Of a stretch of 64,000 nucleotides of DNA, positions 1 to 64,000 are shown in pieces; positions within the stretch are counted from its first letter, which is position 1, and each line of letters starts with the position of its first letter. A program made the translations under genes and the position numbers. The DNA comes from a virus, in the IMG/VR virus record IMGVR_UViG_3300027708_000019; one strand, written 5' to 3'. A model generated the notes under the pieces. It was not told the origin of the DNA, made no database searches, and saw only the letters and a list, made by a program, of their open reading frames with translations.

Positions 1-602
1 AAAATGCACTTGGTTGCGTTGCTCGTACTAATGCTTTTGCTGCTGACCAATCTGTTCAAGGTGGTGCAGTTCCAGGTGATTATGTTGCTACAAATTATGA
101 CAAAGGACATATGGCTCCAGATGGAGATTTGTCTTGGGATCCGCAAGTAGAGTATGAATCTTTTTTGATGACCAATATGTCACCCCAAGCTGGCTCTTTG
201 AATCGTGGCATATGGAAACTGTTAGAGACCTCTGTAAGAGGATGGTCCGTTCAAAGAAACCAATCGTATACGATTTATGTTGGAGGCATCTATGGTGCGA
301 CTGACAGAAAAATTGGTAATGGTGTTATCGTTCCTCATGGGTTTTATAAAATTGTAATTAACAATCAAACCAATGAAGTTGCTGGTTGGTCATTCCCTCA
401 TGTACCACCATACCCAAATTTGGGTAACGACTTACGTCCTTTCCGCAAACCAATCGCTGATATTCAGAAAGAAGCTGGTGTTAAATACGCATTCCCAGCT
501 GGCGCAATCGAACTTGCTCCAGGAAAAGAATGGCCAGTTGATTTTGGTGCACTAACAAAAGCAAAACGTGCTAAGTGTGGTGCAGGAGCAAACGATGACT
601 AA
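1..602 (+). CDS. DNA/RNA non-specific endonuclease (NucA/EndoG-like), 5'-truncated by window edge
   Basis: YDKGH just before track ORF start, then TNMSPQ..LNRGIW..LE and VPHGFYKIV motifs. Confidence 0.85.
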   Translation, partial: NALGCVARTNAFAADQSVQGGAVPGDYVATNYDKGHMAPDGDLSWDPQVEYESFLMTNMSPQAGSLNRGIWKLLETSVRGWSVQRNQSYTIYVGGIYGATDRKIGNGVIVPHGFYKIVINNQTNEVAGWSFPHVPPYPNLGNDLRPFRKPIADIQKEAGVKYAFPAGAIELAPGKEWPVDFGALTKAKRAKCGAGANDD

Positions 603-945
603 AATTATCACAGCTTTAGTTGTACTTCAGATTGCTGCTTGTTCAGTAATCTTACCAATACCACATGATCCAGTTATGTTTGGATATTTGGTTGATACAA
701 AAATTGCTGTAGATAGATTAAGTTGTGATGAGAAAACATGGGCATGGGAAACTGCCCAATCTCAAATCGAGAGATTAAAAGTTTATTCAACTCTAAGGCA
801 TGACCCACAAGCAGAAGCAGCAGTAAAACTTGAAAATGCTATTAAGAAAGCAAAAGATTCAAATAATAAAACATTCTGCGAATCAATTCTTAAACTTAAT
901 AAAACACGTATCGACGTAATTGTTGATGCATGGAAGGGAAGATAA
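595..945 (+). CDS. putative lipoprotein
   Basis: ATG at 595; hydrophobic signal ending in IAAC lipobox-like motif. Confidence 0.55.
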   Translation: MTKIITALVVLQIAACSVILPIPHDPVMFGYLVDTKIAVDRLSCDEKTWAWETAQSQIERLKVYSTLRHDPQAEAAVKLENAIKKAKDSNNKTFCESILKLNKTRIDVIVDAWKGR

Positions 946-946
946 A

Positions 947-1180
947 ATGTTAGAGCAATTAAGAGAAACAGCTGGACTTGGTGGTCCAGCTGCAGGATTA
1001 GCAAATGAGTTATTGGTTCTTCAAGATCAATTTACTTCTGGTCAACTTACTAGAGAAGAGTTTGAATTTTTGGTTTCAGAAATTGCAAATATTCGTGCTC
1101 AGCAAGAGTTAGCATCTGATGAAATGGCTTGTCGTTTCATTATAGAATCAGCAAAGAATATACTGTCGATGGTAGCGTAG
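947..1180 (+). CDS. hypothetical protein
   Basis: ATG at 947 right after upstream stop; tightly packed in operon. Confidence 0.6.
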   Translation: MLEQLRETAGLGGPAAGLANELLVLQDQFTSGQLTREEFEFLVSEIANIRAQQELASDEMACRFIIESAKNILSMVA

Positions 1181-1181
1181 A

Positions 1182-1937
1182 ATGAAAAAATATCGCTCAA
1201 TTTTTATTAGCGATGTTCATTTAGGTACTCGTGATTGTCAAGCTGACAAACTGAATAATTTTTTAAAGCACAACTCCTGCGATACTTTATATCTCGTAGG
1301 AGATATTATTGATGCTTGGAAAATACAACAAAATAAATGGCGATGGAAACAATCACACTCGAACGTCGTACGTAGAATTCTTGGTCACGCCAAACGTGGA
1401 ACAAGAGTAGTTTATGTAGCAGGTAATCATGATGAATTCCTAAGACCTATGATTCCGTATGGTTTCAGCTTCGGTCTAATTGAAATAAAAAATCAAACAG
1501 AACATATTGGTGCGGATGGTAAGCACTATCTAATCACACATGGAGATTTGTTTGATGGTATCACAAGACTTGCTCCATGGCTTGCATTTCTTGGTGATAA
1601 ATTATATGACTTGGTTCTTGATTGGAATTCAAGTTTTAATTGGATTCGTCACAAATTTGGATTTGGGTATTGGTCACTATCAAAATACTTGAAACATAAA
1701 GTTAAGAAGGCATCTGATTTTATGTTTCAATTTGAACGTAATCTAGCAGGTTATTGTAAGAAACGTGGCTTCGATGGTGTGATTTGCGGACATATTCACC
1801 ACGCTGAAATAAAAGAGATAGATGGTGTTATATACATGAATGACGGAGATTGGGTTGAGTCATGTACTGCTCTGGTTGAGCATTATGATGGCAAGTGGGA
1901 AATAATTACATGGACTAAGGAGAATGACAATCCATGA
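1182..1937 (+). CDS. PlcP/LpxH-like calcineurin-type metallophosphoesterase
   Basis: SDVHLG, GDIID, GNHDE, HGD, GHIH motifs; C-terminal NDGDWVES. Confidence 0.85.
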   Translation: MKKYRSIFISDVHLGTRDCQADKLNNFLKHNSCDTLYLVGDIIDAWKIQQNKWRWKQSHSNVVRRILGHAKRGTRVVYVAGNHDEFLRPMIPYGFSFGLIEIKNQTEHIGADGKHYLITHGDLFDGITRLAPWLAFLGDKLYDLVLDWNSSFNWIRHKFGFGYWSLSKYLKHKVKKASDFMFQFERNLAGYCKKRGFDGVICGHIHHAEIKEIDGVIYMNDGDWVESCTALVEHYDGKWEIITWTKENDNP

Positions 1938-2674
1938 TAGAAGATAAAGTAACAATTGTAGTTCCTTGTAAAAATGAAGAGAACTACATTCCTCATCTAT
2001 TGTTGCACTTGCGCCAGCAAGAAGGTATTGGTAATACAAGAATCATTATCGCAGACTGTTCTACAGATAATACACGAGAAGTCATTCAAGTTATGAGAGG
2101 TAACTTGAATGTGGAAATTATTGATGGTGGTCCAGTTTCTATTGCTAAAAACAATGGAGCAAAGTTAGCTACTACTCCATATGTTTTATTCATTGATGCA
2201 GATGTGCGATTCTTCAGTGATACAGTTATCCGTGATACTGTAGAAGAATTAGAAAAAAGAAATTTGGATCTTATTGGTTTGCGTATTAAATGCTATGATA
2301 AAGATAAAAGAACGCAGATTGGATTTATGCTGTTCAACGCAATCAATATTGTTATGAGTAAGAAAGTGCCATTCGCTGTAGGTGCATATGCTCTTACACG
2401 AAAAGATAAATTTTACGAGTATGGTGGTTTCGCTGAAAAGTATGGAACGAGCGAAGACTTTTTCTTGTCTAAGCAGTACGATCCTAAAAAATTCAAATTA
2501 GTAAAGCACTACTTCGGACAAGACAGTCGAAGATTCAAGCGAATGGGTTACACTGGTATGGCAATGTATCTTGTCAAGAATTTCTTAAATCGAAATAATG
2601 AAAGATACTGGAATAACTTAGATTATTCTAAGTACTGGGATACTACCAAGACCCATCGTCAATCACAACACTAA
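1934..2674 (+). CDS. glycosyltransferase family 2
   Basis: IVVPCKNEE, DCSTDNT, FIDAD (DxD), SED motifs. Confidence 0.85.
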   Translation: MIEDKVTIVVPCKNEENYIPHLLLHLRQQEGIGNTRIIIADCSTDNTREVIQVMRGNLNVEIIDGGPVSIAKNNGAKLATTPYVLFIDADVRFFSDTVIRDTVEELEKRNLDLIGLRIKCYDKDKRTQIGFMLFNAINIVMSKKVPFAVGAYALTRKDKFYEYGGFAEKYGTSEDFFLSKQYDPKKFKLVKHYFGQDSRRFKRMGYTGMAMYLVKNFLNRNNERYWNNLDYSKYWDTTKTHRQSQH

Positions 2675-2825
2675 TCCCAACAAACAATAGTGTCAATTTA
2701 CAGAACCATGATTTTGGTCCCATAATTTCATCACGACCACTTGCCCACCCCAATCTCCAGTGGAAGGGGTTAACTACTATCGTGATGAAAACACCTGAAT
2801 ATTGAATCCATTTTGCTATTTTCAT
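2643..2825 (-). CDS. small hypothetical protein
   Basis: ORF coupled to clpP stop. Confidence 0.5.
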   Translation of the reverse strand: MKIAKWIQYSGVFITIVVNPFHWRLGWASGRDEIMGPKSWFCKLTLLFVGISVVIDDGSW

Positions 2826-3385
2826 TAATATAAATCCTTAACTTGATCACAAATCCCCAGTTTTAGTGCTTCTTTTGCACTCAACCAAACATCCTGAGGT
2901 GGGAGAAGTTTCTCACGGATAGATGGCTCATCTAGACCTGTGCACTTTTTATAATGTAACATAAGTCGTTTGGTTGTTAAATCATATTCTTTTACCGTAG
3001 CAATAAGTTCATGTTCTTTTCCGAACGAACCCCAACTATATTGATGCGATAGAATTGATGTATTTGGTGTAAGCAGACGATGTCCTTTCTCACCAGCAAT
3101 AAACATCAATAATCCAGCAGATGCAATTTGTCCAAGCCCAATAGTTCGGATTGGCGTAGCACTGCCTTTCATACAATCAATGACTGCGAAGGCAGCATTA
3201 AGATCGCCACCTGGAGAACAAATTACAAGATTAAGTAAATCGTATTGTTCTTCGCCCATGTTACAAGCAAAAATCCACTCAACAATCTGCCTACATGAAG
3301 TCATAGTAACTTCGTCCATAAATAGCAGAAAATTTTGTTTCGGGGCATTACCTGCATTCAAATTGATATTAAGTTTTTCTGTCAT
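2825..3385 (-). CDS. clpP: ATP-dependent Clp protease proteolytic subunit
   Basis: SPGG, GQIASAG (catalytic Ser), HQ, LSAKEALKLGICD motifs. Confidence 0.88.
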   Translation of the reverse strand: MTEKLNINLNAGNAPKQNFLLFMDEVTMTSCRQIVEWIFACNMGEEQYDLLNLVICSPGGDLNAAFAVIDCMKGSATPIRTIGLGQIASAGLLMFIAGEKGHRLLTPNTSILSHQYSWGSFGKEHELIATVKEYDLTTKRLMLHYKKCTGLDEPSIREKLLPPQDVWLSAKEALKLGICDQVKDLY

Positions 3386-3923
3386 TTATTGTAATCACTT
3401 TCGGGTCAGTATAAAAAATATGTCTTCCAATTTTGGTAGTTTTTTGTAACTTTGACCATCCTGGAGAGACATAGTCGGCATGATAATATATAGCACCCTT
3501 TGTTACATCATCAATAACTTGATAGTTGAAGTAAACATAAAGTGCCACTTGTCTTACATCATTATATAATTCTTTCTGTGTTGCTGATACAGCTTTCTTA
3601 CCTTCACAAAACCAAGTGAATTGGCACGTTGATTTTACTTTTTGTTTAACAACTCCGCAGACGCTGTCTTCAAACACGTTTGATTTGACACGATTTAATG
3701 TAACCAAACCTACTGCAATTTTGCCAGTCTCTGGTTCATAACCTGCTTCGTAAAATATATTATCTGTTAAACAGTCAATTTCCTTCTTCTCTTTTGCATT
3801 TAGATGTGTATATGGAACATCTACAATCTTTGTTCCTGCTTTTGAATTTTGCGTTGCGGTAAACAACAGTGCAACAAATAATATAATTGTTATTAAAATT
3901 GAAATTAGATATTTCAAAATCAT
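3369..3923 (-). CDS. cell wall hydrolase, SleB/Hydrolase_2 family
   Basis: N-terminal TM; CLTDNIFYEA, LNRV, CQFTW, YYHADYVSPGW, IGRHIFY. Confidence 0.88.
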   Translation of the reverse strand: MILKYLISILITIILFVALLFTATQNSKAGTKIVDVPYTHLNAKEKKEIDCLTDNIFYEAGYEPETGKIAVGLVTLNRVKSNVFEDSVCGVVKQKVKSTCQFTWFCEGKKAVSATQKELYNDVRQVALYVYFNYQVIDDVTKGAIYYHADYVSPGWSKLQKTTKIGRHIFYTDPKVITINDRKT

Positions 3924-3976
3924 CTCCTTAATTAGTTAAAGAGTAAGGGTGATGAAACCCCTACTCCAATCCCATA

Positions 3977-4261
3977 TCAGGTGGACTTCTTGATAGTAGT
4001 CTTTTCTTGTGTAGTTTGTGGGGATACGTTAGAAACAAAACCATTCAGCGTTTGTGCTTTGCTGATGATATCATTTTCTGATGGGAAGGCAGGGAATCCT
4101 GGATGATCAGGAATCGTGCCACCATTTAGTTTAGCAGATTCGACTTTCGTTTGCCAGTCGTTGCTAATTTGTTCACGTTTGCCGTAGTACTCATCGCTGA
4201 GCATATCTTTGGCCATTTTTAAAAGTTCGAGACGAATCTCAAAAGGTGTCATATTTGACAT
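3977..4261 (-). CDS. conserved phage hypothetical protein (MSNMTPFEIRLELLKMA type)
   Basis: AAGGAG RBS; TAAATA late-type promoter upstream. Confidence 0.7.
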   Translation of the reverse strand: MSNMTPFEIRLELLKMAKDMLSDEYYGKREQISNDWQTKVESAKLNGGTIPDHPGFPAFPSENDIISKAQTLNGFVSNVSPQTTQEKTTIKKST

Positions 4262-4338
4262 AGTTTTCTCCTTGTGTTGTGTGTAAAAAAATCAAATTGT
4301 GTGTTCATGATATAGACTATTATTTAGTCAAATGTGAT

Positions 4339-4368
4339 ACTGGGAAGACGAATCTTCCCAGTTTTTTT
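4339..4368. terminator. intrinsic terminator-like hairpin
   Basis: ACTGGGAAGA-CGAA-TCTTCCCAGT followed by T run; UUCG loop on minus strand; lies just after porin stop. Confidence 0.65.
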
Positions 4369-4373
4369 ACGAA

Positions 4374-4940
4374 TTAAAACGATCTAGTATAAGATACGTA
4401 TGTTCGATTAAAAGCATTATCACCATTTACATCATCATAGCCAAGAGAGATACTGTCTTTCTTGGTAATAGCATAACCCAATGAGTAACGAATTGAGTTT
4501 GTTGTATCTGATTTATCAGAAGCAAATGCTGTACGGAAACGATAACCAAGTTTAGCAGTCAAACCTTCAACTGGAGTTTTAACAATAACTCCTGGCTCTA
4601 CTGAGTAGTAAGCGAAATTCTTACCACCAGTAATACGCTCACCAACAGCACCACGTGCGTAACCAGTAATAAAGTTATCACCGATCAATCCCATTTTGCC
4701 TGTAACACCAGCTTCATAACGTGAGGAAACTGTATTTGCAGAATCAGTAGCTGTGTTTAGAATGCTAACATCACCATCGATTTGTTTTGTTAGAGATGTT
4801 TTAACATCTAACTTGTACACATCACTCATGGCTTTACTAGAATCTGCTTCTTGACGTCCATAAGTTACTGTTGCTGAAGTGTCGGCGAATGCCATTGAAG
4901 ATGCAGCGAGCAATGCTGCTGCGATTAGTTTTAATTTCAT
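4374..4940 (-). CDS. outer-membrane beta-barrel / porin-like protein
   Basis: Signal peptide (AFA), alternating amphipathic strands, C-terminal YxxxF BAM signal. Confidence 0.7.
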   Translation of the reverse strand: MKLKLIAAALLAASSMAFADTSATVTYGRQEADSSKAMSDVYKLDVKTSLTKQIDGDVSILNTATDSANTVSSRYEAGVTGKMGLIGDNFITGYARGAVGERITGGKNFAYYSVEPGVIVKTPVEGLTAKLGYRFRTAFASDKSDTTNSIRYSLGYAITKKDSISLGYDDVNGDNAFNRTYVSYTRSF

Positions 4941-4972
4941 GTAATATCCTTTAAAAATTCAAAAAACAAAAT

Positions 4973-5272
4973 GGCAGGTTCTTCTGTTACGAGGTGAACC
5001 TGCCGAAACCCTAAGCAGTGTTTAGGCTGCTAATGCGTAGACAGAGTCGTTTGCATTTACTTTTTTTATGCGATTTACAGTCGTCATCTACTGTGTTGCC
5101 GTCTCTACTATCTCACCCTGTCGAAACCTAGTCACCCCCATCAAAAGCACTTCTCGTTTTACATTCCCCTGAATACATCATTTCTGGTTCAGCTAATACG
5201 CAAATGCTTTTGGTGGAGGTGGGGAGAATCGAACTCCCGTCCAGAATGCCTTCGCTTTGAAGGGATTACAAC
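4973..5272 (-). ncRNA. ssrA: tmRNA, circularly permuted two-piece form
   Basis: Acceptor piece with T-arm GGGAGTTCGATTCTCCC ends CACCTCCACCA at 5211; intervening segment 5140-5210; coding piece starts GGGGGTGA..TTTCGAC at 5139; G3-U alanine pair; tag ORF 5022-5054 = ANDSVYALAA*. Confidence 0.93.
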
Positions 5273-5274
5273 AA

Positions 5275-5406
5275 TTACTTAACTGCTTGAGTGTGCTTGT
5301 GTTTCAAAGACTTCTTAAGCAGTTTCATCCAAAACTTCTTAACCTTGTCTGCTTTATGCTCGACTTCGGCTTTGTTTAGTTTTAAAATTAGTGCCTTAAC
5401 TTTCAT
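5275..5406 (-). CDS. small basic protein (43 aa, MKVKALILKLNKAE...)
   Basis: Manual translation; ATGA overlap with upstream gene stop. Confidence 0.55.
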   Translation of the reverse strand: MKVKALILKLNKAEVEHKADKVKKFWMKLLKKSLKHKHTQAVK

Positions 5407-5744
5407 TGATTCGGTACCAATACTTGTCTGTAGCAATTACAGTATGCGTCAAGGATATTTTCATAATGATAGCCATACGGCATTGCTGGTTGTTGATAGA
5501 TTACCTGTGGTGGCATTTGTTGAACCACAACAGGTGGTTGTTGAACCACAACAGGTGGTTGTTGAACCACAACAGGTGGATAATAATATGGCTGAGGACG
5601 ATGCAACTCATAACCAATAATACCACCAATAATAGCTGGACCAACCCAACCAACATGACCACCACCATACCCACGTCCTCCATGGGCGAATGCTTGACCA
5701 CTGATGCTTAATGCAGCAATAAGAACCAAAACGAACTTTTTCAT
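5403..5744 (-). CDS. exported Gly/Pro/Gln-rich protein
   Basis: Signal peptide, glycine-zipper-like segment, PPVVVQQ repeats, AGGAG RBS, own promoter. Confidence 0.7.
   Translation of the reverse strand: MKKFVLVLIAALSISGQAFAHGGRGYGGGHVGWVGPAIIGGIIGYELHRPQPYYYPPVVVQQPPVVVQQPPVVVQQMPPQVIYQQPAMPYGYHYENILDAYCNCYRQVLVPNQ
5517..5579. repeat. 21-bp coding tandem repeat x3
   Basis: TTGTTGAACCACAACAGGTGG unit encoding PPVVVQQ. Confidence 0.9.
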
Positions 5745-5770
5745 TTTACTCTCCTAGTTTCCATAATATA

Positions 5771-5799
5771 ATTATACCTGAAAACGGAATTAATGTCAA
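5771..5799 (-). promoter_or_regulatory. sigma70-type promoter
   Basis: TTGACA-N17-TATAAT; TATAAATA late-type motif adjacent at 5804-5811. Confidence 0.85.
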
Positions 5800-5806
5800 G
5801 CACTAT

Positions 5807-6364
5807 TTATAACGTGGAACCACCTACAGGACGATTGCAAGCGCACAATTCGCCAGTCTGCAAGGCATCCAGAATTCGAAGAGTCTCATCTGGGCTTCTG
5901 CCTACATCTGTGTTGTTTATCGTCATGTGTTGAATTACATTTGCTGGGTCAATAATATATGTAGCTCTGAATGCACAACCTGTCAAATCGTTGAATGCAC
6001 CAAGTTGGTTAATTAACCCATCTGTCCATTCATTGTTCTCATTTCTAAACATGTTTCTTACTGTGTCTGCAAACATCCAACTCTTTAGATTTGTCAAAGT
6101 CATGTCCGCATTTTTCCAAGCAATTTTACAGTATTCATTATCTGTACTACCGATAAGTAATTCTGCATCACGTTTTGCGAATTCGTCATGTAGATTATCG
6201 TATCCAACAATTTCTGTTGGGCAAACAAATGTAAAATCTTTTGGATAATAAACAACGACTTTCCATTTTCCTGGAAAAGATTGTTCATTAATCTGTTCAA
6301 ATGTGTTGTCTGGTTTAACACCAACTAACACAAATGGATCTAATTGTTGTCCTAGCATTTTCAT
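5807..6364 (-). CDS. ahpC: 2-Cys peroxiredoxin (AhpC)
   Basis: YPKDFTFVCPTEI, GRSPDETLR, GELCACN. Confidence 0.9.
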   Translation of the reverse strand: MKMLGQQLDPFVLVGVKPDNTFEQINEQSFPGKWKVVVYYPKDFTFVCPTEIVGYDNLHDEFAKRDAELLIGSTDNEYCKIAWKNADMTLTNLKSWMFADTVRNMFRNENNEWTDGLINQLGAFNDLTGCAFRATYIIDPANVIQHMTINNTDVGRSPDETLRILDALQTGELCACNRPVGGSTL

Positions 6365-7011
6365 ATTTTGTAAGTCTCCTTATATGTCTTTCTCAATTCA
6401 ATAAATTTTCCAATCCACTCATCACGCTTTTCATGGAACACTAATGTTTGTTGTCCATCGACAGCCATAATAATAATTAGATTGGGAACTGAAACACCAG
6501 TTCGTTCTTCAAATGCAACAGCATACGCTGAGCATTGCATAAAATACCCATGAATATCGTCACGAGATTTCATTCTTGCTGAAGTCTTAAAGTCAATTAC
6601 TGCTTTCTTACCATTGTATTCTGCAATACAATCTACCGTTCCAGCCACTTCTAAGTGGTCAGAATATAGTGGCGACTCCAGCGCACATACGTTGTTTATT
6701 TTTTTGAGTTCTGGTAATATCTCAACCCAAGTTTCGTAGTCAACGAGATTTGGTTCAACATGTTCATTATTGAGATATGTTTCGCAGAGGGAATGAACTC
6801 TGGTTCCACGCTTTGCTGCTTTGGTGCTGATTCGATTGGCTTCTTCGTTTCCGACTCTGTTTCGCCATGCGATGATTGCTTCTTTGCCAAGCAATCCTGT
6901 AACTGTGGTGACGGAAGGATAGCGTTTACCCGACGGAGTTTCATATAGTCTTCCGTCGGGAGTATCGATGCGTGGTAGTTTGTGTAAATCATAATGTAAA
7001 TGAGTAATCAT
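6361..7011 (-). CDS. PD-(D/E)xK exonuclease (T4-like phage exonuclease)
   Basis: YPSVTT, RGTRVH, AGTVDC, IDFKTS, QCSAYA. Confidence 0.85.
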   Translation of the reverse strand: MITHLHYDLHKLPRIDTPDGRLYETPSGKRYPSVTTVTGLLGKEAIIAWRNRVGNEEANRISTKAAKRGTRVHSLCETYLNNEHVEPNLVDYETWVEILPELKKINNVCALESPLYSDHLEVAGTVDCIAEYNGKKAVIDFKTSARMKSRDDIHGYFMQCSAYAVAFEERTGVSVPNLIIIMAVDGQQTLVFHEKRDEWIGKFIELRKTYKETYKI

Positions 7012-7012
7012 A

Positions 7013-7636
7013 TTAGTCCATAGTTTGAATTGCAGCCTTACATGCGTGGAAATGATTAATGCGATCTGCTAATCCAATTTCACCACCATTGATTTTATGT
7101 GTCAATGTTTTCATGTCCTCTTGGTCAGCCCAAGTATTTAAATTATTTTTCCACCAGAACCATGCAGCTGACATAGCAGCACCTTCATATGTTTCTAGAT
7201 ACTCAACAGCTTCGTCAATAGTTAGACCAAGATCTGCTGCAAATGATTCATAGTTATTTTTACCAGTCAATTGAATTAATCCACGACCACGGTATTTGAA
7301 ACCATCACCAGATTCTTCATCGCCATTACCCATGCGATTAGCATAGACACGATTTGCGATTGCTTCTGGATTGCGTTCGTATGGTTGAGCAGCTTCTAGT
7401 GTTGGGAAATACTTATGGAAAGTACCAACCAAACCTTGTGCGCCATAATTCAAATTTTCTTTAACAGCATTGAAACCACCTGACTCATGACCAACTTGTG
7501 CTAAGAAACAAGCAAGTCTTGATGTTCCAGTAATGTCATATGTTGTGCAAGCAGTAGTTAAACCCTCAACGAAACCTTGTAGTTTCTCTGGCTTTGTTTG
7601 TGGTGCGATCGTTTGTAATAGTTGTAAGGTGATCAT
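7013..7636 (-). CDS. glycoside hydrolase family 19 endolysin
   Basis: FLAQVGHES, ENLNY, YRGRGLIQLTG, INGG. Confidence 0.88.
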   Translation of the reverse strand: MITLQLLQTIAPQTKPEKLQGFVEGLTTACTTYDITGTSRLACFLAQVGHESGGFNAVKENLNYGAQGLVGTFHKYFPTLEAAQPYERNPEAIANRVYANRMGNGDEESGDGFKYRGRGLIQLTGKNNYESFAADLGLTIDEAVEYLETYEGAAMSAAWFWWKNNLNTWADQEDMKTLTHKINGGEIGLADRINHFHACKAAIQTMD

Positions 7637-8400
7637 CTCTTATCCTCGTAATCTTCGTATTTTAATTTAGCCAAGATATAATCTTTGACTAGCGATGAGC
7701 GAACAATGTCATCTACGGTAAATTCAATTCTAGTAAATGCTTTCATGTGTTGGGCAATATCAAAGAATTTTAAAATACCACTAACATCGGTCTTACGTTT
7801 ATTTAGGTCGGTCTGACGATAGTCGCCACACCAAATAATTTTAGACATATGTCCAACACGTGTCATAACAGTATCAATCTCATCATAATTTAAATTCTGC
7901 ATTTCATCAACGATAATGATAGCGTTGTCGAAAGACATACCACGAATAAATGAAGTAGAAATAAATTGAATATAACCTTGCTCTTCCAATCTATCCCATG
8001 CATCCTTACGATCAAATAACTGATGGCAAATCTGACGATAGGGTTGTTCGTAGATTTCCATTTTCTCACCAACATCTCCTGGTAGATGTCCCATTTCTCG
8101 AGACTGTACCGCAGAGCGAACAACAATAATTTTATTGAATGGGTTACTTTTATCTAACACTTCTTCGATTGCTTTGTATAAAGCAATAAAAGTTTTTCCT
8201 GTTCCTGCTACACCATGTAATGCTATAAAATAATCACCTTGTTTATATGCGTCGAAGAATCCTTTTTGATTTGATGTTAATGGCTGAAAAGTTTTTAAAT
8301 TATCTAATCTCAGCTTTAACTGATTACTCGCTACTGGTTTGGTTTCACGTTCTTCATAATGTATGTCTACTATTTTCTTAGCTGCAGAAGTGCGTGCCAT
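7633..8400 (-). CDS. phoH: PhoH-like ATPase
   Basis: GVAGTGKT, GHLPG, RGMSF, DEMQN, GDYRQTD, DIVRS. Confidence 0.92.
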   Translation of the reverse strand: MARTSAAKKIVDIHYEERETKPVASNQLKLRLDNLKTFQPLTSNQKGFFDAYKQGDYFIALHGVAGTGKTFIALYKAIEEVLDKSNPFNKIIVVRSAVQSREMGHLPGDVGEKMEIYEQPYRQICHQLFDRKDAWDRLEEQGYIQFISTSFIRGMSFDNAIIIVDEMQNLNYDEIDTVMTRVGHMSKIIWCGDYRQTDLNKRKTDVSGILKFFDIAQHMKAFTRIEFTVDDIVRSSLVKDYILAKLKYEDYEDKR

Positions 8401-8419
8401 TCGTATTTCCCTATTTTTG

Positions 8420-8647
8420 TTAACGAATATTGTCCTTTAAAGTGCTTCCTGGCATACTGCCATGAATTTTTTGAAGGACATCTCTAAACCCTCCAGGAAG
8501 TTTTGGTGTATCGCGAACTAATGCTGGCGCACCAATAACTGATTCCATGTGTGGGTTTTCTTTTAGAAATTCTTCTCGCTGAGACCAACTCATAAACTTC
8601 TCAGTGATCTCTTCGGTTTCTTTATTTTTAAAGACGTATGTAGGCAT
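8420..8647 (-). CDS. small conserved phage protein (FmdB-like N-terminus without Cys)
   Basis: MPTYVFKN start; CTAAATA upstream. Confidence 0.6.
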   Translation of the reverse strand: MPTYVFKNKETEEITEKFMSWSQREEFLKENPHMESVIGAPALVRDTPKLPGGFRDVLQKIHGSMPGSTLKDNIR

Positions 8648-8651
8648 ATTT

Positions 8652-9335
8652 TTATTTAGTCAGGTAAGTGCGATTTAGCATAGTATGATTGTGGTCAGTT
8701 GGACCCCAATCGCCATCTGGGTGATAAGCCAAAACAACCATCTCTTGTCCAGTTGTGACAAATCTATGTTTCTCTTGTTGTTCTATACAGAAAATAGCAC
8801 CAGTTTCTAATTGAATACTTGTTTCTGTGATGTCACCATCATCATTTTTCCAAGGATTGATTGTAGCATAACCAGTTCCTCTCACAACTATACCAAATCT
8901 GATACTTGGGTGTGTATGATAAGACTGCTCAGTACCTTTCGGAAAATGTAACATATTCAATGATGGATCACCAAGTCTTGATGGATAGATTAGCAATGAA
9001 TCTGAACATCCATCAATGTATGATAGACGACCACGTTCTTCTAGTGGACCACCAATTATATTTTGCCCACGATATCCGATGCGTGTAAACACAGCAACCT
9101 TACCTACGTAAAATAGTTTTTCATGATCATGTGACCAGTAACAGAAATAATCTCCCTGCGTAGCAACTTTACCATTTGGGAAATTAACATCGCCTTCGAT
9201 CACATAACCATAGATTGTTGAATACTCTTTTGTATAAAAATATCCTTGGTCACCAATTTCATTAATGTCAAAAAGATTCGCAATAGATGGATACATAGTA
9301 TCAGATCTATCGATATATGTTTGTCCAGTAATCAT
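8652..9335 (-). CDS. cupin-domain protein
   Basis: HTHPSIRFG..GTG and HRF motifs. Confidence 0.7.
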   Translation of the reverse strand: MITGQTYIDRSDTMYPSIANLFDINEIGDQGYFYTKEYSTIYGYVIEGDVNFPNGKVATQGDYFCYWSHDHEKLFYVGKVAVFTRIGYRGQNIIGGPLEERGRLSYIDGCSDSLLIYPSRLGDPSLNMLHFPKGTEQSYHTHPSIRFGIVVRGTGYATINPWKNDDGDITETSIQLETGAIFCIEQQEKHRFVTTGQEMVVLAYHPDGDWGPTDHNHTMLNRTYLTK

Positions 9336-10453
9336 ATAAAAGAGTTATCCTTAATCAAAAATAGTTGTGGGTCCAGTTTGTCATGATAATTGTAGTTTTC
9401 ATCAATCGCAAACTTCATTGGTTTGGCATAACAGATACTGTTGAGATTATTACTGTCTACCTTATTTGTTATATAGTCGTTATCGTATAAATCCAAAATA
9501 TATTCTTTGGCTTGTGGCTTTCCTTCAAGTTTATTGTGATTGTTCATTGCCCATAATTGAAACACATCACTAGTAAAGAAGCCAATATAATTTTGTTCTG
9601 GAAATAATGTATCAGTATGTTCAGCAAAAGCAAGTAATCTTGTATAGGTTTTATCCCAACGCAAACACATATATAACCACCAGAAAAAATCTCTAAGATT
9701 TGTCAACTCAACAGGAGATTTAGCAGCAACCTGTTTCATGTAACCAATTAGTTTCTCTGTTTCTTCCTGTTCTCTAAACATATAATCGTCTTTTGTGTTT
9801 AGAAGAATCATTAAGTTATCATCTGTTACTGGCATTACCAAATCTCTCTCATCATACTGAGCAAGTTTTGTTGACCCAAAAATCTCATCGCCACCATGAC
9901 CAAATACGCATACATAATCTTCGCGACCAAGATAGTGTGAAAACAGAATCGATGGTAGTGACAAAAATTTACCAAGTATATTATCTTGATAAAACTTCTC
10001 TTGTAATGCAGTTTCTGATGTAGCGATGTAGATATCTCTACGTTGCGATATTGTTGTGTTCTTAATAAAGGCAGTTACCATTGCGGTACTGTCAATACCA
10101 CCACCATAAAACAGAATCAATTTTTGATTTGGCTTTAAATTTGATAGAATTAGTATTGCTCTGGCATCACAACATTCTTCAAATGTGTAAGAAACTTTAG
10201 TGTATTCAGGAAGTGGAGAAATTGATGTTGTGTTGAATGGTGTTATCAAAGTATTTGTTCTGTCATGAACAGCACCATTGCCACCAAAGTAGTAAGAAAA
10301 TTTATAGAAGTTTTCCATTCCTGGAAAATTTGGGAACATAGATTCACTGAAGAATTTATGTTTTGTTATGTGGCGATTGATACCATAGTTATAGTAACGT
10401 GTGTCATAGAAAACTTCAGCAGTGTTCAAAAAGATCAGTTTAGAAGTTTGCAT
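9332..10453 (-). CDS. asparagine-synthetase-like PP-loop ATPase (paralog 1)
   Basis: YGGGIDST PP-loop and GHGGDEIFG motif; no N-terminal Cys glutaminase domain. Confidence 0.6.
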   Translation of the reverse strand: MQTSKLIFLNTAEVFYDTRYYNYGINRHITKHKFFSESMFPNFPGMENFYKFSYYFGGNGAVHDRTNTLITPFNTTSISPLPEYTKVSYTFEECCDARAILILSNLKPNQKLILFYGGGIDSTAMVTAFIKNTTISQRRDIYIATSETALQEKFYQDNILGKFLSLPSILFSHYLGREDYVCVFGHGGDEIFGSTKLAQYDERDLVMPVTDDNLMILLNTKDDYMFREQEETEKLIGYMKQVAAKSPVELTNLRDFFWWLYMCLRWDKTYTRLLAFAEHTDTLFPEQNYIGFFTSDVFQLWAMNNHNKLEGKPQAKEYILDLYDNDYITNKVDSNNLNSICYAKPMKFAIDENYNYHDKLDPQLFLIKDNSFI

Positions 10454-10976
10454 AAAGGTAAGACTCTTTTATCAGTTTATTATATGTGTCGTTTACTTCA
10501 ATCAAAGAAGCGCACTCTTTAATTTGTTTTGTAAATCTGTATTTGAATCTTTCGATTTCTTCTTTTCTACTGTTAGTAAAAGAATTAGATTTCCAGTTCC
10601 CATTCTCTGCACCAATTTGATCAAATTCAGCATCAGTCATTTTATATAACATATCAAGGCAAGCTGCTTTCTCGCTGAGGATTACCAGTCTATACATCTC
10701 TTGATTGTTTCTGACATTTCTTCTTGTGATTACACCTGTGTTTAATTTAAACACAAAACCATGAGGTAGGTTTGGATTGCAATCTAATGGGAGTTTGTGA
10801 TTCGTGTTGATATTTGTCCACAATTTTGTATTGTGATCCATCATATTGGTAACAGTCTCTAAATGGTTTGAAAGGCAGATAAATCTGCCAGTATTTGCTT
10901 CAAGTACAGCGTGTATTTTAGAAGACTTGTTAATTATATTTGGAATTAAATTATAATTTTCTAGTTCATACTTCAT
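10440..10976 (-). CDS. hypothetical protein, partner of PP-loop enzyme 1
   Basis: Overlaps both neighbours; likely start MKYELEN. Confidence 0.6.
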   Translation of the reverse strand: MKYELENYNLIPNIINKSSKIHAVLEANTGRFICLSNHLETVTNMMDHNTKLWTNINTNHKLPLDCNPNLPHGFVFKLNTGVITRRNVRNNQEMYRLVILSEKAACLDMLYKMTDAEFDQIGAENGNWKSNSFTNSRKEEIERFKYRFTKQIKECASLIEVNDTYNKLIKESYLYANF

Positions 10977-11508
10977 TAGCAATCCAAGATGGTTGTTCAC
11001 GATTTTTCCAAGAGAACATTCTTTGTTTGTCCCCAAGGTAGTAATTCATATAAGATTTTATTGAATTACCAGCTACTTTGTATTTATCTGGCATCGCAGG
11101 AGTTGGTTCAGTAAACTCGCCTTTTGGAATTTTATAAGGAACACGACGAAGTGGAATTATCAATTTCTCACATGCGTGTACCTTGTTATATCGATAAGTG
11201 TATTCATCCATCAATTCACGCCACATCACATAGAGCCAATCATAATTTTTATCAGATTTCCTTACCCAAATAGCGGAAGGGTGATTGATATGGGTAGCAC
11301 TATACAAAATGCCATCACGATTGTCAGAAAGTTCATATCGTGTCTGTTTTCTTCCAGATTTAGATAGACCAACAATTTGTATACCATCAAGAACACGATG
11401 AGCAGTAGAAAGAAGTTGTGCATATTCTAGAATCATCTTTACGCAGTGTTTATCGACATGCATTTCTGCACAGGTTTGGGGATCATTATCAAGATAAAAA
11501 ATATTCAT
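10966..11508 (-). CDS. pyrimidine-dimer DNA glycosylase-like protein (DenV-related family)
   Basis: MNIFYLD, DKHCVKMILEYAQLLSTAH, THINHPS. Confidence 0.75.
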   Translation of the reverse strand: MNIFYLDNDPQTCAEMHVDKHCVKMILEYAQLLSTAHRVLDGIQIVGLSKSGRKQTRYELSDNRDGILYSATHINHPSAIWVRKSDKNYDWLYVMWRELMDEYTYRYNKVHACEKLIIPLRRVPYKIPKGEFTEPTPAMPDKYKVAGNSIKSYMNYYLGDKQRMFSWKNREQPSWIANEV

Positions 11509-12014
11509 TTCTTTATAATTTCTTCAAGAGCAGTTAATTGTAAAATGAGATTATCCAAACGCATCAGAGTTGTGTCAATATGTTTATCATTATGAAGAAT
11601 ACCATGACCACCTTCTTTATCAAATGGTGTAATGCAACCAATTGAGTCATCAATTAGAATTGAAGTTGATGTTGCGTATTCTGCTTTTTCCTCTTTGCTT
11701 CGAACGAAATTTGCTTTATATGGAATGTTATGTTTTTTCAACCAAACAAGTTTTTGACGCTTGGCTTCAACACCTTGAGAAATATCATGCGTTCCCATTG
11801 AAGTTAAAATCTCAACGCGAATTTTACCTGTTAGAGATGCGACATGCCTTAGCAATCTATTTGCGTTTGGCATAGGATCTAACTTCTCAAAGATCTGATG
11901 TTCCATAACTGAAGAACGAAACTTCTTTCGATCTTCTTTATGTGGGTCGTACTGCTTATACTCTTTGTCAAAGTCAGCAAGTACACCATCCATATCCAAA
12001 TATAACGTAATCAT
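11505..12014 (-). CDS. 5'(3')-deoxyribonucleotidase, HAD family
   Basis: YLDMDGVLADF, ILIDD motifs. Confidence 0.8.
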   Translation of the reverse strand: MITLYLDMDGVLADFDKEYKQYDPHKEDRKKFRSSVMEHQIFEKLDPMPNANRLLRHVASLTGKIRVEILTSMGTHDISQGVEAKRQKLVWLKKHNIPYKANFVRSKEEKAEYATSTSILIDDSIGCITPFDKEGGHGILHNDKHIDTTLMRLDNLILQLTALEEIIKK

Positions 12015-12391
12015 TTTTTTACAAATTTTCCAAAATCGGGTGGTTTCCAACCCTCTGGTTTTAAAATCTTACCATCTTCACGACGGATAACTTTGCCTGT
12101 TAACTTGTCAATTTTTGCGAGATTACTCCAAGCACCTTCATCCCATGCTCTTTCACAATCCCAACCACGTGCTTTCATATATCCAACAATTACCCATATC
12201 ATATCAAAGCAAGCATCAAGCTGTTCAGCATCATCACTTGCTGCTTCTGCTTCCCAAAACTCATCTTGTTCTTCTTTGATGAGTTTTAAATACAGATGCG
12301 CAAGATCAGAAACCTTGTCGTCTGGTGTACTTGGGTATTGTTGCCCACAAGCATGTAGGAAAACTGATACATCAGTAAATACTTTACTCAT
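12011..12391 (-). CDS. MazG-like nucleotide pyrophosphohydrolase
   Basis: LIKEE..E, EQLDACFD, SNLAK, REDGKILKP. Confidence 0.8.
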   Translation of the reverse strand: MSKVFTDVSVFLHACGQQYPSTPDDKVSDLAHLYLKLIKEEQDEFWEAEAASDDAEQLDACFDMIWVIVGYMKARGWDCERAWDEGAWSNLAKIDKLTGKVIRREDGKILKPEGWKPPDFGKFVKK

Positions 12392-12827
12392 GATTAGTAC
12401 TAATTGTTGGATTTAAACCAAGACCACAACCAGATGGTTCCCAGCAAACATTCTGCCCCATCTGTTCACGTGACATACCACACTTAGAACATTTCTCACC
12501 ACCATAGTTGGCAAATGGCCACATGTTATTGATTGGTTTGTTACGATCAGTTTCGTAATAATATTCAGAATGCCCATCGCCCTCTGTTTCTAAATCATAA
12601 TCAGAAAGAAAATCTTCACCAGCAGGTGTTAGACTAACAAAATCTTGTGACTCATCAACAAGCATGTAGCGTTCATTGATATCAAAAATAAAACCACATC
12701 CACGAAGGAAATCGTTGAAATGGTCAGCGATTTTATCATGCGTAATTTCGGTAAAAGTATGACGGACTTCTTGAATGTTTCCATCTTCATCTTCATACTC
12801 ACGAATAAAAATATAACGATCTGTCAT
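12384..12827 (-). CDS. hypothetical protein
   Basis: Coupled ORF; FLRGCGF motif; C-terminal CxxC. Confidence 0.65.
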   Translation of the reverse strand: MTDRYIFIREYEDEDGNIQEVRHTFTEITHDKIADHFNDFLRGCGFIFDINERYMLVDESQDFVSLTPAGEDFLSDYDLETEGDGHSEYYYETDRNKPINNMWPFANYGGEKCSKCGMSREQMGQNVCWEPSGCGLGLNPTISTNHE

Positions 12828-13015
12828 TTAATGTTCCTTTTTCTACATTCTTCCATAACTTTGACTGGCACATCAGGATGCCAACCACCCATTAACATTC
12901 TACAATCATAGGTAACTTGATCAACGACCTTACCTGAAAAATACAAAGCAGCGATTAATGCAGCTGTTGGTACAACCATAATCAATATGCCCAATACTTT
13001 ATGATTAAATATCAC
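12824..13015 (-). CDS. small membrane-anchored hypothetical protein
   Basis: TM followed by YDC..HPDVP..C; start uncertain (GTG 13015). Confidence 0.5.
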   Translation of the reverse strand: MIFNHKVLGILIMVVPTAALIAALYFSGKVVDQVTYDCRMLMGGWHPDVPVKVMEECRKRNIK

Positions 13016-13313
13016 GTGTCTCGCCTTCTTTTGTAAAGAAAACTTCCATCTTCTTCTCATCGCCCCAACTCTTACAATAATCATTGTCGATATCACAAAG
13101 AGCCAACGCTTCCGCTTCAGTAACAATTCGATGACTCATGATAGTTTCACCAACATGTTTCTGTGAGAATTCTTTTGCTGTTTCACAAGTAACATCATCA
13201 AGCGCATATTCAGGATTAGAAGCAGGTGCCTCAACCATATATCTCTCACGAAACATAGAAACTGTTTCAACCATTACCCAAACTTTATCACCAGTATTTG
13301 CTTTAGTCGCCAT
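13005..13313 (-). CDS. hypothetical protein
   Basis: AGGAG RBS before MATKANT. Confidence 0.65.
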   Translation of the reverse strand: MATKANTGDKVWVMVETVSMFRERYMVEAPASNPEYALDDVTCETAKEFSQKHVGETIMSHRIVTEAEALALCDIDNDYCKSWGDEKKMEVFFTKEGETRDI

Positions 13314-13842
13314 CTTTATTTCTCCTTGCTTGTACTTCTGCTTCATGTGTATCACACAAAGTGCGAATCCACCCACCACTACGTCTCTCACCAATTGAAC
13401 CACACTCTTCGCATGTAAGACCACTCATAGATTCAGCCAACGAAACTGCACCATTGACGTATTCATCGCCACCACTATAATAAAAACGTAGTGTTCCAAA
13501 CTTTTCTTTTATTTGGTCGATAGTAACCTGAGGAATCTCTGGTGGAATAATAACACCATTCTTCATAGTCTCTTCGGCTTGTTCAATTTCATAATCAGAT
13601 GGCTCACGAGCACCACCAGAATAAAATTTCAACAGCGCATCATAACCTTGTTCACGTGCATTGAATTTCTCAACATCACGCTGACGATTTTTGTTTTTCC
13701 AATCAATATGACTTTGGATGTTCTGACAAAGTGTATTCAAAATATTGAACCAACCAGCACCGCATGCGATACCACCATATTTCCCAACAAACATTTTAGG
13801 AAATACAGCTGGAAAATAATCTTGCATTTCTTCGCTAGTCAT
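13303..13842 (-). CDS. conserved phage hypothetical protein
   Basis: QIKEKFGTLRFY and CEECG..TLC motifs. Confidence 0.7.
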   Translation of the reverse strand: MTSEEMQDYFPAVFPKMFVGKYGGIACGAGWFNILNTLCQNIQSHIDWKNKNRQRDVEKFNAREQGYDALLKFYSGGAREPSDYEIEQAEETMKNGVIIPPEIPQVTIDQIKEKFGTLRFYYSGGDEYVNGAVSLAESMSGLTCEECGSIGERRSGGWIRTLCDTHEAEVQARRNKDGD

Positions 13843-14052
13843 TTAGTTCACCACTTTTTCAGTCCACTCAATCGCCATCATCTTTGACAAGAATTCATCG
13901 AACTCTTCTTTAGAAGCATGCTCTTTAAACTCTTGACCCATAATACCAAGGAAAACACCAAATACTTGCATTGGGTTTTTGTTTTCTTTATAAACCAGTT
14001 CATCGTAGAAAGAACGAATCCTTGGGTACAACTCTTCAAAATTATCTTCCAT
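13843..14052 (-). CDS. hypothetical protein
   Basis: GGAG RBS before MEDNFEE. Confidence 0.6.
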   Translation of the reverse strand: MEDNFEELYPRIRSFYDELVYKENKNPMQVFGVFLGIMGQEFKEHASKEEFDEFLSKMMAIEWTEKVVN

Positions 14053-14053
14053 T

Positions 14054-14485
14054 TTATCTCCAAGTTCTATGTGCTTCAGCAACGTGTTCATTACCATCAT
14101 ATTCTTCAATCACATAATCAACATCATCTGGAATTTCTACAACTGCCAATTCAGCGTGTTGACCCCATGCTTTATGTCCCAGTTCTTCAACTGATTGAAC
14201 CAAAGCTGGATCATGTCGTTCGATCTCTCGTTCATAAACAGTTTGTTCAGAACGCAACTTATTGTAAGCCTGACGATCTTCCATAGACATAGAGTAGAAT
14301 GCATCACCTTCTTTATCTTCAACACGATCTTCTGGCTTAACTAGCCAGTAAGTCCAAAACTTCCAGCTACCAATACCCGTGTCTTGTTCTGGATACACAG
14401 TGATACCTTTGATCTCAAAGTATCGCATAACTGCCTCATGGCTCAAACCAAAACCACCGAAACAACGATTGATTACTACTTTCAT
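14054..14485 (-). CDS. conserved phage hypothetical protein
   Basis: VINRCFGGFGLS, RHDPALVQ.VEELG, EYDG.E. Confidence 0.7.
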   Translation of the reverse strand: MKVVINRCFGGFGLSHEAVMRYFEIKGITVYPEQDTGIGSWKFWTYWLVKPEDRVEDKEGDAFYSMSMEDRQAYNKLRSEQTVYEREIERHDPALVQSVEELGHKAWGQHAELAVVEIPDDVDYVIEEYDGNEHVAEAHRTWR

Positions 14486-14691
14486 ATATTTTCCTCATCA
14501 ATACCAAGGGACTTACCAATTACTTTTGCTTTTATCATATCTGGGATAGAATGATATGGTGGTTCCAAAATGAATGGACAACAATCAACACCCCAAGAAT
14601 AATTTTTAAAAAAATTTCTTACAACATCAATATCCTTCTTTGAATCTTTATCAAAGAATCGTTTAGGTTTTACAATCTTTTCAAGAATCAT
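14482..14691 (-). CDS. hypothetical protein
   Basis: Directly downstream of sigma70 promoter. Confidence 0.6.
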   Translation of the reverse strand: MILEKIVKPKRFFDKDSKKDIDVVRNFFKNYSWGVDCCPFILEPPYHSIPDMIKAKVIGKSLGIDEENI

Positions 14692-14697
14692 AGTATA

Positions 14698-14726
14698 ATT
14701 ATACCCTTTTTTTTATTATTAGTCAA
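14698..14726 (-). promoter_or_regulatory. sigma70-type promoter
   Basis: TTGACT-N17-TATAAT. Confidence 0.8.
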
Positions 14727-15162
14727 GCACTTTCATTACTTCTATGTTACATTTTTTAAGAAATTCTATTCCCAATTCATCGCGATACGAATTTCGATAA
14801 TACACATTTCGAATTCCTGCTCCGTAAATTAGTTTAGAACAATGAATGCATGGAGCATGAGTACAAAACATAGTAGAGTTAACACCAGCTTCACCATCTC
14901 GGGCAAGTTTACTGATCGCATTTGCTTCCGCATGAATTACCTCTTCTTTCGTCTTACTAATGACGCCACTATCTTCGTTAGTTTCGACCAAATCAATGTA
15001 CTCACATTCGTTGTCCCAACCTGCTGGTGTGCCGTTGTAGCCAATCGATATGACACGATTGTCTTTGACCACGATTGCTCCGACTTTAAGTCGCTTGGCG
15101 TAGCTGAGTTTGGCGAACCTCTCAGCCATGTCCAAATACGCATCAATCCACTTTTTCTGCAC
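14719..15162 (-). CDS. cd: dCMP deaminase
   Basis: GYNG, HAEANA, PCxxC. Confidence 0.9.
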   Translation of the reverse strand: MQKKWIDAYLDMAERFAKLSYAKRLKVGAIVVKDNRVISIGYNGTPAGWDNECEYIDLVETNEDSGVISKTKEEVIHAEANAISKLARDGEAGVNSTMFCTHAPCIHCSKLIYGAGIRNVYYRNSYRDELGIEFLKKCNIEVMKVLD

Positions 15163-15640
15163 TCTTCGCTACCTTTTTCGTTGTCGCTTTTTTTGCTGGT
15201 TCTGCTACCACCACACCTTCTGGCAAAACATCAGGGAAGTTTGCCTTAACAAATTCTGCTGTAATTTTTGGGTAAAGACTATCGATAACTTGATCTTTAA
15301 CTGCGATTAGAATTTTCGCTTCTGATGGATGAATCGATTCAAGCAGTTGAACAAATAGTTGCTCGCGACGAAGACGTTTCTTAACATCACTAAACTTAGT
15401 GAAAATGTAGAAACGACGTGCTTCATTCATCAGATGAACAGGTACCATACCCAATGGTTGTGCGGATGGTTTAAATGGTGGCGCACCCTCTGGTAAATCG
15501 AAATGATACTCAACATCAAATGCACATTTCAATATAGTTTTAAAAGGAAAATTGTCTTTGTAATCAACAGCTTTTTTTGGATCCTTGTTAATTGCCTCAA
15601 AAATTTCTGGCAAGTAAGTTGGTTTGATATTTGTGCTCAT
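15143..15640 (-). CDS. conserved T4-like hypothetical protein
   Basis: LPEGAPPF, RREQLFVQLLESIHPSEA; follows rnh. Confidence 0.7.
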   Translation of the reverse strand: MSTNIKPTYLPEIFEAINKDPKKAVDYKDNFPFKTILKCAFDVEYHFDLPEGAPPFKPSAQPLGMVPVHLMNEARRFYIFTKFSDVKKRLRREQLFVQLLESIHPSEAKILIAVKDQVIDSLYPKITAEFVKANFPDVLPEGVVVAEPAKKATTKKVAKSAEKVD

Positions 15641-16533
15641 TAGAACTCCTCAATTTCTTCTAGTAGTAAACGGCAACGATGGTCCATAAGATATTTCATG
15701 GCTGTCATTTTGTCACCCTTTGGTGGATTATTTAGATAACATCCAATAATTGCATTTTGGATATTCTCTGGGATAAAATTAAAATCAACAAGCGTAGCAT
15801 TGCGATGCCAGTTACGACGCTCTTCATCATTTTTACAAGCATTGAATCCATTCTCAATAAACTCTTGAAGACGTTTTGCGCTCACAGGTTTTTGTCGTTC
15901 GCCTGTCATAAACACATCATCTTTACTGAGAATATTTGGAATACCATCATCACCTGCCTTAACAATGTGAGTAATAGTCTTTTCATGTAATTCTTTGTGT
16001 GTAGCTTTAATAAACTTTTTAGTATTCGGCGACCACTGTGTCACATTATCATATTTCTGAAGTTGTATAAAGTCATGGTCAGATGAAAGAATTAGCATCT
16101 TCTGTGGTTCAGTAACCAAACCTTCTTCAACAAGTTGGTTTTCTTGAGACCATTTACATAATACTGCAACAATATCATCTGCTTCTGCTTCATCAATATG
16201 CATAACACGATATGGGAAATACTCAGCAACATCCTGACGCATTGCATTCAATGTATCAAAGATAAGTGTCCAAGGTAAATCGCTTTTGTCACGTGCTTTC
16301 TTTCTACCAGCTTTATAATACTGGAAGAAATCTCTGCGCCAGTACTTACGTCCGTCACAACAAAGAACAATCTCACCATATTCTTTACCGTATTTCTTTT
16401 TAAAAGATTTGATTGAAGACAGTGTTACGTGTCGAATCAAATTGATAACCTTGTCCTGATCTCCACTCTTCAAGTCTTGTTGAAAAGTTAAAATAGAAGC
16501 AAGGGCAACTTGCGAGTAGTCAATTAAAATCAT
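15640..16533 (-). CDS. rnh: T4-type RNase H (5'-3' flap exonuclease)
   Basis: MILIDYSQ, YWRR..YKAGR, EADD, SSDHDFIQL, DGIPN. Confidence 0.9.
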   Translation of the reverse strand: MILIDYSQVALASILTFQQDLKSGDQDKVINLIRHVTLSSIKSFKKKYGKEYGEIVLCCDGRKYWRRDFFQYYKAGRKKARDKSDLPWTLIFDTLNAMRQDVAEYFPYRVMHIDEAEADDIVAVLCKWSQENQLVEEGLVTEPQKMLILSSDHDFIQLQKYDNVTQWSPNTKKFIKATHKELHEKTITHIVKAGDDGIPNILSKDDVFMTGERQKPVSAKRLQEFIENGFNACKNDEERRNWHRNATLVDFNFIPENIQNAIIGCYLNNPPKGDKMTAMKYLMDHRCRLLLEEIEEF

Positions 16534-16534
16534 A

Positions 16535-17638
16535 TCAATATACTTTCACGAGGATACATTCCTCATTAATTCTGCCATTCGGAGATGCTTCAGTTCCTTT
16601 GATTAGTTTATACGCAGCATTCATAGGACGCTTCGACATCGTCATCATAGGTTTCAACTGTTCCGCAGGTTTGCGTAGGGTTTTAGAACCAGATGTTTTC
16701 GTATCATAATTTAGAATAGACGTACCTTTGACAGTCAACATTCCACCTTCGATCGCACGATATACTTGGAGTTTACGATACTTCGTATTATATACCCAAA
16801 GTTCATTAGAACCAACGATAGTCGGTGCGGAGATGGATTTGATTCCAAGTTCAGTATCTTCTTTCTTAAATTTCAAATTCTTGACAATCTCACCAGCAGG
16901 TTTTGCTTTACGAGCACGTGGTTTACGAACAGCAACTTTCTTGGCTTGTTCACAGTTACCGATGATCGTTTCAATCAAACTGATAAATCGCTTCAACTGT
17001 GGCTTGGTAAAGTTTGAGTAACCTTCAACAAGTTGCTCATCATTACCTTCAAGCACTTCTTGTAGTTCAGCCAGCAATGGACGATAGAAATCCGCAAGCA
17101 GTTTAGCAACTGGTGTTGAGATACCATTCATAGAAATCTTAAAGTTGGCAGGACAACCAGACATAACGAATTCGTCAATCTGACCATCAATCTCGCCACC
17201 GATCTCTCGGCTCTTCTCTATGATACGATCCTGAATAGAAACAACAACAGCTGTCTTTGCTTGAACAACTTGTTTTACTGGTAGGGGTTTTTGTAGAATT
17301 TCTTGAACACGTGTAGTGATGTATTCTTCTTCTTTCTGCGATAGAAAAGAACCACGTGACTTCATGCGAAGTAGAACACCAAGAGAATGAAATTCCCAAT
17401 CTGATATTTCTTCGAAATGATCAACGATAGCAGTCTCTTTCAATTTCTTGAAGTAAGAGATTGCCCATGCTTTACGTTGTTTGCTGTCTGCTTCGTTAGC
17501 ATACCAGTTCAACGATTTACTAAGTTGAACCGAATATGCTTCGGAAGTTTCTGCACTGATAATTGGCTCATCGGTTTTGCCACTGGCACGATTGATGAGT
17601 TGTTGACGTTTGGTAGCTTGCGCTTCATTCATAGACAT
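16535..17638 (-). CDS. conserved T4-like hypothetical protein
   Basis: 367-aa ORF with AAGGAG RBS and own promoter; LWVYNTKYRKL, KTLRKP. Confidence 0.75.
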   Translation of the reverse strand: MSMNEAQATKRQQLINRASGKTDEPIISAETSEAYSVQLSKSLNWYANEADSKQRKAWAISYFKKLKETAIVDHFEEISDWEFHSLGVLLRMKSRGSFLSQKEEEYITTRVQEILQKPLPVKQVVQAKTAVVVSIQDRIIEKSREIGGEIDGQIDEFVMSGCPANFKISMNGISTPVAKLLADFYRPLLAELQEVLEGNDEQLVEGYSNFTKPQLKRFISLIETIIGNCEQAKKVAVRKPRARKAKPAGEIVKNLKFKKEDTELGIKSISAPTIVGSNELWVYNTKYRKLQVYRAIEGGMLTVKGTSILNYDTKTSGSKTLRKPAEQLKPMMTMSKRPMNAAYKLIKGTEASPNGRINEECILVKVY

Positions 17639-17660
17639 ATTTGTCTCCTTTCAAGTATAT

Positions 17661-17689
17661 ATTATACCTGAAAATTGATTATTTGTCAA
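17661..17689 (-). promoter_or_regulatory. sigma70-type promoter
   Basis: TTGACA-N17-TATAAT. Confidence 0.85.
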
Positions 17690-17692
17690 GCA

Positions 17693-17884
17693 TTATTTTG
17701 AAGAAAAAGACAACCCTTTACCACCGACTACAGCACCCAAAATCAAGGCAGCACACCAAGTATCGAACGAAATTGGGATCGCCAGAACTGGGAACAGGGC
17801 ATTGAGAGACCAGATCGTTGCGATTGGTCCAAGGATAATAACAGCGAGTGCGAACAGTAGAATCAAGACGAGTTTCATTTTCAT
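17693..17884 (-). CDS. small membrane protein
   Basis: Two hydrophobic segments. Confidence 0.6.
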   Translation of the reverse strand: MKMKLVLILLFALAVIILGPIATIWSLNALFPVLAIPISFDTWCAALILGAVVGGKGLSFSSK

Positions 17885-17885
17885 T

Positions 17886-18119
17886 TTATTTACCTTTGAT
17901 AATTGCCAATTTTTCACATGTAGAACGTGACTTGTCATTGTTTGATGTAATCTGTGTTGCACATGCTGCTGCCACTGGATCAATACCACGCTCAATTGCT
18001 TTTGTTACAATCTCTTTTGTATTGTTACTATCAATCACATTGTAGTATGTCATACAACCAGAAACTGTAATAATCACAGCACTAATCGCTGTTATAAAAA
18101 TGCTTTCAAATTCAGACAT
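17886..18119 (-). CDS. membrane-anchored hypothetical protein
   Basis: AAGGAG RBS before MSEFESIF; N-terminal TM. Confidence 0.6.
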   Translation of the reverse strand: MSEFESIFITAISAVIITVSGCMTYYNVIDSNNTKEIVTKAIERGIDPVAAACATQITSNNDKSRSTCEKLAIIKGK

Positions 18120-18573
18120 TTTTTTCTCCTTCAATTTTTTTGGCTTCTTCGACCAGCGTAACGCTGAGAGAATCTGCGTCAATAATGTTGTCATCATCTC
18201 CAAAAACAACTGGCTCAGGTGTTGGAGGATACTCAGAATCTTCTGACAATGAACATTCAAATTCTTTAATAGAATCGAATCGGAAAGAACGCCAATCTTG
18301 TTTGTCCAAATCAAATACAGATATCGTCGCATCTGACGTACCTTTACCAGTACCTTTAGGATGTTTCTCTTGTGGGATATGTTCTTCATCTAGAGTGCAC
18401 CTCATTACCCTTTCTTCGCCATTAATTTTAAAAAATGTAACCTGTACTTCAGCTATATGAAGCAAACCTTTGAACCATTTTTTAAAGTTCGGATGATTCA
18501 ATTCTTCCTTTGCTCTTTGCATTTCTTCTTTAGACAATACTTCTGTCGCTTGTACATCAATAATTTCACTCAT
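18112..18573 (-). CDS. SH3-like beta-barrel (WYL_2-type) protein
   Basis: VTFFKINGEERVMRCTL..VFDLDKQDWRSFR. Confidence 0.7.
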   Translation of the reverse strand: MSEIIDVQATEVLSKEEMQRAKEELNHPNFKKWFKGLLHIAEVQVTFFKINGEERVMRCTLDEEHIPQEKHPKGTGKGTSDATISVFDLDKQDWRSFRFDSIKEFECSLSEDSEYPPTPEPVVFGDDDNIIDADSLSVTLVEEAKKIEGEKNV

Positions 18574-18901
18574 TAACTTTCTCCTTAAATAATAATTCGG
18601 AACCTTCTGCTACTAGTGCTTTCTTACCAGGAAATCTTTTACTGAAGATAGAATTTATCTCAATTAAATCTTTGCCTTGACAAACAAATTCACTTGTGTG
18701 TTTGTCATACAAAAAGAACATTTCATTCTGTTTCTCTACAGTAACAACCATAATATGTTCTTTATAGAGTCTCTGCGCTTCAGCAAGGGACTCAGCAATT
18801 TCTTCACGTATTAGTTTCCTTGCCTGATGTTTTGCGTATAAATGAATAAACCAAAAAACATTAGCAATCAAAAATAATAGAGTGAGAATTGTTTCCATCA
18901 A
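18566..18901 (-). CDS. membrane-anchored hypothetical protein
   Basis: N-terminal TM; coupled ORF. Confidence 0.6.
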   Translation of the reverse strand: MMETILTLLFLIANVFWFIHLYAKHQARKLIREEIAESLAEAQRLYKEHIMVVTVEKQNEMFFLYDKHTSEFVCQGKDLIEINSIFSKRFPGKKALVAEGSELLFKEKVNE

Positions 18902-19566
18902 AACAGATCTCCTGTTGTGTCCTCTTCTTCATCAGGATAGTGTTTAACTTCCCATTTGAGAACTGCTAAATCTTGTTGCACCTCAGTGTCAATCCAACCT
19001 TCATTTCCACTGCAGTACCAATCAAGATAATCACCAGTACACAGAATATCAGCAACAAGACCGCCAGTTGATCTCCAGCTGTAGCTGATTACTTGACCAT
19101 CTTTGTGTAGTTGATTGTTGCACAATGTAGAATAGAAACGCTTGCAATAATCTTTGCTAGTGCGCATCTTAAGTTTGATTGTTGTGCTATCTTGAATATC
19201 TCTAAACAAATTGATACGATTGTTATCTACATGGTCAGTGTCATCCTCAACAAAAGATTGTTGTTTTTCTTTCGCCTCAGCCATTTCTTGATAGAATTTT
19301 TCCATCCACTTTTCGCGATTACGAATTCCCAACTTAGATTTGATGACATCAAAGAAACTTAGAAATTGTTCAAACTGCTCTTCTTCAAAAAACATTTCAG
19401 TTTTATTGAATTTCAGTTTACCTTCTTTGTCATGGCTTCCCAAAATAACATGTGTCAAACCATGACCAATCTCAAATACATTTACGTAAGTGATTGTATC
19501 GCCATGATCGATTTCAAGGTGTTCGTGTAGGGTGTTATCAAGTTCAGATTGGAATTGATTTAGCAC
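18898..19566 (-). CDS. hypothetical protein
   Basis: GTG start with AAGGAG RBS; SWRSTGG..GDYLDWYCSG. Confidence 0.7.
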   Translation of the reverse strand: MLNQFQSELDNTLHEHLEIDHGDTITYVNVFEIGHGLTHVILGSHDKEGKLKFNKTEMFFEEEQFEQFLSFFDVIKSKLGIRNREKWMEKFYQEMAEAKEKQQSFVEDDTDHVDNNRINLFRDIQDSTTIKLKMRTSKDYCKRFYSTLCNNQLHKDGQVISYSWRSTGGLVADILCTGDYLDWYCSGNEGWIDTEVQQDLAVLKWEVKHYPDEEEDTTGDLF

Positions 19567-19693
19567 GATGTTTCTCCTTACGTTTATATTGCTTCTTACT
19601 TAACTCAACTCTTTGACGATATTTTGATGTGCGCAGATCTTTAGCAATCCAATTTCTTGGCTTACTTGACTGTATAACCAGCGTGCATTCCAT
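19544..19693 (-). CDS. ArfA-like alternative ribosome-rescue peptide (49 aa)
   Basis: Manual translation MECTLVIQSSKPRNWIAKDLRTSKYRQRVELSKKQYKRKEKHRAKSIPI; N-x-I..L..YRQRVE..KK..YxRKxKH resembles ArfA core. Confidence 0.6.
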   Translation of the reverse strand: MECTLVIQSSKPRNWIAKDLRTSKYRQRVELSKKQYKRKEKHRAKSIPI

Positions 19694-19847
19694 ACCCATC
19701 ATCGTGTCCCTTTGCGTAATGAACAGAAGTCAGTGCTCTTAGAAACTCTGACAACTCCTTATATTTTACCTCGCCCAAGGTATTTTCGTCAAGTCCTAAA
19801 ATCGAAACTATTTTAGAACAAGCATGATCAACCTCATGCGGATACAT
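19662..19847 (-). CDS. hypothetical protein
   Basis: Likely start MYPHEVD. Confidence 0.55.
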   Translation of the reverse strand: MYPHEVDHACSKIVSILGLDENTLGEVKYKELSEFLRALTSVHYAKGHDDGYGMHAGYTVK

Positions 19848-20058
19848 CTTCTTTTTCTCTCTTGAATGATTGACGCTTTGCTGCTTCTTCAGACAGCTGA
19901 GCACTAATCATCGCACGTTTAAATGCAGATCTATCTTCTTCAGATTTAAACTTACCCAAAGCAAGATATCGTTTTGTTTGTTTATGCATTTTAAAATTCT
20001 TATCTGGCTTCAATTCGAAGGGGATATAAACTTCATGTGTTTTTTGTTTCTTTGCCAT
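19834..20058 (-). CDS. small basic hypothetical protein
   Basis: AAGGA RBS. Confidence 0.6.
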   Translation of the reverse strand: MAKKQKTHEVYIPFELKPDKNFKMHKQTKRYLALGKFKSEEDRSAFKRAMISAQLSEEAAKRQSFKREKEDVSA

Positions 20059-20066
20059 AATTTTCC

Positions 20067-20354
20067 TTATGTTAACATTCTAATTAAACCTACCATATCA
20101 ATTGTTGTTAGCAAGAGATAGTTAGCCAGCATCCCAAAAGATTTCCTAGTATAAGCGCACCAAGCATAGATTGCACAACCAGTAATCCAGACAGGATAAA
20201 GAGCAAGTAATGGAGGATTCGGTACTGTGATCGCCATTGTAAGAGAGCAAAAAATGCTGATAGCCCAAGCAAGCAACTCGAGAACGAAACGAAAACGATT
20301 TGAAGTCCAGTCATCTTTAATCCATCCCCATGTATTTAATAGTATATCATTCAT
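20067..20354 (-). CDS. small membrane protein (about 3 TM)
   Basis: Hydrophobic profile; coupled ORF. Confidence 0.6.
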   Translation of the reverse strand: MNDILLNTWGWIKDDWTSNRFRFVLELLAWAISIFCSLTMAITVPNPPLLALYPVWITGCAIYAWCAYTRKSFGMLANYLLLTTIDMVGLIRMLT

Positions 20355-20682
20355 ATTTCATTTCTAGCCAGTTAGTTTTTTCTGGTAGAACCTCCATTAT
20401 AATTTGTTTGTCTTGCATTCTTTTGATAAAATCTTCAAGAATACCTTTACCGTACATATTTGTACCATAAACATCTTTATGACATTCGTAGACAGAACCA
20501 GACCAACCCTCAAAAGAATATACGTTTCCCTCAAGAGTAACATTGGTAATTCCGCTATTCATTTTCCATGAATCAGCACCAGCCCATCCACCAAACCAAC
20601 AAGCGAAAACTTTATGGATTGGTGGTGAGTTTGGTGCAGTAATTTTAACAACTACCCATCTATCTGGTCTGTATTCGCTCAT
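20347..20682 (-). CDS. conserved phage hypothetical protein
   Basis: YRPDRWVVVKI..WFGG..DSWKMNSGI. Confidence 0.7.
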   Translation of the reverse strand: MSEYRPDRWVVVKITAPNSPPIHKVFACWFGGWAGADSWKMNSGITNVTLEGNVYSFEGWSGSVYECHKDVYGTNMYGKGILEDFIKRMQDKQIIMEVLPEKTNWLEMKYE

Positions 20683-21551
20683 ACTTCTACCACCTTCAAT
20701 TTAAAATTATCAGCAATTTCTTCGTAACCATGATAACCACGTGGATTACAAACAACACGTGTCTCACCAATCATATAATCAAACAACTCATGCGTATGCC
20801 CATGAGTCCACAATTTAATCTGTGGGCGATCAAGAATAAACTCACTCAAGTCGCTATGATATCCACCATTCATTTCTCTATCATCTTTATACTTAGGATG
20901 ACAACTAGCATGCGATGGAGTGTGGTGACCAACAACAACAAACTTCTTATCATGTTTCTCAGCGACAACTGTTTTGATAAACTCAAGCATTTCCTTGTGA
21001 TCATCAACAGCATCTTGTGGACTAAACTTAGCAACACGTGTTCTGAATGTTGGTTTATCTGGATTATCAGGATCGTCAAAGGTTTTGTATGTTACTTCAC
21101 GATTACTATTATCAACACAGCGGAAGTCGTTCATCATACGTGTAATCATATGAAGAGTCAACGGATCCTCTTTATTCATATCAGTCCATAATGTTCCACC
21201 AATAAATGTTATATCATCAACAATATATGTTTCTTTATCTAAGATGTGTAGATTAGTAAGATACTCAAGTCGTTTCTTAACATCAGAGATTGTGTATTTA
21301 AAGTCGCCATGATAATGCTCATGATTGCCAACAATATAAATTACATGCGGAAATCGAGCAGAGCATTCTTGAAAGAATGTGTGATACCTTGAAGACTTAC
21401 CGAAGTCAACAATCCCATATGAATCATGATCCATCAAATCACGAATAACACAGATATCACCAGATAAAATTAACACATCAATATCGCCTGGATTTTCCAG
21501 CGATAGTTTTGAAAACTCTAAGTGAAGATCTGAGCAAATTGCTATTTTCAT
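20679..21551 (-). CDS. calcineurin-like metallophosphoesterase
   Basis: SDLHLE, GDI, GNHE, HH, HGHTH, NPRGY. Confidence 0.85.
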   Translation of the reverse strand: MKIAICSDLHLEFSKLSLENPGDIDVLILSGDICVIRDLMDHDSYGIVDFGKSSRYHTFFQECSARFPHVIYIVGNHEHYHGDFKYTISDVKKRLEYLTNLHILDKETYIVDDITFIGGTLWTDMNKEDPLTLHMITRMMNDFRCVDNSNREVTYKTFDDPDNPDKPTFRTRVAKFSPQDAVDDHKEMLEFIKTVVAEKHDKKFVVVGHHTPSHASCHPKYKDDREMNGGYHSDLSEFILDRPQIKLWTHGHTHELFDYMIGETRVVCNPRGYHGYEEIADNFKLKVVEV

Positions 21552-21553
21552 AT

Positions 21554-21895
21554 CTAACCCCTTCGCATTCTTGCGATTTCCTTTGCTTCATCATCACTAA
21601 AGATGGGTACAGCATTTGATTTATGTAACGTACCGATACCAATCATTTTGGTACCAGTATAAACTTTTCCTGTTATTGGCTTAGTTGCAGTGCCAAGACC
21701 GCTGTTGAGACTAGGATAGTGCTTAGTGTGTCTCCGTAATACATCAGATTTTGGTGGACTGTAAACTTCAAATCGATCAGTTTTCTTTTCATCTTTAACA
21801 TCATATTTCCTTTTCAGTTTTTCCCATGACTCTGCTGCCAGCATCGCTTGACGCTTGTGCTCGGCAGATTTGTATTTAACCTTTTGTTTACGCAT
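21554..21895 (-). CDS. conserved phage hypothetical protein
   Basis: YTGT..GIGTLHKSNAVPI motif; downstream of promoter. Confidence 0.7.
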   Translation of the reverse strand: MRKQKVKYKSAEHKRQAMLAAESWEKLKRKYDVKDEKKTDRFEVYSPPKSDVLRRHTKHYPSLNSGLGTATKPITGKVYTGTKMIGIGTLHKSNAVPIFSDDEAKEIARMRRG

Positions 21896-21900
21896 AAGTA

Positions 21901-21929
21901 ATTATACCTCAGATAAGATTAAAAGTCAA
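21901..21929 (-). promoter_or_regulatory. sigma70-type promoter
   Basis: TTGACT-N17-TATAAT. Confidence 0.8.
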
Positions 21930-21935
21930 GCATTT

Positions 21936-22076
21936 TTACAGAAAATTATCGCCGTAAACTTCTTTTAAAGCAGTCTGAAGTTTTAACGCAGAAAGACAGA
22001 TTTCAAAAGTCTCTCCTTCTACGGAAAGGTCTCCTAATTTTTCTAAAAATTCGGCTAATTCAGAATCCGTAAACAT
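21936..22076 (-). CDS. small hypothetical protein
   Basis: AGGAG RBS before MFTDSEL; own promoter. Confidence 0.6.
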   Translation of the reverse strand: MFTDSELAEFLEKLGDLSVEGETFEICLSALKLQTALKEVYGDNFL

Positions 22077-22098
22077 AAGTTCTCCTGTTGAAAACTTT

Positions 22099-22127
22099 AT
22101 TATACTCCGAATTCGTTTAAATGTCAA
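22099..22127 (-). promoter_or_regulatory. sigma70-type promoter
   Basis: TTGACA-N17-TATAAT. Confidence 0.85.
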
Positions 22128-22134
22128 TACCCCA

Positions 22135-22162
22135 AAATGAAAAACCCTACCAGTGGTAGGGT
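22135..22162 (-). terminator. terminator/dyad hairpin
   Basis: ACCCTACC-N3-GGTAGGGT followed by T run on minus strand. Confidence 0.6.
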
Positions 22163-22183
22163 CTTTTGGAGCCAAGGCAGTGC

Positions 22184-23509
22184 TTATCTAAATTCGGTTC
22201 TCGAATCAGGCATTACAACATTCGTTGGTTTTGGTGCTTCCGAATTTATATGGACATGGGAATCTTCTTTCTTCTCATCAAAAGGATCTTTTGGGTTGAA
22301 GTCAGAATTTAATTGTTCTGGGTCAAGTTGAAAAGTTGTTTCTGGTTCTTCGTTAACATACAACATTGGTTCATTTGTGTTATCTGTTTTTGAAAAATAT
22401 TCTTTGACAACTTTCTTAAATTCCTCAGGCACTTCTTTCGGTGGCTCAGGAATTAACCATGTGTCTTTTGCTGGTTCTTCAACTGCAACTGTTTCAACTT
22501 TTTGTTCAGTTTGTAGTTGGTTAAGAGAATCAACAATTTGACTCCAGTATTTATTTTGATCGTCCTCAGTTTCCTCATCACTTTGTTCTTCATCCGTCTC
22601 ATCTTGTTCCTTTAATTCAGTTGTTGTTTCATAATACCATGAAGGACTTACAGATTCTTCAGGACGTACCATCGGAAATGGGAAAGTAGGTAAATGCGAA
22701 TCTTCCTCTTCCTCATCAGCTTCCGCTGGTTCATCAACTACTTTAATTTGTTCATCTTCAGGTTTTCTGTTTAGCATTTCTCTATTTGCTGCAATCAACA
22801 TCAACACAGCCATAGGATCAAAAACAAAAACAATCAGAAGAATAACGATACGAACTGATTTCTCTAGAATAGTATCGTCAAGAACATCTCCGTAGATTAA
22901 CGCTGCGATGTATTTGATCGGACCGACTTCGGCTTCGACTTTGCGGAGTTCGCTCGCGACTGGGGCACGCTCTTCGTTGTACTTGGCGATTTTGGCTTGC
23001 GAGGTTTGGATTTCGTTGAGGAGACTGTTTCTTTCTTTGGCTTGACTTCTACGGATGGCGACGGAGCGATCGGCTCCACGATCATCTGTGGTTCTTGCGA
23101 GGGTTTGGTCAACTTGTGAATCCAGTTGAGAAATTGCTTTACGAGCTGCATCGACATTATCCTTTTCTGTTTTAATTTTCTCGTTGAGAATTGCTATCTT
23201 AGATGCCACATCTCCAGTTGGAACTGCTTGGTCTAAGTGCGCTTTACTTAGGTATCCGAAAATACCCATGCTTGTTAGTAGCATTAGGATGACAAGTGCC
23301 GATGTGAAGTAAGTCTTCAATAACATCGGTGCTGTCTTCCAATTTCTATATAGCCATGATGCAGAAACCAATTTACTTGCTTCTAAAATTGATCCCATCA
23401 CAGCGATAGGAATAACTGCTGTTGAGAAAATAGCAATCAATCCCATCACAGAATAATACGCTGCTACTGCGGACAATGCAAAACCGCATGTAAATAGTAG
23501 GTATATCAT
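22184..23509 (-). CDS. multi-TM coiled-coil membrane protein with acidic tail
   Basis: 3 N-terminal TMs, GYLSKAH, coiled coil, EVGPIKYIA, TM FDP, acidic C-terminus. Confidence 0.7.
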   Translation of the reverse strand: MIYLLFTCGFALSAVAAYYSVMGLIAIFSTAVIPIAVMGSILEASKLVSASWLYRNWKTAPMLLKTYFTSALVILMLLTSMGIFGYLSKAHLDQAVPTGDVASKIAILNEKIKTEKDNVDAARKAISQLDSQVDQTLARTTDDRGADRSVAIRRSQAKERNSLLNEIQTSQAKIAKYNEERAPVASELRKVEAEVGPIKYIAALIYGDVLDDTILEKSVRIVILLIVFVFDPMAVLMLIAANREMLNRKPEDEQIKVVDEPAEADEEEEDSHLPTFPFPMVRPEESVSPSWYYETTTELKEQDETDEEQSDEETEDDQNKYWSQIVDSLNQLQTEQKVETVAVEEPAKDTWLIPEPPKEVPEEFKKVVKEYFSKTDNTNEPMLYVNEEPETTFQLDPEQLNSDFNPKDPFDEKKEDSHVHINSEAPKPTNVVMPDSRTEFR

Positions 23510-23895
23510 TTTTTTATATGCTTCCTGTGTGTTTTAATCATAATCCATTCATTATAATAATTATCGTCTAAAAGTACATTTAAGTCAAATTGGAATTTTG
23601 CTTCCCAATAATTTGTATTACCTCTAGTTGGACACAACATCAATATTTTGCGAGAAAAGTTCTCGACACCATATTTATTGATATCTTCAATTAGGACTTT
23701 GTTCGAACCCCAGTAATCACGCCAATTACTCTCTACCCTTGTTCTTTTCTTTTTACCTTTTACTTGTCGTGTTTTTGCTTCGGTAAAATACTTCCGACCG
23801 ATATATTTCTTACCAGTCAGATTATTTGTAATCTCGTAGATGAAACCATACCAATCACCAGCATCTACGAATGGTTCGTTATTGTGGTGCCACAT
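23506..23895 (-). CDS. GIY-YIG endonuclease (endonuclease II-like)
   Basis: GFIY..TN..KKYIGRK, YWGS, YYN motifs. Confidence 0.8.
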   Translation of the reverse strand: MWHHNNEPFVDAGDWYGFIYEITNNLTGKKYIGRKYFTEAKTRQVKGKKKRTRVESNWRDYWGSNKVLIEDINKYGVENFSRKILMLCPTRGNTNYWEAKFQFDLNVLLDDNYYNEWIMIKTHRKHIKK

Positions 23896-24025
23896 CGGTG
23901 GGTGGCGCAGGTGGAGGTGTTGGTTGAGCACCTTCTGCTTGTGCGGTGTCCATTGAGGAACCCTGTGGGTTTTTTAATTTGCTAAACCAATCATTACCTT
24001 GTAGTTCGCTTGGGTTTTCTGCCAT
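23879..24025 (-). CDS. 48-aa Pro-rich peptide
   Basis: Manual translation MAENPSELQGNDWFSKLKNPQGSSMDTAQAEGAQPTPPPAPPTDVAPQ; GAGG RBS; starts 2 nt after upstream stop. Confidence 0.55.
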   Translation of the reverse strand: MAENPSELQGNDWFSKLKNPQGSSMDTAQAEGAQPTPPPAPPTDVAPQ

Positions 24026-24027
24026 CT

Positions 24028-25125
24028 TTACCTCATAAAACTGTTATTGGGAACATAGAATTCATTTGGATCTAAATCATAAATGTATTCATATTCACTA
24101 CTTAGTGCTACTGGTGTATCACGTTGTAGAAACAGTTTGTATAGGCTACCAGCTTTCATTTTAAAATCTCTATACTCTTGGTCTTTAGTATAGTCATAGA
24201 TAACTTCTTTGGCATGGAATTTATAAGATTCCCAGTTATGTTTAATCTTCAACTGTTTGTTTGACATACTCCAAATCTGAAAGTAATCTTCAGTAAAAAA
24301 ATGATGGAAATATGTGTTAACAAAATCTTTATCAATGTTCTTACGAATTGTTTTATCAACACGCAATATCATTCTGAAGAAAACAGATTGCCACTTAAAG
24401 TTGAAGTTGTACCACCAGAAAAAATCAAATACAGTTTTGATTTCACAAGGTGCTTGTTTTCCATGCTCGTGTAATATTTCATACCAAACATTTGCGAATG
24501 GTTCTGTTAAACCACGCTGCATAAAATAATCAACTACAATTTCTCTAGTATATGGCGAATGAATGATCTCAAAACTAAATCGATTCTTGAAGTCTCCGAT
24601 AACATCAGTACCAAACAATTGATCGTTGTGTTCACCACCAATAATCAAATACTTCTTATCAAAGTAAAGTGTCATTCTGTCACTTGGCTTGACTGTTAAT
24701 TTTCCACGAATGTGATTTTGATAGAAGTTTGGATTCTCACGAATGCTATCCATACTCATGACAACAACAAGTCTATCGCGATCTGACTCAGGGATTACTT
24801 TTAAAAATGATACTAGAACAAGAGTTGAATCAATACCACCAGAGTAAAACACATAAAGTGGTAAGTCCATTTGTTTTGACTTCTCATATAATTCAGTTGC
24901 TCTTTTCTCGCAACATTGTTCATATGTTAAATCATATTTACTTAAATCTGTTGGCATAACATTTGGTTCATACAGTTTAAATCTGTATGGCATAATAACA
25001 CGCTCTGAACGATCAACTAGACTTACGTTCAAGTTGATCATTTCATAAATGCTACCCCACTCAGGACATCCAGCAGCAGGATGTTCTCTAAGAATATCGC
25101 AGTTGGCAAGATATAATTCTTTCAT
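24028..25125 (-). CDS. asparagine-synthetase-like PP-loop ATPase (paralog 2)
   Basis: YSGGIDST and GGEHNDQLFG motifs; clear similarity to 9332-10453. Confidence 0.62.
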   Translation of the reverse strand: MKELYLANCDILREHPAAGCPEWGSIYEMINLNVSLVDRSERVIMPYRFKLYEPNVMPTDLSKYDLTYEQCCEKRATELYEKSKQMDLPLYVFYSGGIDSTLVLVSFLKVIPESDRDRLVVVMSMDSIRENPNFYQNHIRGKLTVKPSDRMTLYFDKKYLIIGGEHNDQLFGTDVIGDFKNRFSFEIIHSPYTREIVVDYFMQRGLTEPFANVWYEILHEHGKQAPCEIKTVFDFFWWYNFNFKWQSVFFRMILRVDKTIRKNIDKDFVNTYFHHFFTEDYFQIWSMSNKQLKIKHNWESYKFHAKEVIYDYTKDQEYRDFKMKAGSLYKLFLQRDTPVALSSEYEYIYDLDPNEFYVPNNSFMR

Positions 25126-25757
25126 CAGCAATGCGCATTTCTAACCAAAGCATGACAGGCATCTTTAAATCCTTGTCTTAATTCATCTCTGGTTGATAGT
25201 TTATTAAATTTGTCAACATAAACACCAAACCATGCGAAATTTCTCATCTTGATCAACCCACTGGTTTCAAGCATGAGTGTAAGTTCTTCATATGCTGTTT
25301 TGTTGGAAATATTGTGAGCAGATGCATATTCAACTATACCATTAGCATATGTATCTGTCTTTGGATCACTGGCTTCCATATCTTTAATCAGGAATGCCAT
25401 AATAGATTCGTCAAAATATAAGACGGATCTTTCATTTTGTCTACGGAATTGTTCTTCTAAAGCATGAATGTAATGGGCACGAACAGAAGCAATTTTCTTG
25501 CGATCCATATACTCTTTGGTTATCAACAACTCTGGCATATAACCAATCCAAGTATCTTGTTTTGGTGTGAGTCTCAGCTTGTCTTTTTCAAAGTCAAACT
25601 GTTTAAGTTCTTGAGCAACCGAATCGATCTCTATTGGTATAACAACAACATCAGTGTTAATCATTCCTTTAGAAACTGCGATAGCAGTAGTAAATGATTT
25701 TGGTAATGCTAAGATCGCTTTAGTTGATACATCAATTACGGTATATAAAGCACTCAT
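25125..25757 (-). CDS. hypothetical protein, partner of PP-loop enzyme 2
   Basis: TGATG overlap with downstream enzyme gene. Confidence 0.65.
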   Translation of the reverse strand: MSALYTVIDVSTKAILALPKSFTTAIAVSKGMINTDVVVIPIEIDSVAQELKQFDFEKDKLRLTPKQDTWIGYMPELLITKEYMDRKKIASVRAHYIHALEEQFRRQNERSVLYFDESIMAFLIKDMEASDPKTDTYANGIVEYASAHNISNKTAYEELTLMLETSGLIKMRNFAWFGVYVDKFNKLSTRDELRQGFKDACHALVRNAHC

Positions 25758-25906
25758 TCTTCATCATCAATTAGTTCTTCTTCCTCATATATATCGCTGC
25801 CACAAAATGGACAATATACGATATCGTTTTTGGTATAGTCGCCTTCTTTAAATTTTATGCTGCCATGCGCTCCGCAGCTTTCGCAATCAAAATGTTTAAG
25901 TGCCAT
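25754..25906 (-). CDS. small zinc-ribbon protein (50 aa)
   Basis: Manual translation with CESC..CPFCG; coupled to nrdB stop. Confidence 0.65.
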   Translation of the reverse strand: MALKHFDCESCGAHGSIKFKEGDYTKNDIVYCPFCGSDIYEEEELIDDEE

Positions 25907-26889
25907 TATGCCCACACCTCTCCCCACTGACCAGATAACGCACCTTTAGCGTAGTCAGTAGCACGATTTTCAAAAAAGTTTGTATGAGTCGGTGCATTAA
26001 TCATTTCTTCTACCCATGGTAGTGGGTTTTTCTTAACTTTGAATATTCCTTTTAAGCCAAGAGAAATTAAGCGACGATCTGCGATGTAACGAATATACTG
26101 TTTAACATCTTCTGGTGTTAACTCTTCCATAGCACCCATAGAGAATGCCAAGTCAATAAATTTTTCTTCAAGAGAAACCATTTTCTCAGCGATAGTATAT
26201 ATCTGAGATTTCAAATCATCATTCCAGATTTCTTTGTTTTCTTCAATGTATGTTCTAAACAATTTAATCATTGATTCAGCATGCATTGTTTCATCAACAA
26301 TAGACCATGTGATGATTTGTCCCATACCTTTCATTTTGCCATGTCGTGGAAAATTCAACAACATAATGAATGATGAGAACAACTGCATACCTTCAGTAAA
26401 AGCAGAGAACGCAGCAATATTTGTTGCTACTGATTCCATTGTACCATTCTTATTTGAAAGATCAACAAAGTAATCGTGTTTGTCTTTCATTTCAGCATAT
26501 TCCAAAAACTCATTATATGTTGTTTCTGGCATACCAAGTGTTTCAATTAGGTGTGAGTAACCTGCAACGTGTAATGCTTCTCTTGCTGCGAATCCCATCA
26601 ACATCATTCTTATTTCTGGTTGTGGGAAGTATGGTAGGTAATTCTTCACGTATCCTCCCGCCACATCCACATCCCCTTGGACAAAGAATCGCAGAATGTT
26701 TGTAAGGAAGTGTTTTTCTTCTTGTGTTAATTTCTTTTTCCAATCTTTGACATCCTCCATCATTGGTACTTCTGTGTGTAACCAGTGGGCTTGTTCATGT
26801 TTTAACCAAGCATTATATGCCCACGGATAATGGAATGGTTTAAAGGAACTACGCTCATCTGTTAATTTTAATTTTGTTTTTTTAATCAT
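25906..26889 (-). CDS. nrdB: ribonucleotide reductase class Ia beta subunit
   Basis: EALH..Y, EG, DETMH, NFFE. Confidence 0.95.
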   Translation of the reverse strand: MIKKTKLKLTDERSSFKPFHYPWAYNAWLKHEQAHWLHTEVPMMEDVKDWKKKLTQEEKHFLTNILRFFVQGDVDVAGGYVKNYLPYFPQPEIRMMLMGFAAREALHVAGYSHLIETLGMPETTYNEFLEYAEMKDKHDYFVDLSNKNGTMESVATNIAAFSAFTEGMQLFSSFIMLLNFPRHGKMKGMGQIITWSIVDETMHAESMIKLFRTYIEENKEIWNDDLKSQIYTIAEKMVSLEEKFIDLAFSMGAMEELTPEDVKQYIRYIADRRLISLGLKGIFKVKKNPLPWVEEMINAPTHTNFFENRATDYAKGALSGQWGEVWA

Positions 26890-27124
26890 CTTTTTTTCTA
26901 ATCCTAATTCCTACATATGTTCCGAAAAATGCACCAAGACATGCTGGTATCAACAGCCAATGGTCAACTGTATAGTTTATTACTGCTACACTTGCAACTA
27001 AAAATACAATTACACCCCATACACTGGATACCAATGCTTTATCTTCGTTTACTGCTTTTAAATAGTATGTATAAAATACATCAGTGAAAAACAGAGCAAA
27101 GAAAACAACAATCCATTCTGTCAT
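26882..27124 (-). CDS. small membrane protein
   Basis: Three hydrophobic segments; GAFFGTYVG. Confidence 0.6.
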   Translation of the reverse strand: MTEWIVVFFALFFTDVFYTYYLKAVNEDKALVSSVWGVIVFLVASVAVINYTVDHWLLIPACLGAFFGTYVGIRIRKKDD

Positions 27125-27252
27125 TTTTCTTCAACCTGTTTTTCTATTTTCTTAATTGGTTCAGGAAAGTATGGCTCAATCACATAATGATTAGCACTCC
27201 ACCATCCGATTGCAGAAAAGAATCCAACAACCACCCAACTAGCAACTAGCAT
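27121..27252 (-). CDS. small membrane-anchored protein (43 aa)
   Basis: Manual translation MLVASWVVVGFFSAIGWWSANHY...; GGAG RBS. Confidence 0.55.
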   Translation of the reverse strand: MLVASWVVVGFFSAIGWWSANHYVIEPYFPEPIKKIEKQVEEK

Positions 27253-27253
27253 A

Positions 27254-27904
27254 TTATTTCTCCGTAAGTTCATTAACAAAATTCAACAATAGATCATGGT
27301 GTTTTCCACCATTCCAGTATTTGTTTATATACTGCCATGGTTTCTCATACCAATATAAAGGTGCTTCTGGATGACAACCAATTATTCCAACTCTTCCTTT
27401 GATGATCGCCATCGGATCACCATTAGCATATCTAGCGATTGTTTTGAATTTGGTTTCATCACCAATCAAAGCACAACCATCATAGAAATACATTTTCTCT
27501 TCTTGTCCATTCCAAGTAACAGAAGCTACTGTACCAAAACTTCGTTTGACTCCAGCATTTGGTCTTTTGATATATTGAACAGCACGAACATCTTCAATTA
27601 TGTCAAGATACCATTGGTCAGCCCAATAAGCACCCATACATATACCAAGATAATACCCACCATCTTCAATAAACTTGGCTATTCTATTTCCAGTTCTCCT
27701 AGTAAAAAACTTATAAAAAGAATCAGAATCCCCAAGCCCACCAGGAAAAGCAACAATATCAACACCATTAAAAAAATTAACATCTTCTATATCCTTCTCA
27801 TTAAATGTTTTTACATTATAATTTGAAGAAAGAGATTTCGTCATTGCTTCTACACAATCTTCAGAACACTCTGGATCATGTAAAAAAAGTGCGATGGTTT
27901 TCAT
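27254..27904 (-). CDS. class I glutamine amidotransferase-like protein (BPL_N family)
   Basis: FPGG, YLGICMGAY (Cys), HPE triad. Confidence 0.75.
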   Translation of the reverse strand: MKTIALFLHDPECSEDCVEAMTKSLSSNYNVKTFNEKDIEDVNFFNGVDIVAFPGGLGDSDSFYKFFTRRTGNRIAKFIEDGGYYLGICMGAYWADQWYLDIIEDVRAVQYIKRPNAGVKRSFGTVASVTWNGQEEKMYFYDGCALIGDETKFKTIARYANGDPMAIIKGRVGIIGCHPEAPLYWYEKPWQYINKYWNGGKHHDLLLNFVNELTEK

Positions 27905-29689
27905 TTACCCCTCACATGCTAAACAATCGTTTCCTTCTGCTAAGGCACGTAAGTCAATTTCTTGTATGACTTCGCGTTCAATTTTTTTGGCTACTTTATC
28001 AGCCTTACCAATTTTCTCACTACGACAATAATATAAAGTCTTTAAACCTGATTTCCATGCTTGAAAGTGTACGGCATGGAGGTATTTAACATTCGCATCA
28101 GGTCTGAAGAATAAGTTGAGAGATTGGGCTTGGTCAATATACTCTTGTCGATCAGCTGCGTGTTGGACAAGCCAGCGTTGGTCAATCTCCATACTTGTTT
28201 TGAATACATCTTTTGTCCAGTCATCCAGTATGTCCAGATGTTGGACGGAACCATCATTTGCGATGATACTTGACCAGATTTCGTTATAATCCATTTTGCT
28301 GTCTGCATCACATTTCTCCTTAATAATTTTATCGAGCCATTTATTTTTGTTTAACGAAGAACCCGATAGAGTGTCTTGACGATAAGCATTGGCACGCAAA
28401 GGTTCAATAGAAGGAGAAGTATTGCCCATGATAATGGAAGAAGAAGCATTGGGAGCAATAGCCATAAGATGACTAAAGCGATTCCCAGTACCCACTGCAT
28501 CAAGTGCTTCACCTCTATCCAATCCCAGTTCTTTATTAGCACGATCTAAACCTTCTCTGATATGTTTGAATATTTGTTTATTTTTTCCTACAGCCTGTGC
28601 TGATTCCCATGGTATGTTATTTTTTTGCAGATAGGCGTGCCATCCAAGAGCACCCACACCGATGCTTCTTTCACGCATGGCTGAGAATTTTGCACGCTCA
28701 ATGGAGGAAGGCGCATTAAGAATAAAATACTGAAGAACATTATCAAGCATTTCTGCAGTATCACGAAGGAATAGAGGATCGTTTTTCCACTCATCATAGT
28801 ACTCCAAGTTTAGTGAAGACAAGCAACAAACAGCAGTACGTTGCTCATTGGTTGGTAAAATAATTTCTGAACAAAGATTTGATTGATGTACTTTAAGACC
28901 TTTATCCTTCAACCATTGCGGTAATGCATTGTTACTTGTTGTAATGAAATGTAGATATGGTTCACCAGTCATCATGCGTAGTTCTAAAATCTGTTGCCAC
29001 AACGCACGAGCAGAAACAACTTCACGAATGACACCACTATGTGGATCTTTTAGTTCCCATGAGTCATCTGCTTCTGGATCAAGCATACAGTTTTCAATAA
29101 TCTGCATAAATTCATCAGGAATATTAACAGCATGATGTAAATTTAAACAGCGTAAATTTTGATCGCCTGTCGGCTTACGCATTTCTAAGAAAGGGATAAT
29201 GTCTGGATGATCAATAGACAAGTAAGCAGCATAACTGCCCCTGCGAGTACGACCCTGACGATATGCCAAAGAACTGGCATCATAGATTTTGAGGTGAGGC
29301 ATAACTCCAGTACTTTTATCGTCAGCCGAACGAATACCAAAGCCAATCCCAACACCACCGCCCAACATACTAAGCCAATTTGTCTCAGATAGATTATCAA
29401 CTAGACCCTCCGCTGTATCTTCAATATAATTAAGGAAACATGATATAGGCATACCACGCTTACTTCTTCCGAAACTGAGAATAGGTGTCGAATAGCTGAG
29501 CCAATGTTTGCTTGAGTATTCATACAGTCGTTGTGCATGTTCTGGATTACTACCAAATTTTGTGCTAACGAATGCAAATCTTTCTTGTGGCGACTTCTCT
29601 TCATCTTTCATGTAACTTTCTTGTAATCTTTTGATTCCTAGTGAATCGAAAAGTGCATCTCTCTCGTAGTTCAGTACGATCTCTGACAT
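27905..29689 (-). CDS. nrdA: ribonucleotide reductase class Ia alpha subunit
   Basis: SCF, SNLCSEI, APNASSS, KTLYY, C-terminal CLACEG; no ATP cone. Confidence 0.95.
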   Translation of the reverse strand: MSEIVLNYERDALFDSLGIKRLQESYMKDEEKSPQERFAFVSTKFGSNPEHAQRLYEYSSKHWLSYSTPILSFGRSKRGMPISCFLNYIEDTAEGLVDNLSETNWLSMLGGGVGIGFGIRSADDKSTGVMPHLKIYDASSLAYRQGRTRRGSYAAYLSIDHPDIIPFLEMRKPTGDQNLRCLNLHHAVNIPDEFMQIIENCMLDPEADDSWELKDPHSGVIREVVSARALWQQILELRMMTGEPYLHFITTSNNALPQWLKDKGLKVHQSNLCSEIILPTNEQRTAVCCLSSLNLEYYDEWKNDPLFLRDTAEMLDNVLQYFILNAPSSIERAKFSAMRERSIGVGALGWHAYLQKNNIPWESAQAVGKNKQIFKHIREGLDRANKELGLDRGEALDAVGTGNRFSHLMAIAPNASSSIIMGNTSPSIEPLRANAYRQDTLSGSSLNKNKWLDKIIKEKCDADSKMDYNEIWSSIIANDGSVQHLDILDDWTKDVFKTSMEIDQRWLVQHAADRQEYIDQAQSLNLFFRPDANVKYLHAVHFQAWKSGLKTLYYCRSEKIGKADKVAKKIEREVIQEIDLRALAEGNDCLACEG

Positions 29690-29702
29690 AGTTAATTTCC
29701 TG

Positions 29703-30362
29703 TTATTCTTGTTGTATAAATTCTGACGATAATGGAAATACTTCAGCAATTACTTTTGCGCATGCTTTAGCAATTTCCATATGTTCTTTTTGTGTGCCAT
29801 TGCCAGATCGTAATTGTATATAGTGAATCCAACTTCTGACAGTTCCATTCATGTAAAGTCTTGATACTGTCAATCCTTCTGGCAACACTGCTCTTGCTTG
29901 TTCTTTGGCAATGCCATTTGCAATAGCCCACTTATACACATTTTTACAAATAGAAAGCACCCGATCCTGCTGTTCTTCCCACCTTTTTTGTAAATACTCA
30001 TCATCTGTCTCAACGCTATTTTGACGATTCTTAGTATCTTGAAGACGTGCTTCTCTAATCTCAAAATCTAAATCCTGAGTCGGATCTGCATAACGCTGTG
30101 AAAATTCTTGAAACGAGAATGAACGATGGCGTAGCATTTGTCTTGCGATGTCACGTGTTGTTGTGATTTCAAGACAAATATTTACCATCTCTAATGGCGA
30201 CCAATGCTGATTCTTAATCAGATATCTGATCAACTTCTCACTTGTTTCTTTGTTGTTTTGGTTGCTAGGATTACTAACACGAGCACAGAACGCAACTAAT
30301 TCTGTCATGTTTTCAGCAAAATATTCTGCTGGTTGCGAAAATGATATGAGTTCAATCTTCAT
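29703..30362 (-). CDS. thyX: flavin-dependent thymidylate synthase
   Basis: HWSPLE, RHRSFSFQEFSQRY. Confidence 0.95.
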   Translation of the reverse strand: MKIELISFSQPAEYFAENMTELVAFCARVSNPSNQNNKETSEKLIRYLIKNQHWSPLEMVNICLEITTTRDIARQMLRHRSFSFQEFSQRYADPTQDLDFEIREARLQDTKNRQNSVETDDEYLQKRWEEQQDRVLSICKNVYKWAIANGIAKEQARAVLPEGLTVSRLYMNGTVRSWIHYIQLRSGNGTQKEHMEIAKACAKVIAEVFPLSSEFIQQE

Positions 30363-30486
30363 GTAATTCTTTATCCTTTAATTCTTCCGAAGGTTTTGGT
30401 TTCTTTCCGAAAATGCGTTCATAGCCATCGTCCCATTTCTCTTGATCTTCTGGTCGACGCTTATCGCCTTTACCACCATCGCTCAT
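30352..30486 (-). CDS. small conserved phage protein (MSDGGKGDKRRP...)
   Basis: Manual translation; AAGGAG RBS. Confidence 0.6.
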   Translation of the reverse strand: MSDGGKGDKRRPEDQEKWDDGYERIFGKKPKPSEELKDKELHED

Positions 30487-30496
30487 TCTACTCTCC

Positions 30497-31513
30497 TTAA
30501 CATTTTTTCCACTGATTAAATTTAACTGTTGCCTCTAAACCAGAAACAGTGTTTTCATCAATTAGATTGACGATTTTATCCTGCGACCATCCTGCTTTAA
30601 ACAAGTCATTAATATCTTTATAACCTGTTTCTGGCATCAATGACACAGTATATCCTTTATCTATACACTTTGCAATTTGCTTACATAAATCTTTGTTTCT
30701 TGGTTCGTTATCAAATACGACTACAAGTTTAGAAACAAGACCACGCATATAATTTGAATCAAAAGAGGAGCCAGCAACTGCAATAGAATTGGGTAAGAAG
30801 AGACTATCAATTGGTCCCTCAACTGCATAAACTTTTTTACCAAAGTCAACTCTCTCAAGTCCATAAATTCTCTCCATATTATCATCAAGTTTAACTGTCA
30901 TATATCTTGGTTCTTCGTTACCGAATGCCCGACCTTGGAATGCATAAACTTTACCATGATCGTTGAAGAAAGGAATTACCAATCTTGGGTGTTCATTTTC
31001 TTCTTCAGAAGTGTATGTATATTTAACGCTGTTTACATACTTCTTCCACTTCGGACAATAATAAAGTAGATCAAAATATTCGTTTGGGATTAAACGAGAT
31101 TCTACATATACTCTGGCTGGATGTTCAGGGGGTAAGGTATCAATTCTACGCAACCCTTCTAAAATCTTATCTTTTAACTCAGTAAACACTGGTTTTGTGT
31201 CTGGATATGCTATATTTTTATGAGAATTGTGCTTATTTGCACCAGACTGATAACGCTCTACTACATATTGTTCATAGAGATATGAGTCAACATGCTTGAT
31301 CAAATTACCGACGTTCGTGCTTACACCACAATTATGACATTTGTAGAATAAATCGGTTTTCTTTTGGAATATGTAGCCACGTGCCTTCAGCTTGTTTTTC
31401 TTCGAATCCCCACAGAATGGGCAAGAAAAATTGAAGGTGTAGTCACTCTGCTGTTTGAAATTACGCAGCCGTGTACTTAACTGGGAGATGTATTTGTGAT
31501 CAATATGTAACAT
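30497..31513 (-). CDS. 61: DNA primase (T4 gp61-like)
   Basis: CPFCGDS..CHNC zinc finger, FQGR, VEGPIDSLF, DNEPRN, KDIND. Confidence 0.93.
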   Translation of the reverse strand: MLHIDHKYISQLSTRLRNFKQQSDYTFNFSCPFCGDSKKNKLKARGYIFQKKTDLFYKCHNCGVSTNVGNLIKHVDSYLYEQYVVERYQSGANKHNSHKNIAYPDTKPVFTELKDKILEGLRRIDTLPPEHPARVYVESRLIPNEYFDLLYYCPKWKKYVNSVKYTYTSEEENEHPRLVIPFFNDHGKVYAFQGRAFGNEEPRYMTVKLDDNMERIYGLERVDFGKKVYAVEGPIDSLFLPNSIAVAGSSFDSNYMRGLVSKLVVVFDNEPRNKDLCKQIAKCIDKGYTVSLMPETGYKDINDLFKAGWSQDKIVNLIDENTVSGLEATVKFNQWKKC

Positions 31514-31519
31514 AACATA

Positions 31520-31548
31520 ATTATACTCCGAATCATATAAAAAAGCAA
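31520..31548 (-). promoter_or_regulatory. sigma70-type promoter
   Basis: TTGCTT-N17-TATAAT. Confidence 0.7.
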
Positions 31549-31567
31549 GTTATTTTTAACTTGCTTT
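31542..31567 (-). terminator. 11-bp perfect inverted repeat after lysis operon, overlapping primase -35
   Basis: AAAGCAAGTTA-TTTT-TAACTTGCTTT. Confidence 0.6.
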
Positions 31568-31572
31568 CGGAA

Positions 31573-31893
31573 TTACTTTAGAAACTTCGAGAAGAAGTCC
31601 AGATGCCCCATGAGATATCCACAAACAATTGCACCACCAACAATCATAAATCTCCACTTTTCTAAAATCTCAACACGACTTTTAATATCACCAAGTGTTT
31701 TTGTCATAACATTATGTTGTTCAGAATCTGCTTTGGCAAGATCGTCGATTTTCTTGTCAATGTGATCCGTAATCTCACGAGTAGTGGTCGTGATTCGAGA
31801 ATGCAGTTCTTTGATGTCTTGTTTCACATCTGCAACGTCCTCTTTTATGCCTTCTACTTGTGCTTCCAATTTGGCTATTCTTTCTGCATCCAT
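31573..31893 (-). CDS. coiled-coil protein with C-terminal TM (holin/XhlA-like candidate)
   Basis: Architecture and adjacency to spanins. Confidence 0.5.
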   Translation of the reverse strand: MDAERIAKLEAQVEGIKEDVADVKQDIKELHSRITTTTREITDHIDKKIDDLAKADSEQHNVMTKTLGDIKSRVEILEKWRFMIVGGAIVCGYLMGHLDFFSKFLK

Positions 31894-31897
31894 GGCT

Positions 31898-32167
31898 TTA
31901 CTTTACGCTTTCGAAAATTTCTTTTTGTGTCTTATACCATTCATTCCAAGTATCATTTTTATTTTGGCATTCATGGTACTGCGAATAATTCTCTGAAACA
32001 ACTTTCAAGACTTCGCTCAATTTGCTAGTCGATTCGGTTTGTTTCAAATCAGGACATGGTGTTGTCAATTCGGTTGGGACATCAGGAAATTTTCTTTTCA
32101 CTGTGACTGTCGTAGAACAACCAGCAACTAAAACAAGAAACAGTGTGAGAGTAATGTATTTAATCAT
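31898..32167 (-). CDS. o-spanin-like lipoprotein
   Basis: VAGC lipobox, Pro-rich, Cys residues. Confidence 0.65.
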   Translation of the reverse strand: MIKYITLTLFLVLVAGCSTTVTVKRKFPDVPTELTTPCPDLKQTESTSKLSEVLKVVSENYSQYHECQNKNDTWNEWYKTQKEIFESVK

Positions 32168-32613
32168 TTCTTCACCTCTGGTTTCTTAGCTGCCTCATTA
32201 AGGATATCAAGTGCTTCTGGGATGACCTCGCATTTAGCGTCCATCTTTTCTGCTACATTTACAATCTTCTCTTGTATAACTATCTTCGTATCGTGTATAA
32301 CTTTTACTTTATCTACGTATACTTTTTTAATGACAGTATTTACTTCTTGCGACTTTGCTTCAGCAATAGCAACTTTTGCTTCTGCTTCTTTAACTTTATC
32401 ACGCCACTCCATTTCTGTGGCATAACTTCCATAAAAATATACACCTGCGATTGCAAGTAAAGAACCAATTAACTGAATTGGTGTCTTGTATATTTTTAAT
32501 GGTGGTATAAAGTTTACAAATAAACTCAACACATACATACCAACACCACTAGCAAGAATTGCTAATACTGCAAGATGTAACCAACTATCAGGAACAAAAC
32601 TAAGAAGCCACAT
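32164..32613 (-). CDS. i-spanin-like protein
   Basis: TMs, coiled coil, C-terminal Cys; precedes lipoprotein. Confidence 0.6.
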   Translation of the reverse strand: MWLLSFVPDSWLHLAVLAILASGVGMYVLSLFVNFIPPLKIYKTPIQLIGSLLAIAGVYFYGSYATEMEWRDKVKEAEAKVAIAEAKSQEVNTVIKKVYVDKVKVIHDTKIVIQEKIVNVAEKMDAKCEVIPEALDILNEAAKKPEVKK

Positions 32614-33130
32614 TTACAGCTTTCCTTCTCGCTAACATTTGATATTTTTTAATACTATTCTTACGAATAATAGGCTCATCAGTTTTTACTCCAGCACCAG
32701 TGTGGTTTGCTGGTATACCACCACCTTCGCCATCTTCATTCAGTAAAAACTTTTCTACTAATAAATGTTCATCAACTAATAGTATATCCTCTTTTTGAAT
32801 TTTTGTCAAAAGATCTATATACTGCTCTTCAAGATTTGTTGAAGATTTATTATTATCAAGACATTCTTTTACAAGAAAATATGCTGCTGCAAGATTACCA
32901 ATTTTTGTATTTAACAAAGGAATCTTTTGCATGATTTTGCGCAAACGAAAAGTCAATCTGTGCAACATAGTATAGGCATCTTTTTCAGTATATGTCATGT
33001 CCTTGATTTTCTTTTGGGGACTGCCATTCTGATCAATTAGACCAAGTTTATATGCTTTTGTTTTTTCAAATGGTGTTACCAACATCGAAAGAACTCTAAA
33101 AGCAATCAGATTGTCAACTAATTGCGACAT
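32600..33130 (-). CDS. conserved T4-like protein (gp61.1-like)
   Basis: TPFEKTKAYKLGLID..AYTMLHRL motif; upstream of primase. Confidence 0.6.
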   Translation of the reverse strand: MSQLVDNLIAFRVLSMLVTPFEKTKAYKLGLIDQNGSPQKKIKDMTYTEKDAYTMLHRLTFRLRKIMQKIPLLNTKIGNLAAAYFLVKECLDNNKSSTNLEEQYIDLLTKIQKEDILLVDEHLLVEKFLLNEDGEGGGIPANHTGAGVKTDEPIIRKNSIKKYQMLARRKAVNVAS

Positions 33131-33501
33131 TAAATTTTCCTTAATTCTTGTATGACTCTGTCGTCTAATCTTAAATCAGTAACTGCTATTGATGTCCCTG
33201 GAATACTATCTGGCATTCTTTGAATATAGATTAAAAATGTTGCCAGTAATCCCCAGTCATCAGGATCAATTTTGTAGAACAGCATTTGTACTGCTGCGTC
33301 ATTAAACAAGTTGAAAAGAACGATGAGGTGGTTGAGGATTAATCTCTCTTTTAACTCATCGTTCTTCTTATATCTTGTAAATAATTTCTTCAAATACAAA
33401 AACTTTTTTAGATCTTCCTCAAATTCACTTACTGTTGAACATTGAGGATTATCATAGTTATGCATTGCATAATGTAAAAATTCAGTCTCACTTTTAAACA
33501 T
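33130..33501 (-). CDS. conserved T4-like hypothetical protein
   Basis: YAMHNYDNPQC..EFEEDL..LKERLILNH. Confidence 0.7.
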   Translation of the reverse strand: MFKSETEFLHYAMHNYDNPQCSTVSEFEEDLKKFLYLKKLFTRYKKNDELKERLILNHLIVLFNLFNDAAVQMLFYKIDPDDWGLLATFLIYIQRMPDSIPGTSIAVTDLRLDDRVIQELRKI

Positions 33502-33505
33502 AACA

Positions 33506-34447
33506 TTATGCGTCGTGTAATTGAACTCCGTAAGATGGGGCAGTTGTTGACCCTGTTGATGCGTATGTTGCACCAGTTACTGGATACCAGCGACCTGTAC
33601 CGTCAATCTTCAACCAAGCAAACTGCATAATATACTTACCAGCAATAGCTGCTGTTCTGTATTTGTAGTACTTAGTACCTTGCTCAGATGCATTCAATGC
33701 ATAAATTGATTGAGAGTTTGTGGTAGTTTGGTTCAATACGAATGTCCAAATCTTACCAGAGTCAGCATCGCTCATACCTGTTGTTGGTAGAGTAATGTTA
33801 TAACTTGCTGCACCTGATTGGTTCAAGTAGATTAGCGAAGTTACGTTCAAGTTAGCGTATGTTAAATCTGTAGATGCAGAGATAGAAATACTGTTTGTGT
33901 TATTAGTAATACCACCAGAAGTTCCAACGAAGCCCAATGATGGGAATTTTGGATACTGGGTTTGTGACCACATATTACCACCAGCATCGATAGCAGATAA
34001 CTGAGTACCACCAACCTTAACACTCAACACACGAGATGAAGATGAAGAAGCAGTATTAGTAACTTGGAAATCGAGGGAAGTAAATACTTGAGCAGCGTTG
34101 TTCCAAGTTTCAACTAATGTCAAACTTGTACCACCGATTGTACCCAAATCACCTACGTTAAATGTAAACTTAGTATTACTACCATTGCTCAACAGCAATG
34201 TTGGTAAGTTTGATGCACTACCAGTAACACGGAAAATACCGTTAGTAGAACTACCACCAGTACCTTTGATGATGTAAGAGTTGGTTGTTAATGTTAATGT
34301 TGGATTAACAGCTGACGATGTCGTCAATCCAGACAACAAATTGTCAAGGGTTAGTTGACGATTGTCGCCTGATTGAACGATCAAGAATCGTTCAGCACCA
34401 GTCAGCGAAGCTGCTGAGTTTAGTTCTGAGATCTTTTTAGATGCCAT
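33506..34447 (-). CDS. virion structural/fibre-like protein
   Basis: S/T/G-rich beta composition; N-terminal KISEL module; TAAATA upstream. Confidence 0.6.
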   Translation of the reverse strand: MASKKISELNSAASLTGAERFLIVQSGDNRQLTLDNLLSGLTTSSAVNPTLTLTTNSYIIKGTGGSSTNGIFRVTGSASNLPTLLLSNGSNTKFTFNVGDLGTIGGTSLTLVETWNNAAQVFTSLDFQVTNTASSSSSRVLSVKVGGTQLSAIDAGGNMWSQTQYPKFPSLGFVGTSGGITNNTNSISISASTDLTYANLNVTSLIYLNQSGAASYNITLPTTGMSDADSGKIWTFVLNQTTTNSQSIYALNASEQGTKYYKYRTAAIAGKYIMQFAWLKIDGTGRWYPVTGATYASTGSTTAPSYGVQLHDA

Positions 34448-34482
34448 TTTAAGTTTCCTTGGTTAGATTATAAAGTTATTTA

Positions 34483-35790
34483 TTAGGTATTTGGAGTTTC
34501 AATTTCAACTAATGAATTAGCATCATCACCAGAAATTAAGCTACGACCAGCTACTAAAACTTCATAACGTACACGACCAGCGAGACCACCAGTACCAACA
34601 GTACGACGAACCCATCCTGGGCTGGCCATAATAGCATGCGAACCAGAACCTAATGTAGCAGTTGCAGTAGCTGCATCAGATGTACCTTGTAGTTCAAAAT
34701 ACTGAGCAGCATTACCAGTACCAGTAATATCAATAACTGTTTCAGTTGTATATGTAAGACCAATTAAAGTACCAGCAGTTGTAACGATAGCAGTACCATC
34801 TTCAGCAGTAAGAGTAAAACCAGTTACGCTTGGTGAAGTACCAGTAACTGCAGAAACTTTATAAGTTGTTCCAGTTGCGTAACTAGTAATAGTACCTGTA
34901 CCAGTATTTGTACCAGTAATAGTAATACGATCACTAGCAGCAAGAGTAGAGTTACCACAAGTAAATTGACCACCAGTACCAGAAGTAGCAACAGTAGCTG
35001 TTAATGTACCAGTTGTGTTAGCAGCTTTAACTTCGAATGCGTTAGCAGTACGACCAGCAGTAGCCACATAGTAAGTTGTACCAGAAGTTAAACCAGTAGC
35101 AGATGTTGAACCACCATTGTTATAAGCAACAGCGTCACCAGCAACTAATAAGTGACCAGTGTATGCGATAGTATCAGTACTAGTAGTAACTGAAGCTGTT
35201 GCAATAGTACGACGTGGCTTACTGATAGCAACAGTTGGTGCTGAAGTATAAGAAGAACCACCATTGCTCAATACAATTGTAGAAACTGCATTAGAAGCAA
35301 CAGTTGTTGATGCAGCTGCAGAAGAACCACCACCACCACTGAATGTTACAGTTGGTGTAGTGCTTGAGTTGTCAGTTGCGATATAACGAGCACCTGCGCT
35401 ACTAATAGCAACAGAAACTACGTTATCACCACCAGCTTTAATTTCAGTTGCACTAATACCATATACTTTTGTAATTGCTGAAACACCACTGGCTTGATTA
35501 GAGTCTTGATATACAAATTTTGGTTGTTGCTGAATTTTAAAGTTAGCAATTGCCAATGATGAATTTGTTGTGCCAGTAAAGTTATTGGCTAATGTCAATG
35601 CAGTATCAGAAGTAACTGATAGTACACGTGCTTTTGTTACAGTTCCTGAGTTGATAATCAACGTGTCGCCGTTTTTAATATCGCTCAAGAATGTTGTACC
35701 ACTGCCTGTTACAGCAGTAGATGCGTTTGTTACGCTGACAGTTGTTCCATTAGATGGTGCTGCAGCGTCTTGTTTACCCCAAAGTGCCAT
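34483..35790 (-). CDS. virion structural protein (fibre/decoration-like)
   Basis: MALWG start, T/A/S/G-rich, GWVRRT..GRVRYEVLVA end. Confidence 0.65.
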   Translation of the reverse strand: MALWGKQDAAAPSNGTTVSVTNASTAVTGSGTTFLSDIKNGDTLIINSGTVTKARVLSVTSDTALTLANNFTGTTNSSLAIANFKIQQQPKFVYQDSNQASGVSAITKVYGISATEIKAGGDNVVSVAISSAGARYIATDNSSTTPTVTFSGGGGSSAAASTTVASNAVSTIVLSNGGSSYTSAPTVAISKPRRTIATASVTTSTDTIAYTGHLLVAGDAVAYNNGGSTSATGLTSGTTYYVATAGRTANAFEVKAANTTGTLTATVATSGTGGQFTCGNSTLAASDRITITGTNTGTGTITSYATGTTYKVSAVTGTSPSVTGFTLTAEDGTAIVTTAGTLIGLTYTTETVIDITGTGNAAQYFELQGTSDAATATATLGSGSHAIMASPGWVRRTVGTGGLAGRVRYEVLVAGRSLISGDDANSLVEIETPNT

Positions 35791-35810
35791 TTTTATTCTC
35801 CTTGTTTGTT

Positions 35811-37769
35811 TTATTTTGGCAGATGTAGTTTATAACCAGTTGAGTCATATCTATCATCGTCTGATTTCGCTGCTGAACCCTTTTGGCGTGCGCCTGAGGC
35901 AGCACCTTTTGGTCTTCCGCGACCACGCTTCTCCTGACCTTCAGGAGTGCTGGTTTCTTTCTCGGCTTTCTCGTAGTCACGCTCATGTCTGTAGCTACCA
36001 TCACCTGTTCCAGTAATAGTACCAGTTCCACTTGCGGATTTACGTGATTCGCCTTTTTTCAAATCTGTATGTCCATACTTTGCTTTATATTCTGGAGTTC
36101 CTGGCCACATGGCTTCGTCCAGTCCTTCTTGCATGTATGATTTAAATGAGTTTAGTTTCATGGTTTCCTCGTTTGTATCTTTATTACTACTAGTCATTGG
36201 TTGCAATGGATTCATTTTATTCTTTTGAACAATGCCAGTTTTTGGATCAACTGATGTAGTTGCATCTTTACCAACCATTGCTAAAAATTGACGTCTACGA
36301 ATTTCTCTATAATGTGGATCCATACCAGCACGATCAGCAAATTCATCGGCATATTGCTCTAATGATTTTTCTTTGTTTTGAGGTTCATCTGATACAGCAG
36401 CTTCCTGAATACCAGCGTCAACACCATATTTCGCTTTAACTGCTGCACCAATATTTTTACCTGTATGTTTTACAATTTTACCATTTGGTGATTTTAACAT
36501 AACAGTTGTTGTACCATCAGCATTTGTTTTCTTAGAGTGTAAAGAATATCCTTCTTCAGAGATAACTTCTTCATCTAATTTATCAGTAACTTTAAACTTA
36601 TGAACAGTTCCTTTTTTCTTAGGATCATAAGAATCATGAGTTTGTTTCATGTGTACTTCAGTGTCGCTCTTATGCATAACTTTACCAGAAACCTTGTCGC
36701 CAGTTTTTGGCTCATAGTAATCATGCTCTTGGCCAACAGACATATGTTTAGCCATGCTTGGATGCATACAGCCAGCACAAGCGTAATCACGATGATTGGC
36801 TTCATCTAAAGATTCAACTTCTTCTTTGTTTAGACGCTGCTTTGCTGCACCCATACCAGTAAGACGTTTTACGTAACGATTCTTAGCATAGTTTGCTTCA
36901 TCTTTGTCACCAGATTTTCTAGAATGAGCATTTGCTTTATTATCGTCTTTAGCAGCAGTATAATAGTTACCAAGTGTGGTTTTGCTTAATTCAGAAATCT
37001 CTTCAACTTCTTCATTTGTTTTTTTCTTTGATGCATAATAAGCACGAAGACTGTCATCAGTTTTGGCTTGAGCAGTTGGGTGACCAACTCTTGGTTTCAT
37101 TTGTTCTTTTTTCTTTGGTGGAACTGGAGCAACAGGTGCTTGTTCATTCATGCAACCACATTTCATTTCACCACACTCTGAGCATGCTTTCTTTTTAGCT
37201 GCTTCAGCAATACGAGAAAGTAAAGTTTGTTCTTTTACTGGAGAGATTGGTGATTGTGCGTTATTTTTTTGTTTGCGTTTTTGCATGTAAAGATCAAACT
37301 TAGCACCTTCAGTACCTTTACCACCATAGTGTTTTGGTGGAGTAACATCTTCTTTCATTGTATGGGCAGGAACATGAGTTGTTCCACCACCATTAGCACC
37401 TTGGAAGTGAACATTGTCACCCATCTTCTTAGCTGTCCAGTGGCGACCAGTTTCGTCTTTGAATTTATGTTCTTGTTGATCTTTCAACTTAGCAATTTCT
37501 TGATGGTGTTCTGGATGTAAAGGAATAGAAAAATCAGATCCGTGATGAACAGTCTTCATAGTTCCCCATGAATATTTCTGTGTATCTACTTTACCACCTT
37601 TACCCAACGCTTTGGCATTGTCTGGGGCATTTTTAGTTTGATCTTGTTTCTCTTCTTTACGAAGAATTTGCAAGTCTTGACCATCAATTTTACCATTGTG
37701 GTTTTTGTCGATCTTTTTTTGCTTTTTGGATAGTTCTTCCAAATACGCTAGTCTAAATGGATTACTCAT
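35811..37769 (-). CDS. modular Lys/His-rich putative internal head protein
   Basis: Short modules separated by (L/I/M)xE acidic motifs; EF-hand-like N-module; AT-hook RGRPK near C-terminus. Confidence 0.6.
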   Translation of the reverse strand: MSNPFRLAYLEELSKKQKKIDKNHNGKIDGQDLQILRKEEKQDQTKNAPDNAKALGKGGKVDTQKYSWGTMKTVHHGSDFSIPLHPEHHQEIAKLKDQQEHKFKDETGRHWTAKKMGDNVHFQGANGGGTTHVPAHTMKEDVTPPKHYGGKGTEGAKFDLYMQKRKQKNNAQSPISPVKEQTLLSRIAEAAKKKACSECGEMKCGCMNEQAPVAPVPPKKKEQMKPRVGHPTAQAKTDDSLRAYYASKKKTNEEVEEISELSKTTLGNYYTAAKDDNKANAHSRKSGDKDEANYAKNRYVKRLTGMGAAKQRLNKEEVESLDEANHRDYACAGCMHPSMAKHMSVGQEHDYYEPKTGDKVSGKVMHKSDTEVHMKQTHDSYDPKKKGTVHKFKVTDKLDEEVISEEGYSLHSKKTNADGTTTVMLKSPNGKIVKHTGKNIGAAVKAKYGVDAGIQEAAVSDEPQNKEKSLEQYADEFADRAGMDPHYREIRRRQFLAMVGKDATTSVDPKTGIVQKNKMNPLQPMTSSNKDTNEETMKLNSFKSYMQEGLDEAMWPGTPEYKAKYGHTDLKKGESRKSASGTGTITGTGDGSYRHERDYEKAEKETSTPEGQEKRGRGRPKGAASGARQKGSAAKSDDDRYDSTGYKLHLPK

Positions 37770-38203
37770 TTAAGATGGCTCCTTATCATCCAACCGTGCT
37801 TATTGTGGACATCAACACGCTCTGGAAGCGAGTTTAATAGTCCTTGTTTATTTAATTTTGTTGCTAACTCTATTGCTTTATTTAGGGATTCTATAACCTG
37901 ATCATTCGTAATTAAGAGATCCTGAAGCATTTCTTCTGGTGTTATTGCTACAACACCTTCATTTACTGTTTTATATTCATACATTTCGCTCAATGTTTTT
38001 GGCGCATATGCGCTTTGAGCACGAATCTCTTCAGCCAATAAATCTGAAGCATCAAAAAGATCTTCATACAAAGACTGGAAAAAACTGTGTAGTTGAGAAA
38101 AGTGAATACCCTCAACATTCCAGTGATGACTATGTGCTTTGAAATACATCAAAAATGTATTTGCATGAGCAATTCTAAGCGACATTACTAATTCAGTATC
38201 CAT
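37766..38203 (-). CDS. dps: Dps/ferritin-like protein
   Basis: HWNVEG..F..LH..Y..D..AE ferroxidase motif; HNKHGWM. Confidence 0.88.
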   Translation of the reverse strand: MDTELVMSLRIAHANTFLMYFKAHSHHWNVEGIHFSQLHSFFQSLYEDLFDASDLLAEEIRAQSAYAPKTLSEMYEYKTVNEGVVAITPEEMLQDLLITNDQVIESLNKAIELATKLNKQGLLNSLPERVDVHNKHGWMIRSHLK

Positions 38204-38213
38204 ATTATTTCCT

Positions 38214-40874
38214 TTATTTCCCAGTACCAACTGAGGACTGAGTGTATTTATGATGTTGTAATCTTGCCTTTTCGACTGAACGCACACGTGGTACCAGTCT
38301 ACGTGCTAGACGTTGAATTAACTGTGGTCTAGCATGTAAAAATTTCTCTGCTCTTTCTTTTTCCTGAACAGATGCTGTGCTTGGGTCTTTTCTTAAAAGA
38401 CGTTTCTTAACCATAAATGTGGCTAATCTTTTAGCACGCTTGTTTAATACTGGAATACTTGATGATTTCTTGAGAGCAATTTTTTCTTTTACTTCACGTT
38501 TAGATTTGCTACGTGCCCATCTTTGTCTGCGACGCATACGTTCAGTACGACCAATTGCTTCAGTCAATTCTTCTTGGAAACCTTCTTCATCAAGTTCCTC
38601 ACCAGTTTCTGAATCAATAATTGCTAGTTCGTTATCATTATATGCTTCTAAAATATCTTCTAATAATGAAAGAGAATCTATTTCGTCATAGAAATCTTCT
38701 TCTTTGATATCATCAAATCCTGGGATTACTGTATGTGGATTTTCTTCTTTAACATGTTTGAAATACTCAACTTGTTTTAGACGTTTCTTTGCGCCAGCAA
38801 GAGTTGGAGATTTGCCAAGGTTTTTATTACCATGTTCGCTCTCAACTTCGTATCCACCTTTAACTTTTTCGATATGTTCTGGTACACAGTTAGGTACTTT
38901 TTTAGCACCTTTGTTTTTCATACCAATCATTTTATATCCAGACCAACATGGATTTACTGCTTCACCAAGTTCTTCCTTTGACTGTAGATAATCTCTAACA
39001 GTTGTGATATAGTCTTGTGCTAATGTAATTTTAGACTGAACCCACTCTGGCATGTTGTCGTCATCTTTGATCATATCAATCAAATCTTTACAATTACGTA
39101 GGGTTGTTTGTAATTGTGTGCGAGCCATTTGACCTTCGTAATCGTACTCACCTGGATCGGTTTTAGATAATGCCTCATCGATCGCTTGAAGAATCTCTTC
39201 GTATTCTTCTTTGTTCAATGCTTTCTTAATACCTGCTGTAGTTTTATCAATCTGTTTACCAGTCGCTTTCATAACACCCATCCAGCGATCAGTTGATTTT
39301 TTATGTTTACCTTGTGCTGTTAAATCATCAGCAGATTTCTTTGCTGCTGTTTTATAACGATCTAACAACTCTGATGACACTTCCTCAATTTTTTTTGTTT
39401 CCTGTGAGGAATTCATTTTATCTTGTTGATGTTTATCTTTTAATTCTTTTACTTTGTCTGACCAGTATTTGTGGTTTTTGTCAACATCATATCCATGTTT
39501 CTTCAAAGCACGACTAAATTTTTCATATGACGACAGCTTCTTTGTTTCATCCAACTCAAGATCTTCTTTAACAGTTGGATTTTGTGATATTGATTCAGAA
39601 TTATGCAGACCAATATAATTATGATCATGAACCTTATAACCCTGTTTCTTATAGAAATGTATTGCGCCATCAATTGCAGAGTCTTTATCTTTGGCTTTTA
39701 CTTTTGCTTTTCTATATTGTGTTTCTTTACGTTTCGTAACAGCTGAGTGGTTTGGATTTGACACAGTAACACCAACCACATGATGTTGTTCTTCTGATGA
39801 ACCAAGAGGATTTATTTCAGTAGAAGATTCATTCTCTTTGATATCAACTTTAGATGGAAGTAATTTCTGATCATATTCAATTCCTGCTTCTCTTGCAGTT
39901 TGTAACATATTATGAATAATTGCAATGTACTCTGGGCGCATAGGTTTGCTTCTAACTTTGCGAAGAGCATTGTTAATTAACTGTTCTGCGCTTGATGTTT
40001 TCTCAACATCAGTAACACCCAATGCGTTTGCTATAATTCTAGCAACTTTAATTTTGTCCGTAGCAGTAAATTTCATTTCTGTAACAATTCCCTGGAAATT
40101 GAATGGTTTCTGAGAAATTATAACATCACGAATCCACTTGCTTACTAAATCGCCTTGTTCATTTTGAAGCAGTAAATGATTTGAGCCACGTTTCTGAATT
40201 CTGTAAAGAGTATTATCTGCTTCTACAATATCGCCTACGTTGAATAACTCACCACGAAAATATGATTCTCTTAACCAGTCTGTTGCTAACTTTACTTGTT
40301 CTTTAATAACTTCCAAACCAAAACCTGTGCGCATCTCATTCATTAGACGTTTAGCATCTACTGAGGTGATTGTGTTTGGGAGATTTTCTTTGAAGAGATC
40401 GTAGTCGCCTTTTTTGGCTGACTCACGCAATTTATTGACAGTTGTATCTTCATCGGCATTTCGTTCGCCTGTTGATACAACTTTGATGCTATTGAAATTA
40501 AATTCTTTACCGTTGTGTTTTTCTAACAACTTTTGACACTCAGCAACTTGATCGATTCCAACAACCAAAACGATACTGTTATATTTCTCGTTCAATTCAG
40601 TAGCAGCTTCTAAAAGGTTTCCTGCTGATTTGAATTTGGATTCTGGGAACATGCGATTAAGGTAATATACCTTACGATCGGCTGGTAGGGGATTCTTTTT
40701 GTCGTCTTGCAGTGAAGACGTATAGATAATTTTTGTGGCATTCTGTTGTTCAGCTACCTGTTCAACAGTTTTGATGAGAAGTTCGTGGTCTGCCGTTGGT
40801 GGCTGGAAGCTACCAAATGTGAATACTGCATTTTTAGAGGGCAACCCTCTTAAGAACTGGCTATATGCTTTCAT
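38214..40874 (-). CDS. HIGH-type nucleotidyltransferase-like domain fused to modular C-terminal region
   Basis: FTFGSFQPPTADH, KNPL; followed by many modules bounded by xE motifs. Confidence 0.7.
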   Translation of the reverse strand: MKAYSQFLRGLPSKNAVFTFGSFQPPTADHELLIKTVEQVAEQQNATKIIYTSSLQDDKKNPLPADRKVYYLNRMFPESKFKSAGNLLEAATELNEKYNSIVLVVGIDQVAECQKLLEKHNGKEFNFNSIKVVSTGERNADEDTTVNKLRESAKKGDYDLFKENLPNTITSVDAKRLMNEMRTGFGLEVIKEQVKLATDWLRESYFRGELFNVGDIVEADNTLYRIQKRGSNHLLLQNEQGDLVSKWIRDVIISQKPFNFQGIVTEMKFTATDKIKVARIIANALGVTDVEKTSSAEQLINNALRKVRSKPMRPEYIAIIHNMLQTAREAGIEYDQKLLPSKVDIKENESSTEINPLGSSEEQHHVVGVTVSNPNHSAVTKRKETQYRKAKVKAKDKDSAIDGAIHFYKKQGYKVHDHNYIGLHNSESISQNPTVKEDLELDETKKLSSYEKFSRALKKHGYDVDKNHKYWSDKVKELKDKHQQDKMNSSQETKKIEEVSSELLDRYKTAAKKSADDLTAQGKHKKSTDRWMGVMKATGKQIDKTTAGIKKALNKEEYEEILQAIDEALSKTDPGEYDYEGQMARTQLQTTLRNCKDLIDMIKDDDNMPEWVQSKITLAQDYITTVRDYLQSKEELGEAVNPCWSGYKMIGMKNKGAKKVPNCVPEHIEKVKGGYEVESEHGNKNLGKSPTLAGAKKRLKQVEYFKHVKEENPHTVIPGFDDIKEEDFYDEIDSLSLLEDILEAYNDNELAIIDSETGEELDEEGFQEELTEAIGRTERMRRRQRWARSKSKREVKEKIALKKSSSIPVLNKRAKRLATFMVKKRLLRKDPSTASVQEKERAEKFLHARPQLIQRLARRLVPRVRSVEKARLQHHKYTQSSVGTGK

Positions 40875-40905
40875 TTAATCCATCTATATGTTGATATTAT
40901 TCATT

Positions 40906-40915
40906 TATTTAGTCA
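40906..40915 (-). promoter_or_regulatory. T4-like late promoter (representative)
   Basis: TGACTAAATA here and at 4321 and 8653; (C/A)TAAATA also at 5804, 34477, 42775, 50253, 51655, 62749, 63891. Confidence 0.6.
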
Positions 40916-40945
40916 TCTGGAGAGTTACCCCCTAGAGATAACATT

Positions 40946-41575
40946 CTATTGCATTAATAAAAAGAAATTACCAGGATTTGCTGATACTGCCGCTTCTTTA
41001 ATTGAAAAAGCAAAACTTGTAAAAGTGGCTGCTGTAGATGAGGATGTAGCAGTTCTTACGGTTGTTGCGCCAGCACTTGTTTGCAATTCATCTACTAATA
41101 ATATGCCCCTAATAGATGATGTTCCTGAAGCATTTACCCTTGTGTTTGTAGATGCTGGAGCAGTCCATGTTTGCGCTACAGTAACTTGTGCATAAAAACT
41201 AATAATATAATCATTATTTGTAGTTGTTGTTAATGAATTGGTTGCAATTGTTGAATTTCCAGACGTAGCTTGTTTAAATGTTCCAGTAACACCAAGTCCT
41301 GATTGACCACGATAAGCAACCATTACTACCCTAGTATTGGGTGAAGCAGATGTCATAACAACAGAAGATTCACTTGCACTAGCAGTTTTATAATAAACAA
41401 AACATATTGGTGCTGTAGCGTTATTGCTTAATAATGTCCATCCTGATGGAGTTGATACAGTTGTACCTGTAATGGCAATTATTAATAAATCACCAGCCGC
41501 ATAACCAGTAGGCACAGTAACAGTTGGGTTTGTTCCTGAAGCTACTGTACCAGCCGCTACAAATGAAATAGCCAT
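40946..41575 (-). CDS. tail-fibre-associated beta-rich protein
   Basis: T/S/A-rich; GDLLII..TPSGWT motif. Confidence 0.55.
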   Translation of the reverse strand: MAISFVAAGTVASGTNPTVTVPTGYAAGDLLIIAITGTTVSTPSGWTLLSNNATAPICFVYYKTASASESSVVMTSASPNTRVVMVAYRGQSGLGVTGTFKQATSGNSTIATNSLTTTTNNDYIISFYAQVTVAQTWTAPASTNTRVNASGTSSIRGILLVDELQTSAGATTVRTATSSSTAATFTSFAFSIKEAAVSANPGNFFLLMQ

Positions 41576-41576
41576 C

Positions 41577-42767
41577 TTATGCTACCGCCACGCAACGCCA
41601 AACGCTAGAAGCAGCGTTCCATACAAAACCTACATCAAGACGATTTGTAGTAACAGTGGTCGTAGGAAGGGCTACAGTAGAGGCTTCAAATTTTGCACCC
41701 CAAAGAATTGTCCTTGCAGCCGTACCTACAATGTAAATCCATAACTTTTGACCATCTGTAGGTGTACCAGACAAGTTAGTAGTAAATGATGTAATGTTAA
41801 CCGCTTGCGCCGTTAAACCATACATATCCACGTTATCAGTGTTTATGGTAGGTGTTGCACTAGAAGTAGTGGTTGATACTCTAGGTGTTACACGTTTGTT
41901 AGTAAGTGTTTCAGTACCATTAATAGTGGCTAATGTTCCACTTGTTGGCAAGGTTATAGCGGTTGTTCCAGAAACAGTTAGTGTTGTTCCAAAAGCACCA
42001 GAAATTGTAAGCGTGCTTGATGCGTTATTTGCAACACCTGTACCGCCTTGTGCAGGAGTAACTGCGGCATTGGTTGTGAGAATTGTTGTTGTTGCATCTG
42101 GTAAGGTGTATGTTTTTTCTGCTGTAGTTGCACCACTAAACTTAGTAAAACCATTACCAGTACCACCATAAGTAGACGCAATAATTTGAGTCAGTGCAGC
42201 AGAGCCATCAAAACTATTACCGTAGATAGCACGAGCAGTAGTAAGAGTTGCAGCAGAACCATCGATACTAGTAATACCAGTTAATGACTGTGAAGCAGAA
42301 GATCTATTGATAGCAATCGAAGTTGTACCAAGATAGAATGTTTGATTGTTTAACGCAACAGTACCAGTTGTGCTTGGTAGAGTAATTGTAGTTGAATCAG
42401 TACCAGCAAGAGTGATTGTATTATTAACAGTGAATGTTTTACCATCAGCAACAGCAAGAGTTGAACCAGTTGTTGGAGCAGTAATTGTTACTTTGTTAAT
42501 AGATGTAGCAGAAGCAACCCCAAGAGTAGGTGTTGTTAATATTGGGCTAGTAAGAGTTTTGTTAGTTAATGTATCAGTCGTTGCTCGACCAACTAGCGTA
42601 TCTGTTGCAGCTGGTAGAGTTAGAGTAGTAGTCCCTGCAACAGCAGTGGCTAGGACAGTAGTTGTCCCTGATGTTGAGCCATTAAAAATTGCAGATGTTC
42701 CCAACGATAAAGTTGTATCTATAGTTGCTGATCCGTATATTCTTGTGCCAGATAGTAGTTTAGCCAT
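41577..42767 (-). CDS. tail fibre-like protein
   Basis: TLTLPAATDTLV..TLTNKT repeats; WRCVAVA end. Confidence 0.65.
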   Translation of the reverse strand: MAKLLSGTRIYGSATIDTTLSLGTSAIFNGSTSGTTTVLATAVAGTTTLTLPAATDTLVGRATTDTLTNKTLTSPILTTPTLGVASATSINKVTITAPTTGSTLAVADGKTFTVNNTITLAGTDSTTITLPSTTGTVALNNQTFYLGTTSIAINRSSASQSLTGITSIDGSAATLTTARAIYGNSFDGSAALTQIIASTYGGTGNGFTKFSGATTAEKTYTLPDATTTILTTNAAVTPAQGGTGVANNASSTLTISGAFGTTLTVSGTTAITLPTSGTLATINGTETLTNKRVTPRVSTTTSSATPTINTDNVDMYGLTAQAVNITSFTTNLSGTPTDGQKLWIYIVGTAARTILWGAKFEASTVALPTTTVTTNRLDVGFVWNAASSVWRCVAVA

Positions 42768-42777
42768 AGTTTTCTAT

Positions 42778-44127
42778 TTAGGTAGGTTTAACATATTCAT
42801 CAAAATATCCAGTAACTTGGATTTTTCCAGTTGATGTTTCTTTTTTGACTAAACCTCCACCAGCCCCTTGTAATGTATACTCATCAAACTCACTAGAGTA
42901 TAAAAAATTTGGTGTAAGACTAATTGTAGCCTGAGTAACTTCGTCTAACTCTCCAGATATTGATAATACACCTGTTGATGTAATTCTTGATGCTATTACT
43001 ACACTAGGAGGTGCTGTAAACGTCCAACCTAAATTGTTTGCCCCATTGGTTGAGTGTGTGCCAGCATACCAGGCAGCACCACCTGTGGCGTTTGAATCTC
43101 GTATACTTAAATAATCCACACTCACAGTACCTGATGCCATGGATAGATTCCATCTTGTACCATTAGTAACACTCTTCAAAATCCATAGGCTTCCAGAACT
43201 TCCCGAAACTGTAAAATTGGACACGGTTTGAGTGGAACCTGCCTCAAAAGATATCGTTTTAACACCTTGAATATAATTTGTAGTGATGGTATTAAAAGTG
43301 TTGTTGCCAGTAATCGCTGAGACCTTACCCGTAATTGTTAAATTATAATAGGTGTATCCCATACCACAGAAAAAAGCGCCATATCCTGAGGTCCTACCGC
43401 CCATTTGTATAGTTGATGTTCCGGGATTTATAGTAATGGTGCCATCAGTTATTGGACTGCCAAAATTAATGTTCCAACCAAATGCATTGCCATCATCCCA
43501 AAGTTGCCAAGTTCCCGAACCCATGTTTATGGTGATGGAATTACCTGCGCCAGGATCAAAGATGTTGAAATCCATTGTTTGTATATTAAAATTATTTGCA
43601 TTAAATGTGCTATTAGCAGCTACATAGAATGTGAAACTAGCACCTGAATTGCTGTCTGGTTGAATACACAGGTTATCTCCCAGTGTGGTAGTTGTAGCAG
43701 TTGTACCATCTCCAACTGTTAAACCACTTATTGTTTTTCCTACAGACGTAAGTGTGCCTGTGCCTATCATGTTAACACCAAATCCTGACCCGCCAGATGA
43801 CCCTCCATAAGGAGTTAGAAAATATGTTCCACCACTGGACAATGTAACATTGCCATAAACATTGAAACCCAGTCCGTCAAAAAAGGCAGGTATTGAATTC
43901 AATGTTCCAGTGAAACCTGTGCAGTCTAAAGAAGCACATTCCACTGCACTGCCAGAAATAGTAAAACCAATTATAATTAATCCTGACCCTGAATTTGAAT
44001 CCAAAAAGACTGCATCTGCGGCAGTTGGTATACTGGCACCACCTGACCCACCAGAAGAAGTGCTCCAATGACTTGAGCTACTTCCATCCCATGTACCTGC
44101 GCCACCTACCCAATATCTATTAGCCAT
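42778..44127 (-). CDS. fibre/adhesin-like protein
   Basis: RYWVGG.GTW N-terminus; G/S/T-rich; ELDEV/EFDE C-terminal module. Confidence 0.6.
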   Translation of the reverse strand: MANRYWVGGAGTWDGSSSSHWSTSSGGSGGASIPTAADAVFLDSNSGSGLIIIGFTISGSAVECASLDCTGFTGTLNSIPAFFDGLGFNVYGNVTLSSGGTYFLTPYGGSSGGSGFGVNMIGTGTLTSVGKTISGLTVGDGTTATTTTLGDNLCIQPDSNSGASFTFYVAANSTFNANNFNIQTMDFNIFDPGAGNSITINMGSGTWQLWDDGNAFGWNINFGSPITDGTITINPGTSTIQMGGRTSGYGAFFCGMGYTYYNLTITGKVSAITGNNTFNTITTNYIQGVKTISFEAGSTQTVSNFTVSGSSGSLWILKSVTNGTRWNLSMASGTVSVDYLSIRDSNATGGAAWYAGTHSTNGANNLGWTFTAPPSVVIASRITSTGVLSISGELDEVTQATISLTPNFLYSSEFDEYTLQGAGGGLVKKETSTGKIQVTGYFDEYVKPT

Positions 44128-44135
44128 TTAATTTA

Positions 44136-46394
44136 TTACCCAAAAATTGTATCTAAACTATTTGTAGTAGCATTATATACTTGATATACTGCGCTTACGT
44201 TACTTGCGTTTACGAAACCAACTTTACTTCCTGAACCTACATAAATGTTACCAACAACACCCAATCCACCACCAAGTTTTAATGAACCAGTAGTGCTAGA
44301 TGTAGAAGCTGTTGTATCAGAAAGAGTTGGAGCACCTGTAAAAGTGCCAGACAATGCACCGCTATTAATAGTTGGAGATGTTAATGTTAATCCAGCAAAT
44401 GTAGTTACTGTTGCGCCTAAAGAAACTGCTGTTGAACCAATAGTAACAGAACTGTTGGTCAACATGGTATTTGTTATAGAACTGGCACCCAACAAACCAG
44501 TAATATCTGCTTGAGCAACTGCCACAGTTCCAGTTACTAATCCCTTAGTGTTGGTAGTAATTTTCTTAAATGTGCCAGTACCAGAGTCAGTGATAGTTGC
44601 TAGTGTTAATGCGATAGTTCCAGTGTTTAACGCAGTTGCTGGAGCAGTAGCATCACCAGTAACAGCAAGTGTTTGCGTATATACAAGTTGTTTATCATTC
44701 GTTACATTACCTAAACCAACATCTGTGGATGTTAAAGTAACTACACCAGTTTTACCAGCGACAGAATCAACTGCTCCGCTGGTAATATAAACATAAACAG
44801 AACCTGACCATCTATATGCTTTACTTGTATCTATGGCAATATAGATCTTTCCTGTTTCGCCAGTCGCAGGGAATGCTGCAAGGTTTGCATATTCAAGAAC
44901 ATCATCAACATATGATGGCAAGTACGTAGAAGAAATTTTAGAAGTAGCATCAAGTGGCGCAACACCATTGGCAGCACCAACTAATGATGACGCAACACGA
45001 GCAGTAGAGTCAACTGCGTTAATCGTAATATTAGCAGATCCATCAAATGAAACACCATTAATGGTACGAGCAGTTTGTAATATAGTTGCTGATCCAGCAT
45101 TGCCAGTAACAGTTGTTTGAGCGGTAGAACTAATTACACCGCTGGCAATAGTGATTGTTGTACCATCAACTTTAACACCGCCAAGAACTGTTGTTGATGA
45201 GGTTGGTAGTGAGTAAGCATTAGGTATGTTTGTTAGATCATTATAACTACCAGAGAACAGAGTTGGTTTACCAGTTAGACTAGCGTATGCTCCATCAAAC
45301 AATGTTGGCTTGTTGGTTAAGTCATTATAACTTCCACTGAACAATGCTGGTTTGTTTAGTATCTGTGCTAGTCCAGAACTGGCATTCCAATCACTATTAA
45401 CTTGTGCGGCAGGTATTGTTGGCTTGTTAGTTAAATCAGTATAACTTCCACTGAATGGTGCGGCTACACTGATAACACCTGCGTTGATAGTTATATTGCT
45501 ACCAATCTTTACTCCACCTAATATTGTGTCAGTTGCTGTTGGTAAAGTATAAGCACTGGGTATTGTTGGCTTGTCAGTTAAGTCAGTATAACTACCTGAG
45601 AACAATGTAGGTTTGCCAGTTAGACTAGCGTATGCTCCATCAAACAATGTTGGTTTACCAGTTAGACTAGCGTATGCTCCATCAAACAATGTTGGTTTAC
45701 CAGTTAGACTAGCGTATGCTCCATCAAACAATGTTGGTTTGTTTTTAATAAAACTTTTTAAAGTGTTGTCAGTAACATTCCAATCAGATTGTATCTGAGC
45801 AACACCACCTGAACCACCACTTACTGCAGAGAATTCAAACTTTTTACTTGTACCATTGTACCCAAGATAATATCCATCTTGAATAGTAGAACGATCGATG
45901 TCGTCAAGATATCTTAGGTTTACTTCACCAGATCCTGGACCTGTGGCAGCAATGCGTCCGATTGCTTGCTCTAAAAATTTAAGTTTCTTTTGAATGCCAG
46001 TAATGTTGGGATCTACTGGTTGTGGTGCTGGCTGTTGAAAAGAATCTTTATTGACTACTTCTTTTTCAACAATTACTTCTTTTTCAACAATTACTTCTTT
46101 TTCAACAATTACTTTTTTAACAGGTTGTTTCTTTTCAACAAACAACTCCATCATTTCACCAATATCATTATTGGCTTTGAGACTTTCTTTAACAGCTTTT
46201 AATGCTTTTCCTGCAGGTGTTTTTTCTTGTTCTTCTTTGAGTTTACGTTTCTCTTCAGCAGCAGCTTTGAATAGCGTAGAAAGATTTACTGGCTGTTCTG
46301 GCTCTGACTTTTGTTGTAGCAAAAGTTCTTCCTGCTCTTTGAGTTTACGTTTCTCTTCAGCAGCAGCTTTAAATAGATCACCAAGATCAGTCAT
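44136..46394 (-). CDS. long fibre protein with internal repeats
   Basis: KPTLF(D/S)G(A/S)YxxLT repeats, LGGVK motifs, charged N-terminus. Confidence 0.7.
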   Translation of the reverse strand: MTDLGDLFKAAAEEKRKLKEQEELLLQQKSEPEQPVNLSTLFKAAAEEKRKLKEEQEKTPAGKALKAVKESLKANNDIGEMMELFVEKKQPVKKVIVEKEVIVEKEVIVEKEVVNKDSFQQPAPQPVDPNITGIQKKLKFLEQAIGRIAATGPGSGEVNLRYLDDIDRSTIQDGYYLGYNGTSKKFEFSAVSGGSGGVAQIQSDWNVTDNTLKSFIKNKPTLFDGAYASLTGKPTLFDGAYASLTGKPTLFDGAYASLTGKPTLFSGSYTDLTDKPTIPSAYTLPTATDTILGGVKIGSNITINAGVISVAAPFSGSYTDLTNKPTIPAAQVNSDWNASSGLAQILNKPALFSGSYNDLTNKPTLFDGAYASLTGKPTLFSGSYNDLTNIPNAYSLPTSSTTVLGGVKVDGTTITIASGVISSTAQTTVTGNAGSATILQTARTINGVSFDGSANITINAVDSTARVASSLVGAANGVAPLDATSKISSTYLPSYVDDVLEYANLAAFPATGETGKIYIAIDTSKAYRWSGSVYVYITSGAVDSVAGKTGVVTLTSTDVGLGNVTNDKQLVYTQTLAVTGDATAPATALNTGTIALTLATITDSGTGTFKKITTNTKGLVTGTVAVAQADITGLLGASSITNTMLTNSSVTIGSTAVSLGATVTTFAGLTLTSPTINSGALSGTFTGAPTLSDTTASTSSTTGSLKLGGGLGVVGNIYVGSGSKVGFVNASNVSAVYQVYNATTNSLDTIFG
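45598..45739. repeat. 42-bp coding tandem repeat (about 3.4 copies; further copy near 45262-45307)
   Basis: CCAGTTAGACTAGCGTATGCTCCATCAAACAATGTTGGTTTA unit = KPTLFDGAYASLTG. Confidence 0.9.
46066..46113. repeat. 18-bp coding tandem repeat
   Basis: TACTTCTTTTTCAACAAT unit = IVEKEV. Confidence 0.85.
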
Positions 46395-46398
46395 ATCA

Positions 46399-47505
46399 TT
46401 ATACTGCTGTAAAGGTAGTCGTCAATGGCACCAAGGTAATTGCAGTTGAGATCTTGTTGGTTGTTCCATATTGGAAAATTGGTCCAGAATATAATACCAC
46501 ATTACCAGCAACCCCATTGATAGCACGATTAGTTGCCTGCGCAGCTGGTACGTTAAATGTACACACACCAAACTGCATGGTTGCTGAGCCACTCATTGAG
46601 ACGCCATAGGTATTGGCACCTGTGCCAGTGTTAGTAATAATACATACACCCATACCCCACTGTACCGTTCCACTTAGAGTAACCACAGCACCTGTGTTGG
46701 CTTCTACTCCACATCTTAGCATATTGCCTGTAGAATCATTTGCCATATTAAGCACTTGTCCTATGCCATTGGTTTCCAGATTGCTTATGCTACAGAATCC
46801 ACGCTGAATGTCTATTAGATATACGGAACCACTGGCTCTAGCCATGGTACAATCATACATTTCCACTCTGCTGCCAGTGCCAGTATTATCCGCATAAACA
46901 CAACTCTTGGTAGCATTGCTTTGATAGCAGTACACATCGTCTAGGTAAAGTTTTGATGGATTGGCGCCAGTCACTTGAATAGCATGATTTGTACTGTTGG
47001 GGTTGACAGCAACATTAAACAAACCAAATCTATTGACGTTTATGGCGTTTGCGCTGGAGTCTGCTGGGGTAATAGTAACATACCCATTAATCCAGATTGG
47101 TACGTGTCCAGCATCAGGAGTAGCAGCACCGATAAAAATATTTCCACGAGTCAGTGCCACGTTTTCTGTAGTTGAACTCAGTAGTTGAATAAACTGTGGG
47201 TTACTAACAACAGCACCACTGATACTGATTGTTAAAGTGTTAGCAGCAATTCTTGCTTCAATATATGCTAAAGCAGCAGTAATAGTTTTAAATGGTTTGG
47301 CTACACTTCCATCTGATGTGTAAGTATCAGTTCTACTTGGATCAACAAGCCAATAGTTATTTGGTGGAACAACTGCGCCAAGTACATAGTTCTTTAATGC
47401 TAATGCTGTTAATTTTTTATTAACACTGCTTTCTACTACTGGAAAAGTTGTTGCATCAGTGGCTGCTGCCAACGATGTCATTGCTGATATTTTTATTTGT
47501 GTCAT
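46399..47505 (-). CDS. beta-helix-like fibre/tailspike candidate
   Basis: N-terminal KISAM module; DGSVAKPFKTI motif typical before pectin-lyase-like folds. Confidence 0.55.
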   Translation of the reverse strand: MTQIKISAMTSLAAATDATTFPVVESSVNKKLTALALKNYVLGAVVPPNNYWLVDPSRTDTYTSDGSVAKPFKTITAALAYIEARIAANTLTISISGAVVSNPQFIQLLSSTTENVALTRGNIFIGAATPDAGHVPIWINGYVTITPADSSANAINVNRFGLFNVAVNPNSTNHAIQVTGANPSKLYLDDVYCYQSNATKSCVYADNTGTGSRVEMYDCTMARASGSVYLIDIQRGFCSISNLETNGIGQVLNMANDSTGNMLRCGVEANTGAVVTLSGTVQWGMGVCIITNTGTGANTYGVSMSGSATMQFGVCTFNVPAAQATNRAINGVAGNVVLYSGPIFQYGTTNKISTAITLVPLTTTFTAV

Positions 47506-47506
47506 T

Positions 47507-48112
47507 TTAGTGTCCCATTCCTTTGCGGACATCATTATACATCTCCGCTTTGTGTGCGTCGCTCATTTTGCTAGGTGCGCCAGCATGGAATTCTTTCTGA
47601 TTGCCAGCTGCAGCATGAGCACGCATTTTACTTGCGGACATGCCACTAGTACCCTCTGCGTCTGGATCACGAGCACCAGAAGAATGAACAGTTATAGATT
47701 TGAAATTATAGTGGCCATGAGCAGAATCTTTACCATTATATTTGTGAAGAAGATTATGCATTTCTTCTTTACGATCAGAACCAGCAACTACATGTAGATG
47801 TTGAGCACCAGCAGCATGAGCAGCTGCTGCGTGATGAAGAATTGTTGGTTTATCTTTACTTGCAGCAGAAACATTTGTTCCAGGAAAGGCACGACCAGCG
47901 TGTTTAACTTTCTGCTCACCAGTCAATGGATTCTTCTTAGCGTCTTGGCTATGAGAAACAACAACACCATGAGTGGCTTTATGTTGTTTCGCAACATCGT
48001 GAACCTTGTTAACAACTGCTTCATGACCAGAAGTAATTGGATTCATACGACCAAATGCCAACACGTGGTGTTGTTCACCAGCTTCTTGTAAGTATTGTTT
48101 TAATGTTTTCAT
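47507..48112 (-). CDS. HIGH-family nucleotidyltransferase (cytidyltransferase-like)
   Basis: FGRMNPITSGH, KNPL, GSDR, MSASKMR; start MKTLKQYLQE. Confidence 0.8.
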   Translation of the reverse strand: MKTLKQYLQEAGEQHHVLAFGRMNPITSGHEAVVNKVHDVAKQHKATHGVVVSHSQDAKKNPLTGEQKVKHAGRAFPGTNVSAASKDKPTILHHAAAAHAAGAQHLHVVAGSDRKEEMHNLLHKYNGKDSAHGHYNFKSITVHSSGARDPDAEGTSGMSASKMRAHAAAGNQKEFHAGAPSKMSDAHKAEMYNDVRKGMGH

Positions 48113-49011
48113 TAGCAGTGCCACTTTCTTAATGCGAGTGCTTTACGAGTTGGCTCGCCGTTTGGTTTTTTCATTGGACCTTCTACGCCAGACATTCTTG
48201 CGCAGAAAGATTTTCTACGATTAGCAGCTTTACTTCCTGGTTTCAATTTACTTGGCTTTGTTGTAACAGCAGTTTGTAAATGACTACCAGGAGTTTGTCT
48301 ACGATAATGGTCAACACCTTTTTGTGTTAAACCACCAGTAGATGATTTATAACCTTTTGCATCGATAGCATATTCTAGTAATTCTTCATCAGGATAGACT
48401 TCCAACCATTCCCAAACAAGTTCTGAATCAACACCATTGGTAGCTGCCATTTCTTCAACAACTTCTTCAATCAAATCGAACTGTGCTTCAACTTCTTCAG
48501 TTCTAGTTCTACGACCAGCAAAGTTATGTATACCTCTATCTTTTAATTCAGAACGAGATGCTTCATATTCATAACGATTCTTATGAGCACTTGCTGATGT
48601 ATTACCAAGAGTTTTAACTTTTTTATCTAAAGTTGAAGTTGCTTGTGTTTTAGCAATTTTGTTTGTTGCTCTATACAAACCAGTATCTCTTTTATCGCTA
48701 GTATCATTAGACTTTAGATTTTTATTAACATAAGATTTTAAAGTTTTTGTATCTAACTCAGCAATCTGCTCAAATTCTTCATTCTTTGGCTTCTTGCCAG
48801 CTTTTTTGATTGCGATAGCAATTGCTGCTTGCTGGGCAGGATTTGCTGCTTCATTCTGAGAATCTTTTAACGATTTGTCAGTTGGCGCACCTTTACTTCC
48901 TGGCTTACGCATCTTCTCACCAGAACCATGTTTGATTCTTTCTTGTTTGGCATGGATATTATCCCACAATCCACGTTTTGCTTCTTCTAAGTATTCTTTG
49001 AACGAGATCAT
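48112..49011 (-). CDS. modular putative internal head protein
   Basis: MISFKEYLEE start; modules; C-terminal GGLT..RRKSFCARMSG..LRKWHC. Confidence 0.65.
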   Translation of the reverse strand: MISFKEYLEEAKRGLWDNIHAKQERIKHGSGEKMRKPGSKGAPTDKSLKDSQNEAANPAQQAAIAIAIKKAGKKPKNEEFEQIAELDTKTLKSYVNKNLKSNDTSDKRDTGLYRATNKIAKTQATSTLDKKVKTLGNTSASAHKNRYEYEASRSELKDRGIHNFAGRRTRTEEVEAQFDLIEEVVEEMAATNGVDSELVWEWLEVYPDEELLEYAIDAKGYKSSTGGLTQKGVDHYRRQTPGSHLQTAVTTKPSKLKPGSKAANRRKSFCARMSGVEGPMKKPNGEPTRKALALRKWHC

Positions 49012-49012
49012 T

Positions 49013-50233
49013 TTATTTCCTTGTCTTTAATAAGTTGGCTCTTGCGAATTCTGATCTATTGACCAATTTAGTTGGTTCATTAGCATGGTGAACAACGTAA
49101 CCTTCTGGATTAGTTTTCGTACCATTAATAGAATGTTCAACTCCACCACCACCTGAGTGATGCGCATCAAGAGCACCTGTTAATACATGTTTAGCATTAG
49201 CAAGATGCCCATGCATCTGCAATAAATTACCATAATGTTCTTTGTGTTTTTCAACGTGAGCAACCTGAGCAGCACCTTCACCAGTATGCGCTTCTTTTGC
49301 TTTTGGTGTTGAAACTTTCGCAGCTTTTTTCTCATAATGAGATTGAACATGCTGTTGAAAACCTTTAACGCTTGGTTTCTCGCCAGTACGAACAGTTGAG
49401 TTGATATATGTTCCTAGATGACCAGCTTCCCCACTGTGTTGTGGATGGACAGCTGTATACATTGAAGATCCATGTTCTTTATGAATTTTCTCAGCTTCAC
49501 CCATATGTTGATGGAATTCATCTTGTTTCTTTTTATCGTAAGCAACTTTGCTTGTATCAAGATGAGCCGAAGTCTGGTGAACATCAGGATGTTGATTAAA
49601 TCCTGCATGACTTGTTAATGGCTTTGCTTGCATTGAATGCATATCTTTACCATGATACTGAGTATGAGTAACAATACCAAACTTTGATTTCTTAGCAGTT
49701 TCTGCTTCTGGACCAGAATGGGCGTAAGTAATTGTATTTGGCGTATACGATGCTTTACCATCTTTCGTCGTCACATCGCCTTTTGGATTTGCTTTACTTT
49801 TACCACCAGAATGCATCACATCGCCTTGATAGATGCCTTGTTTTGGTGCAACCTTTGGTAGATGTTTTAAAGCAGCATTCATTTTGTCTGCCAATCCTGG
49901 AGCATGACCATGATTCGCTTGAACATCTTTTGATGTGTAATTTAATTTTGGTGTTTTGTTGAATGCGGATTTTGTAGCAACAAAGAATTTACCTGACTCT
50001 GGATGATGTCCGTAAACGATAGATGGCGATCCATCATATTTTGTTGTTAGATTTGAATCTGATTTACCAGTAGCCATATGCTGGTGGGCTTGTTGTAGCG
50101 CACCTTTGGCATGACCATAACCTGCTGCGCCATGGAACAGTGGACGATCCTCAGCGTGGGTAATGTGCTTTAACTTAGCACCTTCTTCGGCTTCTTCTTG
50201 AATTACCTGTAAATATTGTTTTAATTTTAACAT
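49013..50233 (-). CDS. ATP-dependent RNA-ligase-like nucleotidyltransferase
   Basis: TKYDGSP (motif I), QGD, EGYV (IV), KLVNR (V). Confidence 0.6.
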   Translation of the reverse strand: MLKLKQYLQVIQEEAEEGAKLKHITHAEDRPLFHGAAGYGHAKGALQQAHQHMATGKSDSNLTTKYDGSPSIVYGHHPESGKFFVATKSAFNKTPKLNYTSKDVQANHGHAPGLADKMNAALKHLPKVAPKQGIYQGDVMHSGGKSKANPKGDVTTKDGKASYTPNTITYAHSGPEAETAKKSKFGIVTHTQYHGKDMHSMQAKPLTSHAGFNQHPDVHQTSAHLDTSKVAYDKKKQDEFHQHMGEAEKIHKEHGSSMYTAVHPQHSGEAGHLGTYINSTVRTGEKPSVKGFQQHVQSHYEKKAAKVSTPKAKEAHTGEGAAQVAHVEKHKEHYGNLLQMHGHLANAKHVLTGALDAHHSGGGGVEHSINGTKTNPEGYVVHHANEPTKLVNRSEFARANLLKTRK

Positions 50234-50257
50234 AAACTTCCTCTATTCCATCTATTT

Positions 50258-50286
50258 ATTATACTATAAAACCGAATAAATGTCAA
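50258..50286 (-). promoter_or_regulatory. sigma70-type promoter abutting late-type TAAATA
   Basis: TTGACA-N17-TATAAT then TAAATA at 50253-50258. Confidence 0.8.
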
Positions 50287-50312
50287 GCATACCCCTACGG
50301 ACAGTAGGGTTA

Positions 50313-51629
50313 TTATACACCCTTGACTACAATATACAAAGAGCTGTCAGCACTTACCTTTTTGGAACTATAATAACAAAATGTCATATTTTCTTTAAAT
50401 TTTGCTGGTGTTCCAGCAGCCATCATAAAACTGTAAAGGTAAGATATTAAATTAGCAAATCTGTCTTTTGTTAATTTATCTGCTTTGTCAAATATTGCTT
50501 CAGCTTGTTTATAATCTTTTAATGTATTTGATAATCTTGGGAATTTACCAAACATCTGTTTCAACTCAGTTTTTGCTTTAGTATAATCTTGAGATGTTAC
50601 ACCAACACCACTTCTTACATTATACTGATAATTTTTTTGTACATGTGGTCCATATTGTTTAGCATCAACAGCACCAAGTTGATAACCTGCGCCAATAAAT
50701 CTACCTTCTAATGATACATTCAATGTTGTTGCGGATGCTTTAAAACCACATCTAACAGCAAAACCAGATTTTGTTTGAACAATAAAATTAGCAAAAGTAT
50801 CTGATAAATCTACTTTAGAAAATGACATATCATATTCTAATTGCTGAGACATAGCATTTGCTGGATCAACAATCTCAACTTTCGCAGATTGATTTGATTC
50901 AACTTGCTTCAAAGAGATTGGAATTAAATCTTTCTTTTTGTATGCTGCAGCAATACCATTATTTAATTCTTCAATAGACTTGGCAGCAATTAACTTTTTC
51001 ATATCAAAAGTTTTTTTAATCATCCACACATCAGCAGGATTCCAGTTGTCGTTTGCTTTACCAGAAAGTTTTCTTCCAACTGTATATAAATCTTTTGTCA
51101 AATCTTGCGCTTGTCTCTCGTAAGTATAACCCTTACCAGCTTTCAAAAACTTTTTCAACTCATTAACTTGTTTTACTGCACTCTCATAATACAAACTATC
51201 GTAATATGTTTTCTTTGCGCCAAGTTTATCGCGAATAGTGTCCTCTGATAACATTTTATTGTTTTCAAACACACTCTCAAAAAGATACATACTAACAAGT
51301 TCTTTAATCTCAGTAAGTTTACCTGTATCACTTTTTGCATTTTCACTAAAATGATTAAATGCAGTATTGATAGAACTCTCTGAACCTTTAATTAGAATTA
51401 CTTTATTCTTCTCATCTTTAACATACAGTGTCGCAGATCCAGCAGCCAACTCAATAACTGTTGAAATGTCTTTTGTTTTTGCTGATTTTGTAATGGAGAA
51501 TACAGACTCGCCAAGTTTATACTTTTGAGCAGTAAACTTGCTACCAATCGCAGCAGATATTTTGCTTGCGTCTTTTAGGACAATTTTATGCCCTTCTCCG
51601 TATTTTGTGCTTCCTGCAATCGATGCCAT
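50313..51629 (-). CDS. PD-(D/E)xK restriction-endonuclease-like protein
   Basis: E..WNPADVW..ISLKQ motif. Confidence 0.55.
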   Translation of the reverse strand: MASIAGSTKYGEGHKIVLKDASKISAAIGSKFTAQKYKLGESVFSITKSAKTKDISTVIELAAGSATLYVKDEKNKVILIKGSESSINTAFNHFSENAKSDTGKLTEIKELVSMYLFESVFENNKMLSEDTIRDKLGAKKTYYDSLYYESAVKQVNELKKFLKAGKGYTYERQAQDLTKDLYTVGRKLSGKANDNWNPADVWMIKKTFDMKKLIAAKSIEELNNGIAAAYKKKDLIPISLKQVESNQSAKVEIVDPANAMSQQLEYDMSFSKVDLSDTFANFIVQTKSGFAVRCGFKASATTLNVSLEGRFIGAGYQLGAVDAKQYGPHVQKNYQYNVRSGVGVTSQDYTKAKTELKQMFGKFPRLSNTLKDYKQAEAIFDKADKLTKDRFANLISYLYSFMMAAGTPAKFKENMTFCYYSSKKVSADSSLYIVVKGV

Positions 51630-51646
51630 AGATATTCCAGTAAAAA

Positions 51647-52321
51647 TTACTGAATATTTAGGTATTCGGCACGCTGTTGATATTTTCTATCCCAGCGTAG
51701 GATTTCCTTGTAGAGATACTTGAGAGGATAGTCAAATCCGTCAAACGACTTCTTGATTGCCTTCAATGTAGGTGAGTAGCGTCCTATGCGTTTAGCACGG
51801 AGCATTTCGTGAACTGGTTTTTTGAGATTAACTGATCTCATTTCCATAAGAATACAGTGAGAATATGCTTGTATCTCACACCAAGCAGCATAGTATTCTC
51901 TATCCTCTTGTTTGTCTGGGTCGTTGCTTTCTCTATGTAGCAACACAAACTCATACTCATTTTCATGGAAAGACCACTGCATGTGGTGAATATACTCATG
52001 CATCATGGTGATAATAATTTCAAATTTGAACTTGTCCCATTCTGCGTTGGTGAAGATTCGTGGACGAACTGTAAAGACTTGAATCTTTTCTTCGTCAAAG
52101 GCAAACTCGCCTGATACAGTAAAGTCCGAATTTTTGGATCTTTCTGTATACAGGGTTGTTTTATAGTAGCGTGCTAGATAACGCTTCAGATTGATTCCGA
52201 GATAGTCATCTCGGTATTTGTCCAACTTGCGCCACAGCTGTGATGGAACAAGTTTGGGCAAATCTACATTCAACAGTTCGGTAAAATTACCATTATAATT
52301 GCTTAAGAATTGCCCTTTCAT
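51647..52321 (-). CDS. HExxH zinc-metallopeptidase-like hypothetical protein
   Basis: HEYIHHMQ..EIQAY. Confidence 0.55.
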   Translation of the reverse strand: MKGQFLSNYNGNFTELLNVDLPKLVPSQLWRKLDKYRDDYLGINLKRYLARYYKTTLYTERSKNSDFTVSGEFAFDEEKIQVFTVRPRIFTNAEWDKFKFEIIITMMHEYIHHMQWSFHENEYEFVLLHRESNDPDKQEDREYYAAWCEIQAYSHCILMEMRSVNLKKPVHEMLRAKRIGRYSPTLKAIKKSFDGFDYPLKYLYKEILRWDRKYQQRAEYLNIQ

Positions 52322-52341
52322 TTTCTGTCTCCTAAAGCATT

Positions 52342-52370
52342 ATTATACTATAAAATACAGGAAATGTCAA
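52342..52370 (-). promoter_or_regulatory. sigma70-type promoter
   Basis: TTGACA-N17-TATAAT. Confidence 0.85.
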
Positions 52371-52371
52371 G

Positions 52372-53721
52372 CTACCCGAAGAACTCGTCCAGTCCTTGGG
52401 TTGTTGGTGCTTCGAAATGTTCATCGAACATATTTCTTGCATTTCTGGGGATATTTGGATCATAATTCGACTTCGTCTTGAGTTCGTTTAGGAAACCTGT
52501 AGTTCTACCCATAGCCAAGTCGATGTAGTGCTGAGCAACTACTTTTCGATCAAATTGTTTAATCAATTCGTAGTTATTTAGCTGAATCTGTCTGTAGTCT
52601 TGTTCGCGCATGAAACAATAGTTAGCGATCGCTTCGCCATATTCTTTTGGTGTAAAATCCTTTTTGAGCATACAGTAGTTAACACCTGCCTTCAAAACAG
52701 TTCCCATACCCTCATCGTTGTTGGAAACCCCATAATTTACAGCGATGGGCACAGTCCCGATGCGCATAGCATCAATGACAACCCTATTGAAATGCTCACC
52801 AAAAGTGTTAGACCAGCTAGGATCAACAAGAAATTTAGAAGTTGCCAAAATTTCGTCACGTTTTGCTCCAGAAATAAAACCAAGATATTGAAAATTGCCT
52901 GAATTTTCAGCATTCTCCCAAATACGTTTACCTTCTCTATCTGGTGTAACATCTGGATCATACTGAGAAGTCGCAAAATATTCTTCTTTACATTTATCTT
53001 TGGACATCATATATGCTGCTTCAATACCATATCCACCAACCAGTGTTTTTACATCTTTCATGTAAGGAACAGCACGAACCAAATCATCGACACGTTTCCA
53101 ACGCTTAAATGTTTGGATAGATAAAATCTTATTTTCACGCTGATTGAATGGTGGTGTTTCAGGAATACCAGCAATGTCTTGTGGGTTTAAAATCAAGGCA
53201 CGTGGTACGTCCATAAAATCAGCTGAGTCATATGCTGCTGGATGTACACAAGCCAAACCAGCAAAGTGTTTCTCAAACAAAACAATCCAAGGATATAACT
53301 TTTTAAGATTAGCATCATGAATAATTGGAACCTGCTTTGATGTAATTTGTTCAATCATCGGCAGCCATTCTAGATACTGCTCAGTGTCTTTATTTTTAAA
53401 ACCAAAAATAGACTGCCAAATAACCAAGTCGTGTTTGTTAGCATCTTCAACAAACTGATCAATAGACTCTTTAACTTTATACGAATAGTATGGAGCAATC
53501 CAGCCATCGCCTTGATGAACAGGATAACCTGTACCGATACCAATTTCGTAGCCTTCTTTTAACTCAGAAGGAATTTCAACTGGCTTCACTTGTTTATTTG
53601 GTTTAAGATAAGCAAATGTTACCTCATGACCAATTTCTTTCAATCCTGCTACGAGATGTTCACAGTGATTGATAATACCTCCAAAGTTGTTGAAGGTGTG
53701 CATTACCATCATAATCTTCAT
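52372..53721 (-). CDS. GT-B fold glycosyltransferase (DNA glycosyltransferase candidate)
   Basis: FGGII, KRWKR, EHFNRVVIDAM (Ex7D). Confidence 0.75.
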   Translation of the reverse strand: MKIMMVMHTFNNFGGIINHCEHLVAGLKEIGHEVTFAYLKPNKQVKPVEIPSELKEGYEIGIGTGYPVHQGDGWIAPYYSYKVKESIDQFVEDANKHDLVIWQSIFGFKNKDTEQYLEWLPMIEQITSKQVPIIHDANLKKLYPWIVLFEKHFAGLACVHPAAYDSADFMDVPRALILNPQDIAGIPETPPFNQRENKILSIQTFKRWKRVDDLVRAVPYMKDVKTLVGGYGIEAAYMMSKDKCKEEYFATSQYDPDVTPDREGKRIWENAENSGNFQYLGFISGAKRDEILATSKFLVDPSWSNTFGEHFNRVVIDAMRIGTVPIAVNYGVSNNDEGMGTVLKAGVNYCMLKKDFTPKEYGEAIANYCFMREQDYRQIQLNNYELIKQFDRKVVAQHYIDLAMGRTTGFLNELKTKSNYDPNIPRNARNMFDEHFEAPTTQGLDEFFG

Positions 53722-53882
53722 AGTGTTTTCCTTAGTTCATAACTTTTATGTTGTTGTTCAAGCCACTCTTGTGCTTCTATTTCGCTGTCAAAATATGGAC
53801 TCACCAAATTACGATAAGTTCTATTGATCCAAAAATAAGTATAGGTGTGCATACCAACGTCCCTATACTTAATTAGTTCCAT
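53718..53882 (-). CDS. small hypothetical protein
   Basis: VSPYFDSE motif; overlaps GT start. Confidence 0.55.
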   Translation of the reverse strand: MELIKYRDVGMHTYTYFWINRTYRNLVSPYFDSEIEAQEWLEQQHKSYELRKTL

Positions 53883-53886
53883 GCCA

Positions 53887-54735
53887 TCAAGTCCAGAGTC
53901 CATGGCGCACCTTGATAAGTCGTATCATCATTTCTTCGTCTTCAGTCTCATACGCTTGTTCAATTTTATGACACTCATCAAGCATTTTAGAAACTCTTTC
54001 TTTTTCTTCTGGTGTTTTTTCTTCACGACCCATAAAGCCATATGGTTCGCCATCTTCATCGCGATCGTTTCTACGCTCATCGCAGTAAGCAGACCATCCT
54101 GATGCTTCGTGAGGATCAACACGTTTTGGTCTTTCAATTGTCCACCAATTATATAGATCTAGAATTTCTTGTGCTTTAATTGCTTGGTGAGTTGGTTTAC
54201 CATAATCAGGACTATCTTTCTCTACCCACTGTTCATCATGAACCAACTTACGTTGCCATTCTAAATTAGCAAGACCACATTCAGGTTTGCGCCATGTGCG
54301 CCAGCGGAACCATCCCCAAGCCCACCATGGTGCAACAAATTTCTTACGAGCATCTTCATCCCATGCTACATGCCACCATGCTAATTCAATTTCAACAAAA
54401 TCGACAAGTTCATTAAACAAACAAGGAAGAAACCTATTACCCACGTCACACCAACTACCAGGACTGATATCACGAGCATGGGCAGTAAGAGAATGAGTGC
54501 GAGTAACAAATCTATTGTTAATATAATATTTGAGAGCATAAAGTTTGTCCACTGGATAAAAGATTGTTTTTTGAATAATATCAAGTCCTTCTTCTGCCAA
54601 CCAGTAGCGGAAAGGATGTGACTTTTTTGCTTGCTTGTTCCATTTGTGCCAACCTTCGCTGGTTTCAGCAGTTGGTTTCATTGTGCCACGAAGCCAGTCG
54701 GCAAACTTAGAACATGTCCAATAATTGTTTCTCAT
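53887..54735 (-). CDS. Trp-rich conserved phage hypothetical protein
   Basis: GGAG RBS, own promoter; RLIKVR..LWT end. Confidence 0.7.
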   Translation of the reverse strand: MRNNYWTCSKFADWLRGTMKPTAETSEGWHKWNKQAKKSHPFRYWLAEEGLDIIQKTIFYPVDKLYALKYYINNRFVTRTHSLTAHARDISPGSWCDVGNRFLPCLFNELVDFVEIELAWWHVAWDEDARKKFVAPWWAWGWFRWRTWRKPECGLANLEWQRKLVHDEQWVEKDSPDYGKPTHQAIKAQEILDLYNWWTIERPKRVDPHEASGWSAYCDERRNDRDEDGEPYGFMGREEKTPEEKERVSKMLDECHKIEQAYETEDEEMMIRLIKVRHGLWT

Positions 54736-54752
54736 AATTACTCCAAAAGTAT

Positions 54753-54781
54753 ATTATACTATGTATTTGAGTTTTTGTCAA
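54753..54781 (-). promoter_or_regulatory. sigma70-type promoter
   Basis: TTGACA-N17-TATAAT. Confidence 0.85.
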
Positions 54782-56100
54782 GCAAAGAATTCATCTAAGT
54801 CAGCGTTATTTGCTGCTGGGTGATACTTAGCAACCATCGCATCGCCATTTGGTTGTTTACGAAGATAGTCATACCATTCTTCATCATCCCACATTCCTGG
54901 ACTTACGCCATTCCAAAGTTTCTTCCACAACTTATGTTCTTTATTTAGACGACGTGATTCAACATACTCATAACGAGCATTCTCATATTCCCAACTACCA
55001 AGTTGCATCATATTTTCACGAAGATAAACAACAAGAGAAATACGCTCTGAACCTTCTTCACAAACAATCGGTGTGTTACCATGGATGACTTCATGATTGT
55101 TTACCAATAACAAATCTCCTGGACGAACATTAACAGCAGTGCGAATCTCTGGGAAAATTAAATAACCACCTGTATATTTACCATCATTAGACAATGTCAA
55201 CAGATTAGACATACCTTCAGTAAAATCACCAGCATCACGATGAGCAGCTGTACGGAATGTTTTATTAACTGTTACTGTAGTAAATGGTGTTGCCTCAATA
55301 ACAAATTTCTGATCAATCTTATCAGTTGCTGTTTTCTGATTAGCATAACGCTGTGGTAGTAGTGTTTTAAAACCACGTGCCAATGATTGTAGAAATGGAT
55401 ATGCCATTCTAAACTTCTCAGGATTATCTCGAGTATAAGTTGTCGCACGACCAAAAGGAATTCTAGGATAACGATCAAACCAACCTGCGATACCAGAATC
55501 AACTGGATTACCATAAGATGTTTCACTAATCATAGTCATAACTTCTTCTGTTGCTTTCGCACGTTCTTCTGGATTGAGTTTGATGATTGAATCAACCCAC
55601 TCATCGAAATTAAACTTGTTACGGAAACGTGAGATAACCCAAACATTATTTTTACCAGAACCCAATGCTTTCAAACGTGATTCTTGCGTTGGATACTTTT
55701 CTCTAATTGTGGTAATAACATCATCATCAGACAATCGAGCAAAACGAGCAGACAGCAACTCACTAATCATTTCTTCTTGATAGTTAGTAACCCACTCACG
55801 TCCTTCGCCTGTGACAGAAGTTCCTGCTTTGATACCAGAAGCAAGTCCACGATTTTCAGTACGAACTGCTGCTTCACGCAATCCAACATATGCTTGTTCC
55901 TGTTCTTCTTTGGTGAAGAAGTTCTTACGGAATTTAAAAGCGATCTTTGCTTCGCTGTGTGGATTGTCGTCTTCATGATCAGGTGGCAAATAGAAATCAG
56001 TATCTTCCTCAACCAAAAGATCATAATGAGATTCATCTACGAACATACCAAGTAAATGTTCTGAATCGTGAATTTTATCTGCTACAATAATTTTTGTCAT
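54778..56100 (-). CDS. TET/JBP-family 2OG-Fe(II) dioxygenase
   Basis: PFTTVTVN, TAAHRDAGD (HxD), GGYLIFPE, HGNT, RISLVVYLR. Confidence 0.75.
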   Translation of the reverse strand: MTKIIVADKIHDSEHLLGMFVDESHYDLLVEEDTDFYLPPDHEDDNPHSEAKIAFKFRKNFFTKEEQEQAYVGLREAAVRTENRGLASGIKAGTSVTGEGREWVTNYQEEMISELLSARFARLSDDDVITTIREKYPTQESRLKALGSGKNNVWVISRFRNKFNFDEWVDSIIKLNPEERAKATEEVMTMISETSYGNPVDSGIAGWFDRYPRIPFGRATTYTRDNPEKFRMAYPFLQSLARGFKTLLPQRYANQKTATDKIDQKFVIEATPFTTVTVNKTFRTAAHRDAGDFTEGMSNLLTLSNDGKYTGGYLIFPEIRTAVNVRPGDLLLVNNHEVIHGNTPIVCEEGSERISLVVYLRENMMQLGSWEYENARYEYVESRRLNKEHKLWKKLWNGVSPGMWDDEEWYDYLRKQPNGDAMVAKYHPAANNADLDEFFA

Positions 56101-57491
56101 ACCTTAAATCCCTCAAAATTGTTTTCTTTCATTCTTTTGCCAAACTTAGACTGATCAAACAAAGGTGTGTCATCATCAACAGTTCCCTGTCCTGCGATAT
56201 TCATTTGAGCACTCATCTCAACATCATACAATCTCATTTGCTTTCTATCAATACCAATAACAAAACGCTTGAAATAATTTGGATCTGAATAACGATTCTT
56301 CAACTGTTTTACCATAACCTGATTCATCTGATCCAACTCTTCAGTCGCAATTAACGCAACCATCAAATCAGCAGTTGCTGGCAAACCAAACGATTCTGAA
56401 GTATCCTCAAGTCCTGGATCTGTGTTAGCATATCCAGAACGAGTCGTTTGTGTTGCGGAAACAATTGGCACTTTATATTCACCAGCCAAACCACGCAACT
56501 CTTCAGCAATCGACTTAATATATGTATAAGAGTTTACATTGGCTCCCATACGAATTCTTTGAGAAGAACAAATGTTCAAGTAATCAATGTAAATAATATC
56601 TGGTTTGAAATTACGTTTCATCTTAAGTTCTTCAATCAATGCTCGGAAATGACCAGAATGAGCAGAAGAAGTTGGATATTCTTTAACAATGAATTTACCT
56701 TGTGTTTTGTTACGGACTTTCTCAAGTCTAGCATCAAATACACGTTTCTCAACCATAGGAATTGATTCAATTGACAACTCAAGTAAGTTCGCATCAATAC
56801 GCTCAGCAATCTTTTCTTCAGCCATCTCCATAGTTATGTATAATACATTTTTACCAGTCAACAAATTAGCAGCAGCAAAATGACACATCGCCAAAGATTT
56901 ACCAACACCTGTACCTGCCAAAATAATGTTGAGGGTTTTCTTACTCAAACCACCATTCGTGATTTTGTTAAGGATCTCCAAGTCGAAAGGAATTTTCTCT
57001 TCAACTCTGTGATAAAAATCATACCTCGCATCTGAGTCATCAAGATAGTCATGTCCAACATGTGAGTCGAATGTGACACCCAACGCTTTAGACAATAAAT
57101 CTGGGATCGCATCTTGTGTTCTAATCTTATCTTTACCATCAATAATTTTAATTGAATCGATAATCGCATTATAAACAGCCTTGTCTTTACAAAACTTTTC
57201 AGTAGAAGTTGTGATCCAATCAATGTGAGTTTTCTCAGAATTGGTTGAATCGAGAATCTCATTCGCAAGTCTAACTTGATCTTCAGTTACATCGGTGCGA
57301 TTTGAGATTTCAATTTTCAATACATCTTTTGTTGGTGCTTCATTATATGTGACAAAGAATTTTGTTATCTCTTCAAAAACTACTCTGTCAGTTCTATCGG
57401 TAAAATATTCTGGCTGAAGGAAAGGCATAACCTTTCTTGAATATTCTTCATGACACAATAAATTACCGAAGATTTGGTCTTCAATTCGCAT
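56097..57491 (-). CDS. 41: replicative DNA helicase (T4 gp41-like)
   Basis: AGTGVGKS, YITMEM, DYLNI, SESFG, KQLKNRY. Confidence 0.95.
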   Translation of the reverse strand: MRIEDQIFGNLLCHEEYSRKVMPFLQPEYFTDRTDRVVFEEITKFFVTYNEAPTKDVLKIEISNRTDVTEDQVRLANEILDSTNSEKTHIDWITTSTEKFCKDKAVYNAIIDSIKIIDGKDKIRTQDAIPDLLSKALGVTFDSHVGHDYLDDSDARYDFYHRVEEKIPFDLEILNKITNGGLSKKTLNIILAGTGVGKSLAMCHFAAANLLTGKNVLYITMEMAEEKIAERIDANLLELSIESIPMVEKRVFDARLEKVRNKTQGKFIVKEYPTSSAHSGHFRALIEELKMKRNFKPDIIYIDYLNICSSQRIRMGANVNSYTYIKSIAEELRGLAGEYKVPIVSATQTTRSGYANTDPGLEDTSESFGLPATADLMVALIATEELDQMNQVMVKQLKNRYSDPNYFKRFVIGIDRKQMRLYDVEMSAQMNIAGQGTVDDDTPLFDQSKFGKRMKENNFEGFKV

Positions 57492-58536
57492 CTACTTCTT
57501 CCTCTATCTCTTGTGGGGTATCTTCTTCACTACCATAATTATACTTGCTTTTGCAGTATTTGTCAAGTTGTTTCAAGATATCTTCGGAGAAAAATTCAGA
57601 AGGATTATTTGCGATATTTTTGCCGAACACTTTACGTCCATCGTGGACTTCAATTCGACCACCTTGGGATTTCCAAATTCCTGCCTCAATCGCAAGATCA
57701 GCAAGTCCGTGGTATCGGTCAAGACCTTTGGTAAATGAAAGTTTAGTTTCGACCATGGATTTCTCGCGAGTGAAGCGAGATTTTTCCAGTTTACATTTTA
57801 TAATATTACCAACCACTTCGGTGCCGTCTTTATCTTGCGATTTTGACAGAAACACAATAGTAGATGCTGCGTACTTAAGACCATCGCCACCACCCATAGT
57901 TTTCGTTGGCATATACGCACCAACAACAGCATAGGTATGATTAGTAACAACCATAGCAACATCCAACTTTGATAGTTTCAATGATAGAACACGAAATGCT
58001 CCACGAATTAACTGAGCACGTGTCATATCACGAGTATCTTTACCTTCAAGTGTATCTTCCATCTCTTTAGAAGTTGAGAGCATACCCAATGAATCAAGAA
58101 AGAACATCAATGGTGGACGATCTTTCTTTGGTGTTTTTTCATAAGCATCTAAAACTTTAGTAGCTTGAGTGCGGAATTCTTGAATCGTAGAAACAGGAAC
58201 AATCATGAAACGCTTGGTATCAATACCACGATCAACCAACATATCTTTGTTCAGTGCTCCTTCTGTTTCAAAGTATATAACTCCAGCCTGTTCATTAGTT
58301 CGTAGAAAATTGTTCGCAATGCCAATAGCATAAAATGTTTTTCCTGTGGAAGACTCACCAGCCAGAGCTGTAACTTTGTTGCCAGGAAGACCACCATAGA
58401 TGCTACCGCTGACAAGAGCATTAAGGGAATAAGAACCAGTGTCGATAAAACTACTAGTATCACCAACCACACCATCATCAGCAAGTCCCGCATATTCATT
58501 ATCAAGTTCCTTTACGATATTCTTTAAAAAACTCAT
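57481..58536 (-). CDS. uvsX: RecA-like recombinase
   Basis: GESSTGKT, LDSLG, DMTRA, NHTY, MGGG. Confidence 0.95.
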   Translation of the reverse strand: MSFLKNIVKELDNEYAGLADDGVVGDTSSFIDTGSYSLNALVSGSIYGGLPGNKVTALAGESSTGKTFYAIGIANNFLRTNEQAGVIYFETEGALNKDMLVDRGIDTKRFMIVPVSTIQEFRTQATKVLDAYEKTPKKDRPPLMFFLDSLGMLSTSKEMEDTLEGKDTRDMTRAQLIRGAFRVLSLKLSKLDVAMVVTNHTYAVVGAYMPTKTMGGGDGLKYAASTIVFLSKSQDKDGTEVVGNIIKCKLEKSRFTREKSMVETKLSFTKGLDRYHGLADLAIEAGIWKSQGGRIEVHDGRKVFGKNIANNPSEFFSEDILKQLDKYCKSKYNYGSEEDTPQEIEEEVDAN

Positions 58537-58781
58537 TCTTGTGTCTCCTTATTTGGTACCAATTTAACTTCAGCAGTAATCATCTGTAAATATTCAGCGA
58601 TGCATACTAAACAGTAGTGTTCATCCTCAATCCCAAACTCTGGCATGTTTACACGAATCGTGTATTCACCAATCTCACCATGTTTATCACAAACAACTTT
58701 TGGTGGTGTCTTGAGATCAATTTCTTCTGTTTTTACATCTTTAAATTTGACATCTTGGATGTCTGGAAATTCTTGTGTCAT
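58533..58781 (-). CDS. small hypothetical protein (CxxH..CxxC)
   Basis: AAGGAG RBS; own promoter. Confidence 0.6.
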   Translation of the reverse strand: MTQEFPDIQDVKFKDVKTEEIDLKTPPKVVCDKHGEIGEYTIRVNMPEFGIEDEHYCLVCIAEYLQMITAEVKLVPNKETQE

Positions 58782-58801
58782 ATTAAACTCCTTATTTCAG
58801 T

Positions 58802-58830
58802 ATTATACTATATTCCGTATTAAAAATCAA
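58802..58830 (-). promoter_or_regulatory. sigma70-type promoter
   Basis: TTGATT-N17-TATAAT. Confidence 0.7.
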
Positions 58831-58834
58831 ATAA

Positions 58835-61336
58835 TTAAAAGAATTCTGCCAAGTCATTCTTTTCGTCAACAGACCAGCCAATCGAATTCATAATTGCGGA
58901 AAGTGGGTCAAGGAAAACTTTTTCAAATTGTTTTTCATAATCTACGTATTTATGTAGGTCTAACTGTTTGGGTAATGTTGTAGTAAACGCAATAACATCT
59001 TCACGAATAGTATTTGGTTCACGAAGATAGATAAATTTAATTCTATCGCCTTCACGAATCGGTTGGTATAATTCTGTTAACCCAAGTTCCTTAATGTGAT
59101 GATTGAACATCAACGCACCTCGAACATGAATCGGTGTTGATTTGCGATAAATCGAACCAGAATCAGAATACTCTTTCAAATTGTTTACGCTTCGTGGGAA
59201 TGCGATATCTTCAATCGGTAACCCATAAAACTCTTTTCTAAAATCAACAATAAATTTACGTAATTGAATCTCATCACCAGCAATCAAAATCTTCATTGAA
59301 TCTTTTAATTTACCACGAACTACCATAGGGGTTGACGACTTAACCATCTCAAGACCCATGATTTTCATTTTGGGTTCAGCATATTGAACACCCTCAGAAT
59401 TGTGTACGTTAAGAACATAACGCTTCTTCGCAGTCCACACACCCTTGTCGGCAATAACTTCACGCTTCATAATCATTTTCTGAGAGAATGCGTTTTGTCT
59501 TTGAGCCAAGTCAGAATAACACTTATCTATGTATAATTGAATTTTATCTTCACAAATCTTATCAATATATTCAACAACTTTTGTTTTATCTTTCTGTTGT
59601 TCTTTCGTGAATACTTTATCAACAAGTGGACCAAATCGTAGATATACAGAGTCAGTGTCAACAGCAATTACATAATCTTCTTTTTCAGTCTTGAGTAATT
59701 TGTTGAAGTATTCATTAAATTTCTTTTCCATCCAACGAATAGACAACTGACCACTCAACGTGATACCTTCAGACATGCGTTTGTCATAATATCGGAAATA
59801 TTGATTAGCCAACGCACCATAAGCTGAGTTCAACGCAATCTTAAGAGCCATCTGAAGATTATTCAATCGAGATATCTCATTTGTTAGAGATTCGTCTTTT
59901 GTGTTTTCATATTCTTGTTGAATCTTCAACATTTGTTTCTTTGCTTTACTGCGATTGATGTACATAGTTTCCATCAACTCAGGCAAGAAACCTTTGATGT
60001 CTTTACGGTAACACCAACCATTCGCAGTACAAGATAAATCTAAATCATGAAAACCACCAGTTTCTTCATGCTCAAGGAAATACCCAACACCACCAACGTG
60101 TTTATAACCTGCGTCCATTGTTTCAGGACTAATGTTATATTGCATAATCAAATGAGGATATAGACTGTTCAAGTCAAAAGAAACAACCCAGTTATGCATA
60201 CCAACAAGTGGTTCTTTAACATAAGCACCTTCAATAACAGAATCTTTATCATTGTGTTGTTTGTTTGGAATCACAATCTTTTTAGAACGCAAATGATTAT
60301 AGATGATTGTATCCCACATTCTAACTTGAGAGAACACATCCTCATAGTTTACCTTTGCGTTATACGCCATAACCATAGCCAATTCAATCAACTTCATCTT
60401 GTCTTCAAGTTTATCAACAAGCACAGTATCATGAATGTTATAATCAACAAACTTCTTCCATCCGTAGGTATAGAAATCTTTGAAAGTATCGTATTCAGAA
60501 TAATCTAATTTGTTTTCACCAAGTTCAACAAACGCAATGTGATCCAACTTGTATGATTCTTGCATTGAGTAAGTAAACTTTTTATACAAGTCAATATAAT
60601 CAAGAGCAGAAATACCTGCGATGTCATATGAGATTTCTTCAGATCCCTTAACATGAATCCTACGTTCGTTTATAATACCCCATGGGGATAGTTGCTTAGC
60701 ATGAGATTCGCCAAGCACATTCATAATCCTGCGTGTTAGATACGGAATATCAAAGAAGTTGATGTTCCAGCCTGTAACGATGTCGGGATAGTTTTCTTTC
60801 CAGAAGTCCAGGAAATTCATAAGAAGTGCTCGCTCACTTTCGCAGTGATGAAATCTTACTTCTCTATTTCCTGTGTATGGATTTTTACCAAAGGTATGAA
60901 TCTCTTTGGTTTTGTTGTCCATAAGTGTGATGAGAAGGATTTCCTCATTAGCAGTTTCTATGTTAGGAAATCCTTCCTCGGTTGTGGTTTCAATATCAAT
61001 AGAGAAACATTTGATTAGATCTTTATTGAATGTGATGTCAGTAGGATATGTATCTGAGATATACTGGTAAGCAAAGTTTGTGTTACCATATACCATGAAT
61101 CCTTGAACGTCTTTATAACGATCGATAAATTCTTTTGAGTCGCGAATAGATCCTGGACGAATTGAGTAAACAACCTCACCATCAAGTGTACGGAAAATTT
61201 CACCAGCATTTTTACTCTTAGATGATGCGTAGAGTGTTGGCTTGAAATCTATTTTGTCTGTATATTGTTTTCCGTTTTGATATCCACGTACACAAAGTTT
61301 GTTTCCCAGAGGGAACACATTTGTATAAAATTCCAT
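58835..61336 (-). CDS. 43: family B DNA polymerase (T4 gp43-like)
   Basis: DIET, GWN..FD, DLNSLYP, KIALNSAYG, DTDS, KKRY. Confidence 0.97.
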   Translation of the reverse strand: MEFYTNVFPLGNKLCVRGYQNGKQYTDKIDFKPTLYASSKSKNAGEIFRTLDGEVVYSIRPGSIRDSKEFIDRYKDVQGFMVYGNTNFAYQYISDTYPTDITFNKDLIKCFSIDIETTTEEGFPNIETANEEILLITLMDNKTKEIHTFGKNPYTGNREVRFHHCESERALLMNFLDFWKENYPDIVTGWNINFFDIPYLTRRIMNVLGESHAKQLSPWGIINERRIHVKGSEEISYDIAGISALDYIDLYKKFTYSMQESYKLDHIAFVELGENKLDYSEYDTFKDFYTYGWKKFVDYNIHDTVLVDKLEDKMKLIELAMVMAYNAKVNYEDVFSQVRMWDTIIYNHLRSKKIVIPNKQHNDKDSVIEGAYVKEPLVGMHNWVVSFDLNSLYPHLIMQYNISPETMDAGYKHVGGVGYFLEHEETGGFHDLDLSCTANGWCYRKDIKGFLPELMETMYINRSKAKKQMLKIQQEYENTKDESLTNEISRLNNLQMALKIALNSAYGALANQYFRYYDKRMSEGITLSGQLSIRWMEKKFNEYFNKLLKTEKEDYVIAVDTDSVYLRFGPLVDKVFTKEQQKDKTKVVEYIDKICEDKIQLYIDKCYSDLAQRQNAFSQKMIMKREVIADKGVWTAKKRYVLNVHNSEGVQYAEPKMKIMGLEMVKSSTPMVVRGKLKDSMKILIAGDEIQLRKFIVDFRKEFYGLPIEDIAFPRSVNNLKEYSDSGSIYRKSTPIHVRGALMFNHHIKELGLTELYQPIREGDRIKFIYLREPNTIREDVIAFTTTLPKQLDLHKYVDYEKQFEKVFLDPLSAIMNSIGWSVDEKNDLAEFF

Positions 61337-61339
61337 TAA

Positions 61340-61909
61340 TTATTTTCCATGTACTAGTTGCATGATGTCATATGCGCAGTCATGCACAGGATGATGTTTA
61401 ATTACATTTGATCCCTTGTCGAAAGGAATTGTTAAATCACAGTAACCATTTTTTGCTGTTGTTGTTAAACAGTCTAATGCTGTTCTTACATCTCGCCATT
61501 GATTATATGGTGCGAGTAACTCTTGACCTGTGACTTTACACAAACTGTCAATCGCCATTTGATCTAGTGAACCACGTGCCCAAAATGTATTTTTACCTGG
61601 ATTTCCAATGTAATCACGAAGTCGATTGATGCCTTCGATCGCTTCTAGGTCGTCTTCCTCACTCGGAATGAAACTTACCTTGCGAACGTAGTCATGTTGA
61701 TTTGACCACCACTCAATGGTAGATTTATCAATCGTACGTTTATACTTAGCTACTTGTTCCTGCACATTAAACTTTACAAACAGTGCTTCGGAGATATAGT
61801 CATCGTAGGTTTGTGTTTTATCGTTTGGGTCAAATGCGATAATCGCAGCAGACAATACAACAGTCGTAGACTCTACACCGAGAGTCTCAATATCAAACAT
61901 ATACATCAT
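61340..61909 (-). CDS. dexA: 3'-5' exonuclease (DexA-like)
   Basis: FDIETLG, WARG..D, WRDVRT, HHPVHDC. Confidence 0.75.
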   Translation of the reverse strand: MMYMFDIETLGVESTTVVLSAAIIAFDPNDKTQTYDDYISEALFVKFNVQEQVAKYKRTIDKSTIEWWSNQHDYVRKVSFIPSEEDDLEAIEGINRLRDYIGNPGKNTFWARGSLDQMAIDSLCKVTGQELLAPYNQWRDVRTALDCLTTTAKNGYCDLTIPFDKGSNVIKHHPVHDCAYDIMQLVHGK

Positions 61910-62073
61910 TTTTCGTTATCCTTATCAATTCGAATTATTCGCACTTCATCATATAGAGTGCCACGTTTCAACATATCTTCCGCTACTTGATCTGCTTCAA
62001 GCCAGTTGTCGCAATGTTCTGTTGACATTACCAAACCCTGACGATATGCGACTACTTTAAATTGTGGTACCAT
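61906..62073 (-). CDS. small hypothetical protein (55 aa)
   Basis: Manual translation MVPQFKVVAYRQG...; overlaps both neighbours. Confidence 0.55.
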   Translation of the reverse strand: MVPQFKVVAYRQGLVMSTEHCDNWLEADQVAEDMLKRGTLYDEVRIIRIDKDNEK

Positions 62074-62300
62074 TACAAAATCATCCTTTGTAGTTTCAAC
62101 TTCGCTTCGTGTACTGATTTGAACAAATCTCCGTTGATTTTAATGTTGCGATTATGCTTGATTGCGACAGTAACATTACCAGCAGTGAGTGTGGTAGTGT
62201 CAGTTGTCTTTGTTTTTGATACTGTGTTACCAGTAGAGAAGAATAGCGTGTCCATGAGTTCGTCAGAAGCCATTTTACGCAAAAAGTGGTTATTAGCCAT
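62073..62300 (-). CDS. hypothetical protein
   Basis: Downstream of promoter; start uncertain. Confidence 0.6.
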   Translation of the reverse strand: MANNHFLRKMASDELMDTLFFSTGNTVSKTKTTDTTTLTAGNVTVAIKHNRNIKINGDLFKSVHEAKLKLQRMIL

Positions 62301-62331
62301 ACAATACCCCATAATCAAGAATTATAGTATA

Positions 62332-62360
62332 ATTATACCTCGAAACCTATTAAATGTCAA
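62332..62360 (-). promoter_or_regulatory. sigma70-type promoter
   Basis: TTGACA-N17-TATAAT. Confidence 0.85.
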
Positions 62361-62530
62361 GGGTTTTTCCGAAAAAGACCAAATTGGAGCGATTTTGGAC
62401 GATTTTTGTGGTTTGGGAGGGGTAAAGGTCGGTCCAGACAGAAAAATCGTCCCTGTAGGGTCTAAAATCGGTCTACAGGGACGTTTTTTTGGGTTTTTAG
62501 ACCCTATGAGGACCCCTATGAGGACGCTTT

Positions 62531-62743
62531 TTAGACGTTTCCAAGGGTCAAATACTCTAAAAACATAACACTTTCTTGATATGAACCAAATATTCTAGTA
62601 AAATAGTCGCCTGTTACCTCATTATAACCAACAATCATAATCTGCTCATCAAGGTATACAGACGCTTTGATGAACCAATCACCTCTCATCGCAGTTGCGT
62701 AAGATATAATACCTTTACCGATGGTGACTTTTTTTATACTCAT
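62531..62743 (-). CDS. hypothetical protein
   Basis: Likely start MSIKKV; ATAAATA upstream. Confidence 0.55.
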   Translation of the reverse strand: MSIKKVTIGKGIISYATAMRGDWFIKASVYLDEQIMIVGYNEVTGDYFTRIFGSYQESVMFLEYLTLGNV

Positions 62744-62766
62744 GCATTTATTTATCAGATGCATGA

Positions 62767-62786
62767 AGGGAGCCGAAGCTCCCTTG
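62767..62786. terminator. hairpin with UUCG loop after hsp20 operon
   Basis: AAGGGAGC-CGAA-GCTCCCTT. Confidence 0.65.
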
Positions 62787-62789
62787 TTT

Positions 62790-62870
62790 TTATTTCACTG
62801 GTTTTGGTTCAGGTGACTTTTCATTCACCCAATCCCAATCATCATCTGTCATTGGGATCCAGTTGTTCAT
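62790..62870 (-). CDS. 26-aa micropeptide MNNWIPMTDDDWDWVN...
   Basis: Manual translation; ATGA overlap with preceding small ORF. Confidence 0.45.
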   Translation of the reverse strand: MNNWIPMTDDDWDWVNEKSPEPKPVK

Positions 62871-62983
62871 CTTCCAATACCTCTTGTTATTGCATCCGCA
62901 CGTGCTTTGCGTGCTTCACCAATTGATTCAAGAATTGATTTGAAAAATGTACCAATTAGTTTAAAGAGTTTCAGTGATCGCAT
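62867..62983 (-). CDS. 38-aa amphipathic micropeptide
   Basis: Manual translation MRSLKLFKLIGTFFKSILESIGEARKARADAITRGIGR. Confidence 0.4.
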   Translation of the reverse strand: MRSLKLFKLIGTFFKSILESIGEARKARADAITRGIGR

Positions 62984-63458
62984 CTTGCTCTTCCTCTGTT
63001 AGAAGTTGTTTCTTAGATGCTTTCGCGTCTTTCACTTCAATCTTTTTTGGCTTTTTGTGTTCAGGAATAACACGCTCTAAGAAAATCTTTAGCATGCCAT
63101 TGAACATTTCCGCATCCTTAATTTCTGTTTGATCATTAAGTGCGAATGTACGAGTAAACGCACGATTAGCAATACCTTTGAAGACATAGTCAGAACCATC
63201 TTCTGCAGTAGTACCCTTAACAATCAACTTGTCTCCATCAATCTCAATCTCGATGTCTTGCTTAGCAAAGCCAGCAACAGCGATCTCAATGACATACTTG
63301 TTCTCGTCTGTCTTCTTGATGTTGTAAGGTGGGTAGTTTGGGATATTTTTTGTTAGATCATCATGTAGTTTTGCTAGTTGATTGAATTGCTCATCAAAAC
63401 CAACAAACACTCTATCAAAGTCTTGACCGAAAATGGTCGGAATGAATTTATGTACCAT
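62961..63458 (-). CDS. hsp20: small heat shock protein (Hsp20/IbpA family)
   Basis: NYPPYNI, IAVAGF, GIANRAFTRTF, NGML; AGGAG RBS before MVHKF. Confidence 0.92.
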   Translation of the reverse strand: MVHKFIPTIFGQDFDRVFVGFDEQFNQLAKLHDDLTKNIPNYPPYNIKKTDENKYVIEIAVAGFAKQDIEIEIDGDKLIVKGTTAEDGSDYVFKGIANRAFTRTFALNDQTEIKDAEMFNGMLKIFLERVIPEHKKPKKIEVKDAKASKKQLLTEEEQDAITETL

Positions 63459-63525
63459 AAGTTTTCTCCTATTAAGCGAGTTAGAAAAACCCTCAAGCAA
63501 TCCCCGAAAGCGATTGAAGAGAGCC
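63456..63525 (-). promoter_or_regulatory. ROSE-like RNA thermometer in hsp20 5'UTR
   Basis: CUCGCU-UAAU-AGGAG hairpin with bulged G sequestering SD, plus upstream hairpin. Confidence 0.6.
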
Positions 63526-63533
63526 ATATTAAA

Positions 63534-63613
63534 TACTGGTTACGATTCCAGCGATATCGTGACGCCATATCCGCTTTATGCGATTCGTTACTTAGCGGTC
63601 CTAAGGTGAATCC
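63534..63613 (-). ncRNA. candidate structured RNA B (unassigned)
   Basis: GATTC/GAATC stem enclosing CTTAG/CTAAG; CCGCT/AGCGG alternative pairing; two further hairpins. Confidence 0.4.
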
Positions 63614-63626
63614 AAATTAGTGGGGG

Positions 63627-63716
63627 TTCTGGGCTGGTTTCCCCCAACCAGTTTATCCTAGAGTATTACGTCGCGATAGGACTAGGTTCCATCTTTGACG
63701 TTCCCATCCCTGAGAA
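63627..63716 (-). ncRNA. candidate structured RNA A (unassigned)
   Basis: TTCT..GGG/CCCAGAA closing stem, ACGTC/GACGT stem with CCTAG/CTAGG pseudoknot, CTGGTT/AACCAG hairpin. Confidence 0.4.
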
Positions 63717-63720
63717 TCGT

Positions 63721-63792
63721 TTAGCGATTGGCTACGTACATTGTAATTTCAAAGCCAAAACGCATTTCCGTTGCAGTAGGTTTAGTCCACAT
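63721..63792 (-). CDS. pqqA: PQQ precursor peptide PqqA
   Basis: [23 protein letters not shown] with E-x3-Y core; GGAG RBS. Confidence 0.92.
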
Positions 63793-63879
63793 GTTTTCAT
63801 CTCCGTATATGTCCGATTTGGACAATAATACTTATTGCCCGAAGGCAAATAAATGGCTAATGAAAATCATTAAAATCTA

Positions 63880-64000
63880 CTAACTGTTTTTATTTATATT
63901 ATCAAACTTCATCAAAGCAAGTTGCCTTGCTAAAAAAAGTCTAAATTTTACATGTGCACTAAGATCTGTATCTGTATCTTCTTGAACAATTTTTGGACGA
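63880..64000 (-). CDS. 3' end of hypothetical protein (truncated by window edge)
   Basis: Open frame ...KFRLFLARQLALMKFDNINKNS*. Confidence 0.45.
   Translation of the reverse strand, partial: RPKIVQEDTDTDLSAHVKFRLFLARQLALMKFDNINKNS

Follow-up and report, generated by a model that had tools for sequence, protein, structure and literature searches.

Does a short stretch on the minus strand of an uncultured virus encode a complete ribosome-rescue RNA, and if it does, how might a phage use it? The question arises at positions 4973-5272 of the 64,000-nucleotide stretch of IMG/VR virus record IMGVR_UViG_3300027708_000019 that we analysed (hereafter the window), where a sequence-only reading had proposed a phage-encoded, circularly permuted two-piece tmRNA. 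We found that the minus strand of this record carries, at ~5273-4961, a complete circularly permuted two-piece tmRNA (ssrA) gene. The sole gene that ARAGORN reports in the 64-kb window is a permuted tmRNA, placed at 4931-5303 (minus strand) and bearing the tag ANDSVYALAA*. Two Rfam covariance models also match the locus over their full length: RF01850 (beta_tmRNA) with 151.9 bits against a cut-off of 84 (E = 9.8e-47), and RF04321 (tmRNA_permuted) with 147.9 bits against a cut-off of 47 (E = 3.1e-29), with no truncation. These scores are far beyond chance, and apart from the tmRNA locus no Rfam family matched the 64-kb window at gathering score. The interval 4973-5272 suits the RNA well, with the 3′ end better moved to ~4961 to take in a run of T nucleotides. 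The parts of the gene, given in the order in which the minus strand presents them, are:

5211-5273 (minus): acceptor piece, made up of helix 2 strands, T-arm, acceptor 3′ strand, discriminator A and encoded CCA
5273-5269 and 5248-5242 (minus): helix 2 strands of the acceptor piece, TGTTG and CATTCTG
5238-5222 (minus): T-arm, GGGAG / TTCGATT / CTCCC
5221-5215, 5214 and 5213-5211 (minus): acceptor 3′ strand CACCTCC, discriminator A and encoded CCA
5210-5140 (minus): intervening segment of 71 nt, between the CCA end at 5211 and G1 at 5139
5211-5205 and 5149-5143 (minus): stem closing the intervening segment, AAAAGCA paired with TGCTTTT
4961-5139 (minus): coding piece, made up of acceptor 5′ strand, helix 2 strands, small hairpin, tag frame, and terminal hairpin with T-run
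from 5139 (minus): canonical tmRNA 5′ end, GGGGGTGA
5139-5133 (minus): acceptor 5′ strand GGGGGTG, pairing with CACCTCC into a 7-bp acceptor stem with G3.U70
5120-5114 and 5098-5094 (minus): helix 2 5′ strands of the coding piece, CAGGGTG and CAACA
5093-5078 (minus): small hairpin of the coding piece
5022-5054 (minus): tag frame, with resume codon GCA (5054-5052), the ten codons ANDSVYALAA and stop codon TAA (5024-5022)
5004-4996 and 4981-4973 (minus): terminal 9-bp hairpin, GGCAGGTTC paired with GAACCTGCC, with a 14-nt loop and a T-run at 4971-4961

The architecture thus agrees closely with what had been read from the letters. The permuted order (acceptor piece, spacer, coding piece) is seen on the minus strand and is also flagged by ARAGORN; the T-arm, CACCTCC and the ACCA ending at 5211 are each in the place proposed for them; the 5′ half begins at 5139; the 71-nt segment is closed by AAAAGCA/TGCTTTT as described; and the G3-U pair and the complete tag ANDSVYALAA* are present, the latter identical to the tag that ARAGORN returns. 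The resume codon GCA is preceded by U at -5 and A at -4, bases that matter in E. coli tmRNA. The terminal hairpin and its T-run are likely the 3′ end or terminator of the gene; our terminator scan, with a loop limit of 8 nt, overlooked this hairpin with its 14-nt loop. In both phage and bacterial beta-type genes, this loop (4982-4995, minus strand; consensus CCTCGTAACAGAAT) is better conserved than its own stem, a pattern that points to a tertiary contact or a site of protein binding rather than to a simple terminator loop.

If the gene matters to phages, its structure should be preserved among viral relatives. We scanned IMG/VR viral contigs with a degenerate pattern that describes the junction of permuted genes and recovered at least 120 stretches; ARAGORN finds a permuted tmRNA in 114 of the 120 listed, nearly all with AND...LAA-type tags and LAA-type degrons. 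Among these 120 matches, the exact tag ANDSVYALAA occurs in at least four loci, and ~50 of the loci listed can be aligned over most of the tmRNA gene. One element of the sequence-only reading has to be abandoned here, namely that such RNAs are uncommon in phages: they are published in aquatic myophages (PMC9004378), abundant in IMG/VR, and present without annotation in cultured Pseudomonas phages.

An alignment of 37 distinct sequences (A1; window 4931-5303 and 36 viral loci, mean column identity 57%) allowed pairing to be counted on the structure carried over from the Rfam alignment (48 pairs). Across the 37 homologues, 88.5% of cells are paired, compared with 77.5% after shuffling (none of 500 shuffles comes as high), and sliding the partners by 1-3 columns lowers pairing to 41-55%. 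Double-sided changes occur in 28 of the 48 pairs. Both the T-arm and the acceptor stem stay paired in 37/37 homologues, and the G3.U pair never varies among them. Pairing reaches 99.6% in helix 2a, where 4/7 pairs covary, and 97% in helix 2d. In helices 2b and 2c only about half of the homologues match, since the family has two helix-2 types and the structure string used for the counts fits only the type found in this window's gene. For the stem that closes the intervening segment the figure is 94% (4/7 pairs covary), and 8/9 pairs covary in the terminal hairpin. The T-A-A at -5, -4 and -3 ahead of the resume codon and the GCAAA with which the frame starts are likewise invariant in all 37. The compensatory changes in the helices imply long purifying selection. 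The phage gene is intact and under selection and is almost certainly functional.

The DNA around the gene, as judged by its gene content, is that of an uncultured T4-like phage. The window encodes a T4 gp43-type DNA polymerase (phrog_262, E=0), ribonucleotide reductase, tail-fibre-like proteins, PhoH, a cell-wall hydrolase, an AhpC-like peroxiredoxin and a ClpP-like peptidase, has a GC content of ~37% and carries almost every gene on one strand. Judged by the polymerase, its closest relatives in culture are T4-like cyanomyophages, with ~55% amino-acid identity; megablast of window positions 1-12000 against 50,697 phage records gave no match. Many viral contigs in IMG/VR, 100-170 kb long, carry homologous gene blocks. 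The polymerase, ribonucleotide reductase, PhoH and these homologous blocks uphold the earlier claim that the tmRNA is phage-encoded. The flanking features that concern us are:

5771-5799 (minus): predicted promoter TTGACA-17-TATAAT, sigma-70-type consensus (12/12), ~500 nt upstream of the tmRNA
5403-5744 (minus): ORF113, 113 aa, between promoter and tmRNA
5275-5406 (minus): ORF43, candidate of 43 aa, whose ATG overlaps the ORF113 stop (ATGA)
4374-4940 (minus): secreted protein of 188 aa with a signal-peptide-like N-terminus, directly after the tmRNA
2825-3385 (minus): ClpP-like peptidase, 1.6 kb downstream of the tmRNA on the same strand (PF00574, 98.6 bits)

Searching the 120 viral loci listed with the window's neighbouring proteins (tblastn) revealed a recurrent block consisting of PhoH, a GH19-like protein, a PD-(D/E)XK nuclease, the tmRNA, a variable secreted protein, o94, the cell-wall hydrolase and ClpP. 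Among the matches listed, 53 loci extend at least 3.6 kb downstream of the tmRNA, and of these the hydrolase is kept in 47/53, o94 in 33/53 and ClpP in 22/53; on the other side, where 82 of the listed loci reach 1.5 kb or more upstream, 50/82 keep the nuclease. This fixed place in a conserved phage block indicates that the tmRNA is inherited within phages and is no stray host fragment.

The same observations bear on the possibility that the gene is a passenger without present function, either a host gene captured recently or what is left of an integration site in the host ssrA. Such an origin has precedent, as tmRNA genes often serve as integration sites and leave fragments in prophages, according to passages in PMC4383910 and PMC9004378. 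Here, however, the gene is complete and occupies a fixed position within a block that lytic-type T4-like phages conserve, no integrase was seen among the neighbouring genes scanned, and its compensatory changes imply selection over a long time. Moreover, the closest bacterial sequences match the phage gene in conserved cores only, at 73-84%, while viral relatives among the matches listed reach 92% identity across 307 nt (locus L071, the closest). We therefore regard a functionless passenger as very improbable.

Some details of the neighbourhood vary. Example loci with the conserved block around the tmRNA are the aquatic T4-like contigs L071, L098, L019 and L065, to be compared with window span 2825-8400; the window differs from the block in that the AhpC-like gene and two small ORFs are inserted ahead of the tmRNA. 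The 188-aa secreted protein has a homologue in 13 related loci among the matches listed, and many others have a gene beginning MKK... at that place. ORF113, ORF43, o94 and the 188-aa protein match no Pfam or PHROG family.

How would the RNA be produced? The 5799-5771 promoter, which lies between the AhpC-like gene (5807-6364) and ORF113, is likely the start of the tmRNA-bearing transcript, to judge from its consensus sequence. ORF113 has a single, partial tblastn match among the 120 viral loci listed. The ORF43 stop codon TAA lies 1 nt ahead of the first paired base of the tmRNA; this frame belongs to no family and has no homologue among the 120 viral loci listed, and may therefore be spurious. 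Many relatives in alignment A1 instead have a TATAAT-like box immediately ahead of the acceptor piece.

The intervening segment contains no ORF and has a predicted fold of -25.5 kcal/mol (z = -3.0). Three unrelated spacer types, that of the window included, each fold into a hairpin stacked on the acceptor stem. Such an arrangement fits the maturation of permuted tmRNA by tRNA-processing enzymes, which has been published (PMC11915505), and the covarying spacer hairpin is an indirect hint in favour of the predicted processing model for two-piece tmRNA. The spacers also reveal that different parts of the gene have different relatives. L059 and L081 resemble the window gene at 93-95% in the spacer and at only 40-47% in helix 2, whereas L052, L120, L005, L086, L001 and L066 have helix 2 in common with it at 100% and the spacer at 18-35%. 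L019 and L003 have a tag frame that is 100% identical, and share neither spacer nor helix 2 with it. Since spacer, helix-2 type and tag frame are thus common to different relatives, the parts have been shuffled by recombination, resulting in a mosaic gene.

Together with its identity, we propose for this phage permuted tmRNA that it performs ordinary trans-translation with host factors during infection, a reading to which we assign a probability of roughly 80%. Its expression, processing, charging and tagging, which we infer from the sequence, would proceed as follows. One precursor, which would also include one or two small ORFs ahead of the tmRNA, would be transcribed from the 5799-5771 promoter, probably early. 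In this precursor the 71-nt segment would form the hairpin stacked on the acceptor stem and would be removed by the tRNA-processing enzymes of the host, with RNase P cleaving at G1 and 3′ trimming back to the encoded CCA. Two products would result, the acceptor piece with ~63 nt and the coding piece with ~175 nt, which the acceptor stem and helix 2 would keep joined. The G3.U pair and the discriminator A should direct charging with alanine by host AlaRS, and the charged RNA, with host SmpB and EF-Tu, would enter ribosomes stalled on broken mRNAs, which can be expected to be plentiful where a T4-like phage degrades the mRNA of the cell. Translation would then resume at GCA and append ANDSVYALAA, freeing the ribosome, and the ALAA degron would hand the tagged protein to proteases of the ClpXP type, among them perhaps the ClpP that the phage encodes. 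We know of no phage tmRNA with a demonstrated benefit to the phage.

A partner protein on which this reading depends is SmpB. In tblastn searches with two bacterial SmpB queries, nothing below E ~1 appeared in the 64-kb window or in the 120 viral loci listed, and the nearest virus record (G001, 62% complete) gave no tmRNA or SmpB match. The phage tmRNA therefore presumably relies on host SmpB, and its function hinges on compatibility with that protein. The same dependence could be turned to a different end: the RNA might act mainly as an inhibitor or decoy that titrates host SmpB or blocks host trans-translation, an effect reported for the TLD-only RNA of mycobacteriophage DS6A. With no phage SmpB found here, the phage RNA must indeed compete for that of the host, and inhibition of tmRNA in E. 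coli by a TLD-only molecule from a phage is cited in passages of PMC4131195 and PMC11915505. Yet a decoy needs no tag frame, and diverged homologues have conserved the frame of 10 codons, its ALAA ending and the context of its resume codon. As both the tag frame and the helices are maintained, a decoy is improbable, and the same maintenance weighs against a relic.

Elsewhere in the window, a 52-aa ORF (19544-19702, minus strand) was considered as a possible ArfA. Its Pfam search returned only DUF7230, at 25 bits (cut-off 27), and no ArfA, and NCBIfam gave no match. A second rescue route through this ORF was discounted for want of an ArfA match.

Ordinary trans-translation could also be refined in a manner compatible with it. 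The tmRNA, the phage ClpP and a host ClpX-type unfoldase might together constitute a tag-and-degrade module, which would recycle truncated host proteins into amino acids. The ClpP-like gene, lying only 1.6 kb downstream on the same strand, encodes Ser, His and Asp residues that align with the catalytic triad of solved ClpPs; among the matches listed, 22 of the 53 related loci have ClpP no more than 6 kb downstream; the tag ends in the ALAA degron; and recycling of amino acids has been proposed for phage Melnitz (PMC9004378). A phage ClpP is thus a possible partner for degrading tagged proteins. On the other hand, among the matches listed ClpP is not nearby in 31/53 loci, whereas the hydrolase is kept in 47/53. 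As ClpP is kept less often than the hydrolase, its linkage to the tmRNA may be plain inherited synteny. In addition, ClpX, ClpA and SspB were not found among the ORFs scanned near the tmRNA, and the ClpP-like protein, scoring far below the NCBIfam equivalog cut-offs, is a divergent member of its family. A dedicated module is conceivable but rather doubtful. The frequent presence of a nearby ClpP nevertheless offers a simple hypothesis for culturable relatives.

Phage tmRNAs have appeared in lists since at least 2014 (PMC4131195), and Buchholz et al. 2022 reported a two-piece tmRNA behind an early promoter in Melnitz, a myophage of OM43 (Methylophilales). Of the 133 unique phage tmRNAs that they counted, 53 have the two-piece form, and 50 of those come from aquatic phages (PMC9004378). 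The window gene is therefore one more well-documented example of an already published class, which the present search shows to be large. Its likeness to the Melnitz and pelagimyophage genes extends to a complete permuted gene in an aquatic T4-like myophage, an early-type promoter ahead of it and no integrase nearby, and the same roles have been proposed, namely that the RNA keeps ribosomes free and marks proteins to be recycled. There are also differences. The Melnitz unit contains a glutamine riboswitch, whereas no Rfam element adjoins the window's tmRNA. The Melnitz gene was grouped with alphaproteobacterial ssrA, whereas the window gene scores best with the beta model. The neighbours differ as well, with PD-(D/E)XK upstream and cell-wall hydrolase and ClpP downstream in the window. 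Finally, blastn of the window locus against the 50,697 phage records recovers neither Melnitz nor any T4-like isolate, which indicates a large distance between the sequences.

What that blastn search does recover is matches to the acceptor piece only, in Pseudomonas phages. Samunavirus UF_RH6 (OQ383211), a siphophage of P. aeruginosa, resembles the window's phage in having a permuted phage tmRNA, with an acceptor piece that is 81% identical. It differs in being a 93-kb siphovirus with the tag ANDTSFDVRLAA, and only its acceptor piece is detectably similar. RF01850 is the sole tmRNA-clan model reported above its cut-off in UF_RH6. P. aeruginosa, the host of UF_RH6-type phages, itself has a one-piece tmRNA. 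The UF_RH6 tmRNA (L314 1483-1903; RF04321, 118.8 bits) is unannotated and partly overlaps 'hypothetical protein' calls, and other cultured P. aeruginosa siphophages that match the acceptor piece are SM1, PaMx31, PA_L9 and FBPa45. Phage permuted tmRNAs, those of cultured Pseudomonas phages included, thus escape ORF-based annotation. The one-piece phage tmRNAs of the mycobacteriophage Bxz1 group and Bacillus phage G (PMC4131195) are likewise phage-encoded ribosome-rescue RNAs, but have the standard gene order. Huge phages carry tmRNA together with SmpB (PMC7162821); their tmRNAs are of standard order, some accompanied by SmpB, whereas no SmpB was found in the searched DNA of the window's phage.

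From which tmRNAs, then, does the phage gene derive? RF01850 is the best clan model for the window gene and for all 17 phage genes that pass any clan cut-off (19 sampled, with varied tags). The betaproteobacterial two-piece tmRNA was described by Sharkady and Williams 2004, as cited in a passage of PMC9004378. The window gene resembles this type in gene order, in the helices of the RF01850 model, in the style of its tag (ANDxxFALAA or YALAA) and in the loop of the terminal hairpin. It differs in scoring 152 bits, compared with 313 bits for an Azonexus gene, and in missing the last hairpin of the RF01850 model. The intervening segment is 71 nt long in the window and 23-44 nt in the bacterial sample, where the lengths in the phage and the bacterial sample are each bounded by the gap range of the search pattern.

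A scan of bacteria with the beta-type junction pattern, using one genome per species, returned mostly Rhodocyclaceae (Azonexus/Dechloromonas, Thauera, Azoarcus, Accumulibacter and Propionivibrio), with tags such as ANDERFALAA. Among 401 genomes drawn from the order of these Rhodocyclaceae, the best matches are G069 and G249, which have a GC content of 40-44%, a size of ~2 Mb and a permuted tmRNA. That of G069 is taken to be native, since G069 has no standard tmRNA. In an unrooted FastTree tree of ~130 core positions, composed without alpha or cyano sequences, the phage genes fall into two groups apart from the Rhodocyclaceae. Extra bacterial copies from Cupriavidus and from G341 lie near or within the phage groups in this same short tree, which gives a hint rather than a placement. 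These relationships could mean that phage permuted tmRNAs are a long-lived viral lineage of their own, as opposed to the outcome of recurrent capture from hosts, that swaps modules by recombination and has possibly seeded the extra bacterial copies of Cupriavidus, Herbaspirillum and G341, a scenario that we consider unlikely. Its boldest form, if true, would have the betaproteobacterial two-piece type descend from a phage gene that displaced the host's.

The bacteria with a standard tmRNA and an extra permuted one are Cupriavidus (L176, L206 and L185), Herbaspirillum (L174) and G341 (L258). The tag of the extra Cupriavidus copy, ANDEKFALAA, is the commonest tag among the phage genes. In one of the Cupriavidus loci (L176), one flank is ordinary chromosome (LysR, enolase-like and TctC genes), and the other consists of small ORFs without assignment, a DUF2726 protein and a transposase-like HTH protein.

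Follow-up and report, generated by a model that had tools for sequence, protein, structure and literature searches.

Can a phage supply its own peptide for release factor-dependent ribosome rescue, and does such a peptide work beside a phage-encoded tmRNA and protease? The question arises from a short ORF on the minus strand of a viral record from IMG/VR (IMGVR_UViG_3300027708_000019), analysed here as a stretch of 64,000 nucleotides that we refer to as the window. The original prediction, made by eye, was that an unannotated 49-aa ORF at 19544-19693 resembles the core of Escherichia coli ArfA and that, with a tmRNA and a ClpP encoded in the same window, it forms a kit for ribosome rescue and protein degradation.

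An overlapping gene conserved among related phages

The ORF lies on the minus strand between two genes with no assigned function, and overlaps both of them:

19662-19904, minus strand: upstream 80-aa gene, no assigned function; overlaps the ArfA-like gene by its final 41 nt in a different frame
19707-19712, minus strand: Shine-Dalgarno-like AAGGGA, read from the sequence
19544-19702, minus strand: ArfA-like small gene of the DUF7230 type, 52 aa from the first ATG and 51 aa from the ATG at 19699; the TGA stop is 19544-19546
18898-19566, minus strand: downstream 222-aa gene with a GTG start, no assigned function; overlaps the last 23 nt of the ArfA-like gene

Three in-frame ATG codons are available, at 19702, at 19699, and at the start of the 49-aa version. 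The frame first proposed is thus real, but its start lies two to three codons too far downstream: the Met of the third ATG is replaced by Thr in relatives, which retain the first Met or the first two. Because AAGGGA stands 4 nt before the ATG at 19702 and 7 nt before that at 19699, one of these two is most likely the start, and an equivalent AAGG precedes the gene in all six relatives. The out-of-frame overlap with the upstream gene (19662-19702) is itself conserved in relatives, where it measures 38-41 nt, and both frames are open in 6/6 of them. In seven of seven genomes, the Shine-Dalgarno sequence and start codons are embedded in the coding sequence for a GHDDGY-type conserved C-terminal motif of the 80-aa protein.

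Among 5.8 billion proteins searched, 11 are close homologues (48-52 aa, 69-100% identical, 30 invariant columns), and the same protein collection contains an identical 52-aa protein with a precomputed match to DUF7230 (PF23876); some pipeline has therefore already called this ORF as a gene. In IMG/VR, relatives of the ArfA-like protein are encoded at 46 loci. The six closest distinct contigs share a gene order consisting of a metallophosphoesterase, genes for proteins of 111, 95, 74 and 80 aa, the ArfA-like gene, and genes for proteins of 222, 111 and 153 aa (the first 111-aa gene is absent from two of the six). Across these contigs the ArfA-like protein is 70-82% identical, compared with 41-81% for the neighbouring proteins. 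Whole-gene pairwise dN/dS ranges from 0.11 to 0.33, and mean dN divided by mean dS is 0.10 for the core (Ser13-Arg46), with 11, 4 and 18 variable sites at first, second and third codon positions, respectively, and thus mostly at third positions. As judged by these substitution patterns, the gene is under purifying selection in the six related phage contigs. The conservation on which the original prediction depended is therefore present, both in position and in the coding signal. It is almost inconceivable that there is no gene here and that the frame is open by chance between or across real genes, since a very short ORF that overlaps its neighbours by 41 nt upstream and 23 nt downstream might suggest as much, but this one stays open at such identity in six diverged relatives, has a core dN/dS of 0.10, belongs to a family of 418 clusters at E<=1e-3 and has homologues in cells. 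By its conservation, the ORF is a genuine phage gene, and a chance ORF is excluded.

DUF7230 and ArfA as one superfamily

In Pfam terms, the window protein falls closest to DUF7230, for which it scores 25.0 bits (E 2.1e-5) against a cut-off of 27 bits. Three close homologues that were scanned score 29.7-32.4 bits, above that cut-off, and all 11 carry the domain in the protein collection. A literature search found no paper that mentions DUF7230. The window protein matches only an unnamed family in PHROGs, and NCBIfam holds no model for it, nor for E. coli ArfA; the JGI product name of two close homologues is ArfA.

Direct comparison with ArfA gives a mixed picture. BLASTP against the annotated K-12 record reproduced the alignment first made by eye, with 15/32 identical residues, one three-residue gap and an E-value of 1e-4 for this single comparison. 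Against the ArfA model PF03889 (gathering score 25.5 bits), the window protein has no match at E<=10, a close homologue (P0005) reaches 10.8 bits, and a six-frame search of the nearest phage record yields no PF03889 match. With the single window protein as query, phmmer finds only a chance match to HmuY in the PDB, so the link to ArfA needs a profile. When a profile built from the 11 close homologues is run against the whole set of PDB sequences, the six best matches are all ArfA (E 1.4e-3 to 2.5e-3), with the next at E ~0.9. HMMER over 1.84 billion cluster representatives recovered 418 clusters at E<=1e-3, nearly all of 37-70 aa, from which we built a broad profile of 101 DUF7230-type proteins, none with a GKG-type motif. 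At E<0.01, ArfA is the only PDB match of this broad profile (best E 5.7e-4), and hhalign aligns the profile with 15 enterobacterial ArfA sequences at a probability of 91.5% (E 8.4e-7) over 40 columns that cover ArfA residues 11-53. The HHpred- or HMMER-type check proposed at the outset thus comes out in favour of ArfA at the level of the family, by hhalign and by the PDB search, but not for the window protein against PF03889 itself. From the side of ArfA, arfA is the best DUF7230 match when the complete E. coli K-12 chromosome is translated in six frames, although its E-value alone is not significant, and DUF7230 is the second Pfam match of E. coli ArfA. A language-model look-up, which we treat as a lead only, also includes clusters of both DUF7230 and ArfA in its nearest neighbours.

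Bridging sequences join the two families. These relatives, recovered by means of motifs from the DUF7230 family itself, combine an N-terminal block of the DUF7230 type (AKDLRTPKY type) with the KGKGS block of ArfA. Phage ORFs at loci L036 and L046 score 41.4 and 37.7 bits against PF03889 (cut-off 25.5), an ORF at L028 matches both DUF7230 and PF03889, and three cluster representatives likewise combine the N-terminal block with KGKGS. The combination is also found in chromosomal ORFs of Pelagibacteraceae (SAR11); one of them, L064:2998-3111, scores 32.1 bits against PF03889 and lies among ordinary cellular genes (L,D-transpeptidase, response regulator, PfkB kinase and endonuclease III). Placed in a single alignment, these sequences grade from E. 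coli ArfA into the window protein.

Could the likeness instead be convergent or compositional, the product of a basic nucleic acid-binding or otherwise unrelated small phage protein? The window protein is short, rich in lysine and arginine, and likely disordered; the resemblance is confined to some 40 residues of a basic peptide, the E-values are modest, and the profile searches also return weak matches to basic ribosomal proteins. Real ArfA, however, scores 22.8 bits on the family profile, compared with a maximum of 10.7 bits among 2000 shuffles that preserve composition, so that 0/2000 reach the real score and composition does not explain the similarity. ArfA also leads the next-best PDB sequences by about 9 bits, BLASTP, HMMER and hhalign arrive at the same alignment, and graded intermediates connect DUF7230 with ArfA. 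An unrelated protein is, in light of these comparisons, improbable. Homology of the window protein to ArfA is supported by the same comparisons, which place it as a divergent, minimal, GKG-less branch of the ArfA superfamily; on the evidence of profiles and intermediates, DUF7230 and ArfA are one superfamily.

ArfA features kept and lost

ArfA is ordered only on the ribosome. The part that is active and visible by cryo-EM is 46-55 residues long (PMC8012679; PMC6299226), and the window protein, at about 50 aa, matches this mature, active length. In ArfA, the strand Q27-E30 pairs with RF2 domain II/IV, and F25 enters the V198/F217 pocket of RF2 (PMC8012679; PMC6299226). Residues Y28-R-Q-R-V-E33 of the window protein align with F25-R-Q-R-V-E30 of ArfA, with an identical QRVE and with Tyr28 in place of F25, a position at which an aromatic residue is nearly invariant across the DUF7230 family. 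The Lys-His pair of ArfA binds a pocket of the mRNA entry channel (PMC8012679), and R41-K-E-K44-H45 of the window protein, invariant in the 11 close homologues, aligns with ArfA R41-K-G-K44-H45. Asn14, Ile16 and Leu20 of the short ArfA helix are also common to the window protein.

Other features are missing or altered. Every alignment of the window protein with ArfA has a three-residue gap at GKG; the channel motif is therefore shortened, as had been noticed, but by these three residues and not by the GKGS segment originally named. The KGKGS of ArfA lies in the mRNA channel, where no single residue of the motif is essential (PMC6299226). Another change concerns ArfA Ala18, at which an A18T substitution causes a steric clash that abolishes RF2 activation, but not binding (PMC8012679). 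The window protein has Lys21 in place of this small residue. Lys is almost invariant at the position across the family, and the SAR11 proteins that score above the ArfA cut-off share it. If the RF2-activating helix acts at all, its packing must therefore differ. The window protein has no counterpart of ArfA residues 1-10, and the hydrophobic C-terminal tail is absent, as first observed, the protein ending at the length of mature ArfA.

Taken together, the window protein shares with ArfA of gamma- and beta-proteobacteria (YhdL; PF03889; PDB 5MDV, 5U4I, 5H5U and 5MGP) the arginine, the aromatic residue and QRVE, as well as the Y.RK.KH basic end. It differs in the loss of GKG, in the change of Ala18 to Lys, in having no residues 1-10, no tail and no 3' hairpin, and in being encoded by a phage.

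Small rescue peptides outside the ArfA family provide a further comparison. BrfA of Bacillus and ArfT of Francisella are, like the window protein, small and basic, and BrfA shares the KH motif. Both occupy the vacant mRNA channel and bring in a release factor, which for ArfT can be RF1 as well. Unlike the ArfA resemblance, these likenesses extend to no detected sequence relationship. A size of about 40 aa had suggested ArfT as the true family, which was rejected because ArfT is a member of a KGG-repeat family and its motif is KKGGSTNKK.

Predicted expression without tmRNA control

In E. coli, arfA is expressed as a non-stop mRNA that ends at a 3' hairpin (through RNase III or termination) and is repressed by tmRNA, whereas the window gene ends in a normal stop, TGA at codon 53. 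No stable fold of the arfA-type hairpin was found at the phage gene (z +0.85 versus shuffles), while E. coli arfA shows the expected long stem. With a normal stop and no 3' hairpin, the ArfA-like protein would therefore escape repression by trans-translation. In this respect it would resemble ArfT, which is apparently also without arfA-style regulation by transcription termination and RNase III cleavage.

Candidate promoters lie upstream of the gene:

22099-22127, minus strand: perfect sigma-70 consensus promoter, TTGACA-17-TATAAT (12/12), heading the minus-strand block to which the ArfA-like gene belongs; a consensus match only
21901-21929, minus strand: sigma-70 site (11/12) at the head of the same block of small genes; a consensus match only
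19763-19792: sigma-70 site (10/12); a consensus match only

In total, sigma-70 sites are no more numerous than expected from shuffles. T4 late-promoter motifs show no enrichment, and none occurs near the ArfA-like gene. This promoter pattern suggests that the gene may be expressed early.

A phage tmRNA and ClpP that would depend on host partners

Two further components of the proposed kit are encoded elsewhere in the window:

4931-5321, minus strand: two-piece (permuted) tmRNA with tag ANDSVYALAA
2825-3385, minus strand: ClpP homologue of 186 aa

The tmRNA was detected by ARAGORN and matches Rfam models beta_tmRNA (RF01850, 151.9 bits) and tmRNA_permuted (RF04321, 147.9 bits), and is therefore of the two-piece kind. 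It is of the betaproteobacterial two-piece type, and the tags of related phages end in ALAA, with one in LMAA; this type may hint at the host lineage. According to the Melnitz paper, about 2% of phage genomes encode a tmRNA, and the two-piece type is typical of aquatic myophages; ArfA and ClpP are unmentioned there. Genes around the tmRNA encode a SleB-type cell-wall hydrolase (3369-3923), an AhpC/peroxiredoxin (5807-6364), a PD-(D/E)XK nuclease (6361-7011), PhoH (7633-8400) and a cupin (8652-9335).

ClpP lies about 1.55 kb from the tmRNA and scores 98.6 bits against PF00574. It is 31% identical to E. coli ClpP, with which its Ser-His-Asp triad aligns, the GQxAS, HQ and D positions being kept. 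PHROGs also lists ClpP-like head-maturation proteases for it. Because a separate prohead protease of the T4 gp21 type is present in three related genomes (90-100% complete), the window ClpP is, from this gene content, not the head protease. Both the tmRNA with its LAA degron and a clpP some 1.6 kb away, as originally predicted, are thus confirmed.

The ArfA-like gene, the two-piece tmRNA and ClpP occur together in 4/4 related contigs tested, three of which are at least 90% complete, and ClpP lies about 1-2 kb from the tmRNA. A search of four related contigs found no SmpB and no class-I release factor, and related contigs contain no Clp ATPase domain (PF07724) above cut-off, with sub-threshold AAA matches in frames of 317-321 aa. 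From these absences we infer that the phage tmRNA, ArfA-like protein and ClpP would depend on host SmpB, RF2, and ClpX or ClpA, respectively. The 188-aa gene beside the tmRNA (4374-4940) was considered as a hidden SmpB and rejected, as no recognisable family was found for it.

The idea of a kit holds in part. The trio recurs in every related contig tested, but a phage that is 84% complete (L030, record G008, 49.9 kb) has the ArfA-like gene without a tmRNA; both Pfam families are matched on the near-identical copy at L028. The ArfA-like peptide therefore also travels without tmRNA, and the kit is not obligatory.

Relatives in SAR11, SAR86 and other phages

ArfA has been regarded, in reviews and in a 2024 survey (PMC11633108), as confined to gamma- and some beta-proteobacteria, in addition to the Bacillus species that bear BrfA; the survey found arfA in 0 of 2,376 alphaproteobacterial genomes (PMC11633108). 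Our sample of the SAR11 family (genomes G014 and G045-G084; loci include L064, L065, L066 and L073) differs from this picture. In 30/41 Pelagibacteraceae genomes, a single-copy short ORF (frames of 35-70 aa) matches PF03889, in 21 of them above the cut-off. The short ArfA-like proteins of SAR11 and phages (L064, L066, L073, L036 and L046) resemble the window protein in their AKDLRTPKY-type N-terminal motif, short length (35-40 aa) and normal stop. Unlike the window protein, they keep KGKGS and pass the ArfA Pfam cut-off, and many are without the final KH.

In the SAR86 family, 14/30 genomes match DUF7230. A GKG-less gene of the DUF7230 type lies directly after tatC (L051:3013-3144). Because two SAR86 genomes that were checked, both incomplete, have no separate match to the ArfA model, this may be the only ArfA-like gene of SAR86.

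Among deposited phages, a megablast of the region returned nothing. A tblastn search against 50,697 phage records gave one weak match for the window protein (E 5e-3) and none for a central family member; the window-type protein is therefore without a clear counterpart in these records. ArfA-like ORFs, hypothetical or unannotated, do occur in three cultured phages, which infect Microcystis (PP438418.1, 36211-36357), Roseobacter (MZ892988.1, 39082-39180) and Erythrobacter (OL955261.1, 144107-144211). A phage-borne ArfA is also not unprecedented by name. For example, gp10 of Citromicrobium phage vB_CbaS-RXM has been annotated in passing as ArfA among translation-related auxiliary genes, with no mention of a tmRNA (PMC8953757); we liken it to the window gene, as a phage gene, by name only.

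Proposed mechanism

We consider it fairly probable that the window protein is an ArfA-type rescue factor, made without tmRNA control and acting via host RF2. Under this proposal, drawn by analogy with E. coli ArfA, the protein would bind a 30S subunit that has stalled on reaching the 3' end of a truncated message, its basic C-terminal third (KK..Y.RKEKH, Lys-His pair included) being inserted into the vacant mRNA entry channel. The YRQRVE segment in the middle of the protein would pair as an extra beta-strand with domain II/IV of host RF2, Tyr28 standing where ArfA has Phe25, and the preceding short helix would help to hold RF2 open, so allowing the GGQ loop to release the peptide. The factor would be made regardless of the status of trans-translation, probably early in infection, and would act alongside the phage two-piece tmRNA (with host SmpB) and the phage ClpP (with a host Clp ATPase). 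Ribosome binding, use of RF2, timing and benefit to the phage are what we infer. It is plausible that such a putative kit might counter host RNA-cleaving toxins.

A different outcome of the same ancestry has to be weighed, in which the protein descends from ArfA and binds ribosomes but fails to activate RF2. Such a protein would occupy the empty channel and compete with host SmpB-tmRNA or ArfA, either steering stalled ribosomes to the phage tmRNA or blocking a host response, or else it would use a partner other than RF2, for example RF1. The best conserved features are indeed the channel-binding C-terminal part and its KH, the N-terminal helix differs, carrying Lys in place of Ala18, a residue whose change to Thr already prevents activation while leaving binding intact, and ArfT shows that small rescue peptides can use RF1 too. 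The QRVE strand and the aromatic residue before it are, however, also conserved, and these serve recruitment of RF2 and not ribosome binding. Moreover, in SAR11 the same Lys-containing helix occurs in proteins that match the ArfA model above its cut-off and are encoded by single-copy cellular genes, a better fit to a working rescue factor than to an inhibitor. For these reasons we regard the binder as unlikely, if still deserving of attention, and favour a rescue factor that works through RF2.

More tentatively, and with less confidence than we have in the rescue function itself, DUF7230 could represent an unrecognised and widespread branch of release factor-dependent rescue, with a housekeeping role in SAR86, KGKGS-bearing cousins in SAR11 and repeated capture by phages. 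The phage clade studied here would then express one such factor early, free of tmRNA control and alongside a tmRNA and ClpP of its own, perhaps in order to recycle ribosomes stranded by host mRNA decay or by RNA-cleaving defences.

Significance

ArfA has been described as a gamma- and beta-proteobacterial backup that is kept off by trans-translation. Here, a shortened relative that appears to be free of that control is encoded by a virus, together with a tmRNA and a protease. If the proposed role is correct, the Pfam family DUF7230 would gain a function, and the range of release factor-dependent rescue would extend to abundant, streamlined bacteria and their phages. Large phages would then supply their own ribosome rescue.

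Follow-up and report, generated by a model that had tools for sequence, protein, structure and literature searches.

What does a phage do with an asparagine-synthetase-like enzyme that has no glutaminase domain, and which of the neighbouring genes work with it? The question is raised by a 64,000-nt stretch of DNA (the window) from an uncultured T4-like freshwater phage, in which such an enzyme is encoded 3' of nrdB. A preliminary description grouped it with a 210-aa protein and a 48-aa proline-rich peptide into a three-gene cassette of undescribed modifying function. Enzymes of the AsnB fold form amides and lactams, including antibiotic rings, so discovery of the substrate would probably reveal a new phage-made metabolite or a new nucleic-acid or protein modification. 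The products of this fold were recently extended to hypermodified phage DNA bases (PMC12783734). We find that the enzyme and the 210-aa protein, here called its partner, constitute a conserved two-gene unit; among phage enzyme systems that are wholly uncharacterised, this pair is one of the larger.

An overlapping gene array downstream of nrdB

Five genes follow nrdB on the minus strand, abutting or overlapping, in the order Zn-ribbon protein, partner, enzyme, 48-aa ORF and SegE-type GIY-YIG homing endonuclease. The nrdB gene itself (25906..26889, minus strand), encoding the small subunit of ribonucleotide reductase, is the upstream anchor of this variable region; its identity is given by PF00268, recorded on the syntenic gene of locus L001, and Ribonuc_red_sm reached a best E-value of 4.5e-75 among the scanned neighbour proteins, which include the copy on a 99%-identical contig (L025). 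The nrdB stop codon overlaps the start of the Zn-ribbon gene (25754..25906) in the sequence TAATG, the Zn-ribbon stop overlaps the start of the partner gene (25125..25757) in ATGA, and the partner stop overlaps the enzyme ATG in TGATG. The enzyme (24028..25131) is 367 aa long when read from a TTG and 365 aa when read from the ATG at 25125, the shorter form being identical to a database protein (P0001). Two nucleotides past the enzyme stop lies the ATG of the 48-aa ORF (23879..24025), with GAGG 5 nt before it, and the homing endonuclease gene (23506..23931; PF19835, E 1.4e-34 in Pfam) likely starts at an ATG near 23895, inside the end of that ORF.

The partner, enzyme and 48-aa ORF had been placed correctly in the preliminary description, which omitted the two flanking genes for the Zn-ribbon protein and the endonuclease. 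Promoter-like sites are no more frequent in a promoter scan than in shuffled sequence, and terminator-like sites are about twice as frequent (9 versus 4.7); we took none of the latter as a transcription-unit boundary inside the array. A megablast search with 8.5 kb of sequence found no close phage genome.

The 48-aa ORF is a real small gene, with an in-frame pN/pS of 0.28-0.34 that indicates purifying selection, a conserved stretch of 22 N-terminal residues and a variable Pro/Ala-rich tail. Only two further loci (L026 and L030, 68% identity) have a homologue in this position, and a search of the phage collection gave no match. In these three close lineages it always sits between the enzyme and the homing endonuclease. 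Four other close lineages lack it, as do all distant loci; in L001, L027, L029 and L031, which are without the small ORF, the endonuclease directly follows the enzyme. The gene is therefore lineage-specific and tied to the homing-endonuclease junction; it is neither a component of the module nor a conserved substrate, and for this stretch of DNA it is a side issue. The proposed three-gene cassette is not supported on this point, as the peptide co-occurs with the enzyme in three lineages only, whereas the partner does so in 52 of 61 locus groups. Inspection of the 48-aa sequence revealed no lasso-type core (Gly/Ala/Ser/Cys-1, Asp/Glu-7..9); the preliminary description had remarked that a clean lasso precursor pattern is lacking.

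The 50-aa Zn-ribbon protein has a LysW-like layout, with a C4 ribbon and an acidic tail (...EEEELIDDEE) that ends in Glu. Its Pfam matches are all weak Zn-ribbon matches (Zn_ribbon_LysW, 17.4 bits against a cut-off of 27), and no ATP-grasp gene is adjacent. It is conserved directly upstream of the first partner gene in 11 of 102 loci, every one of them from the close phage clade, and we rejected it as a general component of the module on this distribution.

A glutaminase-less AsnB-type enzyme and its partner

Judged by its modelled structure, the enzyme is a PP-loop protein of the AsnB-synthetase type that lacks the glutaminase domain, as first supposed from the sequence. VIA-align comparison of the AF2 model (pLDDT 93) gave the hydroxyamidotransferase TsnB9 (Z 12.7), human ASNS (11.9), beta-lactam synthetase (11.2), the carbapenam synthetase CarA (10.0) and E. 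coli AsnB (9.2) as the five best matches, all of the AsnB class with 201-267 residues aligned, after which scores drop to 6.5 or less for other PP-loop enzymes; Foldseek agreed weakly with this assignment. The weaker matches include the sulfurtransferases LarE, TtuA and MnmA (Z about 5), Cap9 (4.0) and QueC (3.5). The two motifs picked out in the preliminary description are present as YSGGIDST (residues 96-103) and GGEHNDQLFG (residues 165-174). Across 38 relatives most positions of the two motifs are invariant, including Y96, S97, G98, G99, D101, S102 and T103 of the PP-loop; the H of GGEHNDQLFG and some flanking positions vary. A third conserved stretch with invariant residues is the FFWWxNFxFKWQ block. 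The PP-loop signature SGGxDS is common to the enzyme and the AsnB class, and we take GGE..D..FG to be the equivalent of SGEGxDExFG in AsnB.

Several features set the enzyme apart from that class. It has no N-terminal (pseudo)glutaminase domain and no GATase match in Pfam, with only some 60 residues before the helix that precedes the PP-loop. Fold alignments to ASNS and AsnB start at target residues 138-177, beyond most of their N-terminal domain, and those to beta-lactam and carbapenam synthetases, whose N-domain is dead or repurposed as it is in TsnB9, start at target residues 130-155. The two-domain layout of these synthetases, in which a vestigial N-domain lines the substrate cleft, is thus not found in the enzyme, and the partner has a different fold. 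The enzyme has a family-specific tryptophan-rich C-terminal half, its sequence falls under Pfam thresholds and its obligate partner is encoded by a gene of its own; unlike the AsnB class, the family is mostly viral (about 90% in the ESM Atlas) and multi-copy.

No Pfam, PHROG, NCBIfam or PADLOC family could be assigned to the enzyme. Searches of NCBIfam, PADLOC, Pfam and PHROGs with the enzyme, the partner, the 48-aa ORF and the second module described below returned nothing except a weak PP-loop likeness to DndC, and PDB sequence searches with the enzyme and its profile gave noise and the PP-loop of LarE. With tblastn the only hit was Pseudomonas phage Cygsa01, whose distant homologues are auto-annotated as MnmA; its 'mnmA' is a distant, short member of the family with no partner. 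The enzyme has more than 417 relatives. A search for homologues of 644-2000 aa, meant to reveal fused forms, came back empty, though this counts as weak evidence. In the published literature on AsnB-like enzymes in phages we found no description of this enzyme-partner family, in line with the initial claim that the system is undescribed.

The partner gene lies directly upstream of 94 of the 128 enzyme ORFs, overlapping by 4 nt in most cases. By locus groups the figure is 52 of 61, the 61 being drawn from phages, predatory Bdellovibrionales, CPR bacteria and Oxalobacteraceae. The coupling proposed from this one locus is accordingly kept nearly everywhere. Identity matrices of the two proteins correlate with r = 0.887, a value reached by none of 300 permutations. 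Partner homologues are 40% identical in a phage and 24% identical on an Oxalobacteraceae chromosome (E 1e-13); the family comprises 848 clusters at 50% identity, and its alignment contains no invariant column. All 150 listed hits are standalone proteins of 185-275 aa, none of them fused. The partner is a fast-evolving helper of the enzyme, and most likely a non-catalytic subunit because the two are translated in tandem, none of its residues is invariant and its divergence keeps step with that of the enzyme. Some partners are preceded by small proteins of about 100 aa, which the partner profile does not match.

The AF2 model of the partner (pLDDT 94) begins with a small alpha/beta N-domain (residues 1-75), after which comes a long helical bundle. 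It has no meaningful match in the PDB: we found generic helical bundles only, with Z of 8.5 or less over at most 79 residues and Foldseek E-values of 0.04 or worse. Such matches lend no support to two homologies that we considered, one with the Ntn glutaminase domain and one with an RRE. A helix-turn-helix-like spacing seen by eye in the YA....I....A..EI block is likewise backed by no fold match. The median pI of the partners is 7.0, not basic, and thus gives no sign of nucleic-acid binding. Identifying the substrate would also show how a separate helper can replace the lost N-terminal domain of this enzyme class.

Paralogous modules and recurrent neighbours

Phage genomes carry two to four copies of the enzyme module, and the module studied here is one of three paralogous copies in its phage. 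A second module, also on the minus strand, encodes a 373-aa enzyme (9332..10453) that is 28% identical to the first and has the PP-loop YGGGIDST (BLASTP E 6e-36; 147 bits with the enzyme HMM). Its 198-aa partner (10440..11036) overlaps the start of the enzyme gene, and its likeness to the partner family was missed by BLASTP alone and detected with the iterated partner profile (E 3.8e-22). A cupin (8652..9335; Cupin_2, E 3.7e-8) completes this second module.

Metal-binding cupins are the commonest third gene of the family, occurring in 25 of the 61 locus groups and usually directly downstream; H142 and H190 are invariant in them, and H140, H205 and H217 are conserved in at least 90%. The cupin is missing from the studied copy, which is a stripped-down module of Zn-ribbon protein, partner and enzyme. 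We rejected the idea of a cupin hidden in the close clade, as the 212-aa protein of L001 does not match the cupin profile.

Other neighbours in the 61 locus groups include a second PP-loop enzyme (15 groups), an FA_desaturase (12) and an SSF symporter (9, with six members from bacterial loci). GNAT, TauD, an Asp/Arg hydroxylase and a TctC binding protein are found next to further modules, and an acyl-CoA ligase and panF-like symporters also adjoin relatives. Among bacterial operons the closest is that of Duganella sacchari Sac-22 (L004/L104), in which the enzyme is 48% identical and stands with genes for a desaturase, a GNAT, the partner and a cupin. The top 25 Pfam families among 146 operon neighbours from 60 locus groups contain no leader protease or RRE/PqqD and no recurrent sulfur-carrier or cysteine-desulfurase genes. 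Within the 64-kb window, tblastn found no match for the FA_desaturase, GNAT, second PP-loop, radical-SAM or double methyltransferase genes, so the functional context of the studied copy must come from its relatives.

Proposed chemistry and competing readings

Starting from the observed fold class, motifs, partner linkage, copy number and neighbourhoods, we infer a chemistry, a role for the partner and a class of substrate. Our leading proposal, which we hold tentatively and at somewhat less than an even chance, is a two-subunit enzyme that performs carboxylate adenylation and then amide formation. The enzyme would use ATP to adenylate a carboxyl group, and a nitrogen nucleophile would attack the acyl-AMP to give an amide or lactam; this is the most likely course because both the ATP-pyrophosphatase PP-loop and the AsnB-type second motif are kept. 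The attacking nitrogen might belong to ammonia in free form, to an amine or amino acid, or to an amine inside the same molecule. Given that the glutaminase domain is absent, the enzyme itself draws no ammonia from glutamine. The partner, as a non-catalytic subunit in place of the lost N-terminal domain, would shape or deliver the substrate. As substrate our first choice is a small organic acid, because the genes found beside relatives of the module include those for Na+/solute symporters, an acyl-CoA ligase, an orphan acid-binding protein and oxygenases of the cupin, di-iron or 2OG type. Several observations speak against the proposal: the genes of SPASM maturase type upstream of the partner in seven groups point to a peptide or protein substrate, while the CmoY precedent, and the fused double methyltransferase with a CmoA-like half that adjoins some modules, point to nucleic acids. 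The studied copy also lacks the accessory genes, and the adjacent, nearly invariant C73 and C74 could mean sulfur chemistry.

In the nucleic-acid case, which we regard as unlikely but worth serious attention, the enzyme would amidate a base that bears a carboxyl group, in tRNA or phage DNA, much as 5-carboxymethylcytosine is amidated by CmoY; the partner would direct the enzyme to the polymer. SpCmoY of Synechococcus phage S-B43, the nearest analogue in print, is a glutaminase-less asparagine-synthetase homologue, an ATP-dependent amide ligase that joins glycine to a carboxylated substrate, 5cxmC in DNA (PMC12783734). The strongly viral make-up of the enzyme family fits such a role, and double methyltransferases adjoin the module in L006, where one half is CmoA-like (E 6e-27, below the cut-off), and in L047. 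Against it, the family profile resembles SpCmoY over 15 PP-loop columns only (hhalign probability 20%) and finds nothing in S-B43. CmoY is 271 aa long, passes the Pfam Asn_synthase cut-off that the studied enzyme does not, and has no partner gene, being flanked instead by CmoA and CmoX. The window contains no homologue of CmoA, CmoX or CmoY, and 105 loci yielded one weak CmoA-like match. Modules also occur in bacterial chromosomes beside solute symporters, and the partners, near neutral in median pI, are not basic. Another reading, an ordinary asparagine synthetase that the phage carries as an auxiliary metabolic gene, we give next to no credence. The fold class is common to both and one bacterial homologue is labelled 'Asparagine synthase' in UniRef, but the glutaminase domain is absent, Pfam Asn_synthase (PF00733) gives no match above the gathering score for the window enzyme and only sub-threshold matches in 13 of 38 relatives (best E 0.0033), the partner is obligate and each genome has two to four divergent paralogues. 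Many PP-loop enzymes are sulfurtransferases, and other chemistry on the same fold, such as ATP-dependent sulfur insertion to give a thio-carboxylate or thioamide by way of vicinal cysteines, is very unlikely here. C73 and C74, which could mean sulfur chemistry, are conserved in at least 90% of the family and kept in distant paralogues, and the fold matches to LarE, TtuA and MnmA and the MnmA labels in Cygsa01 lean the same way; the fold is nonetheless closest to the amide-forming class (Z 9-13, versus about 5 for sulfurtransferases), the AsnB-type GGE..D..FG motif is kept and sulfur-carrier or cysteine-desulfurase genes do not recur within the top 25 neighbour families. A toxin-antitoxin-like or defence/counter-defence pair, in which a conserved enzyme attacks some component of the host and is neutralised or regulated by its fast-evolving partner, is highly improbable: the gene order is antitoxin-like, with a small variable gene first and translationally coupled to the conserved enzyme, the module is multi-copy in phages and RHS toxin genes adjoin it in Oxalobacteraceae, but PADLOC offers only the DndC likeness, and the steady company that the module keeps with cupins, oxygenases, methyltransferases and transporters has a metabolic look.

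A protein or peptide substrate, RiPP-like or carrier-protein-like, also strikes us as unlikely, though it deserves to be weighed with care. The substrate could be the partner itself, for instance through adenylation of its C-terminal carboxylate, which would next be amidated or serve as a tether, or a small protein such as the acidic-tailed Zn-ribbon or the 48-aa peptide. The partner C-terminus is fixed in the alignment and bears a tail of moderate conservation, [ED]-x-[YF]-x-N-[AGS]-x-[VIL]-COOH, with V, I or L as the last residue in 99 of 150 sequences; against this, the motif as written fits about 40% of members, in 12 of 61 of those more residues follow, and in the model the C-terminus lies within a confidently predicted helix (H190-208; the last block has pLDDT 85) and is not a free tail. 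In seven locus groups the gene directly before the partner encodes a radical-SAM/SPASM enzyme of peptide-maturase type. Lasso-peptide cyclases of the McjC type are AsnB-related, ATP-dependent lactam formers that act with accessory proteins on a peptide; their B2-type protease and PqqD-like RRE (B1) are absent from the top neighbour families here, and there is no conserved short precursor. The LysW-like layout of the Zn-ribbon protein would fit a carrier, but a single close phage clade has that protein, and only three lineages have the 48-aa ORF. A published precedent is given by QatC-QatB and Cap9-CdnD, in which a QueC-like PP-loop enzyme modifies the N-terminal Gly of a motif-less partner protein encoded next door, its second substrate, with which it forms a stable pair (PMC13376578). 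Those partners insert a conserved Gly2 N-terminal tail, whereas residue 2 in 150 representatives of our partners is mostly L, S, F, T or A, with Gly outside the eight commonest, and a beta-strand begins at residue 4 of the model, leaving no conserved N-terminal tail; the QueC-like enzymes are themselves structurally distant from the studied enzyme, as the low Z-scores of Cap9 and QueC compared with the AsnB class indicate.

One specific version, decidedly less likely still, makes the partner more than a subunit, namely a novel type of protein carrier or substrate. The enzyme would adenylate a partner carboxylate, most plausibly the conserved C-terminal ...N-A-x-V-COOH, and then either turn it into an amide or tether to it an intermediate carrying an amine; the cupin, di-iron, 2OG and radical-SAM/SPASM enzymes and the methyl- and acetyltransferases would act on this intermediate. 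If so, the module would be a counterpart, carried by phages, of LysW-type carrier-protein biosynthesis or of the pathways to peptide-derived cofactors, and the Zn-ribbon protein with its acidic tail could hold the carrier role instead in this phage clade.

Gene array around the enzyme and its partner

The window comes from an uncultured phage whose ~168-kb genome resembles T4 in gene content (nrdA/nrdB, thyX-like and primase-like ORFs, RNase H, PhoH and DenV). No close relative of it was found in the phage collection. Between nrdB (25906-26889, minus strand) and the gene for a 441-aa membrane protein lie five densely packed minus-strand genes, encoding an acidic-tailed C4 Zn-ribbon protein of 50 aa (25754-25906), the 210-aa partner (25125-25757), the AsnB-like enzyme (24028-25131 from TTG; 365 aa if translated from the ATG at 25125), a 48-aa ORF (23879-24025) and a SegE-type GIY-YIG homing endonuclease (23506-23931; PF19835, E 1.4e-34). 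Three of the junctions consist of overlapping stop and start codons (TAATG, ATGA and TGATG), and the 48-aa ORF starts 2 nt past the enzyme stop with GAGG ahead of its start. Re-reading the window confirmed the coordinates, lengths and motifs that a preliminary description had assigned to partner, enzyme and 48-aa ORF.

The endonuclease also matches PHROG 447 (3.7e-39), whose label, 'NAD synthetase', looks like an annotation error, perhaps inherited from neighbouring PP-loop genes. Between nrdA and nrdB, a 216-aa protein (27254-27904, minus strand) has a BPL_N match (3.7e-14) and a weak one to class-I glutamine amidotransferase; this GATase1-like protein lies 1.3 kb away from the predicted glutaminase-less amide ligase, to which it might supply ammonia.

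Fold, proposed chemistry and coupling to the partner

The enzyme matched no family in Pfam, PHROG, NCBIfam or PADLOC, and more than 417 relatives were found in a metagenomic protein set. Aligning 38 relatives gave a mean column identity of 52%; YSGGIDST and GGEHNDQLFG are invariant at most of their positions, and further invariant residues are several lysines and some positions of a Trp-rich FFWWxNFxFKWQ block. The neighbouring cysteines C73 and C74 (motif YE.CC..RA) are kept at 90% or more in these relatives and are also present in distant paralogues; such vicinal cysteines are not known to have a role in AsnB-class enzymes.

When the confident AF2 model (pLDDT 93) was structurally aligned against ~48,000 PDB representatives, the five highest-scoring chains all came from AsnB-class enzymes: TsnB9 (Z 12.7), human ASNS (11.9), beta-lactam synthetase (11.2), carbapenam synthetase (10.0) and E. 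coli AsnB (9.2), after which Z drops to 6.5 for other PP-loop enzymes. Foldseek agreed weakly with this AsnB-class match. The ASNS and AsnB alignments start beyond most of their N-terminal domain, indicating that the enzyme has no glutaminase domain, and the earlier assignment to an AsnB synthetase-domain type lacking this domain was thus right. An ordinary asparagine synthetase, the alternative that the preliminary description had set against its own reading, is excluded by the missing glutaminase domain and by Asn_synthase matches that stay sub-threshold (13 of 38 relatives).

AsnB, beta-lactam synthetase and their relatives adenylate a carboxylate, which a nitrogen nucleophile then attacks. 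Established knowledge of these enzymes argues for the same two steps here, where the PP-loop and AsnB-type motif suggest that the enzyme would adenylate a carboxylate for attack by a nitrogen nucleophile; as the glutaminase domain is absent, ammonia, an amine or an internal amine would play this part.

A word-based search with the partner found only four relatives, despite its conserved position and length. Homologues of the partner immediately precede the enzyme gene both in a related phage (40% identity) and on an Oxalobacteraceae chromosome (24%, E 1e-13). Across 21 bacterial and 77 viral loci, a profile built by iteration identified a partner ORF directly upstream of 94 of 128 enzyme ORFs, mostly with a 4-nt overlap. 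With loci merged at 70% enzyme identity, the partner was present in 52 of 61 locus groups, so that, for the partner, the co-occurrence proposed earlier as a check was indeed found. Searched with the profile, 1.84 billion representatives yielded 848 partner clusters, 544 of them with E no higher than 1e-10. The 150 clusters listed are all standalone proteins, 185-275 aa long, and in nearly all of them the match stops at most a few residues short of the C-terminus. The partner family has no invariant residue (mean column identity 24%), and a structural search with the partner model (pLDDT 94), in which a long helical bundle follows a small alpha/beta domain, gave no meaningful match.

Enzyme and partner identity matrices correlate across 73 pairs (r = 0.887; 0 of 300 permutations as high), which shows a pair inherited and diverging as a unit; because adjacent genes share history, it does not demonstrate physical contact. 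Constant companionship, translational coupling, co-divergence and the lack of an invariant residue suggest that the partner may be a non-catalytic subunit replacing the lost N-domain. A literature search found no description of this family, bearing out the view of the system as undescribed, and in the ESM Atlas its clusters are ~90% viral and listed as 'hypothetical proteins'. The AsnB-type kind of enzyme is already known; new here is its partner-coupled, glutaminase-less, mostly viral form.

Neighbouring genes and candidate substrates

Recurrent neighbours include a ~219-aa cupin with conserved histidines, usually directly downstream (25 of 61 locus groups), a smaller second PP-loop protein with SGGxDSE (15/61), an FA_desaturase-like membrane protein (12/61) and a panF/putP-like Na+/solute symporter (9/61; bacterial loci supply 6 of its 10 members). 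Other recurrent neighbours are GNATs, hydroxylases (TauD and Asp/Arg), alpha/beta hydrolases, an acyl-CoA ligase, a TctC binding protein and a double methyltransferase, one half of which is CmoA-like. None of these, nor the radical-SAM/SPASM enzyme found in some groups, accompanies the copy under study in the 64-kb window, whose cupin belongs to a second module; the site of the relatives' cupin is occupied by the 48-aa ORF and the homing endonuclease.

On the substrate class, the evidence points in three directions. The symporters, acid-binding protein, acyl-CoA ligase and many oxygenases among the neighbours favour small organic acids. A peptide or protein is favoured by peptide-maturase-type radical-SAM/SPASM enzymes directly upstream of the partner (7/61 groups) and by the partner's moderately conserved C-terminal tail, although this tail sits in a confident helix of the predicted model. 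The published precedent of a partner serving as substrate, QatC-QatB (PMC13376578), fails here, as the defining Gly2 tail of QatB is not conserved in these partners. Nucleic acids are favoured by the CmoA-like neighbour of some modules and by CmoY, the published precedent for a phage AsnB homologue acting on such a substrate (PMC12783734); however, SpCmoY and the enzyme family have the PP-loop alone in common, and neither CmoA nor CmoX was found in the window.

One phage sub-architecture recurs at locus L065 (5161-9709) and at L068, L072, L076, L078 and L056: a 136-aa protein, a ~480-aa radical-SAM/SPASM maturase-like enzyme, one or two unknown ~100-120-aa proteins, partner, enzyme and cupin. 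At L072, two tandem partner paralogues precede a single enzyme. Oxalobacteraceae operons are headed by a called 58-65-aa ORF (L104, 4673-4849; L003, 3605-3802) with a shared C-terminal end, ...GLPIG.P..G..PL.SP.LFGGK. This ORF might encode a small precursor or a leader, or might be mere conserved DNA in a GC-rich genome.

Small genes of the array and further copies

The 48-aa ORF has homologues at the same position in two loci, full-length in L026 (69% identity) and partial in L030. Loci L001, L027, L029, L031 and L043, where the endonuclease directly follows the enzyme, lack it, as do all distant loci, and the phage collection contains no relative of it. Its own frame has pN/pS of 0.28-0.34 versus 0.5-1.0 in frame +1 (frame +2 stays open for a few codons only), sequence evidence of purifying selection that supports a real small gene. 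Its N-terminus is conserved over 22 residues and, as described previously, it has no lasso-type core. Of the three-gene cassette originally proposed, the partner-enzyme linkage stands and membership of the peptide does not. The Zn-ribbon protein is limited to the close clade (11 of 102 loci).

The second module of the window comprises a partner (10440-11036), an enzyme (9332-10453; 28% identical, with Gly replacing the PP-loop Ser) and a cupin (8652-9335). In other phage genomes, 2-4 copies are present. In the close relative L001, a desaturase-like gene and the same Zn-ribbon precede two tandem partner-enzyme pairs.

The only cultured-phage relative found is Pseudomonas phage Cygsa01 (PP179332.1), with two tandem 'tRNA-specific 2-thiouridylase MnmA' genes (2682-4831) by a tRNA gene. 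The 318-aa 'MnmA' compared aligns with the enzyme family (hhalign probability 98.7% over 252 columns) and is, judged by this profile match, a distant, shorter member of the AsnB-like superfamily; a 278-aa protein two genes upstream did not match the partner profile. A 231-kb phage record (G003) contains four enzyme matches, two of which (173159-174256 and 101533-102543) have one in-frame stop each, TAA and TGA, and may be pseudogenes, sequencing errors or cases of recoding.

Follow-up and report, generated by a model that had tools for sequence, protein, structure and literature searches.

Polymerase-type C-terminal tails on a TET/JBP dioxygenase and a glycosyltransferase of a T4-like phage suggest clamp-tethered thymine hypermodification

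The window analysed here is a 64,000-nucleotide stretch of viral DNA (IMG/VR record IMGVR_UViG_3300027708_000019), and the genes discussed below lie on its minus strand (Table 1). The gp43 of this phage is 54–56% identical to cyanophage gp43, and its gp41 is 57% identical to that of S-SM2. An earlier sequence-only reading had the gene for a TET/JBP (5mYOX) dioxygenase overlapping the gp41 stop codon; the overlap was found as an ATGA, and a GAGG Shine-Dalgarno sequence can be read upstream of it. The clamp gene lies outside the window, ~3.5 kb beyond its right end as judged from the 99%-identical contig G002, where the gp45 homologue matches the T4 and RB69 gp45 structures (E=1e-26). The gp55 of G002 ends in SLETFLEEDSNE and that of the related G003 in NLESFLGDENGS. 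ThyX is encoded in the window and also in G002–G004; thus, the phage produces dTMP and its DNA contains thymine.

Table 1. Features of the modification locus and its surroundings (positions in the window)
Feature	Position	Strand	Remarks
gp43 family-B DNA polymerase	58835..61336	(-)	833 aa; PF03104 and PF00136 matches; tail codons 58838-58855
Perfect sigma70-type promoter	57538..57566	(-)	upstream of gp41 and TET
gp41 replicative helicase	56097..57491	(-)	PF03796 DnaB_C match
ATGA, gp41 stop/TET start	56097-56100	(-)	
TET/JBP (5mYOX) Fe(II)/2OG dioxygenase	54778..56100	(-)	440 aa; PF12851; tail codons 54781-54801
Perfect sigma70-type promoter, TTGACA-17-TATAAT	54753..54781	(-)	for p282-p61-GT; -35 hexamer includes TET stop codon
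p282, Trp-rich orphan	53887..54735	(-)	between TET and GT; no Pfam or PHROG family
p61, small ORF	53718..53903	(-)	overlaps both neighbours; no family found
GT-B (GT4-like, retaining-type) glycosyltransferase	52372..53721	(-)	449 aa; PF00534; tail codons 52375-52395
Perfect sigma70-type promoter	52342..52370	(-)	directly after GT stop codon, upstream of p224
p224, HExxH-containing orphan	51647..52321	(-)	no family found
p438, conserved protein	50313..51629	(-)	phrog_1462
ThyX flavin-dependent thymidylate synthase	29703..30362	(-)	PF02511, 6e-42

The dioxygenase matches PF12851 over residues 222–362 (1.2e-25, 90 bits against a cut-off of 34.9). The HxD...H iron triad and the 2OG-binding arginine are conserved, with H336 and H340 as candidates for the distal ligand, and H287, D289, H336, H340 and R353 are invariant across 71 homologues. 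Its AF2 model (mean pLDDT 73) gave a Foldseek probability of 1.0 to CcTet, NgTET1, TET2 and CMD1, and the enzyme is thus predicted to have the double-stranded beta-helix fold of the solved TETs. The family is abundant, with 2679 homologues found in metagenomes, so environmental phage DNA probably often contains whatever base these enzymes make. Over its catalytic domain the enzyme shares 45% identity with a TET of phage HTVC112P that has an adjoining ParB-like gene, whereas a Pfam scan of nine neighbouring proteins found no ParB-like family here, which places the enzyme outside the ParB-dependent subclass of T-dioxygenases.

The glycosyltransferase (GT) matches PF00534 (2.2e-9, 37.5 bits against a cut-off of 26.4). 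Foldseek matched its AF2 model (pLDDT 90) to PimA (E=4e-14), HepE, BshA and MshA, consistent with a GT-B fold of two Rossmann domains. The orphan p282 occurs in every GT-B-bearing locus and is absent wherever GT-B is absent, and its nearest Atlas clusters are viral hypothetical proteins; p61 recurs in several related loci at 47–60% identity. In most related loci that extend past the modification module, p224 comes after it, and p224 homologues lie downstream of TET in GT-B loci and in a locus with GATase, AADT and kinase genes (L024). The sole lead on p224 itself is a weak SprT-like resemblance.

The polymerase, the dioxygenase and the GT had been described as ending in DLAEFF, DLDEFFA and GLDEFFG, and the open reading frames and tails (...KNDLAEFF, ...ADLDEFFA and ...QGLDEFFG) are as described. 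Among all ORFs of at least 40 codons in the 64 kb, these three are the only ones whose product terminates in [LIVM]x[DE]FF plus zero or one residue. Judged by how often the motif occurs internally, chance would give 0.017 C-terminal occurrences, for a Poisson P(≥3) of about 7e-7, and the equivalent test in the complete relative G003 gave 5e-6; as the motif was defined after being seen, these P values are indicative only. Apart from chance, the shared ending might reflect a constraint on the DNA, the tail-coding bases occupying the UP-element position of a downstream sigma70-type promoter. Each of the three stop codons is indeed followed directly by a promoter (12/12 after TET and GT, 10/12 after the polymerase), the TET stop codon falling inside a −35 hexamer. 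However, the three tails are written with different synonymous codons (Leu TTG/TTA/CTG, Asp GAT/GAC, Glu GAA/GAG, Phe TTC/TTT), which indicates a constraint on the protein and not a DNA repeat, and the substitutions seen are conservative in the protein (D/E, F/L). In DLP_6 and C48C1, moreover, the TET tail is kept although the stop codon overlaps the next gene, which leaves no room for a promoter and shows that the tail is selected as protein. With a Poisson probability of about 1e-6 for chance, an origin by accident or by DNA-level constraint is already contradicted by the data, and we give it almost no credence.

Alignment of the C-termini of homologues, a check proposed in the sequence-only reading, showed the tail to be conserved in 114 of 120 TET and 118 of 120 GT homologues, in each case behind a variable linker, and gp43 of all related loci keeps it as L[DEA][DE]FF(x). 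For TET and GT alike, the information content is 2.7–4.3 bits at the five core positions and 1.2–2 bits over the preceding 5–6 residues. A few homologues have divergent tails, such as DLGDEWFA, NLMEMDL and ADLSWLDI. In the AF2 models of both enzymes, confidence dips and a short helix then closes the chain; in the GT, residues 442–444 fall below 50 pLDDT and the helix spans 444–448. Co-variation of the tails within genomes is anecdotal only, phage Cr30 using LF in all three proteins.

The C-termini of T4 gp43 (...SLDFLFG) and gp55 (...SLDFLYEAND), read directly from the T4 genome record, are acidic-hydrophobic peptides established as interchangeable gp45 ligands (PMC2988020), and in binding gp45 the T4 LDFLF motif forms an amphipathic helix (PMC6212786). 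The tails described here have the form of such an epitope, L-x-x-F-[FL] at the very end of the protein after a variable linker, and would be expected to act as one. As in T4, both gp43 (in the window) and gp55 (in G002 and G003) are tailed, and the phage encodes a gp45 (G002). The same association extends to other phages. In DLP_6 the polymerase ends in TLDSFFA, TET in TLGDFFV and a TAGT glycosyltransferase (PF20691) in DLSSFFN; the corresponding Cr30 proteins end in DLSSLFD, GATLF and DLSKLF. These TAGT enzymes belong to an unrelated family and acquired the tail independently. In phage Melnitz, a distant TET beside a C5-MT ends in NLNDFLGE and the polymerase in TLEDFFG. Conversely, the tail is absent from the TET homologues of HTVC112P, P12024L and S-CBWM1, and a gp45-type clamp is likewise absent from their genomes.

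A partner other than gp45, such as the clamp loader, gp32, gp59 or a host factor, is also conceivable, as is a degron that times the turnover of early proteins. The motif is a short one, C-termini of acidic-hydrophobic character can take part in other interactions, and similar endings are present on proteins unconnected with replication (GIDSFF on a baseplate-hub structural protein of G003, SLDTIFG on a tail-fibre-like protein of the window). But on gp43 and gp55 the motif corresponds in both place and composition to the T4 epitopes, for which gp45 is the known partner, and TET homologues are without the tail exactly where no gp45 clamp is encoded. We therefore consider a different partner unlikely and infer that the tail binds the clamp.

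With regard to the substrate, no C5-MT or ThyA-family gene was found in three relatives of at least 90% completeness or, by tblastn, in the window, bearing out the earlier statement that the window lacks a cytosine methyltransferase. The suggested search beyond the window had the same outcome, as PF00145 (C5-MT) and PF00303 (ThyA family) had no match in G002–G005. Phage 5mYOX enzymes with no C5-MT neighbour are T-dioxygenases and often have a GT as partner (PMC13229309). A 63%-identical TET homologue is clustered with GATase, GNAT, AADT and P-loop kinase genes, and the Cr30 TET gene lies three kb upstream of an AADT gene; close homologues thus sit in 5hmU-type thymine hypermodification clusters, a context that supports oxidation of T to 5hmU by the TET/JBP enzyme. 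The earlier guess of a thymine substrate is thereby strengthened. Given these clusters, the lack of C5-MT and ThyA genes and the presence of ThyX, the likeliest chemistry would be thymine to 5hmU to glycosyl-5hmU, a route that is already published. The conserved linkage to TET, together with the published phage GT-B DNA glycosyltransferases, points to 5hmU (or 5hmC) in DNA as the acceptor of the GT. For the sugar donor and the anomeric linkage, the guide is the GT4 fold alone; since GT4 enzymes are retaining, the glycosyl linkage is probably alpha.

Clamp-bound enzymes might instead act on 5mC or another base, made by a host or an unrecognised phage methyltransferase, and yield glycosyl-5hmC as in published C5-MT/TET/GT pathways. 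Some characterised phage 5mYOX enzymes oxidise both T and 5mC according to the abstract of PMC13229309, TET89 can act on both (PMC8256090), and Melnitz pairs its tailed TET with a C5-MT. Nevertheless, the lack of C5-MT and ThyA-family genes argues against this, as do the AADT, kinase and GATase genes beside close homologues, which work on 5hmU, and the likeness to the HTVC112P enzyme, whose ParB-adjacent position is a published T-dioxygenase gene context. We consider 5mC or another base as substrate rather unlikely, though this reading merits some weight.

Taken together, we think it reasonably probable that this T4-like phage carries a thymine hypermodification module in which the TET/JBP dioxygenase and the GT-B enzyme are tethered to the gp45 clamp by polymerase-type tails. 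The module would be expressed early and act after replication, the dioxygenase oxidizing thymine in phage DNA to 5-hydroxymethyluracil and the GT4-like enzyme adding a sugar to the new hydroxyl group. At the end of each enzyme, a flexible linker would lead to a short helix of acidic-hydrophobic character (L-D/E-x-F-F), this phage's form of the gp45-binding epitope on its gp43 and gp55; by it the enzyme would dock in the hydrophobic pocket of the clamp trimer. Because the phage's loader would put clamps on replicating phage DNA only, at primer ends and nicks, the enzymes would be concentrated on new phage DNA and able to slide along it, whether at the fork itself or on clamps that stay behind once the DNA is copied. 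Masking of the phage DNA would thus probably be done on the clamp, on freshly copied DNA.

A post-replicative hypermodification must find and complete the phage's own DNA before host nucleases act; how the enzymes tell phage from host DNA and reach full coverage is an open problem, and the rationale has been termed a mystery (PMC13229309). If the clamp tether is true, the clamp loader marks the replicating phage DNA and the clamp lends the enzymes one-dimensional processivity. Assays of such enzymes in heterologous systems may then have to include the cognate clamp with its loader, and the tail may be hidden by tags placed at the C-terminus. The tailed enzymes are also of interest as tools for 5hmU and 5hmC chemistry and sequencing.

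More tentatively, and with the balance somewhat against it, the gp45 clamp could be a general hypermodification tool-belt in T4-like phages, possibly even an obligatory activator, for which at least four unrelated lineages acquired the tail independently: T-type 5mYOX, 5mC-type 5mYOX beside C5-MT, GT-B and TAGT. AADT and GNAT enzymes with an LExF ending could add to this list. Were this so, the replicative clamp would take the role that a ParB clamp has for ParB-dependent T-dioxygenases, which could explain why some ParB-less phage 5mYOX enzymes are inactive when expressed alone in E. coli. Clamp binding could alternatively be mainly regulatory, the tails competing with gp43, gp55 and gp33 so that late transcription is coupled to, or delayed until, modification of the DNA. 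The T4 clamp is a late-transcription activator with three interchangeable sites, and promoter swaps in T4 showed that gp45 affinity does not decide the alpha-GT share of glucosylation (PMC13216743); glucosylation levels there are not set by the alpha-GT–gp45 interaction, and a clamp tether therefore need not be rate-determining. However, independent acquisition of the tail by GT-B, TAGT and two TET lineages is more in keeping with a tail that brings catalysts to DNA, and a chiefly regulatory role appears quite improbable.

In eukaryotes, DNMT1 couples maintenance methylation to replication by binding PCNA through a PIP-box. The arrangement predicted here is alike in that a clamp-binding peptide recruits a DNA-modifying enzyme to newly replicated DNA, but the proteins are unrelated, the clamp is another member of its family and the purpose is probably anti-restriction masking.

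The closest comparison for the tail itself is with the T4/RB69 gp43, gp55 and gp33 epitopes and the internal LDFLF loop of T4 DNA ligase (PMC2988020; PMC6212786; PDB 1B8H, 6DRT). In both cases a short acidic-hydrophobic motif (S-L-D-F-L-F/Y in T4, L-D/E-x-F-F here), helical by prediction, stands at or near the C-terminus after a variable linker and is common to the polymerase and gp55 of the same phage. Here, however, it is carried by a base-modifying dioxygenase and glycosyltransferases instead of replication or transcription proteins, and clamp binding is predicted. A clamp tether on phage DNA-modifying enzymes was not found in the literature searched. T4 alpha-GT, which co-purifies with gp45, is nonetheless a T4-type phage DNA glycosyltransferase that associates with the sliding clamp, as predicted here (Sommer et al. 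2004; PMC13216743). It ends in ...KEQFDIITK, with no gp43-like tail, and still bound gp45 when C-terminally His-tagged (PMC13216743), so its binding mode differs; its substrate, 5hmC, is moreover incorporated before replication is complete and is not TET-made.

Phage thymine dioxygenases of 5mYOX clades C1/C2, with their GTs, have been described by O'Toole et al. (PNAS 2026, PMC13229309), Burke et al. (2021, PMC8256090) and Pyle et al. (bioRxiv 10.1101/2023.12.21.572611). Like these, the system here has a PF12851 enzyme, a GT nearby and, by prediction, post-replicative modification, with no C5-MT adjacent or elsewhere, a feature of the T-dioxygenase class of O'Toole et al. (G002–G005 by PF00145, the window by tblastn). 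It differs in having no ParB partner, an extra N-terminal ~200 aa, a clamp-type tail and a place within a gp43-uvsX-gp41 replication operon; no clamp-binding tail is mentioned in any of the three papers. The predicted route from T to glycosyl-5hmU by a TET/JBP enzyme and a glycosyltransferase also resembles the base J pathway of kinetoplastids, with its JBP1/2 thymidine hydroxylases and JGT. The only Pfam matches are PF12851 for the dioxygenase and PF00534 for the GT, and J-DNA-binding and SNF2 domains are lacking; targeting is proposed to be via the phage clamp, and with a GT-B/GT4-like retaining enzyme the anomer is probably not beta-glucosyl as in base J. From its domain content, the module is best seen as a functional analogue of the base J system and not a member of it.

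The three C-terminal tails reported in the sequence-only reading were read from the window ORFs as described: DLAEFF on the gp43 family-B polymerase, DLDEFFA on the TET/JBP (5mYOX) dioxygenase (TET) and GLDEFFG on the GT-B glycosyltransferase (GT). When all ORFs of at least 40 codons in the 64 kb were scanned, no other one ended in [LIVM]x[DE]FF. The internal frequency of the motif gives 0.017 C-terminal cases expected by chance (P ∼7 × 10−7), and the complete relative G003 carries the tail on the same three proteins (P ∼5 × 10−6). The Leu, Asp, Glu and Phe codons differ among the polymerase, TET and GT tails, which places the constraint at the peptide level. These synonymous differences contradict a cause at the DNA level, in which the tail codons would fall in the UP-element position of following promoters; promoters do follow all three genes, but in the T4-like phages DLP_6 and C48C1 the TET stop overlaps the next gene and the tail is still kept. 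On the strength of the codon differences and of the loci without a downstream promoter, neither a DNA repeat nor a promoter UP-element was accepted as source of the shared tail.

A search with TET retrieved 23 IMG/VR loci, one of which, a 102 kb contig (G002), is 98–99% identical to the window across the aligned stretches. The recurrent order in the retrieved loci is gp41-TET-p282-(p61)-GT-p224-p438, where p282, p61, p224 and p438 are proteins named by their length in amino acids, and polymerase, TET and GT end in a conserved L-[DEA]-[DE]-F-F(x) directly preceded by variable residues. Conservation of the tails, which the shared-tail proposal needed, held in the best 120 database matches for each enzyme, with the motif in 114 of 120 TETs (identity down to 65%) and 118 of 120 GTs (down to 54%). 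The five core tail positions hold 2.7–4.3 bits of information, against 1.2–2 bits in the 5–6 residues before them. In the AF2 model of GT, a confident GT-B fold (pLDDT 90) is followed by a drop in confidence at 442–444 and a short helix at 444–448; in that of TET, confidence falls from ∼90 to 56 across the final ten residues, and positions 435–439 are helical. Co-variation of the tails within a genome is not claimed: the FF and FFx end states do not co-vary inside the window, and Cr30 alone is suggestive, with LF in polymerase, TET and a TAGT-like protein. A targeted search for a GT group ending in 'LESLFG' did not recover it.

Other proteins carry similar motifs or endings. Two window proteins (9332–10453 and 24028–25131), neither with a Pfam family, carry LRDFF and VFDFF internally, and these were considered as possible ligase-like clamp loops. 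A tail-fibre-like protein of 752 aa (44136–46394, minus strand) ends SLDTIFG and a baseplate-hub protein of G003 (24723–25433; L039:4723–5433) ends GIDSFF; on structural proteins, these are probably chance likenesses. The T4-type RNase H (15640–16533, minus strand) has the ending LLLEEIEEF, and a 222-aa protein without assignment (18898–19566, minus strand) has EEEDTTGDLF; with these acidic-hydrophobic endings, both might be weak clamp ligands.

The tail was compared with the C-termini that bind gp45, the T4 sliding clamp. The T4 genome record gives ...KASLDFLFG as the C-terminus of gp43 and ...SPSLDFLYEAND as that of gp55, and the α-gt, β-gt, dam and gp42 proteins show nothing tail-like. Such gp45-binding C-termini are freely interchangeable in T4, and the linker that carries them varies and is probably unstructured (PMC2988020). 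In T4 ligase, an LDFLF motif forms an amphipathic helix in the gp45 pocket and binds with a Kd of ∼10 µM (PMC6212786). PDB 1B8H and 6DRT show the pocket as hydrophobic and inter-domain. Here, the gp55 tail is SLETFLEEDSNE in G002 and NLESFLGDENGS in G003, the motif being followed by a few acidic residues as in T4 gp55. gp33 was looked for and not located, and hence is not among the tail controls. The gp45 gene lies outside the window, ∼3.5 kb past its right end in G002 (66365–67024; L032:8366–9022) and followed by gp44, gp62 and regA; its product matches the T4 and RB69 gp45 structures over the full length (E = 1 × 10−26). The clamp, gp55 and genome-wide absences are taken from very close or complete relatives. 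Judged from these C-termini, the phage has its own version of the T4 gp45-binding motif, gp55 included, and the tail of TET and GT is read as a predicted clamp-binding epitope.

Three more distant T4-like phages with full-length homologues of the window TET, among them Stenotrophomonas phage DLP_6 and Caulobacter phage Cr30, follow the same tail rule, each with its own motif variant. In DLP_6 the polymerase ends TLDSFFA, TET TLGDFFV and a 287-aa TAGT glycosyltransferase (PF20691/phrog_842) DLSSFFN; in Cr30 the endings are DLSSLFD, GATLF and, on a weak TAGT match, DLSKLF; in C48C1 they are TLEDFFG and SLEEFFV, with no glycosyltransferase identified. Since TAGT is unrelated to the window GT-B, two glycosyltransferase families bear the polymerase tail. 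The TET of Melnitz (26% identity) adjoins an HhaI-like C5-cytosine methyltransferase, which has no tail, and ends NLNDFLGE, the polymerase ending TLEDFFG. This kind of ending is missing from the TET homologues of HTVC112P, P12024L and S-CBWM1, and a profile of 131 gp45 sequences, which detects the clamp in C48C1 and Melnitz, found none in these three genomes. Coming from few lineages, not all of them independent, the association of tail and clamp is supportive and is not a statistical proof. That the tail binds some other partner, or is a degron, is a possibility, but one that fits poorly with its lack in the clamp-less phages and with the parallel to T4 in gp43 and gp55.

Other endings were seen near TET genes. 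In locus L019, where TET ends SLADFLG and the polymerase NLEEFFG, the 335-aa protein directly 3' of TET (11321–12328) has no Pfam family and ends IDLSFL; it may be another tailed modification enzyme. The bacterial β-clamp-binding motif is QLxLF. In the Nonlabens phage P12024L, without gp45, a DNA methyltransferase near TET has the ending QSQQTLF, and the intervening gene has NQLEIF (L049:4595–5990); both recall the bacterial motif and might be a host-clamp counterpart of the same idea.

TET and GT lie in a single minus-strand gene block at 50.3–61.9 kb.

Features of the minus-strand gene block and its perfect TTGACA-17-TATAAT promoters
Feature	Window position	Strand	Remarks
Rv2179c-like exonuclease	61340–61909	−	
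gp43 family-B polymerase	58835–61336	−	
ORF of 82 aa		−	between gp43 and UvsX in listed order
UvsX	57481–58536	−	
Promoter	57538–57566	−	ahead of gp41
gp41 helicase	56097–57491	−	
TET/JBP dioxygenase	54778–56100	−	PF12851, 1.2e-25
Promoter	54753–54781	−	ahead of p282; TET stop codon inside −35 hexamer (GCT TGA CA)
p282, orphan, Trp-rich	53887–54735	−	282 aa
p61, ORF of 61 aa		−	between p282 and GT in listed order
GT-B glycosyltransferase	52372–53721	−	PF00534, 2.2e-9
Promoter	52342–52370	−	ahead of p224
p224, orphan, HExxH	51647–52321	−	224 aa
p438		−	438 aa; after p224 in listed order; phrog_1462
Promoter	50258–50286	−	ahead of the next gene

The window gp43 is 54–56% identical to that of T4-like cyanophages, and the order hsp20 ... 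gp43-uvsX-gp41 agrees with theirs; megablast against phage records found no close cultured relative. The TET start does overlap the gp41 stop, as had been noted (ATGA, with a GAGG Shine-Dalgarno ahead of TET). Promoter-like sites overall were not above a shuffled control in total, only the perfect coding-strand intergenic sites standing out: the four listed match the sigma70 consensus at 12 of 12 positions, in short intergenic gaps. These coding-strand promoters mark TET and GT as predicted early genes, expressed alongside the replication proteins. Relative to the window at ∼61925, G002 has ∼490 bp extra beside the exonuclease gene (71455–71970), the site of a 171-aa ORF not found among the window ORFs, and window ∼45.9–48.4 kb is rearranged or divergent with respect to G002.

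The TET fold matches CcTet, NgTET1 and TET2, and the invariant residues are H287, D289, H336/H340 and R353. The ThyA family includes the dCMP and dUMP hydroxymethylases. The sequence-only reading had seen no cytosine methyltransferase in the window, and tblastn with five methyltransferase/hydroxymethylase queries bore this out; nor was PF00145 (C5-methyltransferase) or PF00303 (ThyA family) matched in the related records G002–G005, three of the four being at least 90% complete. With ThyX encoded at 29703–30362 and these families absent, the DNA contains ordinary thymine, and no source of 5mC is evident. A 5mC substrate is possible, some phage 5mYOX enzymes oxidising both bases, but no methyl source is encoded. 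Thymine as the substrate agrees with reports that phage 5mYOX enzymes without a C5-methyltransferase neighbour are thymine dioxygenases, often paired with a glycosyltransferase (PMC13229309; PMC8256090).

Close TET homologues without GT-B (56–74% identity) have different genes downstream. In L024 (583–8169), p282 and GT are replaced by a glutamine amidotransferase (GATase), an unknown, GNAT, an unknown, an amino-acid:DNA transferase (AADT, PF18724), an unknown and a P-loop kinase, and in Cr30 an AADT is in the same gene cluster as TET. Glutamine amidotransferase, GNAT, AADT and P-loop kinase are known 5hmU-elaborating machinery. A thymine-hypermodification cassette likewise replaces p282 and GT in L026 (9998–13427). 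NLEGF and GLENF, the endings of the L024 GNAT and AADT, may represent the tail in a weaker form. The window GT is GT4-like, with PimA, HepE, BshA and MshA as best structural matches; since GT4 enzymes are retaining, its likeliest product would be an alpha-linked sugar on 5hmU.

Attempts to assign p282, p61, p224 and p438 gave none, p438 having its PHROG match only. p282, which has a conserved C-terminus (IRLIKVRHGLWT) and no Pfam or PHROG family, always co-occurs with GT-B and is missing from loci in which TET is followed by other chemistry; the protein may take part in glycosylation as a third component. The p224 motif reads MHEYIHH, and the only lead on this protein is a weak likeness to SprT (Atlas score 0.85). 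Its kin (L019:12841–13560; L024:7474–8169) lie 3' of the modification genes in both GT-B and GATase/AADT/kinase loci, so p224 goes with TET and not with the downstream chemistry. The neighbourhoods of cultured-phage TETs, mis-annotated in public records as 'SNF2 DNA repair protein', contain sugar-nucleotide genes, with a nucleotidyltransferase in DLP_6 (L001:7274–8965), a UDP-galactopyranose mutase in C48C1 (L002:11375–12385) and a glucose-1-phosphate thymidylyltransferase with an APH-like kinase in S-CBWM1 (L047:6058–7921), which suggests that the sugar differs by lineage.

In the proposed mechanism, early promoters would provide TET and GT together with the replisome proteins, and where phage DNA is replicating the clamp loader would place gp45 at its primer ends and nicks. 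As the trimer has three pockets, TET and GT could dock by their tails alongside the polymerase or after it. They would then scan the new duplex, turning T into 5hmU and this into glycosyl-5hmU. Docking would make the modification selective for phage DNA and also processive. The site of action may be the fork or leftover clamps, the latter as in T4 late transcription, and sequence does not distinguish the two. It is also conceivable that the tails serve chiefly in regulation, by competing for clamp sites.

Clamp-binding tails on gp43, gp55, gp33 and ligase are textbook knowledge, and the action of phage 5mYOX and GT enzymes on thymine is already published. Their combination, a clamp-binding tail on hypermodification enzymes, was not found in the literature: a full-text search found no paper that joins 'clamp-binding' with hypermodification or dioxygenase terms, and the main work on phage 5mYOX and GT enzymes mentions the clamp merely as a neighbouring gene. 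A precedent that also calls for caution is T4 alpha-GT, which binds gp45 with an affinity that does not set its share of glucosylation (PMC13216743); alpha-GT lacks such a tail, however, and its mode of binding differs from that predicted for the window TET and GT.
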